A stretch of 64,000 bases of DNA, taken from Raja brachyura. Its lineage: Eukaryota. The notes beneath the pieces were generated by a model. That model was not told the DNA's origin. It saw nothing but the letters and a program-made list of their open reading frames with translations, and made no database searches. The position numbers were made by a program, and so were the translations under genes. The stretch's first letter is position 1. The number at the start of each line of letters is the position of its first letter. Shown here one piece after another: positions 1-64,000 of the stretch. The DNA is taken from assembly GCA_963514005.1 (NCBI GenBank), contig OY740798.1, forward strand, positions 25,296,001 to 25,360,000, written 5' to 3'.

Positions 1-790
1 ACACAAATAAAAATTAGGTGCTCACACTCAGGGTTAAAATGGATGGTGAGATTGTGAACAATGTAATTTAGCTTAAAACAACACTTAGTAAAGATTTGGG
101 GACAGCAGAGAGTGCATGATTTCTTCTGACCAACATTAAAATCAACAGCTTTATTTTCATGATTGTAAAGCTTGCAAAAGGGGCTCTTTCTGATACTGGA
201 TAATTAACAATGAATCTGAAAACATAAGGAATACATGGGTTACAAGAAGGGCTGTCTAAAGAGGATTGTGTGATGACAAGCGAATAAGAGGATGATATGA
301 AGGAATTAATGTTAAAATCAACTTTAGCTGGAGCAATTAAAAAAATTTGGAATTAACATAAAAAAGCGAAATATAACAACTGCACACCTTTGGCTGACTA
401 GACATGAACATTGCAAACTCATGGGCAGAAAACACGTATTATTCTATGTATTTAATGGCTCAAAGAATGATATTTCCCTTCAAGTTAACATGGAAACCAC
501 ATAGATTGGATTTGTGATATCGTGTGATCATAGTTTTAAATATTCTTCTCTTTCGAGGGGCTCTTGTGATAATGTGTGCAGCAAGCTGTGACATACACCA
601 AACCCCTTGAGTCAGCTGGTCTTTTATTCTGAATTCTAAGGCCGGGATTGGGACCATATTAGCTTTTCCCGAGGGGTTTGACCGGCAGAAGTCGTATTTG
701 CATTACCCGGCCTTGGTTAAGGTTAGACGCATTTTCAATTAGAAACTTTCCTGACCATGAACTGATTATTTATTAAATTGTGTTTTTCAG

Positions 791-832
791 GCACTGATGG
801 TGGATTTAGGAGCCGATCGCTTCCTTCGACAG
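791..832 (+). CDS. DENND2B: DENND2B (ST5) internal coding exon, DENN domain region
   Basis: ttttcag|GCACTG...CGACAG|gtaag; encodes ALMVDLGADRFLRQ, matching ST5 ALMVNLGSDRFIRQ; phase 0 into the next exon. Confidence 0.9.
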
Positions 833-1254
833 GTAAGAACTTTTAACATAAATATCCCTCCGTGCAACAAGCTGAAGAATATCTGTAAAATCTGGGTTCA
901 ACATTATCATCAAGGACCGTGTATGACTGCTGACTGGATAGCACGCAACTGCTGACTGGTTAGCACCCAACAGAAGCTTTTCACTGTGACACGTGACAAT
1001 AAACTAAACTGAACTGATTTGTACAGATGTCCACAAAATATGCACATTATATGTGGCAGTGCGATTGACTTATGAATGGAGTACAAGTAAACAATTGTTC
1101 ATGGGGCAGTGAGAGGGAGAGTCTGGAAAGGGAATATACAAGCTATAAAATGAGAGAGTAATGGCACAAACATGAGAAGAGCTATAGGACACACCATTAG
1201 ATCAGACGATTCAGAGAGAGAATAGCTGAACCAATATCACATCACGTCAGTTCT

Positions 1255-2062
1255 AGGCAGAGTGCGACTGTCCATATGGTGCCAGCACAACAACCTGGCC
1301 CTCAACACCAGCAAAACCAAGGAACTGATTGTGGACTTTGGAAAGAGTAGGATGGGGACCCACGGTCCTGTTTATATCAACGGGTCGATGGTTGAAAGGG
1401 TCAAGAGCTTCAAATTCCTGGGCGTGCACATCTGTGAAGATCTTTCCTGGTCCGAGAACACAGATGCAATTATTAAGAATGTTCATCAGCGCCTCTACTT
1501 CCTGAGAAGATTACGGAGAGTTGGTCTGTCAAGGAGGACTCTCTCTAACTTCTACAGGTGTACAGTAGAGAGCTTGCTGACTGGTTGCATCGTGGCTTGG
1601 TTCGGCAACTTGAGCGCCCTGGAGAGGAAAAGACTCCAAAAAGTAGTAAACACTGCCCAGTCCATCATCGGCTCTGACCTTCCTTCCATCGAGGGGATCT
1701 ATCACAGTCGCTGCCTCAAAAAGGCTGGCAGCATCATCAAGGACCCACACCACCTTAGCCACACACTCATCTCCCTTCTACCTTTGGGTAGAAGGTACAG
1801 GAGCCTGAAGACTGCAACAACCCGGTTTAGGAATAGCTACTTCCCCACAGCCATCAGGCTATTAAACCTGGCTCGGAACTCTGAACATTAATATCCCTCC
1901 ATCTGTTATTTGCACTTTATTAATTTATTAAGTCATGGTTGTATTTATGTATAGAATTGTAGTCAATGCCTTCGATGTTCTGTTGTGCTATGCAAAGAAA
2001 GATTTTCATTGTCCTGTCAGGGACACATGACAATAAACTCTTTTGACTTTTTGACTTTTGAT
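1255..2062 (+). mobile_element. Rex1/Babar-type non-LTR retrotransposon, 5'-truncated (RT C-terminus and 3' UTR)
   Basis: ORF 1262-1891 WCQHNNLALNTSKTKELIVDF...FKFLGVHI...ESLLTGCIVAWFGN; 3' end ACATGACAATAAAC followed by a (TTTGAC)n tail. Confidence 0.85.
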
Positions 2063-2449
2063 TTAACGGAGGTTCCACAAGTTGATAAAGTTTAGAAGGC
2101 TTCAACATTCCCAGGTGGAAGGACTGCCGTTCCTCATACTTACGTTGTGCATCATTATAAGAGTTCAGGAAACCTTAGATAAGTCAGAATGAGAGTGGGA
2201 AGAAAAGGGGCAGGTGTAAGATGCTCACACTCATCCCTGTGGACTGAATACAAATTGATCTGCAAAACAGTTACCCAATCTGTACTTGGTATCTCCAATA
2301 TTGAGATACCACTTACCTTGCAGATTGCTATTAAATTGGGCCATAGGATCCTTTAAATTCTCCCAATATAAATTAATTAGGTTTGCTATAATTTAGTGAC
2401 AGGAGATAGCGAGATATGAATGTCTATAATTGCTTTTGTTATTACTTAG

Positions 2450-2561
2450 ATGGATGATGAAGACTCACTCCTACCACGGAAACTTCAGGCTGCCCTGGAG
2501 CAGGCTCTGGAGCAAAAGAATGAACTAGTCAATCAAGATTCAGACAGTGAATCAGACGATG
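2450..2561 (+). CDS. DENND2B: DENND2B coding exon
   Basis: ttag|ATG...GATG|gtgag; MDDEDSLLPRKLQAALEQALEQKNELVNQDSDSESDD, near-identical to the ST5 C-terminal region. Confidence 0.95.
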
Positions 2562-3109
2562 GTGAGAAAATAATGTTTGCATGTTTCTTATTGCAATTAA
2601 AAATATCACTAAATTCATTTTTTGTTGTGCAGAAGCATAAAGATAATAATATCTAATTAAGCATTGTATTCAAGTGCAAAATAATCTTAAAGCAAAAAAT
2701 GTATTATTTGTATAGAATAAGCAAATGTCTCCCATCATTATTATTAATAAAACATAAGTAATAATGTTGATTATGACATAAATGACAATTAATATATAAT
2801 TGCTCGCATTCTCTTGCACCGTTGGTTCGTTGACACTCTACAATGAAATAGAAAACAAGTGCTGATAAATAGAAGATGTTTTCAGGATATATAGTTCTTT
2901 TAAAATCTAAACAAGAACCTCTGACATTATACAAACCTGCAAGGCAGCACTTGGAATGGCACCAAGAGGGGAGAATGTCCTGGATGTGTTTTAGCAGCCA
3001 GACATGGACAGCACTGGATTTTGAAGGGTGGAAGAGGGAGCAGGACTCAACAACAGCTGATGGATGAGCTGGAACTCCAAAGCACCAACGTGTGGCAGTG
3101 ACACATTAT

Positions 3110-3475
3110 AAGACACAAAATGCTGGAGCAACTCAGCGGGACAGGCAGCATCTCTGGAGAGAAGGAATGGGTGATGTTTTGGGTCGAGATCCTTCTTCAG
3201 ATTGAGAGCCAGGGGAGAGGCAGTCTAGAGATATAGAAGGGTAAGGTGTGAAACGACAGATCAAGGCAGATGATGATAAGGAAATGTGGAATGGTTTATG
3301 GTTAGCTATGGGGAAGGCGACAATGCGGCATACAATCGATAATATCTTATCAGGAGAACAGTGGAACTAGTCGGAGAACTAGGGTGGGTGAGGGAAGGTG
3401 AGAGAGGGAAACCAATGGTTACGATGTTAGAGAAATCAATATTCATACCGCTGGGTTGTAAGCTGCCCAAGCTGG
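3110..3475 (-). mobile_element. Penelope-like element 3'/pLTR remnant
   Basis: Shares the GCTGGAG(T/C)AACTCAGCGGG...CCTTCTTCAG block and the GIY-YIG 3' end with other PLE remnants in the window. Confidence 0.7.
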
Positions 3476-3703
3476 TCTTGATTAGTCTCTCCTAATTTAT
3501 CACTTACACGTGTCTTCTGAAGGTATTGTGAGCCACAGATGACATGAACGTAAAGATATGCCTCACAACCTTCAAAAACTGCTTTGCAGCTGTCACCTGT
3601 GCTGCAACATCCAGCCACGGGGCAGGGCAGAGAAAGGGAATACAACTAGAGAAATTAGGTGACAAAACCAAAATAACCCTTTACCTTGTCCATCCTCCCT
3701 CAG

Positions 3704-3943
3704 AGTGCAACTCATTGAACAGTCTGGTGTCGGAAGCCTTCATTCGTTACTTTGTGGAAACTATAGGCCATTATTCATTGTTTTTGACCCAAAATGAGCG
3801 GAATGAGAGGATATTCCAGAGAGAAGCTTTCCGCAAGTCAGTGGCTTCCAAGAGCATCCGCCGTTTTCTTGAGGTCTTCATGGAGTCACAAATGTTTGCA
3901 GGATTCATACAAGACCGAGAACTGCGAAAGTGCAGAGCTAAAG
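3704..3943 (+). CDS. DENND2B: DENND2B coding exon (dDENN)
   Basis: cag|AGTGC...AAAG|gtag; ECNSLNSLVSEAFIRYFVETIGHYSLFL...FMESQMFAGFIQDRELRKCRAK. Confidence 0.96.
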
Positions 3944-4233
3944 GTAGAACTGAACTTTTGTGTTTTTGTGTTCTTATGACTGTTGGCAGATCAATTTCCC
4001 TTCTGGGATAAATAAAGTTCTATCATATCGTAAGCTCCAAGGGCACAATATCACCTCCGCGTACTTCTCTATTAAACATCGCAGAGTTGCCACCAACCCC
4101 AATGGTTTAATGCAAAATATGACAATATTGAAAATGTATCAGCTCAAATTGCAGCTCTGCTGAATGACCACTCTTTCACTGCAGTAATCAGAGCTCAAGG
4201 TGCTTGTAGTGAATAGAACCCAGGATTGGAAAC

Positions 4234-5242
4234 TGTGGTGGTCCCTGGGGGTTAGGCCACTCCTTGGGTCACCCCCCTCAGCTCTTGAGGGACAGGGACG
4301 ATTGTCTGGCCACAGGGCTTCCCGGGGCTGCTAGCGGGCGTTCTGTGTGTTTGCCATGATTCATTACACGACTTCTGAACCTGCCTGGCGTCCGGCCTTT
4401 TCCTGACCTCATCCAGGCCACTACAACTGGTGACCCCGACGTTCATCACGCATCGTGATGGAAAACAACGCTGTTGCGCTGAAGCTCCCGACTTTGTGGA
4501 CCGAATAGCCTGATATCTGGTTCCAGCAGGCAGAGGCAGTTTGCTCTGAGCGGCACGGGGCCAGGTGGAGCAACTTCGGATGCTCTGCAACATCTTAGGC
4601 AGACGGTGGGCAAGCTAGCACCTGTGCCCACGTCTCGTCATGGGTCCTTCCGTCCGCACATTCCCTCTTCTCTGGAGGACTGGCAATTCGTCTTCCTGCA
4701 CAGGGATGCTCATTGGACGCCCCTCCAGCGGCCGTACGAGGGTCCCTTCCGGGTCCTGGAACATGGCTCATCCACTTTCCTCCGGGACATGGGGGGTCGG
4801 CGTGAGACTGGTTCAGTTGTCCGGCTGAAGTCGGCGCATATTTACATTGATCGGCCGGTTTGCTGGTAGCGCGGCTCCACAAGCGAGGACGCCCTCCATC
4901 TAGGGTACCTCCTCCAGTGGCTACTCCATCCCCTGCATCTGTTGGTCGGTTGCCCGTTCCGGCGCCGGGCATGACGCGCACTCAGGCTGGTCACCGCGTG
5001 CGCCCTCCTGTCCGTTTCGTGCCTCTGGTTCTTGGGGGGGGGGGGGTCCTGCGGCGGACCCTGGGGGTTAGGCCACTCATTGGGTCATCCCCCTCGGCTC
5101 TTGAGGGACAGGGCCGATTGTCTGGACACGGGGTTTCCCGGGGGCTGCTCGCGGGCGTTCTGTATGTTTGCCATGATTCATTAAATGACTTCTGAACCTG
5201 CTTGGCGTCTGGCCCTTTCCTGACCTCATCCAGGCCATGACA
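4234..5242 (+). mobile_element. Internally deleted Gypsy LTR retrotransposon (TRIM-like, ~1 kb)
   Basis: LTRs 4234-4425 and 5050-5242 (TG...CA); 4-bp TSD AAAC; PBS TGGTGACCCCGACGT at 4428 (tRNA-Trp); poly-G PPT 5034-5046; gag N-terminus (AVALKLPTLW..WFQQAEA) and integrase GPY/F remnant (PLQRPYEGPFRVL). Confidence 0.93.
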
Positions 5243-6040
5243 AAACCACAATGTATTGTATAAACTGGCAATATTTACGTCATCTGAAGTACACCAACAT
5301 TTCTAATATCAATTGTCATAGCATTTCAAGTATTTAAAAAATCTCTCAACCATTTGAGTATTCTTTAAAAAAAAAGGTATCCTGCACTTATCTTTCTTGA
5401 CACACTTGCACTCCGTAGCAGAGACTTGGGACAACTTCATTCTCTATCATTTCAAGTAGCAGGTACTTTCAATATTTGACCCAGTGAATAAAATATAAAT
5501 ATTGGAAGAGTATTTCCTCAGCACACTTGCAGCAGTATCATATTTTATTAAAAATAAAGAAATTCATAGTTTAGTTATATATATAAGCAGAGTGAAAATG
5601 GCCTTGGAGTTATAAAATTGGTGAACAACCATGAACTGTTTACACATACATGGGATTCTGGAACATCTGGGTTTTTTTCTGTAGCTTTGCACTTTTGCTA
5701 AGTTTACCAATTGAAGATATAAACAATTTACCGACATAACTCGCAGTGGATATGCATAATCCATGGCAATAAATATTAATTTGTAAGATCTTTTGAGACT
5801 CTAAATGTCTCAATGTTAATTATTTTAGCAATAATTACAGCCTCCCAGGGATTGCAGACTTAAACATGGTAAACTTACTGGCAATTTAGTTTGACCAAAC
5901 TCACAGTAGGAAATGTACTTTATGTCACTAATTAAAATTTCTAATAGTGTTGATTTCTATTTTAGCAGTTGAAAGAGTGTAGACATTTAAAGCCACATTT
6001 AAGGCCTCATTTAGTTGTTGTTTTATTCTCTTCTTTATAG

Positions 6041-6127
6041 GTCTATTTGAGCAGAGAGTTGAGCAATATTTGGAGGAGCTGCCTGACACAGAACAGAGTG
6101 GAGTGAACAAATTTCTGAAAGGCCTTG
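6041..6127 (+). CDS. DENND2B: DENND2B coding exon
   Basis: tatag|GTCTA...CTTG|gtgag; GLFEQRVEQYLEELPDTEQSGVNKFLKGL. Confidence 0.95.
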
Positions 6128-7311
6128 GTGAGTACCTCTGCATAGGATTTCTCAACTGCTGAGAGAATAGCAAATCTGATGGCTTGAACGACGCCAGGAC
6201 ATGGCTACAAAATGGTTTAGGAGATCAATAAATGCAATAGAACCTGAGCAGCACAAATAATAATTGATAATCTGAAATGTACTACCTGAAAAGATGATGG
6301 AAACATATTTTATTAAAAAGAACCCAATTGTGCCGAGTTTGATACATCCCAGACTTGCCAACACCCAACCCCAGAACTCTGTACTGGCACAATTATATAT
6401 AGGTTGCCCAGTCACTTTGATCTCATAATCAAGGCATCATTGTATACTGCTAAGGCACTGCTCTCAGAACACCCCAGCTGAGACACAGCCTTGCCTTCTG
6501 TCAAAGTCTAATAGGTTTTTTGAAATAGCTTTACAAAAAAACTATTACGCATGTTTTAAATTATTAAATAATTTATTAAGACATCAATATGGAATTAAAG
6601 ACATTAAAAAAAAGTTTTAAAAAAGCATTGACCTTTCTCCACTTTGGGGATCCCCATTCCAAATGATTGGGGATTCGGAACCTACAGCAGATTTGGTTGT
6701 AGTAGGAAAGCAGAGCAGGATTTCCCATTCTAATACACAATCGGGAACACAGCAATAGTGGAGTGAAATGTGCTACTGTCTATCGTTCAGCTTGTCCCTA
6801 CTACTTACAACCAGGTGACCCCTGGTGGTTGCTTCAGGAATCATTAACCAGTCAGCTCAAATCTACCCAGTAATCATTTCTGGCGAGGATCTGGATAAAT
6901 ATTTGAAGAAAAAATATGTGCAAGGTTATGGCGATAAGATAATGCAACTGGTTGGCTGGCAGTTTTCAAGAGCCGGTACAGGCATGAAGTGAAGAATGGC
7001 CTCCTGTGTTGCGTGATTCTATGAGGATATTCAGAATTTGAGCACCAGCTAGAAATTAGACAGAGTGGGAAGGGATATCAGAAAAGCATCCGAACCTCCT
7101 GTGCTCCCATGAAATGTCTACAAAGAAAACTGGGAACGGAAGAGACCAGTCACCTGCTCTTGACATCAGTTGAGAGAAGAACAAACAATGACATCAACTT
7201 GTAAAATTTGCTGTTCTCGGTAAAAGTCTGCAAATCATTTTTTTAAAGTTTCAAAATAAATTGTTTTGTTTCCTGATTTACAATACTAATGAAACTTAAT
7301 GTGTCTTGCAG

Positions 7312-7346
7312 GAAATAAAATGAAATTCCTTCACAAGAAGAGTTAG
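7312..7346 (+). CDS. DENND2B: DENND2B last coding exon
   Basis: ttgcag|GA AAT AAA ATG...AGT TAG; GNKMKFLHKKS* matches the ST5 C-terminus GNKMKFLHKKN. Confidence 0.93.
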
Positions 7347-8384
7347 TTGCATTTGTACTGCGCTCATGTTACAAGGACCACTGACCATTGCACAACAGAC
7401 TCATTCTCCGACTCGTTTATGTTTTTGGGAAAAATCTATTCTGTCTTTACCATCTTTGCGAAATTTCAAAGACTGAACTGTGACAAGATCAGAGGACGAT
7501 CCGAAGTGGAACAAGTACATTTAGCCATGCTCATCTTTCATACGGATTGGATTATATATTGTAAATATATTTACTGTATTTTTATTGGTATTTTATTGTC
7601 TGGATTCAGCAGTCATTATACTGAATATCTGTAACTAGTTGACTGCGACAGATTGTTGTGATGCCAGAGTGACTTATGACTTGAAGGATGAATGGTCTAA
7701 CTGAGCATGTGCAAAAGATGCAGCGCGTGCTGGGGATGGGGTGGGAAACATTCTTCATATGATTTACAATTTGATTATTTTTCTGGTGTGATTATGAAGA
7801 GAATGTACGATTCTATCAACTTGGAAATATTTTGTCGCTGAACGCCATGAAAAACAATGAACTATCGTCTTTTCCCTTGCTGTAGTTGTGGAGTTGAGAT
7901 TGTATCCATTTTGGCTCTCTTTTCTGCATTTTGGAAACAAAATGTGATAAAATTACACTGAAAATACTTGGTACATGTTTTAATCTTGCTTGAAAATTCA
8001 TAAGCTGCCATAGAAAGAGGCGGGTGAATGAATCACCAACTGTTTTCCATTATGTTAAGCACTGCTAAAGCTGAGTGTAATGAGAAAGGTGCAGAGGCCT
8101 TTACTGTTCTGCCATTCTCACTGAGCATGACTGGGTAAGCCTTGCCGTATTTCTACGTATCGGTTTTCAAAAAAAAGAAAAAATTATTACTTTTCTTAGC
8201 AATTGTTTGTCAGTTAGAAATATGACCTAAATTGCGGAATCTTTTTGAAGGCATTGTATATGTGGTGTTGGGATCAAGCATTCCCAAATGAGGTTATAGT
8301 CTTCCTTTATGAGCTGTGGACATTAATGAGAATACCAGCATTTCGTGCTCAAATCTAATCTTTGACCAAATGGGTTGCTTTGGA

Positions 8385-8830
8385 GAGTCATAGAGTCATT
8401 CAACACAGAAACAAGTCTTTTGGTCCAACTCCTTCATGACAACTTAGATGATCCATCTAAGCTACTTCCATTTCCCTGTGTTTGGTCCATATCCATCTAA
8501 ACATTTCCTATCCCTGTACCTGTCCAAGTGTCTTTTAAACGTTGTTACTGTACCTGCCACCACTACCCCCTGTGGCAGCTCATTCCAGATAACCACCACC
8601 CGAGTGAAAAAGTTACTCCTCGGGTTCCTATGCCTATACCTTACCCTTCTCACCTTAAACCTTTGTATTGTGTTTGTTGATTCCACTACCTTGGGTACAA
8701 AATTCACTGTATCAATTCCCCTGATGCACCTCTATAAGATCACCCCTTTGCCTCCTACACTCGAAGGAATAAAGTCTTAGCTTGCCCAATCTCTCCCTAC
8801 AGCTCTGGCCCTCAAGTCCTGGCAATATCG
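8385..8830 (-). mobile_element. CR1-type LINE 3' fragment
   Basis: Minus-strand remnant NFFTRVVVIWNELPQGVVVAGTVTTFKRHLDRY, typical of the CR1 ORF2 C-terminus. Confidence 0.8.
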
Positions 8831-11079
8831 TTTGGATGCAAGCTGTCAAACGCCTTAGGATGCAGCTCCTCTACCGTAATATAGACTCTCCACAAGATCT
8901 TAATTAACTATCCCCACATTTTATGCTTTCTTCACAGTAAACACAAAGGAGAAATACTCATCCCGTGTGGTACCTTACATAGATGACTGCATTAGTTTCT
9001 GAGGGGCTTTATTCTCTCTCTAATTACCCTTTTTCCCATAATGTACTAGTGAAATACAGAGTCATAGAGTCGTACAGCATGGAAACAGTTCCGTTTTAGC
9101 TCAGAGCTTAGAGATGCAGCATGGAAGTAGGCCCTTCAGTCCACGCTGACCATCGCACACCTGTTCACACTAGTTATATGTTATCCCCTGTTCACAGCCA
9201 CAACTTATCTATTAGGAGCAATTAGGACCTCTTCCTGCTAGTCATTTCGTAGTCAATACCTCCCAATGTATGCAAGGCTATGAAATACTAGCCACTAAGC
9301 CCATGAAGCAAACTTCATCTACAAGTGATCTGACACCTTGCATAAACTCATTGGATTGGCACCGTGATAAATATTCACTTCCCTCCACCGTTGGCTCATT
9401 ATGTGTGCCATAGGTACCATCTACAAAATTGACTAATACAGTCATACAGCATGGAAAATTGTCATACAGCATGGAAACAGGCCTTTAGCCTGCAACAGTC
9501 CCTGCCTCAACTACCACCTCTGGCAGTTCATTCCATACTCCCACCACTCTGTGTGAAAAGGTTACCGCTCAGATTCGTATTAAAATCTTTCCCCCTTCAC
9601 CTTAAACCTATGTCCTATGGTTGTCGATTCCCCTACTATGGGCAAGTGACTCTACCCAATGTCCTCTCATGATTTTATACATCTCAATAAGATGCACTGC
9701 AGCGACTCAATTCTTATCTGAAGCATGTAGGCACCACCCATTAGCAGGACAAAGGCAAAGAGTACAAGGGAACACCATCTCAACTTGCACACAATCCTGA
9801 CTTGGAAATATTTCACAGTTCCCCAATTTCACTCGTTCTAAATTCTGGAACCCACTATCCCAATAACATTATGGAATTAACTTCACAACAGGCCTCAAAG
9901 ATTCGGGCATGTAGCTCACCCAAAACTTATCAAAAGAATTTAGGGATTGACATAAATGTTGGTCTGGTCTATGATGTCTGCATCCTATAAAATGAATGTA
10001 TTGACAGGTGGAGAAACTCAGTGGTCAGGCAGCATCTGTGATGTGAAATGGACTGGCGATGTTTTGGAGAAAGGGGTGGGGGGCAAGGAAGAGCAAGTTT
10101 ATCAGAGATACAGGTGAGGAGGGGTTGATTGGCAGATGTCAGGTAGGGGAGAGAATTGAAGCCAAGATTGGAGATGATAAATGGAGACGACAAAATGGCG
10201 CAGAATGTGTGGAAAGAATATTGGAGAATTAACTATAGAACCAGATGAAGGGATAATGGGTCGAAAGGAATGATGAGGGTTAAGTAAAATGTGAGACTCG
10301 CAGTAGAGTGGAGTGAGTGATGAGTGGTGGAGGAGGGGCAGGTAACTGGTTAACAGGGGCAGGGAGCGGGGAAGGAAAGTAGGTGTTGGGACTGGATAGA
10401 TGAGAAGGGGGTGGGTTAAGTGAAATTGGAGAATTCAATGTTCAGCCCCACTGGGTTATAGCTTACCCAAGCAAAATATGAGGTGCTGTTCCAGTTTGTG
10501 TATCCTATCTCTAACATTTTTTACGAAAGATGCCAGTATGTGCACTCTCTTGTGAGCCTAATGTATTGATAGCTCTACAACCTCAGAGTCAGAATGTTGT
10601 AGGGTGTATCCCACTCTAGAAACTGAAGCAGAAAAATCTAAGCCCTTGTTTAATGCACTATTGAGAGTCTCTTTGAGATGACACAATAAACTTAGGCCTT
10701 TATTTGCTCTCTAAGGAAGAACCACAAGTTCCCATAATACTATCTCCACGAGGAGGGACATTAGCTCCAATGTTCTGACAAATGCTCAATCCAACCAACA
10801 ATATAGGATACAAGATCATGCCACATTGCCAGGGGAACATCATCTGCCAGCCTACAATAATGATTGCACTTCAGAAGTACTTTATTAGTTGAAATGAACT
10901 AACCAAGTCTGTAAAGGTCATATATAAAATGTAAGTGCTTCATTTATAAACTTTTATACAATTTTCTCTTCCTTGTTTCATTTTAGTTTCTGTGTTTTCT
11001 ATTAAATATATGTTTGTTCAAAACAGGAGAAAGGCAGAAGTCAGGGAACTTCACAGGTCAAGTAACTTAGCAGTAATTG

Positions 11080-11452
11080 CAGGTCCACCATCAATATTCT
11101 GGCACACTTGGTTCCAGAGCTTTGTTGGATTATCCATTTTGCCAGACCAACAGACGTCACAGCCTCGGGGGCCCGAAATACAAATTCAGTCATGGAAGTC
11201 GGAAATTGGAACAGATCTGCCAACTCTGGCCAGTCTGGAGTTTCAGAGCCCCAGTCACAGGGGGTAAATTCGACCCTGCCGATCTCCACGGAAGTCCCGA
11301 TGAGCATCAAGACCGGCAGCAAGACTGGCCTAGGCAACACATTTTGGGGGGGGGGGGGGACTTCAGGGGGAGATTTCAAGCGTACTCTTGTCATTTTGTT
11401 CCTTTTTAAAGGTGTCGGACTTCCAGTTGCCGGAAGATCGGTGGTGGACCTG
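11080..11452. mobile_element. Tc1/mariner (pogo/Tigger-like) MITE, ~370 bp
   Basis: Imperfect TIRs CAGGTCCACCATCAATATTCTGGCA / TGCCGGAAGATCGGTGGTGGACCTG; TA on the right flank; no coding capacity. Confidence 0.7.
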
Positions 11453-11489
11453 TATTACTGAGATGTAAGTCAGTAATCAAAGAGGAAAT

Positions 11490-12550
11490 CGTTAATCATT
11501 TAGGAAAGCTAATCATAATTAAACATAATTTACATTATTTTTTAAAAGGCAAATCATGTTTGATGAATTTACTTCACTTTTTTGAAGATATAAATGTGAG
11601 AATTGATAAAGGAAGCAGAGATGTCATGCATTTATATTTCCAAAGGGCATGTGACATGGGTCTGAAAGGTAAATTAGAAGCCCATGGCATTGAAGGAAGA
11701 GTATTGGACTGGATTGATACTGCCTGACTCATAGAAAAGAGTTTGAATAAGTGGGTCATTTTCATAATGGAAGGACTTAATTAGTGGAATACCACAGGAA
11801 TAATTATTGGCCAAAGTAGTTCACTATTTAATGCCCTAGAGGAAGGAACACTAATGAAGGTTTCCACATTTGCCAATTATGTGAAAATGGGTGGAAGGCC
11901 AACGTTGTGAAAAGTATACTGTGATTCTGTAATAGGATATAGATAGATTGAGTGAGTACGAAAACACAGGCAAATGGCATATAATGTTGGGAAGTATTAC
12001 ATCATGCATGCCAATAATCAAAGGTCGAATGACATAATGAAGAGAGACTGGAAGTCATAGAGTATCACAGCATGGAAACAGGCCCTTTGGATCATCTTGT
12101 CGACCAAGATGTCCCATCTAGGCTGGTCCCACCTGCTTGTGTTTGACCCATATCCCTCTAAACTTTTCCCATCCATGTACCTGTCCAAATGTATTTTAAA
12201 TGTTGTTATTGTACCTGCCACAGTGACCTCCTGTAGCAGATTAGTTTAATTTGGCATCCATATTTGGCAGTCCTTCATGACCGAAATTGACCCTTTGCTC
12301 CAACTATCCTATATATCTGTGACACCACTTTCAGGGAATCACGTACCTGCACTCCTAGATCCCTCTGCTCTACAACACTCCCGAGGGCCCTGACATTCAC
12401 TGGGAAGGTCCTGCACTGGCTTGATATCCCAAAATGCAACATCTCACACTTCTCTGCATTAAACTTCATTAACCATTCTCGGCCCACTTGCCCAACTGAC
12501 AGAATTTTTGATAACAATCTTCACTATCGACAATACCACCAACTTTAGTG
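11490..12550. mobile_element. Degraded CR1 LINE fragments (both orientations)
   Basis: RT-like remnants, e.g. WLMKFNAEKCEMLHFG...EQRDLGVQV on the minus strand; interrupted at 12551 by a DNA transposon and resuming at 15002. Confidence 0.75.
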
Positions 12551-15001
12551 TAGCAATGTTACAAAATGTTGAGATTTAAAAAATCAAGTCTGCAAGTTAT
12601 CCCATCAGATAAAGCATAAAAATAAGTTTAATTTGACACCTAAAAATTCACTTTTATATCTTCAGCATTAAAAAACTTATGGCCATTTTCATACTCAGAA
12701 ATTAGCATCTTGCTTTTCCATTGACTTAACACAAAAGCTGTGATCGAGGACAGTCAAAAGCCCATAACTTTATTAAAAATTAAGAGAACTGAATGAAACT
12801 ATTATAGATTGAAGCATTCTGAAACAAATATGAAACATCTTACTTGGATGACCTGAAATGAAAGCATATAATTAGTTAATTACCTAATTGTAGCTAATTA
12901 CAAAATTGACTGTTGTGACGGCAATAGTAATAAACACCCAGACTGCCTTGAAAATTCAAAAATGTGATATTCTCAAGATCAGAACTTTAATATTATTGTA
13001 TTATATGCTCTTAGTCCATAATGGATAGGTAAATAAATTACAATTTCTAGCAATAGACTAAGTCTTTATGGAGAAGATCAGTTGCTAGCTGGCACATTGG
13101 CATATCATAATCAGTAGCATCATCATACTCCTCAGATTGTAACCAATAAGCAACTCTGTACACCTTGTTTTTCCTCAACTTTTCAATTTTGGCATTGTAA
13201 ACTGCAAGTTTTTGCTCTTCAAATCACACATGACATGCCTTTCTGCCCACTACTTTCCCATTAAAAATGTCCTGTAGATTCAATTTCTTAAGAAAAGGAT
13301 ATTTAAAATAAAATAGCCTAAGTATCCAAATAACCCATTCACACAAGAATTCACAATATAACATGATTTTTAAATCTCATTGTCATGAACTTATATGCCA
13401 GATAGAAAGAATGTTTAATTCCCATCAATGAATCTAGAAACATCCACTTTCAATATAATCAAAATTATTATTTTTTTGCACAATATCCCTGTTGTGGATA
13501 TATAGTATCAAAATATTGACTATGGATAGGCAATTACACAAAATATAGACGATTTAGATGCTCTTATGACATGATTGTCCAAAAAAAAGAGAGGATATAA
13601 ATCATCTTGTGAGTGGGTGTTTCTGGAATCTGATCGATTGGAACATTGCATTTGCCATGAATTTAAACCCCATATCGGCAGGCAAAGACACTGCCGGTTC
13701 ATATGGGGCCCAAATAACATGTTTGGTTCTTCTTGGTTCTTGGTTACTTGGTCCTCCAAAATATTCCAACTGGAATTTAAACTGGAGGTGGTGAAGGGAG
13801 GGGTTTAGCCAGAGAGGGTTATTGGGAAGAAAGTGCCACTTTAAATTTTGTTGCATCTGGCTGGGCAACCGTGGTTTGGTGGAGATTATTCCATGCTTTA
13901 ATAGTGCATGGAAAGAACGAATTGCTGTACACATCTGTCTTTGAGGCTGGGATCACAAATTGGATCGAATGCCTTCGTCTGCTCCTAATTGGTTTGGGGT
14001 TGGTGTAGGCCTTGTGATCTATGTCTAGCTGACCACTTAACATTTTGTAAAAACAGGTCAAACGGTGAGGTTCACATCTGTCTTGGAGAGGGTTCCACCC
14101 CAGAGAATTCAGAAGTTTGGTGACACTCGCTTCTCTCTCGTAGGCGTTAGTGACAAATCATGCGGCCTGTCTTTGGACACGTTCGATGGATGAAATGTTT
14201 TTATCTGTATATGGGTCCCAAGCTGCAACTGCGTAGTCCAGATGAGGTCTAACGAGGGTGAAATACAGCTTCTCATTGACAGAAGCTGAACAATGATGGA
14301 AGTTGCGCCTCAGGAAGTTTAGGACACCTGTTGCTTTCACTGTTACATGATGAGTCTGACCATTCCAACGTAGATCATTCTGCAATTTGATGCCAAGATA
14401 CTTGGTTCGTTTGGATTCTTCAAGGGTGACACCAAGTATGTTGTAAGATGTGACGCCTGGATTCCTCTTTCTGGTGACACGCATGGTTTCACATTTGGAA
14501 GGGTTGAACTGCATGCCTCATTGTTGTGACCACTCGACCATAGTATCAAGATCCTTTTGGAGAGCATCTTCATCATCAGCTGACTTAATTGGACGGTACA
14601 GCAAACAATCAATGTAAAATTTTTGCATCAATGTTTGCAATGTAAAATTAGATTAAAGCCACGCCAAGAAGCAAGATTATATGTAAAATACACGACTTAC
14701 CCTTTGTTTTGTCCTGTTTTTGTGATCCGTCACGTTGTAGGCATTGAGGGCGTTCAAAGTTGCTTTTTACTTTAATCCAACTATTAAATTGTCCAGCGAT
14801 TTTTTTTAAATTAAAAAAACCGGGAACGGAAGTCCGATTGATTTTTCTTCATCGACTAGCAGCCCGAGGAAATCCCTCTCCGACAAGCGAGACAAACCTG
14901 CATTATAATCCCACCCCCCACCCCCCCCAAGGCGGGAAAGTTGCGCATATGGCCAGTGGCAGAACTGCAGCGCTGCTGAAGTGGGTTTTGTAACATCGCT
15001 A
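12551..15001 (-). mobile_element. Non-autonomous DNA transposon, copy 1 (hAT-like, possibly hATw)
   Basis: TIRs TAGCAATGTTACAAAA / TTTTGTAACATCGCTA; 7-bp TSD TTTAGTG; colinear with 30164-33965 and 61438-64000. Confidence 0.88.
13721..14611 (-). mobile_element. CR1-group LINE of divergent type, 5'-truncated, nested in transposon copy 1
   Basis: MQFNPSKCETMRVT...LVRPHLDYAVAAWDPY...IERVQRQAA...SFFPCTIKAWNNL; (AACCAAG)n-like 3' tail; absent from copy 3 at the same position. Confidence 0.85.
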
Positions 15002-15719
15002 TTTAGTGTCATCTGTAAGTTTGCTAATCATGCTTTGTACATTCTCATCCAAGTCATTGATCTAAACCACAAACAGCACCAATCCCTAAGGCTCTAGCAT
15101 CCCATTAATCTTTGCAGTATTATATCCCTTCCCTTTTAGTTTTATGCTGTCTTTGACTTTCCTTGTCAGCCATTGCTGCTCCACCATCATTCGTGCTAGG
15201 GTCCCTTTCCAATCAGCTTTAGCCAACTCCTCCCTCATGCCTCTGTAGTCACCTTTACTCAACAGTAATAACAACACATCTGATTTCATCTTCTCCGTTA
15301 TGTTATATATTATGGTCACTACCTCCTAAGGGTTCCTTTACCTTAAACTCCCATGTATTCATGTATAGTCTTCTTTGACTGGATAGCACACAAACGAAAG
15401 CTTTTCACTGTACCTCAGTACAATAAACTAAACTCTTCAAACCACTGTACTCCTGCAAGGATAATTTTGATCCCATCTGCTTATACCTGACCTATACCTC
15501 CACCTTCTTCTCAAGAGCCTCGGTTTCTCGTTGTCCAGTGTTCCTTACTCCTACCTGCCTTGCCATTCACTCTACCCACGCATCCTTTTCTAAATGTCCC
15601 TTTGCCCACAACCTACTCTAATAAACTTTTGCACGTTCCTGTCCAATACCATCAAAGTTGGCCTTGCCCCAATTTAGTTTGATCAGCCCTGTCCTGATCC
15701 ATAACGATCTTAAAGCTAA

Positions 15720-16628
15720 TAAAACTCGTAGCTCGTATGTCGTCATAGCATCACTCCCTGACGAGCTCAATGCGTTTTATGCACGCTTTGATAGGGAGAA
15801 CACTGATGTGCCTTCTCGAGCCCCCATTCACTGTGATGGTATTTCAGTCACAGTCACAGAGGCCGGCGTCAGAAAATCCTTCAGAGGGGTGAACCTTCGA
15901 AATGTTCTAAAAACCTGTGCGGACCAACTGGCTGGAGTTTTTACGGACATTTTCAACCTCTCACTTGTGAGGTCTGAGGTTCCCACGTGCTTTAAAAGGG
16001 CATAAATAATACCGGTGCCCAAGAAGAGCAAGGTGACGTGCCTCAACGACTATCGACCAGTGGCACTAACGTCGGTGGTGATGAAGTGCTTTGAGAGGCT
16101 GATGATGGCGCAAATCAACTCCTACCTCGACAAAAACCTGGACCCACTGCAGTTCGCTTACCACCACAACAGATCAACTGTGGATGCGATCTCGCTGGCT
16201 CTCCACTCCGCTCTGGACCACTTGGACAACAAAAACTCATAAGTATGGCTGTTATTCATTGTTACAGCTCGGCATTTAATACAATCATCCCCTACAAGCT
16301 AGTTACCAAACTCGCAGAACTGGGTCACTGCGCATCTCTCTGCAATTGGATCCTCGACTTCCTCATTCACAGACCAGACGGTTCAAATTGATGGAAAGGT
16401 GTCAGCCTCTATAACAATCAGCACGGGAGCACCTCAAGGCTGCGTGCTCAGCCCCCTGCTGTACTCACTCTATACTCATGACTGCGTAGCTGGTCATAGT
16501 GTGAACTCCATCATCAAGTTCGCTGCCGACACCACTGTTGTGGGACGTATCACTGATGGGGACGAGTCAGAGTGTATTGTCCAGGTCCAGTCTGGGACAC
16601 ATGACAATAAACTCTCTTGAGACTTGAA
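15720..16628 (+). mobile_element. Rex1/Babar-type LINE, RT fragment with internal deletion
   Basis: [44 protein letters not shown]; jumps directly to the ACATGACAATAAAC 3' tail. Confidence 0.85.
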
Positions 16629-16714
16629 ACTGTCGTCGCTGGTCCCAAAGTCCTTGCACATTAACACTTCATTTGTTTTTGAATGATTAAGATGATTGGT
16701 GAGGGCGAGGCTGT

Positions 16715-17973
16715 TTTTTTATATTTCAAAATAGACTTTATTCGAGTAATAAATATATACAATACATCAACCGTGCGAAAAAAATCCATCCGACATTTTC
16801 GGAGGCTATACAAATGTCTCCATACAGTCTATATACATTTTTCAAAATTTTCAAATTTCACGAATCGATCCCCCACCCGTGCAACTCATGTGGCCCCCCG
16901 GAATGGGATACCTTCCCTTATTTTGAGGGGCGTCTCCACCATACAGTGCCCCCCATGTCCAGCAGCGGAAGGACCTTAGACTGTGGCCCTCCCCCACCGA
17001 GCCTTGGCGTTGGCTGCACCGAGCTTCAGTGCGTCCCTCAGTACGTACTCCTGCAGTCTGCAGTGGGCCAGTCGGCAACATTCCCCGACGGACATCTCGC
17101 TCTGCTGGGTGGTGAACAACGCTCCGGCAGACCAGAGAGCGTCTTTCACCGAGTTGATAACCCTCCAGCAGCACTTGATGTCAGTCTCTGAATGTGTCCC
17201 TGGGAACAGTCCGTAAATCACAGAGTCCTCTGTGACGGAGCTGTTTGGAATAAAGCGTACCAGGGACCCTTGCATTTTTCTCCAGACTCTTTGGGCAAAT
17301 CCACACTCTGCAAAGAGGTGGGCAACCGTCTCCACTCCATAGCAGCCGTCCCGAGGGCAGCGTGCGCTGGTAGTGAGGTTCTGACGGTGCAGGAAGGATC
17401 TGACTGGGAGGGCTCCCCTCACCGCCAGCCAAGCCAGGTCTTGGTGCTTGTTGGTGAGTTCTGGCGATGAGGCATTTTGCCAGACAAGCTGGGCAGTCTG
17501 CTCAGGGAACCATGCCACCGGGTCCATCGAGTCCTTTCCCTGCAGTGCCTGCAGGACATTCTGTGCTGACCACTGCCCAATGGACATGTGGTCAAAGGTG
17601 TTGGTCCGGAAGAACCTTTCCACAGACGACAGATGGGGCGGCAGTGACCAGCTGACTGGCACATTGCGTGGCATCTGCGCCAGGCCCATCCTTCGCAACA
17701 CCGGGGACAGGTAGAACCTCAGCAAGTAGTGACACTTGGTGCCCACGTGCCTTGGCTCTACACTCCGCCTGATGCAGCCACACACGAAGGTGGCCATCAG
17801 GATGAGGGCGACATTGGGCACGCTTTTACCCCCGTTGTCTGCTGACTTGTACATTGTGGCCCGTCGCACCCGGTCCATCCTCGACCCCCAGATGAACTGG
17901 AAGACGGCCCGAGTGATCCCTGTGGCGTAGGAAGGGGGGACAGGCCACACCTGTGCCAAGTACAGCAGGCCCA
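16715..17973 (-). mobile_element. Tx1-clade (L1 group) LINE, 5'-truncated ORF2 C-terminus
   Basis: Open 332-aa frame with zf-RVT motif CPRDGC..ETVAHLFAEC; AATAAA plus poly(A) at the 3' end; TSD AGGCTGT (16708-16714 / 17974-17980) inside a CR1 remnant. Confidence 0.9.
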
Positions 17974-18337
17974 AGGCTGTGAATGTTATCTACATGTACT
18001 TTAGTAAAGAATTTGACAAAGCCCCTCCTTTGGTAGGCTGGTCAAGAAGATTAAGTCACACAAGATCCACAGTAAGCTGTTAAATTGAATTCAAAAGTCA
18101 TAGAAGGAAGGTAATTATTCTATGACTCAAGGCTTGTGATAAGTGGTGTTCTGCCAATGAATATTGCTGGGAGACCTGTTCTTTGTAATCTATGTTAGCA
18201 AATGACAAAAATGACGAAGGTTGTCCAATGATACACCAGGATATAGATCACCAATTGAAGGATGTGGATAGTTCCAGAGGACATCAGGATATTGCTTGAA
18301 TTGGAATGTGAAAAAGTTGCCTTTCAGATTCCTAACA

Positions 18338-19169
18338 CAGTGCCCTCCATAATGTTTGGGACAAACACCCATAATTTATTTATTTGCTTCTGTACTCCAC
18401 AATTTGAGATTTGTAACAGAGGAAAAAAAATCACATTATCGGATTTATTATTTTGGCTTCACCATGTGGAAATTACAGCTGGGCATGTACGGTTACTGAA
18501 GGTACTGGATCACTTATCTTCATTGATGACACAACTGCTGATGGTAGTAGCATAATGAATTCTGACGTGTATAGACACATCCTATCTGCTCAAGTTCAAA
18601 CAAATGCCTCAAAACTCATTGGCTGGCAATCCATTGTACAGCAAGTGAATGATTCCAAACATACTGCTAAAGTAACAAAGGAGTATTTCAAATGTTAAAA
18701 AATGGTCAATCATTGAGTGGCCAAGACAATCACCCGAGCTGAACCCAATTAAGCATACATTTTATATGCTGATGAGAAAACTGAAGGGGACTAGCCCCCA
18801 AAACAAGTATAAGCTAAAGATGGCTGCAATACAGGCCTGGCAGAGCATCACTGGAGAAGACACCCAGCATCTGGTGATGTCCACGAATCGCAGACTTCAA
18901 GCAGTCATTGCATGCAATGGATATGCAACAAAATATTAAACATGACTACTTTCATTTACATTACACAGTTGTGTCCCAAACATTATGGTGCTCTAAAATG
19001 GGAGGGGGCCTATATATAAACACTGCTATAATTTCTACATGGTGAAACCAAAATGTATAAAAATGGCCTTTATTAAAATCTGAAAAATGTGCACTTTAAC
19101 CATATGTAAATAGACAGAGGCAAATAAATAAACAATGGGTCTTTGTCCCAAACATTATGGAGAGCACTG
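18338..19169 (+). mobile_element. Tc1-like DNA transposon (IR/DR type), internally deleted
   Basis: TIRs CAGTGCCCTCCATAATGTTTGGGACAAA / TTTGTCCCAAACATTATGGAGAGCACTG; inner direct repeat TGTCCCAAACATTATGG at ~18972; transposase remnant QQVNDSKHTAK...WPRQSPELNPI...GYATKY. Confidence 0.92.
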
Positions 19170-21104
19170 TATATATTTTCCATCTCCCCCTACAGTGAAA
19201 TACTTTTTGCATATATTACACATGCAGGCACAGCCATTATTCAAAGTCCGGTCCACCCACACACTTGGACTACAGCAGTTCACACCATCGGATGTCCCTC
19301 TCCCCTCTTGGCCATCTTTTTGGCCCAGGATGTCTTGCAGCATACCTGAAGGTGCTGGAAGCATTACCCAGCTTCTCAAATCTTTCTTTTCCAGCGCTCT
19401 CCCAGTTACACTGTCTGCCAAGCCTTCAGGAAGCAGAGCTGCCAAGTAGTACGGATTTGCTTTGTAAAAGACGGATTTTCTTTTTTAAAATTGGCCTGAC
19501 TTCCTGTTTCATCTTGCTTCTTAAAAAGCAAGGATATAGAAAGTCATACTGTAACTCTAAAAATTGTAGCAGATTAAATCTATTAGTATTTTAAATTTCA
19601 AGATCTGGATGATTATTTTTGTAATTTTTTAAGTTTCATCTGCCTCCAGGTTTAAACACCGCTGTCAGTTTAGCGCATGGAAATTTAAACGAGCACCAAG
19701 GGTTCTAATTATAACGCTACCAGCTGGAGCGCTATTGTCTTTACATATAGCACTATGGGCTTTACACATAGCACTATGGGTCACAGACTGTTTGGGGATG
19801 GAGGAGAGAGGGAGTGAGAAAAAAAGGAGGGAAAGCAAAATGGCACCGCGTAGAAATACTGATTTTGAGGTACTAGAATACTGAAATGCTCTCAGAATAT
19901 TTGGCAGCTGAGGAAGGTTCCACCCTATCTGTGCCTCTCAGTTTGATAGACTTCTATCAGGTCTCTTATGTAGCTTCTGGCATTCCAGAGAAAACAATCA
20001 AAGTCTGTCCAATTTCTCCATGTAACCAATACCCTCTAGCCAAAGCATCATTCTGGTATCCTCCTGGACACCTATCCAACGCCTCCACATCCTCTCTATA
20101 TTGGGACAATCAGAACTGCACGCAGTGCTTCAAAAGTGGCCTGACAAAGGTCTTATGAAGCTGCATCATAACTTCCCGGAGGTAGACACAAAATGCTGCA
20201 GTAATTCAGTGATACAGCTACATCTCTGGAGAGAAGGAATGGGTGAAGTTTTGGGTCGAGACCCTTCTTCAATAACTTCCGACATGTACTCAATGCCCTA
20301 GCCAATAAAGAGGCTAATTTACAATTATCTACTTGAGTTACTATTTTCAGGGAGTTATGGACCCCCAAGATATCTCTTAACACCAGAAAAATAATTTGGG
20401 AGATGAGATGGTGTGGGTAGAATTATGAAATGCAATTTATGTAAACGAGCAGAAATGGGTGTTTGATGGTCAGCATGGTAGATGGAAGAGAAATTCTATT
20501 TTCTCTAGTCAAATAAAATACATTTTCACTTAGACAATATTGATCTCTGCATATTCAAATCATTCCCTTGCCTCTGGGTTTGATTCACAATCAAACCCAG
20601 AGGCAAGCCATACACCATCATCAATGAATTGGTTAGAATAGTGCAGCACAGGAGCAGGCCCATTGGCTCATGACATCCAAGCCATGTCTCACTGTTTGTC
20701 CAATTTAAAAAAAAACTTGCCAGCTACATAACTTCCCTTCCTGTTCTTGACAGTTAATTTTCCTTAAGTATGATTTTCATTTCTTTCTAAAATTAGTTTC
20801 ACTTTGACCCATGTATTAAAATAATATATAGAAATGAACGAAAACAATAAAGTGAAGTCAGCTGAGATCAAGGGACCAAACTAATCGACTGCTAATCTCC
20901 ATTTAAATCTGCAAACATAATCATCTTCAACATCAGGTAAACTCTGTTCCACTTTAGTGATTTAATGTCTCTGGCCCAAAATATTTGATCAATACATTTT
21001 TTATAAAAAGTAAATTTGGTGACTAAGGGAAGGAACAATTTCTTCCACCATCTATAACAATTAAAAAAATGAAAACATTAGAGGCCAGTTAAAAGCGAGT
21101 TTTC

Positions 21105-21110
21105 TTTAAT
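21105..21110 (-). promoter_or_regulatory. RPL27A: RPL27A poly(A) signal (ATTAAA)
   Basis: ATTAAA on the minus strand ~17 nt after the stop codon; a short 3' UTR is typical of ribosomal protein genes. Confidence 0.65.
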
Positions 21111-21127
21111 TCTTACAGAGTTAAACT

Positions 21128-21268
<141 letters not shown>

Positions 21269-21299
21269 TTAAAATGTGTTATTGACAGTCCAAAGATGC

Positions 21300-22790
21300 A
21301 TTTTAAAGAGAAATCAAGACCCAGCAGGCATAGAGGCGAGAGGGGAAAACTATAATAGGAATCCAAGAGGCAACTTCTTCCAGAGGATGGGTATTCGAAA
21401 CAAGCTGCCATGGTAAGTAAATGAGGCAGGTATAACATTTAAAAGACACTTTAACAGGTAAATGTATAGTAAAAAAGGGATATGGGCCAACTGCAGTCAA
21501 ATGGTACAAGTGTGAATGGAGCATCTTGGTTGGTATGGGCAAGTTGGACAAGAGCCTGTTTTCATGCAACAAGACTACGACAAGTATAGGATATAGAAGT
21601 CTTGGAGAGGATGCAGTGGATATCAGGATGCTGCCTTGATTAGAGTATAAGGATGGATTGGACAATCTTGAATTGTGCACTGTGGGGCATAGAAGGGATC
21701 TGAAAAAAGTGTATAAAATGATGGGTATAGATAGGGTAGACAGTTAAGAGACACGCAGCAGAACAGTGGAACCAGATGCAAAAGTGGCACCCGAGACTTT
21801 TAGATAGGCACATAAATATGCAGAGAATGGTTCATAAGTAGACTGAAGAGGACAGTTTAATTTGGCATCCATATCTGGCACATGGTCAACATGACCAAAA
21901 CAGACCCTTTTGGTCCAACTTACTCATGCTGACCATGATGCCCCATCAAAGCTAGTTCATATTCACCCATGTCCCTCTAAACTGTTACCATCCAAGTGCC
22001 CGTCTAAATGTATTTTAAAAATTGTTTGTACCTGCTACTTCCTCTGACAGCTCATTCCATATAGCCACTACTTCAAAAAAATAACCCCCAGGTTCCAATT
22101 TTATTTTCTCCCTCTCCCCTTAATCTTATGCTCTCTAGTTTTGATTCCGCTGCCCTGGGGGGAAAAAATGCATCTACCCTATCTATTCCCCTCATGATTT
22201 TATACACATCTACAATATCACACTTCAGCCACCTGTGTCAGGAATAAAGCTAGACTGCCCAAACTCAACCCACAACTGTAACATGCCAAAAGCTTTCTTC
22301 ACTATCCCATCTACCAGTGACGCCACTTTCCGGAAACTGGGTACTTATATTTTAGATTCCTCTGTTCTACAATACTACCCAGGCCCCAATAGTTTAACTG
22401 TGCAGGTTCTGCCCTACTGAGACTTCCCAAAATGGAATACCAACTTACCCAAATAATCTCCATTAGCCATTCCTGCTTGCTCCACTGTCTTCTTGATAAT
22501 GACCTTCAATGTCTATACCACCCATTTTGTGTCATCTGTGAACTCACTATTTTTGCCTTGTACATTTTCATCTAAACTATTGATATTGATGAAAAACAGC
22601 AATAGACTTTCAAATCCAAACATAACAATGCCTATAGGCCTCCAATGAGGAAAAAGAGGAAAAACAACCTTCCACCACCACCCTTTGCTTCCTACCATGA
22701 AGCAAATTCTGTATCCAGCTAGTTAGCTCTCACTGGATCCCATGCAACCTAACCTTCCAGAGCAGTCTACAATGTGGAACCATAAAGTTT
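21300..22790. mobile_element. Mosaic of degraded CR1 LINE fragments in RPL27A intron 4
   Basis: CR1 3'-end motifs on both strands, heavily disrupted. Confidence 0.65.
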
Positions 22791-22834
22791 GGAGACGTCT
22801 ACATTGGCGATGTCTATGACTCTTCCCTGATCAA

Positions 22835-23205
22835 CCTTCCCAATTGCTCAGCACTTTAACTCCCCCTCCCATTCCCAATCTGTCCTTTTGGTCCTGGGCC
22901 TCCTCCATTATCAGAGTGAGGCCGAGCGCAAATTGGAGGAACAGCACCTCATATTTCGCTTGGACAGCTTACACCCCAAAGGTATAAACATTGACTTCTC
23001 TAACTTCAAATAGCACTTGCCTTCCCTCTCTCTCCATCCCCTCCCCCTTCCCAGTTGTCCCACCAGTCTTATTGTCTCTAACTACATTCTATCTCTATCC
23101 CACCCACTCCCCTGACATCAGTCTGAAGAAGGGTCTTGACCCGAAACATTCCTTCTCTCCAGAGATGCTGATTGTCCCGCTGAGTTACTTCAGCATTTTG
23201 TCAAC
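22835..23205 (+). mobile_element. Penelope-like element 3' end (GIY-YIG C-terminus and pLTR)
   Basis: AQHFNSPSHS...GLLHYQSEAERKLEEQHLIFRLDSLHPKGINIDFSNFK*, followed by CTGAAGAAGGGTCTTGACCCGAAAC. Confidence 0.85.
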
Positions 23206-24079
23206 CTTCTTGGCTACTTAGCCTACCAAGTCCTCACCGACCCGCACAATAACACACAAACCTGTACACCTTTGGAGTGCAGGAGGAAAACAAATCTCAG
23301 AGAAAACCCACGTGATCACAGGATGAATGTACAAACTTCGTAAGACAACACCCGTAGTCGGGATCGAACCCATGTCTCTGGCACTGAACACTGTAAGGCA
23401 GCAACTCTACCGCTGCGCCACTTCTTTAAAAAAAAATCACTAGACAGTCTTCCATGCACACAACCATGCTGACTATCCCAAACCAACCAGCATTTCCAAA
23501 GCCATGTACATCTTATCTCTCAGGATCCTCTCCAGTAACCCTCCCAACACAAAGGTTGGGCTTGTGTAACTACGCTAGCCACATAGCATCTCTGGAGGAC
23601 ATGGATAGGTGACATTGTAGGAAATACCAAGTTACTACAGCACTGTGTCAATGCATGTCCCCAGCATCTACAGTTCCTTGTGTCTACAGATGCCAGGCTG
23701 ACCGACAGTTCCCAGTTTTTTCTTTGCAGCCCTTCTTAGAGGTACAACATTAGCCACCCTCCTGTCTTACCTGCGTCTAACAAGAATTCATATATCCAGA
23801 AGCTTGTTGGAACAACATTTTTGGACTTTGCAGGATTGATAACACTAACTTGGGATCATCGGTCTGTCCAAAACTATACATTCTGAACTTGTTCATATAC
23901 CACCAATCTTTTGTTACAACTGGTTAAAATACAATTTCCCATTGACACTACTAAGAATAGGATCACAGCATTTGAGATGGCCCAAACTATCTTTCAGACA
24001 AAGATTTGCCAAATTCAGAACATGAAAAGTAGATTGCTGAATTTAAAAATGACTCGGATGCACGGGGCTTACATCTTCA

Positions 24080-24880
24080 GATAGTGAACGAAAACAGTAC
24101 AAGACTTTGGTGAGGGCATATTTAGAATATTGTGCTCAGTTTTGGTCACTGTTAGAGGAAAGATGTTACGCGGAAAAGGGTGAAGAAAGGATTTACAAGG
24201 ACGTTGCCAGGACAGAGGGCCTGAGCTACAGGTAGAGGTTGAGCAAGCTTGGACTTTATTTGTTGGAGCACAGGATGAAAAGCACAAAACCTCCAGGATA
24301 GAACTATACAAACAGGTAACACACGGGACATGGGATTCAATCCAAAAGGACCTTGTTGTTGCCAGATTAGTATTGTGTGCAGTTCTGGTCGCCCCATACG
24401 GGAAGATTATGGCGGCTATGGTATCTAGTGGAGGTTCACCAGAATGATGACTGGATTAAAGGGTATTATCTACCACAGGAGGTTGGACAGGCTGCTTATT
24501 TTCTCTAAAAGGCCAGAGGTTGCGGGGAGACGCGATAGAAGCATATAAAATTATGAAGCACAGATACGTTAGTCAGAATCTTTTTCAAACTATGAATATA
24601 CCAAATACGAGGGGACATAGATTCAAGGTGAGAGGGCAAAGTTTAAAGACGTGTGGGGCCAGTTTATAGTGTGTGGCAAGTGCCTCGAATGCGCTGCCGG
24701 GAGTGGTGGACTCCGGTAGATACGATAATGCCATTTAGAGACTTCTAGTTGGGCACAAGGATATGCAGGGAATGAAGGGACACAAATTATGTGGGTGCAG
24801 ATAAGAGTTGGTCTCTAAAAAGACATTGCAAGATATCTTTATTGAAGGGACCCTTCTTGTGCTGTACAGATTTACGTTCT
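24080..24880 (+). mobile_element. CR1 LINE 3' fragments
   Basis: Degenerate LVR.HLEYC.QFW motifs and the CR1 3' UTR. Confidence 0.7.
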
Positions 24881-24956
24881 AAAACAGGAACCTAGATACA
24901 GTTCCATGCCATAGACTGATGGGTAAAGTGGTCCATTCACCATTTTGCAGTGATGA

Positions 24957-25086
24957 TCATGTCACTAATTTTGTGGCTGACTGGGCTACAAAAGTCACAG
25001 CCAGTGAATAACATTAGTGATTACTCTCCGAAAGCTCTAGCACACCAAAACAACGGAAAATGTAAGGGCGTGACTCTAGCCTCGAA
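24957..25086 (-). ncRNA. SNORA3: H/ACA box snoRNA SNORA3 (ACA3/SNORA45 family) in RPL27A intron 4
   Basis: Minus strand TTCGAGGCTAGAGTCACGC...GTGTGCTAGAG...H box AGAGTA...TTATTCACTGGCTGTG...CAGTCAG...ACA+3 nt; 130 nt; same host gene as human SNORA3A/B. Confidence 0.93.
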
Positions 25087-26430
25087 TCCCTGAGAATTGA
25101 GTACTAATTCTGTTATTTAACCAAAGTCTCATGCTCCACATTGAAAACTAGCTCTGCATGATCACCGATTGGTCAGACAGCATTTAATTTCTGTGGGTTA
25201 CACAAAAAGCTGGAGAAACTCAGCGGGTGCAGCAGCATCTAAGGGGCGAAGGAGATAGGCGACGTTTCGGGTCGAGACCCTTCTTCAGACTGGCCTTAAT
25301 TTCTGTGCATACACTACGTAAGCCCAGTCTGCCTTGGCCAATGTGATCTCCCGAAAAGGCATCTATTCTTTTTCTCCAGATATGCTGTCTGACCTGTGGA
25401 GTTACTCTAGTAATTTGCGTCCATCTTTGGTATAAACCAGTATCATCAGCTGCTTCCTACACATACGCTTAATTTGTTGGTTAGTGCTATTTACACCTTT
25501 CATTGCAAAATCAAATGCCACTAAACAGAGGCAGCAAAATCTGTCCTGCTCTCTAACCAATTAATGTAAGCACATCTTTACGATGTGGGAAGAAACAAGC
25601 TTTAGGTAGAAACCCTCCCAGTCAAAGGGAGAATGTGCAAACTCTACAAGGATCCCTGGAGCCGAGGCAGACACAATAACTAGTGCAGCAGGAAGGCACT
25701 ATATGTTTGTTTCAAGAATCAAGTTATCAAGAAGCACATTGGGTTACGAATGAAGACAAATTATGAAAGGATAAAATTGTGAATGACAATCAAGTGTAAC
25801 GGGGAACAGTTGCATACTTTGGATGACAAATATTTTCTTAATGGCAAGACTAAGAATAGTGGCAGAGAAATGGAAGGTGGATGGCACTCCGATCAAAGTT
25901 TTAGTCAGAGTCAAACAGCACTGAAATAGGCCCTTCAGCACACATTTCCCATGCCGACCAAGTTGGCATATCAGCCTAGCCCAATTTGCCTGCATTTGGT
26001 CCATTGCCCTCAAACCTTCTAATCCATTTAGAAGTCACAGTATCCACTTCTAGGGGTTCCTCTGGCAGCCCATTCCAAAGACGGACTACCCTCAGAGTGA
26101 AATGGTTGCCCAATGCTCCTTTAAAATCTCTCCCCTCTCATCCTAGGCCTATGCCCTCTACAACGGGAAAATTTGACTGCTCATTTACCCATTCCTTACA
26201 ATGTCACCACACAGCCTTCCATGCTTCAAAAAAGTCCCATCATAAGATCATGCGTTAGAAGCAGAATTGGGCCATTTGGCCCATCAAGTCAATCATGGCT
26301 GATCTATCCCTCCCTCTTATACCCATTCTCCTGCCTTCTCATAACATCTGACATCTGCGCTAATCAAGAAACCCTCATCTGCAAATGATGACAGATGAAA
26401 AATTTGAAACCAACATGTGGCACTACTTAC

Positions 26431-26605
26431 TGCATGTACAACATCAATAACGGGTGCTGGTCCTTCTGGCTTTTTAGCATAGTTTAATCTGGTTTGTTCA
26501 CTAACCAGTGTCCACAATTTATCCAGATTTATGGTAGGACAGAATAACTGGCTCTTCTTTAAATGGAAATGTCTCATACCAACTTTTCCGAAATAACCAG
26601 GATGA
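26431..26605 (-). CDS. RPL27A: RPL27A exon 4
   Basis: [58 protein letters not shown]; ttcag/gtaagt splice sites. Confidence 0.97.
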
Positions 26606-27186
26606 CTGAAAAATAATAGGTGGTAAAATCAAATCTTTTCAGCATTAATAAACCATACATTTACAAAATTCAACCAAATGAAACAAGCATTTAAAAAAAA
26701 AGTTTCATTCAAGGAGTTATTCTCCCATTTTTCAAACCTACCAACGCTTTTAAAGTCAGGTGAAAATTAAGAATCTTCATCCCCGCTGCACGGAACAGTA
26801 CACCACAATGTTTGTGCCAAACAATGCAGTAAAACTGATCTCACCTGCCTGTACACGATCCATATCCCTCTATATAAAGAAATGGCTGGAGTAACTCAGC
26901 AGGACAGGCAGCATCTCTGGATAGAAGGAATGGACTTGATGGACTATAGACTGAAGAGTCTCGACTCGAAACGTCGTCCACTCCTTTTATCCCAAGATGC
27001 TGCCTATCCCCATAGTTACTCCAGCATTTTGTGTCCATCTTCAGTGTAAATTAGCATCAGAAGTTTCTTCATACACATCCATTTTCCTCTATCCCCCGCA
27101 TTCCCATGACCCTATCTAAAACACTACGATCATAACAGCTTCGCTAACGGGATCACCCTATGCGTGAAGAGTTCACTGGTGCATCT

Positions 27187-27204
27187 TGCGACCAGGGGGC
27201 AGCG
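27187..27204 (+). promoter_or_regulatory. Candidate CTCF site within a MITE-like remnant in RPL27A intron 3
   Basis: GCGACCAGGGGGCAGCG fits the CTCF core consensus. Confidence 0.45.
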
Positions 27205-27330
27205 TTGGAACATCCCTCCGTTATAAATGAAATCCGTATAATGGGGTCCGTTATAAAACGGGTTTACTGTTGATACCCCACACTGTGATCACACTCAAGG
27301 ATAGAAACACTTATTTGTACAATAACATAC

Positions 27331-27431
<101 letters not shown>

Positions 27432-27491
27432 TCATCTAGTGTTTAAAGATACACACACAAAAAACAAAACAATCTTGCATTTTTGACTCAC

Positions 27492-27555
27492 CAATACGGC
27501 CATGACCATGGCTAACGTGCCCTCTCAACTTCCTGGTTTTTCTAAATCTGGTGGG
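27492..27555 (-). CDS. RPL27A: RPL27A exon 2
   Basis: [21 protein letters not shown]; tttag/gtgag. Confidence 0.97.
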
Positions 27556-28499
27556 CTAAAATAAGTTTGAAGTCAGGTCATTTTGACAATCCAACAACAT
27601 TGTTTGCAGTCCTGTGACATACACTATTTTAGCTAATGCACGAATATTTAAAAAAAATCATGCCCACAGAGTTTACTATATTTTATTGTAAAATTTCTTG
27701 TTTTGAACCAGTGTCTTGTTTTTTGCAGTCTTTTATTTTAACTTTGCAGTTGTATAAACTCTCACCAACTTCTAGATGCGCCATAGAAAACATTTTATCA
27801 CAACATGGTTTGGGAGCAGCTCCTGTCTGTCTGCAAGGAAGTGCAGACAGGTGTGGGCGTAGCCCAGACCATCATACAAACCAACCACCCTTCCATTGAC
27901 TCCATCTACACTTCATGCTGCCTTGGCAAGGATAATTAAGGATGAGACACACTCCCTCTTCTCCCCTCTGGCAAAACACACCTCCAGATTCAGGGACAGT
28001 TTCTTCCCAGCTGTTATCAGGAACTGAATCATCCTATCACCAACTAGTGTGGTTAATGAACATTAACCGACATTAATGAATTCAAATATTCTACTTATTG
28101 GCATTTTCTGGTTTCGCTTCCTTCTATTCTCACCTAGATTAAAATTCTCAATAAACACATTTGAATGAGAGCTCGCCTAAGGCACTGGATGAATTTGCAC
28201 ACAAGAGAATGCAAATGCTAGAATCATACCTTTTAAAAAAAAAATGCTGGTAAAACTCAGCAAAACAAACCTGAAACGCCGTCAGTCCACATCCCACCTC
28301 AGATGGCAAACCTGACGGGTTAATTTGTACACATTCCAACCCCAATGTTCTCCTCTAGCTGCTCAGGCACTCGAGTCCTGCACTTTTTTTTATACCTCTA
28401 GTCACCTTGTCCCCCGACTCCTAGTCTGGAGAGTCTCGACCTGAAACGTCACCTATTCCTTCTCTCCAGATATTCCGCATGTTGTGTCAACCTGCATCG

Positions 28500-28900
28500 C
28501 CCGGCTAACAGCGAATTCTGCATGAACCAGGGAGCGGGAAGCCGGCCGGTCAGCTGGACCCGGCCATCAGCGCATCGCCGCACCGCGCTCAGCCTCTCCT
28601 CACTAGGCCGCAAATATAGGCCGGCTAAATCTAGGCGAATTTCGCCAAATCGCATACAACCCCACAGCGAAATCACCACCCGCTTTACGGGCAGGAGACG
28701 CCGCATCCATGCCGCCACGTTAAAGCCCGGGATGGTGTCGCCGGGCGGCGGATGGCGGCGGATTGAGTGCGCGGAGAAGGAGGGCGCAGAGCAGCCAGCG
28801 CGACCTACCATCTTGGGCCGTGACGTAAGAGGAGCGACGTCCACGGCGCGCGCGCTTTTATTCCTCACGCACCGCGCGTTACGCAGCGCATGCGCCGTCA
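28500..28900 (-). promoter_or_regulatory. RPL27A: RPL27A CpG-island promoter with 5'-TOP initiator, TATA-like and NRF1 motifs
   Basis: CTCCTCTT polypyrimidine tract (28827-28834), AATAAAA at 28856-28862, palindromic GCGCATGCGC at 28886-28895, high CpG density. Confidence 0.8.
28809..28811 (-). CDS. RPL27A: RPL27A exon 1 (ATG only)
   Basis: CCCAAG ATG|gtaggt in a CpG island; exons sum to 447 nt = 148 aa + stop. Confidence 0.9.
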
Positions 28901-29139
28901 CACATCTCCACTATTCAGTCTCGGGGGGGGGGGGGGGGGAGCACCTTCAGCCTTTGTGGGTCAGGGGATTGGAGCTTCACCTCAGGTCAAATAGATACAA
29001 TATCCTGGAGTAACTCAGCAGGACATGCATCTTTGGAGAGAATGGATGGGTGAATATCAATGGATTTTAAAAAAAGCAGAGTTAGATAGATTCTTGATTA
29101 GTACAGGTCTCAGGGGTTATGGGGAGAAGGCAGGAGAAT

Positions 29140-29980
29140 GGGGTCAAGAGTGTTTTATTGTCATATGTCCCGGACGGGACAATTAAATTCTTACTTGCTG
29201 CAGCACAACAGAATATGTGAATATGTAAACATTGTATATAATGGGGGAAAAAAAAGAAAAAGTTCAATAAATAACAAATATAGTGCAAATAACAAATAAT
29301 ATAGTGTTAAAGAAGGAACTGCAGGTGCTGGAGAATCGAGGGTACACAAAAGGCTGGAGAAACTCAGCGGGTGCAGCAGCATCTAAAGAGAGCGAAGGAG
29401 ATAGGCGACGTTTCGGGTCGAGATCCTTCTTCAGACTGGTTAGGGATCAGCCTTTTGTGTACCCACTAATAATATAGTCTTTTGCAGTTCCTATGGCTGG
29501 GGGGGGGAGAAGCTGTTCCTGAACCTGGACGTTCCAGTCTTCAGGCTCCTGTACCTTCTTCCTGATGGCAGTAGTGAGATAAGGGTGTGGCCAGGGATGG
29601 TGTGGGTCCGTGATGATGTTGGCTGCCTTTTCAAGCCAGCGACTACGATAGATCCCTTTGAGTTCAAAGTCGGTGATGGACTGGGCAGTGTTCACAACGT
29701 TTTGTAGTCTTTTTCACTCCTGGAGGTTCAAGTTGCCGAACCAGGCCACGATGTAATCAGTCAGAATGCTCTCTACCGTGCACATGTAGAAGTTTGGGAG
29801 AATCCTCTTCGACATGCCAAATCTCTGTAATCTTCTCAGGAAGTAGAGTCGCTGATGTGCCTTCTTTACAATTGCATCAGTGTGCTGGGTCCAGGAAAGA
29901 TCTTCCGATATATGCACGTCCATGAATTTGAAGTTATTGATCCTCTCCACCATTGTCCCATTGATATAAACAGGATTGTG
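29140..29980 (-). mobile_element. Rex1/Babar-type LINE 3' fragment with an inserted PLE-pLTR piece (~29310-29465)
   Basis: MVERINNFKFMDVHISEDLSW...ESILTDYIVAWFGN; ATGACAATAAAAC 3' end near 29150. Confidence 0.82.
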
Positions 29981-30163
29981 GGAGGGAGAGATAGATCAGC
30001 CATGATTGATTAGCGGAGTAGACTTGATGGGCCGAATGGCCTAATTGTGCTCCAATTAATGACCTTATGACGTTTCGGGTTGAGACCCTTCCTCAGACTG
30101 AGTGTGGGGGATAGGGAGATACAGAGATAAGGAAGGGTAAGGTGTGAAAATGATACATAAAAG

Positions 30164-33100
30164 TAGCGATATTACAAAACCTACCTTCAGCGGCGCTACA
30201 AATCTGCCACTGCTTTTTTTTGGGGGGGGGAGCGGGAATAAAATGCAGGTTTGTATTGGTTGTCGAAGAGGGATTTCCTCGGGCTGCTAGCTGAAGAAGA
30301 AAAATCGTTCGCGCTTCCGTTCATGTTTTTTTTTAAAATTGCTGTACCTTTGCATCGCTGTATTGAACTTAAACGCAACTAAAAAAGCCTTCACCGTTTT
30401 CAACATCATGGATTGCAAGTGCAAGACAAAACAAAAGGTATGTCATTTATTTAACATGTTATTTTGCTTTTTGGTGTGACTTTATTTTAATCTCATGATC
30501 TTGCCTGCCGACATGGCTTAAAATTTACGGCAACGGCAATGTTCCAATCGATCACATCCACTCTAAAGATGATCAAATTCTTTTTTTTTGGACAATCATG
30601 TCAGAAGAGCATCTAAATCATCTAGATTTTGTGTTATTGTCTATCCATGATCAATATTTTCACACTAAATATCCACAACAGTTTTAGTCAGATGTATTGT
30701 GCAAAAAATAATGATTTTATCTTGAGAGTGGATGTTTCTGGACTAATTTATGGGAATTAAACATTAAATTCCTTGCATTTGAAATATCAATTCATGACAA
30801 AGTGAGATTTAAAAATCATGTTATATTGTGAAAGCGTGTGAATGGGATCAGTTTGTTATTTGTTATTTGGATACTTAGGCTATTAAAAAATAAACTTTTT
30901 CTTAAGAAATGGATAGATGTTTAGATCTAGTAATTGAATTTAGATGATTTTAATTGATTAGATTAATTTAATTGATTTGATGAAACTGATGAATATGAAT
31001 TTTTTGTTGGGTATTTACTATTTGTTTTAGTGTTTAACGTTATCATTTCTACCTTTTTTCTAAAACTCCAAATAATAACTTGTTTCTGTTAATGCTGTTC
31101 AGCGTGGTTTTTTTCTTTACATTTTAAACAGATGTCTCCCAAGAAGAGATGCAAAATTGTCAATCCAAATGCCCAGCAAAAGAGACTGATTTAGGCAGCA
31201 TTCGCAGAGATTATCCGAAATTGGACTACTCCAAATGTGATGATCTACAGGACATTCTTAATGGGAATGTAGTGGGCAGAAAGGCATGTCATGTGTGGTT
31301 TGAAGAGCAAAAACTTGTAGTTTACAATGCCAAAATTGAAAAGTTGAGGAAAAGCAAGGCTTATTGGTTACAATCTGAAGAGTATGATGATGCTACTGAT
31401 TATGATCTGCCAATGTACCAGCTAGCAGCTGATCTTCTCCATAAAGACTTGGTCTATTGCTAGAAATTGTAATTTATTTACCTATCTGTTACGGACTTAC
31501 AGCATATAATACAATAATATTAAAGTTCTGATCTTGAGAATATCACATTTTTGAATTTTCAAGGCAGTCTGGGTGTTTATTACCATTTCCGTCACAACGG
31601 TCAATTTTGTAATTAGCTACAATTAGGTAACTAACTAATTATATGCTTTCATTTCAGGTCATCCAAGTAAGCTGTTTCATATTTGTTTCAGAATGCTTCA
31701 ATCTATAATAACTGAAATTTTCATTCAGTTCTCTTAATTTTTAATAAAGTTATGGGCTTTTGACTCTCCTCGATCACAGCTTTTGTGTTTTAGTTCTGGT
31801 TATAAACTAAATCTTAGTAAGAGTGAGCTCTTTCCATTAAATAATCTAGTTTCGAATTATGGACAGTTTCCATTTAGATTGACTACTGAATGTTTTACTT
31901 ATTTAGGCATTAAGATGACCAAGAAACACAAGGATTTATTTAAAGCCAATTTTACGCCTTTAATTGACTACATCACACAACAGTTCACTAAGTGGTCACC
32001 AATGTCCTTATCTCTAATAAGCCAAATCAATGCTATTAAAATGTTTATCTTACCTAAATTTTTATACTTATTTCAGACGATACCAATTTTTATTCCTAAA
32101 TCTTTGATATCATTGGCTCCAAAATTTTCTTATATAAATGGCAGAATAAACATTCCAGCCTGAGTAAAAAATACTTACAGAAATCAAAAAAAGATGGTGG
32201 TTTGGCACTGCCGAACTGTAGATTTTACTATTGGGCAGTTAATGCTCCCTATTTAACGTTTTGTACAAAAGATTTAGAAGATACCCAATGTCCAGGATGG
32301 ATAAATCTTGAACGTGATTGTATGCAAGGGCTACCATTGGATTCTATTCTAGGGGCCTCGTTACCTTTTACAATTACGAGATTGAATAAATACACGACTA
32401 ACCCAATATTAAGACATACACTTCAAATATGGTTTCAATTTCGTAAGTTTTTTGGATTGAATGATTTAATTAATCGAGTCCTATCATATCTAATTTTTTC
32501 TTTCAACTTTCTAGCACTGCTCAAGCCTTTCTGTTATGGAAGAGGAAGGGATTAGTAGCTTTTCGTGATTTGTTTTCAGATGGTTGTTTTATGTCTTTTG
32601 AACAACTCCCCAATAAATATAATTTACCTAACTCACATTTTTTTAAGATATTTACGAATTAGACATTTTTTTTAGGGCTACTCTACCCTTTTTTCCATTA
32701 CCACATCAAACCGATATCTTGGAATTTTTTTTACATTTGAACCTTTATCAGAAGGGCTTAATAACGATTATTTATGAGTTAATTTTGAAATTTAAAAAAA
32801 GTACATTTGATAAAATTAAGAATGACTGGGAAAGAGAACTACAAATTTCTTTATCTATAGAAAAATGGGAGAGGATTCTTTAATTAGTTAATACTTCCTC
32901 AATGTGTGCAAGACACGCTTTGACACAATTCAAGGTAGTTCACAGAGCTCATAAGTCCAAAGATAAGTTAACTCGTTTTTATGGTCAAATACATCTTACC
33001 TGTGACAAATGTAATTCTGAAGTGGCCTCATTGACTCGTATGTTTTGGTCCTGCCCGCTTTTGGAAAAATATTGGAAATAAATTGTTAAACTATCTCTGT

Positions 33101-33965
33101 AGTTTTAGGTATTGATTTACAACCTCATCCTATACTGCAATTTTTGGGCTACCAATGTTAGATTCTATTCACCTGTCCCTTTCCGCCCATCGGCTGATTG
33201 CTTTTACCACATTAATTGCCAGAAGATTTATTTTATTTACATGGAAAGATTCCAATCCTCCATTGGTACACTGAAACGATATCATGTTTAAATTTAGAAA
33301 AAATTAGGAGTGACATTGTTGAACCCTTGGTTAAATTTGATAAGACTTGGGGAAGATTTATTCAACATTTTCATATGACATAAACTGTCCCCTCTCCAAC
33401 TGTTATAATAATTTTTTTAACTGGTATACGGTGGAACGGACTTGTCGACAAACAGGGACTTAAATTGTTGAAACTCTTTGTAGCCCAGATTCTGTTTTGT
33501 TTTATTTATTTTCTCTTTAGTTTGTTGGGGTTTTGTTTTTTTGTTTTTTCTCTTTTCTCTTTTTTTTCTTTTTATCTTTTTGTTTTTATACATATAAGTT
33601 CTCTTTTAAACACTTAGCTATATTTACATAGAGACCGGGAGGTCTATATTCAATGTATATTTTGACACTGGACTCATATTTAGGTTATACCTGCCATTAA
33701 TGTAACCCTGATCCTATATATCAATATAACTGTTATGTTTATCATTACTTTTTTGTTCTTTAGTTTTTGCTTTTGAAAAAAAAGAATAAAAATGTAAAAG
33801 AAAAAGAAAGATGCTGATTTCCGAGTATGAAAATGGCCATAACTTTTTTAATACTGAAGATATGAAAGTGAAAGAGGTATCAAATTAAAGTTATTTTAAT
33901 GCTTTATCTGATGGGATAAATTACAGGCTTCATTTTTTAAATCTCAAAATTTTGTAACATTCCTA
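30164..33965 (+). mobile_element. Non-autonomous DNA transposon, copy 2 (hAT-like), opposite orientation
   Basis: TAGCGATATTACAAAA ... TTTTGTAACATTCCTA; 7-bp TSD ATAAAAG/ATCAAAG inside a PLE remnant; coding remnant 31132-31463. Confidence 0.88.
31790..33808 (+). mobile_element. L1 LINE, 5'-truncated (ORF2 C-terminus, 3' UTR, poly(A)), nested in transposon copy 2
   Basis: SGYKLNLSKSELFP, FTYLGIKMT, INAIKMFILPKFLYLFQTIP, GGLALPN, C-terminal Cys motif; T-rich 3' UTR, AATAAA and A-rich tail. Confidence 0.9.
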
Positions 33966-34829
33966 ATCAAAGGGGATGAGGTTCAATAAAAATGTAGAAT
34001 AGATAATTATTAGTGAGGAGAAGGTGACAACGAAGCATACAAATATAACATTTTTAATAATAGGAGGATAGTCAGTGGTTGGAGAACTAGGATCGGAGAT
34101 GGATGGAGAGGGAAAACAAGGATTCGAGAAGTCAATTTACCGCTGGGTTGTAAGCTGCCCAAGTGAAATATGAGGTGCTGTTCCTCCAATTTACTTTGGA
34201 CCTCACTCTGACAGTGGAAGAGGTCCATGACAGATAAGTCAGTTTTGTTTCCATTATAATCGTTACATCAAACCCAGATCTCTGGCGCTGTGAGGCAGCA
34301 ACTCTACTACTGCTGTGCTACCGTGCCATCCTTACAAAATGCTAATTCTTCTTCTGCCCGAATGATATCTCTGGCATTGTATTCTCACGTGAAGCCACTA
34401 TTTAAAATGTATATCTATTTGTCAAAATTGCAATTTTATCTTCTGCTGAAGCAACAGTAAAATGGCATGATTTATAGGTCTGTTCCCCATTTGAGAGGGA
34501 CTCCACAGCAGAATTATATTTAGAGCAATTTGATTTTGGAAAGTTGGACAAGACCATGGGGTATCTTTGAGATTTACTTGAACGTTAAAGTGTTTCCTGT
34601 GGAATATCTAACCCATAGCATATAATGAACCCGGAACATGGAACAGTACAACACCGGAACAGGCCATTCGGCCCACAATGTCTGTGTCAAACATGATGCT
34701 AATTTACTTTGGACCTCACTCTGGGTGAGAAACTAGAGAAACTAATCTCTTCTGCCTGCATGTTATCTATAAGTATCACGTCTGCTACCAGATATTCTCC
34801 CCAATGTCTGTTTCTGTTGATGAAAAACT

Positions 34830-35170
34830 GTCATCTGTGATCTCTGTCTGTAATATCTCCATCTGAAATATCTCTTTCTGTCTGCGATCCCTGTGTGTGA
34901 TATCTCTGACCTCTTTGTCTGCGATCTGTCTTCATCTACGACCTCTCTCTGTCTGTGATCTCTCTGTGATCCCCCTCTCCACCTGTGACATCTCTGCCCG
35001 TGATCTCTCCTTCAGTCTGAGATGGAGAGACCCACTCTCTATCTGTAATCTCTCCGTCTGGGATCTGTCTGATCACTCTGCCTGGGCCCCAGACAGAGAG
35101 AGATCAGACCTGAGAGGGAGAGGTCATATTTCATAACCTCTCCGTCTCAAGCCTGATCTCTGTATTTCAG
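34830..35170. repeat. Degenerate tandem repeat (~14-15 bp, ATCTCTCTGTCTGTG-like) upstream of the B7-H6-like gene
   Basis: Repeated (G/A)ATCTC(T/C)..TCTG units visible by eye. Confidence 0.6.
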
Positions 35171-35280
35171 ATGTCCCGCTGTCTAAGGAAACACCCTTCC
35201 CCTCCCCGAGCAAGCTGCGCTGTGTCCCACAGAGGGAGACAGAGAGATGCAAGTCGTTCCTCTCCTCGCCCAACACCGGC

Positions 35281-35292
35281 AAAAGTGAAACC
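35281..35292 (+). promoter_or_regulatory. IRF-binding element / ISRE-like site in the GC-rich promoter of the B7-H6-like gene
   Basis: AAAAGTGAAACC matches the IRF1/2 consensus AAA(G/C)(T/C)GAAA(G/C)(T/C); ~80 bp upstream of the ATG. Confidence 0.65.
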
Positions 35293-35373
35293 AAGGCGGC
35301 GGCTGGCGGCGAGGGGGGAGCGGGGAGCGGGGAGCGGGAGCTCGGGCTCGGGGCAGGCTGGGCAGCGAGGGCC

Positions 35374-35440
35374 ATGGGGCGGCTGGGGAACCCACTGAGA
35401 CAACTCCTGCTCCTGCTGGTGATGTTGGCGCCACACTCAG
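35374..35440 (+). CDS. NCR3LG1: B7-H6 (NCR3LG1)-like gene exon 1, signal peptide
   Basis: GCCATGG Kozak context; MGRLGNPLRQLLLLLVMLAPHS; G|gtcag phase-1 donor; CpG island. Confidence 0.85.
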
Positions 35441-35827
35441 GTCAGAGCCGTGGCTGGGCTAGGGAGCGGGGGCCGAGAGGCCGCTTGGGTGGCAGAATGG
35501 GGAGCCCGGTGCCCGACCTTTCCCGGGGGCTGGTCGCTGCCTCGGGGGGTTTAGCCTGGCTTCATGGTCTGCACGGACATTGTGGGCCGAAGGGCTTGTT
35601 CCTCTGCTGTACTGTTCTATGTATAAAGATTAACGTGGTTCTGGTAGGCCGCAAGGCGTGTTCCTATGATATACTGTGCCATGTTCTGTGTATAAAGGCC
35701 AGCAAGGATATTGTCGGCCAAAGGGCCTGATCCTGGGCTACACTGTTCTATGTGTAGATGTGTAATAGCACAAACATTACGGGCTGACAGCTCTGTTCCT
35801 CCTCTGTACTGTTCTATGTGTAAATGT

Positions 35828-36125
35828 CAGGGTGGCACAGTGGTGCAATGGTAGAGTTGCGACCTTACAGTGCCACAGACCCTGGTTTGTTCCTGATTTT
35901 AGGTGCTGTCTATAAGGAGGTTGTCCGTTCTCCCTGTGACTGTGTGGGTTTTCTCCGGATATTCCGGTTTCCTCCCACACTCAAAGTACAAGTTTGTAGG
36001 TTAATTAGCTTCGGACAAAATTGTTCCTAGTGAGTAGGATAGTGTTAGAGTACGGGATTATAGCTGGTCTGCACTGACTCGGTGGGCCGAAGGGCCTATT
36101 TCCACATTGTTTCTCTAAAGTCTAA
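35828..36125 (+). mobile_element. tRNA-derived SINE (elasmobranch type)
   Basis: GGTGGCACAGTGG A-box-like head, CR1-like tail GGGCCGAAGGGCCT, (TCTAAAG)n end; homologous copies near 23250, 39440, 41465, 48840, 50100, 53330 and 60365. Confidence 0.8.
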
Positions 36126-36581
36126 AGCTTCTAAACTCAGCATAGATATTGTGGGCTGAACTGAAGGGCCTATTTCTCTGCTAAACTGTTTTATGTATAA
36201 TGGGTGGCCAAATGGCCCGATCTTGTACTGTACTATTTAAGATCTTTGGTGGGGGTGTCTTTGACAAGATCGTACTTGGGATGTTTTCTCTGGTGGGAGA
36301 GGCATGATCAAGGGGATATGGCTACTAAGTAAGGAGTCGGTCATAGTGCCATACAGCACGGAATGAGGCCTGTCGACCCACCTTGTCCATGCCGACCAAT
36401 GTGCTCCATCTAAGCTAGTCCCACCCATCCACATTTAGATCATTTTTGTAGGGTGCATTCTAACATGCAAATATTTTAACATATTTTAATATGTATATTT
36501 GTAAAAAAAGAAATACATATTTTAATATGTATTTAAAATATTTTTAATATTCTAATATGTACTTTTTTTTCCAATTTACAG

Positions 36582-36932
36582 GACAGTTGACATTGAAAGC
36601 AAGCAAAAGTCCAGCGGAAGTCATCCTGTACGAAAATGGACTTCTCGAGTGTGAGATTGCTAATCTCAGTGCGATTACTTTGAACCCAAATAATTTAGGC
36701 GTTTTATGGGCTTTTACCCATGGAACTAAAGAATTAAATATCTTTATGTATTCTGACGGAAAGATAACAAAGCAGTCGGAGGAAGCAGAGCTGTCTGAAA
36801 GCTCCATTTTAAATGGAAACATGTCACTTTTCCTGAGAAATGTTACGTTAAAACATTTTGGGGAATATCGCTGTGAGGTTGTTATTCCACCAAATTACAA
36901 AGCTTCTCTGACGGTAAAGCTTGAAGTTTTAG
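36582..36932 (+). CDS. NCR3LG1: B7-H6-like exon 2, IgV domain
   Basis: C..[27 protein letters not shown]...VKLEVL closely resembles B7-H6 [26 protein letters not shown]...VQLEVV; phase 1-1. Confidence 0.9.
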
Positions 36933-49389: not shown

Positions 49390-49716
49390 TATCTGCTCCC
49401 AAATTAAATGAAATTACTTGTGATCCTGTGAACCCTGAAGTCGAGAAGACATTGACTTTGTCCTGTGAAATAATGGATTTTTATCCAGCGAGTATTCAAA
49501 TTGACTGGCTTAGGGATGAAGTGAGAATAAATAAAAATCCCAAATATGTAATCGCTAACGAAGAATTGATGAATGAACACAGTCTCTACAGCCAAGTCAC
49601 CAAATTAACCTTGAAGCCAAGCACTCATGATCATCAACATGAATACAAGGTTGAAGTTTATCATTCAAAATCTTCCACCAAACCTCAGAAGCAATGCTTC
49701 CAGTTACTTCTTAAAG
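49390..49716 (+). CDS. NCR3LG1: B7-H6-like exon 8, post-TM IgC1-like domain 4 (F-strand Cys absent)
   Basis: LSCEIMDFYPASIQIDW...EYKVEVYH; tacag/gtgag; phase 1-1. Confidence 0.9.
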
Positions 49717-52073
49717 GTGAGTTAAGTTTCTCTTTCCGTTCTCAAGCTGTGGTAAAATGAATTCCAGCTGTGATTTGGAAATCATAATCAGCCAGAGCTG
49801 ATTCTAAGACCTGAAAAAGTTGATTGAGAGTTATTTGAGTGTAATAACATCATACTGGTGACATAGAATACGGCCCTTATGGTGTTGTTCCATAATAGAT
49901 TTTGTTTTTCTTTCATCATAAATTGCATGAGAGCAAGTTTTATTTTATTTTAACGATTTTGGGTAGTGATTTATGAATTTTGTAAAGGTGAATTACAGAA
50001 TTCACACAAACGGCAGTAACGTGGGACTTTGCTGTAATTTTCTAATATTGTATTTTTTTAAATTTCTATTGTTTTGAAAAGGAATAATTCAATTTTTGGG
50101 CAGTACAGTGACGTAGCTGCTAGAGCTGCTGCCTCACAGGGCCAGAGACCCAGCTTTAATCCTGACCTCGGGGACTGGCTGCGTGTGGAGTTTGCAGGCT
50201 CTCCGTGACTGTCGATTTTGTATGGGTGCCCCTTTTTCCTCCCGCATCCCAAATACATGCAGATTTGTACGCTACATGGCCTCTGTAAATTGCCCCTAGT
50301 GTGTAGGGAGACTATGAGAAAGTGGGATAACATAGAACTTGTGTGAACGGATGACTGATGGTCGGTGTGGATTCGGTTGGCGGAAGGACTTGTATCTCTA
50401 AAGTAAACTAAACTTCCCAAACCTCCACCACCTAGAATGACAACACTGGGGGTGTGGGAGCAAATGGAATTGATCTGACTTGGATATGTGCAATAGCATC
50501 ATAGAGTGATACAATGTGGAAACGGGCCCTTCAGCCCAACTTGCCCAAACTGGCCAACGTCCCAGCTACACGAGTCCCACCTGCCTGCACTTGGTCCATA
50601 GCCCTCCAAACCTATCCTATCCATGTACCTGTCTAAGTTTATTAAACGTTGGGATATTCCCAGCCTCAACTACCTCCTCTGGCAGCTTGTTCCAAACACC
50701 CACTACCCTTTGCGTGAAAAAGTTAATCCTCGGATTCCTATTAAATCTTTTCCCATTCACCTTGAACCTGTCCCCTAAGTGCTGCAATTCTTTTATTGGA
50801 ATGTATTATCCCTGCCTGAGTTTGCCACCCACTTGAGACCCACTTGTGCAGAGAGGGCAGTGTGATTCATTCTGCACATAGGTCTCACAAATGTTTTTTT
50901 TTATATACGAAAGAGTTCCGGTACACATATTGCTCCTTGCTTTTGGTGTCGAAAGCAGATTATCATCCTATAGGATGATAGGACTAGCCGAAGGGCCTGT
51001 TTCCATGCTGTACAGCACTTTGACTATGATTAAATGATGGAGCAGTGACAACTTTATAAAAATGACTGTGAATGTTTATCCACTTTATCCATGTCCCCTC
51101 GTCATCTTGTACTGTTACAGATCTCAGCATTGCTTCCTGATTTCTTGGATCCATAAAAAAAAATTTCCCCCCTTCAACAAGGAGCTTTTATTATATATTC
51201 ACAGTTTACAAAGTATTGTGTCATTCAAAACTGCTGTTCGTTCAGTTTGCAACACTGACCATCAGATTACGACATCATCAGCCCTATCCACGATGCACTC
51301 AAGCCTCTCATTACATCTTGGCAGCTAGTGACAGCTCGGTGGATGTAGAGTACCGTTAAATTTGTCTGAAATATGTAACGGTTATAAAAATACTTTAAAT
51401 ATATACGTAAATGTCTTAAACAAATATTAACACATAAAAACTCGAACAAATAATTAATACTAAAATTAAAATGCTGAATTTTCCTATTTCCACTGGATTG
51501 AAGGGGACAGTCATTCACGTTAATTTTTCTAGCAAACCTGAGCATGAAATACAAAGTGGATTGGACCTATCTTGTCACGCTTCCACCATTTAGTCAGAGA
51601 GTCGTAGAGTTGGCAAGCATAGAAACAGGCCCTTCGGCCTGCCTTGTCTATGCTGACTAATTTGGCAGTCTGGGAAAATCCAATTTTCCTGCATTTGGTT
51701 CATAGCCCTCTGAACATTTTCCTCTCCATACTTCTGTCCAATGTCTTTTAAACGTTATAATTACATCCGCTTCTATAGCTTCCGCTGGCAGCTCATTCCA
51801 GATATGGTCAACCCTCAGAATTTAAAAAATGGTCATCCCTTTAAGCCTAACCCGAATGCAGTGAGGGTGCTGGGGGTGGTGGTGGACAGTGGAAATAATG
51901 GCGTTTAAGAGGCTTTTAAATAGGCACATGGATATACAGGGAATGGAAGGATCACATGCAGGCAGATAAGAATTGGTCTTGGTATCATGATTGGCACAGA
52001 CATTTGTTGGCCGAAGGGCCCGTTCCAGTGCTGTACTATTCTATGTTTTAAATACATTTTCTTTTCTTTATAG

Positions 52074-52382
52074 GCTCACCAATATTTTCAGACTTCAAAA
52101 TGGTGCCAGAGATCCCATGGTTTGGTGAATATTTATCCATATCGTGTTCCGTACATGGCCTCTTAAGAAAGGATTTCATTTTTGAATGGTATAGAGGATC
52201 TGAGCCTGTGAAAAGTGGAGTAACTAATTCAAATTTTGTGCCTACTGGTGACAATTACAAAGTAGAGAGTTGCCTTAAATTTTTAGTAACCGCGGAAGAC
52301 TTTGAAAGAGAGTTAATCTTTCTGTGTAAAGACAGTTATAACAATGAAGCATTCAAAAGGCGTATTCAACTGCCCCTAAAAG
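52074..52382 (+). CDS. NCR3LG1: B7-H6-like exon 9, post-TM Ig-like domain 5
   Basis: LSISCSVHG...FEWYRG...NYKVESCLKF...ELIFLCKD; tatag/gtgag; phase 1-1. Confidence 0.85.
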
Positions 52383-54033
52383 GTGAGTGTGTTGTGAAAA
52401 TGATTTGTTTAACTATATTTTGATAAGTTATTATTCTAAATTTGTATATAACCAACATTGAAGACAGTAAAGGTTTTACAATGAGTGCAGAAGAATGGCT
52501 TTTGTTGTTGACACAAACACCCTTTTATCTACTTTCCATCTCTGGCCTTTGTCCACCCATCTGACAAAGAAAAACTCTCACCCAAATCTACCTATCATTT
52601 GCAAGGCTTTGTCCCACTCTCACTTGTCCAGCTTTCACTACCCCTGCTAAAATCAGTATGAAGAAAAGTTCCAAACTAAAACATTGCTTATCCACGTCTT
52701 CCAGAGACGCAGCCTGACACGCTGTTACTCCAGCACTTTGTATTTTTGTTTAGCTTTTGTTGTTCATCGCCTTAAGTGAATCGCAAAATCCTGGGGCGCC
52801 ACGTGCGACCGCGCTCCACTGCCTACACAGGTCAGGATCAAACCCAGGTCTCTGGCACTGTAAGGCAGCACAGCTATCAGGTGTCTAGAAGAGGTTTCAA
52901 GAATGATGTCTGGATTAGTGGGTAGTAGCTGTCAAGAGAGGTTTTTCTTTGGAACCGGAAATTGCAGGGAGACCTGTTGGAAGTGCCGGTATATAAAATT
53001 ATGAGAGGCAAAGATAAGTTAGACTGTTAAAGACGAACATACATAGCTTTAAAGTGAGATGGGCAAAGTTTAATGTGCGAGGCAAGGTTTTTTACACAGT
53101 GATTAGAGGGTGCCTTGAATATTGCTGCCCATGGTGGTGGTGGAGGCAGATATGTTAGTGACATTTCAGAGACTATTCGATAGGCACATGGATATACAGG
53201 GAATGGAGGGATATGGATCACATGCAGGCAGAGGAAATTGTGTTCGTTTTGCATAATGTTCAGCACAAACATTGTAGGCCAAACGGCCTGTCCCTATGCT
53301 GTACTGCTCTATTGTCTAATCAAAGGTGGGGCCTGACACTTCTTTGGGGTGTGGGAGAAAACAGGAACACCTGGAGGAAATCCACACAGTCTCATAGATA
53401 ATGTGCAAACTCCACACACAGACAGCACCTGAGGTCAGGATCAAATGTGGGTTTCTGGTGCTGAGGCACCAGCTCTGTATTTGGTAATGGGTCGTTAGTT
53501 TGAATTTGGGCCTGTGTGTCGATATTATTGGCACTCACTACAGAAATAGGGTATCACTGCAAAAAGGGTGGCACCATGGGGGGGGAAAAGCCAGAAGAGA
53601 GGTGGGGGCAGGACAAAGCCAGGCATATAATAGATGGACATAGGTGAGGTAGGTTTTTGAGTGTCAGATGGATGGACAAAGGTCAGAAATGTAAAAACAA
53701 AGTTTCAAAAGAGGGCAGAAGAGGCATGAAATTTGAAGCCAGAGGAAGTAGTGTGGGTGGATGAGGGCAAAGGGAAGGGGAAAGGAAGAATTGGGTGTGC
53801 ATCCAGGTGGGGCACAGGGGGGAGAGGGTTAAAAAAAAGGTGAGGGCAGTAAAAAGGGCAAGGGGTGTTTGTAAGGTTAATTACCGAAAAATGAAGTTTC
53901 CACTGTTCATAACGTTGGGTTGTAAGCTAACCAAGCAGAATAACATTATTTTGTTTGCCCAGGCCATTTTGGAACATAAAGTATGCATTAATTTAACTTG
54001 TATTTGATATTTGTGATTTCAATTTTTCCACAG

Positions 54034-54344
54034 CTGTGGCTCCTAAAGTATCATGTTTTAGCACCTGTGACAATGCTCAGCTCAAAATAGGTGGAAAATA
54101 TACCCTTACTTGCAAGATTGTGCATTTTTGCCCAGTGGATATAGAAGTTACATGGTGGAAGGGATGGAAAGTTTGCACGGATGATCAAATAATGGGAGAG
54201 CCCAAAATGGACAAAACAGGACTGTACTCTACAATCACAGAGATGCCAATTCTCATGGAAGAAAATTCGGTAACTTATGTTTGTGAAGTTCGACATGTAA
54301 AGACCAATGAAATTGTTGAGAAGCCATTCATACTGCGGGTTTAA
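54034..54344 (+). CDS. NCR3LG1: B7-H6-like exon 10, post-TM IgC1-like domain 6 and stop
   Basis: cacag|CT; LTCKIVHFCPVDIEVTW...TGLYSTIT...YVCEVRH...PFILRV*; the ten exons sum to 2895 nt = 964 aa + stop. Confidence 0.88.
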
Positions 54345-54828
54345 ATTTGCCTTATAACTTTACTCACACCAGCCTGTACAGAATTATTCCAACAAATAAT
54401 GAGTGGCATTACAGGGCTCTGGGAATTTATATTGAAATCTGCATGGGAGTATTTTCAGTTTAAAATCACAATATAAGAGTTCACCTTTGTGGGCTTTATA
54501 CCATTTACAAATTTCCTCCATTGTAAAGTTACCATAAGTAACAGATGCATATTACTTAATTTACACAAAGTGACATTAATTACTGTAATAGTTTTCAGGG
54601 AGAACTTGCTATTGCCCATATTCTGAGGCAAATTAGCCCATTTCCATTTAAAATTATGACATTTGAAAAGAGTGTTTTGGTCGCTTTGTATGCCTATCTC
54701 AATGGCAATTGAAAGTCAACCTGAATGTTGTGTCATAGATCTGTATAGCATGGAAACAGGTCATTTGGCAAGTTGGCATATTGGGGTATTTGAACTCCCA
54801 GGGGCGGAAATCGCTATCAAAACATGGG

Positions 54829-54831
<3 letters not shown>

Positions 54832-54863
<32 letters not shown>
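54832..54863. repeat. (CA)n microsatellite
   Basis: Direct observation. Confidence 0.95.
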
Positions 54864-54865
<2 letters not shown>

Positions 54866-57559
54866 TCTTGGCACGCGCGCACACACATGCGAGGCTTTGG
54901 ACGCTTCAGCTGTGGGCTCTGTGGACAGTAATTAGCTCAGGATTCTTCCAGTTTCCAGCCCCGAGACGTGGACGTTTCTACTATGGGGCTGTTAGAATGA
55001 GTTAACTAGTGCAGATCTGAACCACAGATTTAAAATACAATGGACAACATAATGTAGGACAGGACACTTTCAAGCTGTAGTATGGAAACCAAGCTATTAA
55101 AACCAAGCAATATATAAATGATCTGCATTATATGCAACCTAAAACTTTGTATTCTTGGATGTATTAAACATTTTGTTCCCCCAATTGCCAGCAGTAAAAA
55201 GAGGGTGTCAATTAGTTAATAAAATTGCTTTATAACCTGAAGAAAGCATTTGGTCTCTGTAATATGAAGGATAGGTAACATCTACCATCGCCCGGCGGGT
55301 GCTTCAACATCTGGAGCCTCAATCACCTTGATGCAACAATTTGACTGCCTGACTGTGGGAGAAGAAGCAGGGCAAAGAGATAAGACCATTTGCCTTCCAT
55401 CACAGTGAGGAGGTGTCTGGAGGAGATTCACTGTGATGGATGTTTGTGTTAAATAGTGTGTTTTGTTGCTTTTGTTACTGTCATGCACAAAATTTTGTTC
55501 AAACTCGAATCGTTGTACCTGCATCAGACAGTTTTAATAACTTCTCCCGTTCATTTTATTCAAAGGAATGCATATCGATGTAGCATTTAACAGTGACAGT
55601 TAACACATCGTTTTTGTCTCAGTCAGAGGAATTAAGTGATAAACGACTCAAATCGTTCTGCAGTACACTACTCCTTAAACCCAATACTTTACAAAGCTTG
55701 TGATGAATATGGAATGGATGAGCGTGTATCATTAACAATGGGTGACATTTTCAGAGTCTAATTCTTTTAAGAATCTGAGCCAGCTGACCATGCATGCGGC
55801 CGGGATTCCGCAGCGCACGGTCAGATGGGAACTGATTGCAAAATACATGTTTCAGAAAACATGGTGGGGGGGGAATTGTCCCCCACCTCTGAAAACATGG
55901 TGGGGACTCGTCCCTCCTATACCCCCCCCCCCCCCCCCCTCCCCACGGGATTCCCGCCCATGCCTACCAACCCTGGCTTTCTTCTAACATACCGTTTCCT
56001 GCAATCATGCAATATCCTTCAAATACCTTGATTAGGTGGATGAAGTGTTTGTTTGGCCATCCTTGGACCCATTGTTTCTTTGATTGCATCAAGGTGAGCA
56101 AACTGTACTGATTAATTCTTTAACTTTGTAAACAACAAACATCTTGAACCTTGGACAATTGCTGAGCTAAAAAGCTGAGTTTAGCAAAAAGCATATGGGC
56201 CCATGAAGTGAATATCCATCACAGGGGCAAGAGAGTTTCAGACTCGCATTATCAAAGTTAATTTTCCTGCAGAATTTTCATTAGCAGTAGGTTTTTGTTT
56301 GTTACTGCAAAGTATTTATGTCACAATGTATGTAGAGTATGGTTGTATAAGTGTCAATGGAAATGATTGCTTTTCAATTTCAATTGACTTCTACTGTCAA
56401 AGTATCCGCTGTACTCTTAGGAGACAATGGTTGATTATTGCAAGGAAATTACATGGAAACATGCTTTCTGTCCCCTCTCTGTTTAAATCCAAGGCAGCTA
56501 TTTTTTTCTGCCTGTCAATTTCAAAAGTAACTTTAAAGTGATTCCCAAGTTGCACATTGAAATCGCATTATAACCAATTCGGCCCACACAATGTAAGTAA
56601 TGTCTCCAACCATTAAGTTGGTTATATTTAATCTGTGATAATGGAAATGTACATTATAGCAGAACAACTGTATTACAAAAAGTTTGTCAACCATTAATGC
56701 ATCAAGCTGTAGAAGTTTGGTTTAAAAGAACAGATTACTTCAATTCCCATTTCAGTTCATCAGATCTGCCCTGTCAGCAAATAGTGAACATACTTTGCAT
56801 ATCATATTATTGCCAGCTACAAGGGTTTAAAAAGAAATAAACATCAAAAAATTATATTTGTAAGCAATATGGCCACATTTGATTTATATGGGCACACCTG
56901 GTTCAATAACTGAAGTATATACAGAGGGATAAATTAATAAATGTACAAGATTGGCAATAAAGTGTAGGTGCATAAAATCAGTGTTTCCCACCTATGGCTT
57001 GCAAACAAATCATATTAAAATACAATTTTAACAAACATGATCAAAATCAACAGGGGAGGTATTATGCCTTGCGTACTTGGTGTGGGCGAGATGTAACTCT
57101 AAACTCTAGACCTTCCATTGTGGTTAATTTTTAAGTGTCCCCTGAAATCACCACCAAGCGATTAATTTAAGGGCAATTAGGGATGGGTAAGAGATGCTAA
57201 GCTTGTTATTGGTCCACTTAGTCCAATGACCGGCGGTGTCAGTGAACAATTATTCATAAGCGTCTTTTAAATTTGGTGGGTCAGGAGATACACATTGCAG
57301 CTAATGGTTGATCAGGCCTCAGATCTCTACTGTTTGTTTTAATCAATTAATGCGGTAATGATGCTCCCAGCTTTCTCCCTGATGATATGTTAGCATAAGA
57401 GCATGTTCTGTATACATGCATAACATGCTCTCCATGTTCCCAACGTAACTAAGTTGCCTTTGTGGAGCCAAGGGAAGTAATGGTCTTCCATTGTTCCACT
57501 GGGTTTTCCCCTTAAACCATGTGACCCCAGCTCTTCCCCACCCACATTATGGTCCTCAT

Positions 57560-59295
57560 ATCCCCCTCCTCCCTGACCACCCACCACCCCTATACTAGAC
57601 GTCACATCGGCCTCCGTCCACTCATCTGCCTTCCTCCGGCACCAACCCCCATCCTCTCGGATACCAACACCCCTGACCCACCCCCTCTCGGATACCAAAC
57701 AATCTGTCCTTAGCAGAGGCCTCACCTTTGTTCCCCTTCGTCCCCACCTCAATGAGCTCCACGTCTGACACGATGTGGAGCTCTTCTTCCGTCGCCTCCG
57801 CATTAAAGCGTTTTTCCATGGAAAGGAGTCTTCGCGCTCCCAGTGATGACCCCCTTCTCTCATCTCCAACAGACCCCCTCCTCTTGGACTCCCCCTCATG
57901 GCCATCTACGGCTTTAGACCTTTCTACTTTAAACTGCCGGCGGGACATCAACCTCATCAACTTTTCAACTCCCTTTCTCACTCTAACTTCTCCCCCTTGA
58001 ATGTCAAGACTTCCATTCACTCTGCAACAACCCAGACTGGGTGATCAAACCTGCCGACAAGGGAGGTGCCGTGGTAGTCTGGCGTGCTGATCACTATAAG
58101 GCTGAGGCCACGCGCCAACTCTCAAGACGCCTCCTCCTACTTATCCTTGGACCATGACCCCACAGACGAGCACCAGGCCACTATCTCTAACATTATCACT
58201 GGCTTCATCACTTCCGCCTCCCTGCTCTCCCAAGCCGCCAACCTCATCGTTCCCCAGCTCCACACAGCCCGACTTTACCTTCTCCCCAAAATCCACAAAC
58301 CTGACTGTCCTGGCAGACCCATTGTTTCTGCCTGTTCATGCCCCACCGAACTTATTGCCACATACCTCGACTCCATCCTACCCCTAGTTAAATCCCTCCC
58401 TACCTATGTTCCAGACACCTCACACTCTCGTCGTCTCTTCCATGACTTCCGTTTTCTAGGCCCCCATTCCCTCATCTTCACCATGGACGTCCAGTCATTC
58501 TACACCTCAATCCTCCACCAGGAGGGTCTTAAAGCCCTCAGTTTGTTCCTCGACCGCAGAACTAACCAATCCCCGTCTACTGATACTCTCCTCAACTAAC
58601 GAAGCTGGTCCTTACCCTTAACAACTTTTTATTTAACTCCCATTTCTTCCAAATCCAAGGCTTGGCTATGGGCATGCGTATGGGCCTAAGCTATGCCTGC
58701 CTCTTTGTAGGATACGTCGAATAATCCTTGTTCGAGGCATACCATGGCCCTATCCCCGAACTCTACCTCTGCTACATTGACAACTGCATTGGTGCTACCT
58801 CCTGCACCCATACATAACTCACTGACTTCATCCATTTCACCACTAACTTCTATCCGGCACTCAAATACACCTGGACCATTTCCAACACCTCCCTACCATT
58901 TCTAGACCTCACTATCTCCATCACAGGTGACAGACTACTGACCGACATGCACTATAAACCCACTGACTCCCATGGCTATCTGCACAACACTTCTTCCCAC
59001 CCTGCTTCCTGTAAGGACTCCATCCCCTACTCCCATTCCTCCGTCCACGCCACATCTGCACCCAGGATGAGGTGTTCCACACCAGGGCATCGATGATATC
59101 CTCATTCTTTAAGGAACGGGGGTTCCCCTCTTCTACTATAGATGAGGCTCTCACCACAGTCTCTTCTATACCCTGTAACTCTGCTCTCCCTCCCCAACCC
59201 CCCACTCGTAACAACGGCAGAGTCCCTCTTGTCCTCACCTTCCACCCTACCAGCCGTCACATACAACAAATAATCCTACAAATAATACAACAAAT
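57560..59295 (+). mobile_element. Penelope-like retroelement, degraded RT region
   Basis: VLSRGLTFVP, VIKPADKGGAVVVW, LYLLPKIHKPDCPGRPIVS, FTMDVQSFYT, VPLVLTFHP; multiple stops and frameshifts. Confidence 0.9.
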
Positions 59296-59299
59296 AATC

Positions 59300-59503
59300 A
59301 AAGGTAGTCGTAGATAGTCTTCATCATAGTCGAAGGAGGTCGTCTTCACTCTCCACTATTCGGTGTCCAATTTTCCACGAACTAGTCATAGCTAGTCGAA
59401 GCTAGTCTTCAACACAGTCGAAGGAAGTCGAAGGTCTTCAACATGACATTTTTTCAAACTCTCCTAAACTCGCCAATTAGGTCACCCAAGTGGGACAACC
59501 CCT
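59300..59503. mobile_element. PIF/Harbinger-like MITE right arm
   Basis: Short TAGTCG/GTCTTC subrepeats ending AAGTGGGACAACCCCT followed by TAA. Confidence 0.5.
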
Positions 59504-61437
59504 TAATGGTCTTCCAAGATTTTCTATAACATCATCAAGGATTTGTCCCACCCCGCTCTATCTTCAGGCAGAAGGTACAGAAGCTTGAAAATGTGCTCCA
59601 TCAGACTCGGGAACAACATCTTCCCCTCTGTTATCAAGCTTCTGAATTGTCCTTCCATATGCAAGGGTACTGTCCAATTCAAACAAAAAATGTGGATGCA
59701 TATATGGATAGCAGGTGTTATTTAGAGGGCTTTGGGCCAAATGCAGGCAATTTGAACTAATTGCGCCCCGTAATTAAAATGGAATAGGAGTGAGGGAGGA
59801 AGCCATAGAATCCATTCCTCAGCTTCGTTAAAAGATGGGCTCTCTCGCCATGGCCGTCTTTCTACGATGGACGACTTGTTTGTCTGCAACTCATTGGTAT
59901 GTTATCGTAAATTGTAAGAATTGTATTCGTTTTTTTGGAAATCCTTTATAAATTATGATCACGGTTATTCCTCAGAATTAAATGTGCCTCATTTATAGTG
60001 CCCTATAGTGAGAGTGCTTGTAGATACTAATAACAGATAAGACTTAAAGTCTTGACTTGGGTTTAGGGCTCTCGGGCGGTAAAATTCAATATCAGCACAC
60101 CCCAAACCTCTAGTGACATAATTGTCTTTATAACATCATTTTTATAACACCATCTTCACCATTTGTTATGGCAATGAGTTAAAGAATTTGAAATTAGGAA
60201 TTGGTTATTGAATGCAATTTGGGGGGGGAAACAAAATCAGTTTTTCTCCTATAAGGGAGCAAACAGAATCAATGTGGCTAAATATCTACCAACAAATAGT
60301 TTCAGTTGATTTTAAAAGTGGATTGTCCATTGAAACAAATAGATAAAGGGTTCACAAAATAAAAAGGCAGAGCTGGTAGAGTTGCTGCCTCACAGCACCA
60401 ATGGCCGGGGATGCTGTCTGCATGGAGTTTGTAGTTTTGGCCATGACCAGGTGCTCCGCCTTCCTCCCACATCTCACAAACATGCACATTTGTAGAGTAA
60501 TTGTCCTCTGTAAATTGCCGAGCGTGTAGGGAATGGATGAGAAAGTGAGATAACATAGAACAAGAACAGCTGATTGGTGTCGGCATGGATGTGGTGGGCT
60601 GAAGGGCCTACTACGATGTATGTCATTTAAAAAAAACCGTGTTGATATACTTTTTGAGGCAATACATATGTGAGGAATGTAGAAAGCATTGTGCTTTCTT
60701 CCACTCTTACCTCAGAATTTATTTGCTGTTAACACTGGAACAACGTTGAAAGAAAACAAGTAAGTCTGGAATCAATATAGTCTTTAGACCCTTGCAGTAA
60801 AAAATAATGAATTCATAGTTCATAGGAGTAAAATTAGGCCATTTGGCTCATTGAGTCTCCTCCGCAAATCTATCAATCCCATTCTCCTGCTTTCTCCCCA
60901 TAACCTTTGGCACCCTTACTAATCAAGAATCTGTCAATCTCCTCATTCAAAATACCCTATGACAGATGACAGCTCTGGAAGCGGATACAATAAAGGGAAA
61001 GGGAAATTATGTGGTTCAAGCAGAATTTTAAAACATCTGCACAATGGATCATAGAGATTTGGGATCCTTGCTGAAAAATATAATGGGGCTGAAACAAACC
61101 TATAACTGTATTTTGATTTAGTTTTAAAAGATCTAGTGTACCATGTTTCAAGCTGTTTGATAATCTCTTTCCAATTCTATCAAACTGAAACATAAATTAC
61201 TGGAGGAACTCAGCGCGCCAGACAGCATCCATGGAGGGAATGGACAGGTGATGTTTCAGTTTGGGACCCTTCTTCCCTATCCATTCCCTCCACAGATGCT
61301 GCCAGACCCAATGAGTACCTCATGCATTTTGTGTTTTTGTCACGATTCCAGCATCGGCAGTTCCTTGTGCCTTTACCATCAAACTAGCAGGGTACATATT
61401 TAAAGAAAATATCTGTTTTCCTCAAACTATCTTAATG

Positions 61438-64000
61438 TAGCAATGTTACAAAATTTTGAGATTAAAAAAATCAAGTCTGCAATTTATCCCATCAGATAAA
61501 GCATAAGAAGAAGTTTAATTTAACACCTAATTCACTTTCATATCTTCAGTATTAAAAAAAGGTATGGCCATTTTCATACTCGGAAATTAGCATCTTGTTC
61601 CCTATTGCTTTTGCATTGACTTAACACAAAAGCTGTGGTCGAGGACAGTCAAAAGCCCATAACTTTCATAAAAATTAAGAGAAATTTTTGAAAAATTTCA
61701 GTTATTATAGATTGAAGCATTCTGAAACAGATATAAAACATCTAACTTCGATGACCTGATATTAAAGCATATAATTAGTTAATTACCTAATTGTAGCTAA
61801 TTACAAAATTGACCGTTGTGACGGCAATAGTAATAAACACCCAGACTGCCTTGAAAATCCAAAAATGTGATATTCTCAAGATCAGAACTTTAATATTATT
61901 GTATTATATGCTGTAAGTATTATGGGTAAATTGAATGGATTAAAGGCCGATAAATCCCCAGGGCCAGATAGGCTGCATCCCAGAGTACTTAAGGAAGTAG
62001 CTCCGGAAATAGTGGATGCATTAGTGATAATCTTTCAAAACTCTTTAGATTCTGGAGTAGTTCCTGAGGATTGGCAGGTAGCAAACGTAACCCCTCTTTT
62101 TAAGGAGGGGAGAGAGAAAACGGGGAATTACAGACCAGTTAGTCTAACATCAGTAGTGGGGAAACTGCTAGAGTCAGTTTTTAAAGATGGGATAGCAGCA
62201 CATTTGGAAAGTGGTGAAATCATTGGACAAAGTCAGCATGGATTATGGAGGCTGATTAGGAAAAGGGGAGATGCAGCGCGACCTGGGTGTTATGGTACAC
62301 CAGTCATTGAAGGTAGGCATGCAGGTGCAGCAGGCAGTGAAGAAAGTGAATGGTATGTTAGCTTTCATAGCAAAAGGATTTGAGTATAGGAGCAGGGAGG
62401 TTCTACTTCAGTTGTATAGGGTCTTGGTGAGACCACACCTGGAGTATTGCGTACAGTTCTGGTCTCCATATCTGAGAAAGGACATTATTGCCATAGAGGG
62501 AGTGCAGAGAAGCTTCACCAGACTGATTCCTGGGATGTCAGGACTGTCTTATGAACAAAGACTGCATAGACTCGGTTTATACTCTCTAGAATTTAGGAGA
62601 TTGAAAGGCGATCTTATAGAAACTTACAAAATTCTTAAGGGGTTGGACAGGCTAGATGCAGGAAGATTGTTCCCGATGTTGGGGAGGTCCAGGACAAGGG
62701 GTCACAGCTTAAGGATAAGGGGGAAATCCTTTAGGACCGAGACGAGAAGGACTTTTTTCACACAGAGTGGTGGGTCTCTGGAACTCTCTGCCACAGAGGG
62801 TAGTTGAGGTCAGTTCATTGGCTATATTTAAGAGGGAGTAAGATGTGGCCCTTGTGGCTAAGGGGATCAGTGGGTATGGAGAGAAGGCAGGTGCGGGAAA
62901 CTGAGTTGGATGATCAGCCATGATCATATTGAATGGCGGTGCAGGCTCGAAGGGCCGAATGGCCTACTCCTGCACCTAATTTCTAGGTTTCTATGTTTCT
63001 ATAAGTCTGCAACAGACAGGTAAATAAACAACAATTTCTAGCAATAGACCAAGTCTTTATGGAGAAGATTAGTTGCTAGCTGGTACATTGGCATATCATA
63101 TTCAGTGGCATCATAATACTCCTCAGATTGGAACCAATAAGAAACTCTGTACACCTTGTTTTTCCTCAACTTTTCAACTTTGCCATTGTAAACTACAAGT
63201 TTTTGCTCTTCAAACCACGCATGACATGCCTTTCTGCCCACTACTTTCCCATTAAGAATGTCCTGTAGATTCCATTTCTTAAGAAAAGGATATATTTTGT
63301 AAAGAGCCTAAGTATCCAAATAACAAACTAATCCCATTCACACAAGAATTCACAATATAACATGATTTTTAAATCTCACTGTCATTAATTCATATGCCAG
63401 ATGGAAGGAATTTGATGTTTAATTCCCATAAATTAATCTAGAAACATCTACTCAATATAATCAATTAAAAAAAAAAATTTTGCTGACTAAAACTGATATT
63501 TAGTATCAAAATATTGACTATGGGTAGACAATAACACAAAATGTAGACGATTTAGATGCTCTTATGATATGATTGTCCGAAAAAAAGAACATTTAAATCA
63601 TCTTGCGGGTGGGTTTTTCTGGAGCACGATCGACTGGAACGTTGCATTTGCGGTGAATTTGACCCCATATCGGCAGGAAAAACATTGCCGGTTCGTATAG
63701 GGCCCAAATAACATTTTCGCAACATAAAATTTGATTAAAGCCATCCCAAGAAGCAAGTTTATATGTAAAATATACGACTTACCCGTTGTTTTGTCCCGTT
63801 CATGCGATCCGTCACGTTGTCGGCGTTGAGGGCGGTAGAAGTCGCTTTTTTATTTTAATCAAAATATTAAATTGTTTAGCAATTTAAAAAAAAAAAAAAA
63901 AAAACGGGAACGGAATTCGGATTGATTATTCTTCAGCAGCTCGCAGCCCGAGGAAGTCCACCTCCGACAGGCAGGATTTAATGCATTTTAATCCGACCAC
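61438..64000 (-). mobile_element. Non-autonomous DNA transposon, copy 3 (runs off the window end)
   Basis: Starts TAGCAATGTTACAAAA; colinear with copy 1; coding remnant 63038-63270 (-). Confidence 0.88.
61919..63002 (+). mobile_element. CR1 LINE (internally deleted) nested in transposon copy 3
   Basis: KSPGPDRLHPRVLKE, NYRPVSLTSVVGKLLE, VRPHLEYCVQFWSP; (TTTCTATG)n-like tail. Confidence 0.92.

What the first reader, a model, noticed from the sequence alone, without database searches (positions are those of the whole stretch)
35374..54344. B7-H6-like type I receptor with six C1-type Ig domains on the cytoplasmic side of its only TM helix
Seen: ten exons with canonical GT-AG sites, all introns phase 1, splice into one open 964-aa frame: SP-IgV-IgC1-TM-(Ig)x6-stop. 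No second hydrophobic segment is visible after exon 4, and R/K residues follow the TM (MRYNYK). Known: the V and C1 ectodomain closely resembles B7-H6, the ligand of the NK receptor NKp30. C1-set domains (CxxxxFYP..I.V.W...YxCxVxH) are normally extracellular or luminal modules of Ig, TCR, MHC, B2M and tapasin, and human B7-H6 has a Gag-like tail instead. Inference: about 675 residues of C1-like domains would sit in the cytosol, a highly unusual topology that could act as a signalling scaffold, an intracellular pathogen sensor or a decoy. Similar B7H6-like genes may already have been noted in some non-mammalian vertebrates, so novelty needs a literature check.
Basis: partly seen in the sequence, partly recalled or inferred. 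Interest (0 to 1): 0.92.

Follow-up and report, generated by a model that had tools for sequence, protein, structure and literature searches.

The report
B7-H6-like gene with Ig-domain tail
This is a real ten-exon gene of the B7-H6 immune-ligand family in a cartilaginous fish, in which six antibody-type (C1) domains follow the only membrane-spanning segment; the layout is conserved from sharks to alligators but I found no description of it, and it predicts that these normally extracellular domains sit inside the cell.

Summary
Ten GT-AG exons, all in phase 1, add up to 2895 nt (964 codons plus a stop). They encode a signal peptide, a V-set domain, a C1-set domain, one TM helix and six more C1-set domains, with no second hydrophobic segment.

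It is not a fused gene model:
- Orthologues of 941-974 aa with the same layout exist in 13 cartilaginous fishes.
- Homologues occur in bichirs, coelacanth, lungfish, amphibians, a turtle and alligators, where NCBI names them NCR3LG1.
- A 949-aa ORF on a 3.9-kb run-assembly contig from a related skate matches every exon in order, including exon 4 to exon 5.

The ectodomain of that orthologue, when modelled, superposes on human B7-H6 (TM-score 0.87).

Topology is inferred, not shown. Standard rules put the six domains in the cytosol. Across the family the canonical cysteine pair survives in 51% of post-TM domains, against 91% of pre-TM domains and 100% of controls, which fits a cytosolic position. 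Within cartilaginous fishes, however, four of the six domains keep the pair.

Annotated isoforms in a caecilian and a horn shark skip exactly the TM exon, so a secreted 8-Ig form is also likely.

I found no description in the searchable literature. Two key subscription papers were not held. No reads could be laid on this window.

The parts
35374..35440 (+). Exon 1: start codon and signal peptide (22 codons plus 1 base), donor CAG|gtcaga, inside a GC-rich region
   Evidence: the N-terminus matches the Rhinoraja orthologue P0152
36582..36932 (+). Exon 2: V-set Ig domain with three N-x-S/T sequons and no J-like FGxG motif
   Evidence: Pfam V-set E 1.3e-7; best full-length PDB sequence match is B7-H6/NCR3LG1, E 3e-6; 85% identical to P0149
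39089..39415 (+). Exon 3: membrane-proximal C1-set Ig domain of the ectodomain
   Evidence: Pfam C1-set E 1.1e-8; 94% identical to P0149; in the orthologue model the V-C1 pair superposes on B7-H6 chain 6yjp_E, TM-score 0.87
41224..41340 (+). Exon 4: 117-nt symmetric (phase 1-1) exon encoding the only TM helix plus the basic/aromatic stop-transfer flank MRYNYK; a candidate cassette exon
   Evidence: Kyte-Doolittle mean 2.48; flank motif conserved from shark to alligator; exactly this exon is absent from annotated isoforms of Microcaecilia and Heterodontus homologues
41341..41419 (+). Start of intron 4: read-through of the exon 4 donor meets a stop after 10 codons, and an ATTAAA lies at 41414. 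This could give a short-tailed membrane form by intronic polyadenylation (hypothetical).
   Evidence: no transcript evidence
44589..45002 (+). Exon 5: post-TM domain D1, C1-set with a ~35-residue insert between the C and E strands; begins about 8 residues after the TM
   Evidence: Pfam C1-set; 106 homologues in the 1.84-billion-protein library, most with the match at about residues 280-430; the insert is disordered in the AF2 model of the orthologue
46928..47290 (+). Exon 6: post-TM domain D2, C1-set; the canonical Cys pair is kept in 13-14 of 14 cartilaginous-fish orthologues
   Evidence: nearest solved sequences are Ig mu and gamma heavy-chain constant domains
47745..48053 (+). Exon 7: post-TM domain D3, C1-set with an FYP motif; Cys pair invariant in the orthologues
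   Evidence: Pfam C1-set E 2.2e-11
49390..49716 (+). Exon 8: post-TM domain D4, C1-set lacking the F-strand cysteine (Val instead); the same loss is seen in all 14 cartilaginous-fish orthologues and in lungfish and reedfish homologues
52074..52382 (+). Exon 9: post-TM domain D5, the most divergent C1-set domain; its canonical Cys pair is present only in batoids
   Evidence: Pfam C1-set 22.8 bits against a cut-off of 21
54034..54344 (+). Exon 10: post-TM domain D6, C1-set; the stop codon comes directly after the last strand and no TM follows
   Evidence: the orthologues end at the same point
55096..55223 (+). Candidate polyadenylation signals for the long mRNA (ATTAAA at 55096 and 55163, AATAAA at 55218)
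   Evidence: motif match only

Best explanation
The locus is one gene, in a cartilaginous fish that is most likely a skate. It belongs to an old, uncharacterised branch of the B7-H6 (NCR3LG1)-like family.

Shown:
- Its main mRNA in a related skate joins all ten exons.
- The product has a cleavable signal peptide, a B7-H6-like V-C1 ectodomain, one strongly hydrophobic TM helix with a basic/aromatic flank, and, about 8 residues later, six C1-set Ig domains ending at the stop codon.

Inferred:
- The protein inserts as a type I membrane protein. The V-C1 pair is outside, where it probably engages an NKp30-type receptor. The roughly 675-residue Ig array is in the cytosol, where it would act as a folded docking or sensing platform. 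This is comparable in logic to the B30.2 domain of butyrophilins or the Gag-like tail of human B7-H6.
- Because the TM exon is a 117-nt phase 1-1 cassette, skipping it gives a secreted 8-Ig-domain form of the same gene. Both forms probably exist.
For: - Gene model: splice sites, phases and the exon sum agree, and Pfam assigns the domains.
- Transcript support: the ORF P0149 is 949 aa on a 3886-nt contig assembled from a public sequencing run. The gene spans 19 kb in this window, so the contig can only be spliced RNA. The ORF matches each window exon in order at 73-94% identity. The blocks abut by one split-codon residue, including E4 to E5, and the ORF ends where E10 ends.
- Conservation of the layout: 13 cartilaginous-fish orthologues of 941-974 aa share it. 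About 55 homologues from bichir, coelacanth, lungfish, caecilian, newts, frogs, turtle and alligator have a TM at about residues 230-350 followed by 3-15 C1 domains and no second TM. The TM-flank-'VPPKV' junction is conserved.
- B7-H6 likeness: the ectodomain of the orthologue model superposes on B7-H6 (TM-score 0.87, rmsd 2.3 Å, 26% identity).
- Cytosolic side: positive charges follow the TM, and some homologues have juxtamembrane cysteines there. Both canonical cysteines are kept in 58/64 pre-TM C1 domains but only 143/279 post-TM domains, against 51/51 in multi-C1 proteins with a C-terminal TM run through the same pipeline. The fold-defining Trp is kept in 91% of post-TM domains. N-glycosylation sequons number 1.31 per 100 aa before the TM and 0.66 after it.
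- Secreted form: isoforms lacking exactly the TM exon are annotated in Microcaecilia (953 vs 916 aa) and Heterodontus (1541 vs 1510 aa).
Against:
- Topology is untested at the protein level.
- Within cartilaginous fishes the canonical cysteines of D1, D2, D3 and D6 are conserved in 13-14 of 14 species, as strongly as the core Trp. Several non-canonical cysteines are conserved too. This is what disulfide-bonded, secreted domains look like.
- The sequon deficit after the TM is weak once composition is allowed for: observed/expected is 1.18, against 1.30 in extracellular controls.
- The function of the tail and binding to NKp30 are pure inference.
Confidence: 0.6

Rival explanations
1. The six C-terminal C1 domains work only outside the cell. 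In this view the functional product is the TM-skipped, secreted V-C1-(C1)x6 glycoprotein, a soluble multi-Ig ligand or decoy. The TM-containing long mRNA gives a membrane form whose cytosolic tail is unfolded, degraded or merely tolerated.
For: The TM exon is symmetric (117 nt, phase 1-1), and TM-less isoforms are annotated in two distant species. The canonical cysteine pairs of D1-D3 and D6, and extra cysteines, are near-invariant across 14 cartilaginous fishes. One D2 sequon (HNxS) is kept in 11/14. The nearest solved relatives of the tail domains are secreted Ig heavy-chain constant domains.
Against: The skate run-assembly contig runs straight through the TM exon, so TM inclusion dominates in that sample. 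The TM helix and its flank are conserved in about 55 homologues, always directly followed by D1. Half of all post-TM domains in the family have lost one or both canonical cysteines, including long-lived single-Cys states, which no extracellular control domain shows.
Confidence: 0.2
2. The main membrane form is short. Exon 4 is used as a terminal exon through read-through of its donor and polyadenylation in intron 4, giving V-C1-TM plus a 16-residue tail. Exons 5-10 are then used mainly with exon 4 skipped.
For: The reading frame stops 10 codons past the exon 4 donor, and an ATTAAA lies 74 nt downstream.
Against: An early stop and an A/T-rich hexamer in an intron are expected by chance. The skate transcript ORF and all annotated orthologues join E4 to E5. 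No short-form protein turned up: the search with exon 5 for proteins of 75-240 aa found nothing, although that search would not find a form lacking exon 5.
Confidence: 0.07
3. The tail is luminal or extracellular even in the TM-containing form, through an unconventional topology. One route would be signal-peptide-less isoforms in which the TM acts as a type II signal anchor; another would be a missed membrane segment.
For: Cysteine conservation in the cartilaginous-fish orthologues. N-terminally truncated isoforms without a signal peptide are annotated in alligator and Heterodontus.
Against: No second hydrophobic segment exists in E5-E10 or downstream, nor in about 55 homologues. The charge distribution around the TM (acidic before, basic after) favours a cytosolic C-terminus.
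Confidence: 0.06
4. Two separate genes, exons 1-4 and exons 5-10, have been wrongly fused by reading frames that happen to be compatible.
For: All IgSF exons are phase 1-1, so any neighbouring Ig exons stay in frame. Intron 4 is 3.2 kb long and full of repeats.
Against: A continuous transcript-derived ORF in a related skate spans all exons. Orthologues of the same length occur in 13 species, and the six tail domains are positionally orthologous out to lungfish and caecilian. Nothing in these relatives suggests a leader exon before E5.
Confidence: 0.02

Closest known systems
Human B7-H6 (NCR3LG1), ligand of the NK receptor NKp30
   Same: Signal peptide, V-set plus C1-type Ig ectodomain and a single TM. 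The V exon's best full-length match among solved structures is B7-H6 (E 3e-6). The orthologue's modelled ectodomain superposes on chain 6yjp_E at TM-score 0.87, rmsd 2.3 Å and 26% identity. NCBI names alligator and elephant-shark family members NCR3LG1 or NCR3LG1-like. Both proteins carry a large folded module after the TM.
   Different: A quick tree puts the window gene in a sister lineage to the one holding the alligator NCR3LG1. NKp30 binding is untested.
Butyrophilins (e.g. BTN3A1): B7-related V-C ectodomain, TM, cytosolic B30.2 sensor domain
   Same: A B7-type two-Ig ectodomain coupled through one TM to a large folded cytosolic domain. This is the model for inside-out sensing that I propose by analogy (established knowledge of BTN3A1; inference for this gene).
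   Different: There is no PRY/SPRY (B30.2) match in any exon. The tail is an array of Ig domains. No ligand is known.
UrIg2 / UrIg and Ig heavy chains (IgM, IgW, IgNAR) of cartilaginous fish
   Same: Non-rearranging or rearranging genes with one V followed by many C1-set exons, all in phase 1. The tail domains' nearest solved sequences are Ig heavy-chain constant domains. The UrIg2 V-C1-C2-C3 structure (9dmx) is among the fold matches. UrIg2 is described in PMC12227049.
   Different: Those proteins have a VJ-type V domain, and the TM, if present, is at the C-terminus, so all C1 domains are extracellular. Here the V has no J motif, the TM lies between the first and second C1 domains, and the protein stops right after the last one. 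In the same pipeline those proteins keep the Cys pair in 51/51 domains, against 51% here.
Cytosolic tandem Ig arrays (titin, obscurin, myosin-binding protein C; I-set)
   Same: Rod-like strings of Ig domains working in a reducing compartment, often without the canonical disulfide. The top whole-chain fold match is titin I65-I70, which mainly reflects domain number.
   Different: Those are I-set domains of soluble muscle proteins without a signal peptide or TM. Here the domains score as C1-set, and to my knowledge no member of that set works in the cytosol.

Membership tests
B7-H6 / NCR3LG1-like (B7 family) | N-terminal V-set domain followed by a C1-type Ig domain in the ectodomain | tested here: met
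   Pfam V-set (E2) and C1-set (E3). B7-H6 is the best full-length PDB sequence match to E2. The orthologue model against 6yjp_E gives TM-score 0.87.
B7-H6 / NCR3LG1-like (B7 family) | Cleavable signal peptide and a single type I TM helix after the C domain | tested here: met
   Hydropathy of E1 and E4 and no other hydrophobic segment; basic flank after the TM. Met at the sequence level only; membrane insertion itself is not tested.
B7-H6 / NCR3LG1-like (B7 family) | One-to-one orthology with mammalian NCR3LG1 | tested here: inconclusive
   A quick ML tree has two old lineages. The window gene's group falls with Protopterus_1 and Microcaecilia, while the alligator 'NCR3LG1' falls in the other lineage. 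The tree holds no mammalian sequence, its root is a midpoint, and synteny was not examined.
B7-H6 / NCR3LG1-like (B7 family) | Binding to NKp30 (NCR3) | not testable with these tools
   No NKp30 sequence of this species was in hand; a binding assay is needed.
B7-H6 / NCR3LG1-like (B7 family) | Gag-like cytoplasmic tail, as in the human protein | tested here: not met
   All six post-TM exons are C1-set by Pfam and none has a retroviral Gag match.
Pfam C1-set (PF07654) | HMM score above the gathering cut-off (21 bits) | tested here: met
   E3 35.7, E5 32.3, E6 40.3, E7 44.4, E8 42.8, E9 22.8 and E10 35.0 bits.
Pfam C1-set (PF07654) | Conserved B-strand Cys, C-strand Trp and F-strand Cys | tested here: met
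   All three are present in E3, E5, E6, E7, E9 and E10. E8 has Val in place of the F-strand Cys.
Pfam C1-set (PF07654) | Extracellular or luminal location (true of all characterised members, to my knowledge) | not testable with these tools
   The predicted topology places E5-E10 in the cytosol in the TM-containing form (inference). Protein-level tests are needed.
UrIg / UrIg2 / Ig heavy-chain type | VJ-type V domain with a J-like FGxG motif and a split leader | tested here: not met
   The E2 translation ends ...ASLTVKLEVL with no FGxG. Family features are taken from PMC12227049.
UrIg / UrIg2 / Ig heavy-chain type | TM (if any) after the last C domain, so that all C1 domains are extracellular | tested here: not met
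   The TM exon lies between the first and second C1 exons, the stop follows D6, and there is no hydrophobic stretch downstream.
Butyrophilin | Cytosolic B30.2 (PRY/SPRY) domain | tested here: not met
   No PRY or SPRY match in any exon at E up to 1.

The most novel reading that the evidence does not exclude
Jawed vertebrates ancestrally had a class of B7-family surface ligands whose cytosolic part is an array of 3-15 C1-set Ig domains. If so, this would be (to my knowledge) the first case of the antibody/MHC-type constant domain working in the cytosol. The array would act as an intracellular sensor or scaffold that controls display or signalling of an NKp30-type ligand. Going by the taxa seen here, it would have been replaced by a Gag-derived tail in mammals and perhaps lost in teleosts and birds, though absence there was not tested. 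A conserved TM-exon switch would export the same domains as a soluble protein.
Probability: 0.45. Interest if true: 0.9.

Novelty: new variant of a known kind. Interest (0 to 1): 0.74.

Why it matters
- **A break in a long-standing rule.** To my knowledge, C1-set domains are known only outside the cell or in the secretory lumen. A conserved family that places them after a stop-transfer helix would break that rule. If the domains prove luminal instead, it would reveal an unrecognised topology or isoform switch.
- **Evolution of the NKp30-B7-H6 axis.** The result suggests that the Gag-like tail of the human ligand replaced an older folded tail. It also suggests that non-mammalian ligands may couple an intracellular state to NK-type recognition, as butyrophilins do for gamma-delta T cells.
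- **Annotation.** Dozens of 'uncharacterized protein' entries from sharks to crocodilians can be grouped into one family with two old lineages.
- **Testability.** The topology question can be settled directly with tagged constructs.

Tried and rejected
- **RNA reads on the window.** There is therefore no junction evidence from this species. Those places were sent to no search tool afterwards. Local scripts that read window.fa did cover them, namely the regex for poly(A) motifs.
- **Inspecting the transcript contig.** The P0149 contig could not be inspected, so its RNA origin is inferred from its length (3886 nt for a 2847-nt ORF, against a 19-kb gene).
- **Short-protein search.** The search for homologous proteins with exon 5 alone found nothing among proteins of 75-240 aa.
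- **Glycosylation sequons as a topology test: inconclusive.** Density after the TM is half that before it. Observed/expected, however, is 1.18, against 1.30 in extracellular controls. The recurrent tail sequons sit where Ser/Thr is structurally fixed, as in the KATLTC and DITVEW-type motifs.
- **Two-gene or fusion artefact: rejected**.
- **Missed second TM or downstream TM exon: rejected**.
- **UrIg2-type or Ig heavy-chain identity: rejected** (no J motif, TM position).
- **Exon 4 splice sites.** They are only slightly weaker than the rest (pyrimidine count 14/20, donor match 6/8), so they say little about cassette use.
- **Literature.** Seven full-text searches ran (an eighth call, 76, failed on a term that was too short). 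None found a description of Ig domains after the TM in B7-H6-like genes. Flajnik et al. 2012 (Immunogenetics 64:571) and Ohta & Flajnik 2015 were not held, so prior mention cannot be excluded.
- Full-length analyses used database orthologues.

Full report
**Observation**

Their acceptors and donors lie at:

| Exon | Coordinates |
|---|---|
| E1 | 35374-35440 |
| E2 | 36582-36932 |
| E3 | 39089-39415 |
| E4 | 41224-41340 |
| E5 | 44589-45002 |
| E6 | 46928-47290 |
| E7 | 47745-48053 |
| E8 | 49390-49716 |
| E9 | 52074-52382 |
| E10 | 54034-54344 |

- Every intron is GT-AG and phase 1.
- The lengths sum to 2895 nt, which is 964 codons plus a TAA stop.
That count is arithmetic, each exon was searched by reference, and every full-length analysis used proteins returned by the databases.
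- Pfam calls E2 V-set, and calls E3 and each of E5-E10 C1-set above the curated cut-off.
- E4 carries the only hydrophobic segment (19-residue Kyte-Doolittle mean 2.48), followed by MRYNYK. No window in E5-E10 exceeds 0.92, and nothing hydrophobic is open in the + frames downstream to the end of the window.
- An alignment of the seven C1 exons shows the Cys-Trp-Cys core in all but E8, where the F-strand Cys is Val.

**Is it one gene?**

I could not lay reads. I sent those places to no search tool afterwards. Local scripts that read window.fa did cover them (the regex for poly(A) motifs).

Protein databases answered the question instead.

- Exon 5 alone, searched against 1.84 billion representative proteins, gave 106 hits. 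Most are proteins of about 700-1500 aa with the match at about residues 280-430.
- In about 55 of these hits a single hydrophobic helix at residues 230-350 is preceded by V and C1 domains. It is followed by 3-15 further C1 domains, with no second helix.
- The names I could read cover these groups:
  - sharks, rays and the elephant shark;
  - bichir and reedfish, coelacanth and lungfish;
  - a caecilian, newts and frogs;
  - a turtle and alligators.
- Nearly all are 'uncharacterized protein'. The alligator and elephant-shark members are named NCR3LG1 or NCR3LG1-like.
- A second search, seeded with the sawshark orthologue, found same-layout orthologues of 941-974 aa in 13 cartilaginous fishes.

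One hit, P0149, is a 949-aa ORF recorded only from a run-assembly ('Logan') contig of 3886 nt.

- The gene spans 19 kb here, so a contig that short holding a 2847-nt ORF must be spliced RNA.
- P0149 matches every window exon in order at 73-94% identity. The blocks abut by the single split-codon residue, including E4 to E5, and it ends where E10 ends.

Transcripts do not stop after exon 4, exon 4 is not always skipped, and no second TM exon exists.

**What the ectodomain is**

- Among solved structures, the best full-length sequence match to the V exon is B7-H6 (E 3e-6).
- An AlphaFold2 model of P0149, built on a 25-sequence family alignment, has mean pLDDT 83. It shows eight confident Ig sandwiches, a helix at residues 253-268 and a disordered insert in D1.
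- Its V-C1 pair superposes on B7-H6 from the NKp30 complex (6yjp_E) at TM-score 0.87, rmsd 2.3 Å and 26% identity.
- 'B7-H6-like' therefore holds.
- A quick maximum-likelihood tree suggests two old lineages, each with cartilaginous-fish and lobe-finned or tetrapod members. The careful search did not finish, the tree is midpoint-rooted and it contains no mammalian sequence.
- In that tree the window gene sits in the lineage with a lungfish and a caecilian protein. The alligator 'NCR3LG1' sits in the other lineage. I therefore do not claim one-to-one orthology with B7-H6.

**Age and constraint of the tail**

- The six post-TM domains are positionally orthologous. E5 to E10 hit, in order, the first to sixth post-TM domains of the sawshark and lungfish proteins, and (E10 excepted) of the caecilian and reedfish proteins too.
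- They are old duplicates of one another, at most 35% identical.
- The junction is conserved from shark to alligator: the helix, then a short Y-x-[KR]-[YF]-x-[KR] flank, then V-P-P-K-V-type residues that start an Ig A strand.

**Which side of the membrane?**

This step is inference. A cleavable signal peptide plus one strongly hydrophobic helix, with acidic residues before it and basic residues after it, predicts a type I protein with a cytosolic C-terminus. I looked for evolutionary footprints of the compartment.

*Disulfide cysteines.* I used an HMM built from the window's own C1 exons and scored the B- and F-strand positions in every domain of the 55 family proteins.

| Domain set | Both canonical cysteines kept |
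|---|---|
| Pre-TM C1 domains | 58/64 |
| Post-TM C1 domains | 143/279 |
| Control domains: multi-C1 proteins with a C-terminal TM, from the same hit list and pipeline | 51/51 |

- Among the post-TM domains, 94 are single-Cys and 42 have neither cysteine.
- The C-strand Trp is kept in 91% of post-TM domains, so the fold is retained while the disulfide is dispensable. That pattern fits a reducing compartment.
- Against this, within the 14 cartilaginous-fish orthologues the canonical cysteines of D1, D2, D3 and D6 are conserved in 13-14 species. Several extra cysteines are conserved as well.
- D4 lacks the F-strand Cys in all of them, and D5 has the pair only in batoids.

*N-glycosylation sequons.* There are 1.31 per 100 aa before the TM (observed/expected 1.72) and 0.66 after it (1.18). 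Extracellular controls give only 1.30, and the recurrent tail sequons lie where Ser/Thr is structurally fixed. This test is inconclusive.

**A second form**

- The TM exon is 117 nt and phase 1-1.
- In two distant homologues the annotation holds isoform pairs that differ by exactly this exon:
  - Microcaecilia, 953 versus 916 aa, with 37 residues including the helix missing;
  - Heterodontus, 1541 versus 1510 aa, with 31 residues missing.
- To my knowledge NCBI's pipeline builds alternative isoforms only from transcript alignments, so a secreted V-C1-(C1)n form probably exists alongside the membrane form.
- This would explain the mixed cysteine signal. The same domains may be exported in one isoform and cytosolic in the other.
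- A third possibility has no support beyond motifs: read-through of the exon 4 donor (stop after 10 codons, ATTAAA at 41414).

**Comparison with known systems**

- The nearest family is B7-H6/NCR3LG1. The ectodomain and TM match; the tail does not.
- The nearest working analogy is the butyrophilins, which have a B7-type ectodomain and a folded cytosolic sensor. No B30.2 domain is present here.
- UrIg2, UrIg and the Ig heavy chains of cartilaginous fish also string many C1 exons after one V (PMC12227049). They differ in having a VJ-type V and, where a TM is present, carrying it at the C-terminus.
- Cytosolic Ig arrays such as titin are I-set domains and are not membrane proteins.

**Novelty**

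- The proteins are already in the sequence databases as predictions, so the gene itself is not new.
- Seven full-text searches found no paper that describes C1 domains after the TM in this family.
- The two most relevant subscription papers were not held, so an earlier remark cannot be excluded.
- I rate it a new variant of a known kind. The main claim, a cytosolic C1 array, has about even odds and is directly testable.

Noticed in passing
window 31149-31463 (+) and 63038-63241 (-): Two copies of the same ORF module (...GRKACH.WFEEQKLVVYN.K.EKLRK...LLHKDLVYC).
   Followed up: no
window 39572-39808 (+), about 41400-41773 (+), 50058-50420 (-), 60302-60586 (-): Several copies of one SINE-like repeat, recognisable by the pseudo-ORF motif ...SSMLSHFLIHSLHTR.NLQR...CGRK...KLHTDS. 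They lie in introns 3, 4 and 8 and downstream of the gene.
   Followed up: no
window 42141-43331 (+), 57390-59320, 61922-62807 (+), 1262-1891 (+), 14158-14514 (-): Fragments of LINE-type reverse-transcriptase ORFs (motifs such as FADDTK, LQLYRA.VRPHLEYCVQFWSP). One sits inside intron 4, between the TM exon and exon 5.
   Followed up: no
window 37986-38166: GC-rich minisatellite in intron 2 (periods of 34 and 42 nt, 2-4 copies, 80-84% matches). It produces long spurious ORFs on both strands.
   Followed up: partly
window 35200-35560: GC-rich stretch around exon 1 with a GCGGGGA x4.7 microrepeat at 35306-35338; a likely CpG-island promoter of the gene.
   Followed up: no
proteins P0119, P0121 (Heterodontus) and P0110, P0111 (Alligator): Annotated isoforms of family members that lack the signal peptide (alligator), or the signal peptide and V domain (Heterodontus), but keep the TM and the tail. 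If real, the TM would be their first targeting signal and their topology could differ.
   Followed up: no
proteins P0002 (Dendropsophus, 2158 aa), P0131 (Xenopus tropicalis, 2597 aa), P0097, P0104: Frog members of the family have greatly expanded tails: up to about 15 matched C1 stretches after the TM in P0002. The number of tail domains is therefore plastic in amphibians but fixed at six in cartilaginous-fish lineage A.
   Followed up: no
window 54830-54880: A (CA)n microsatellite about 0.5 kb downstream of the stop codon, inside the putative 3' UTR.
   Followed up: no
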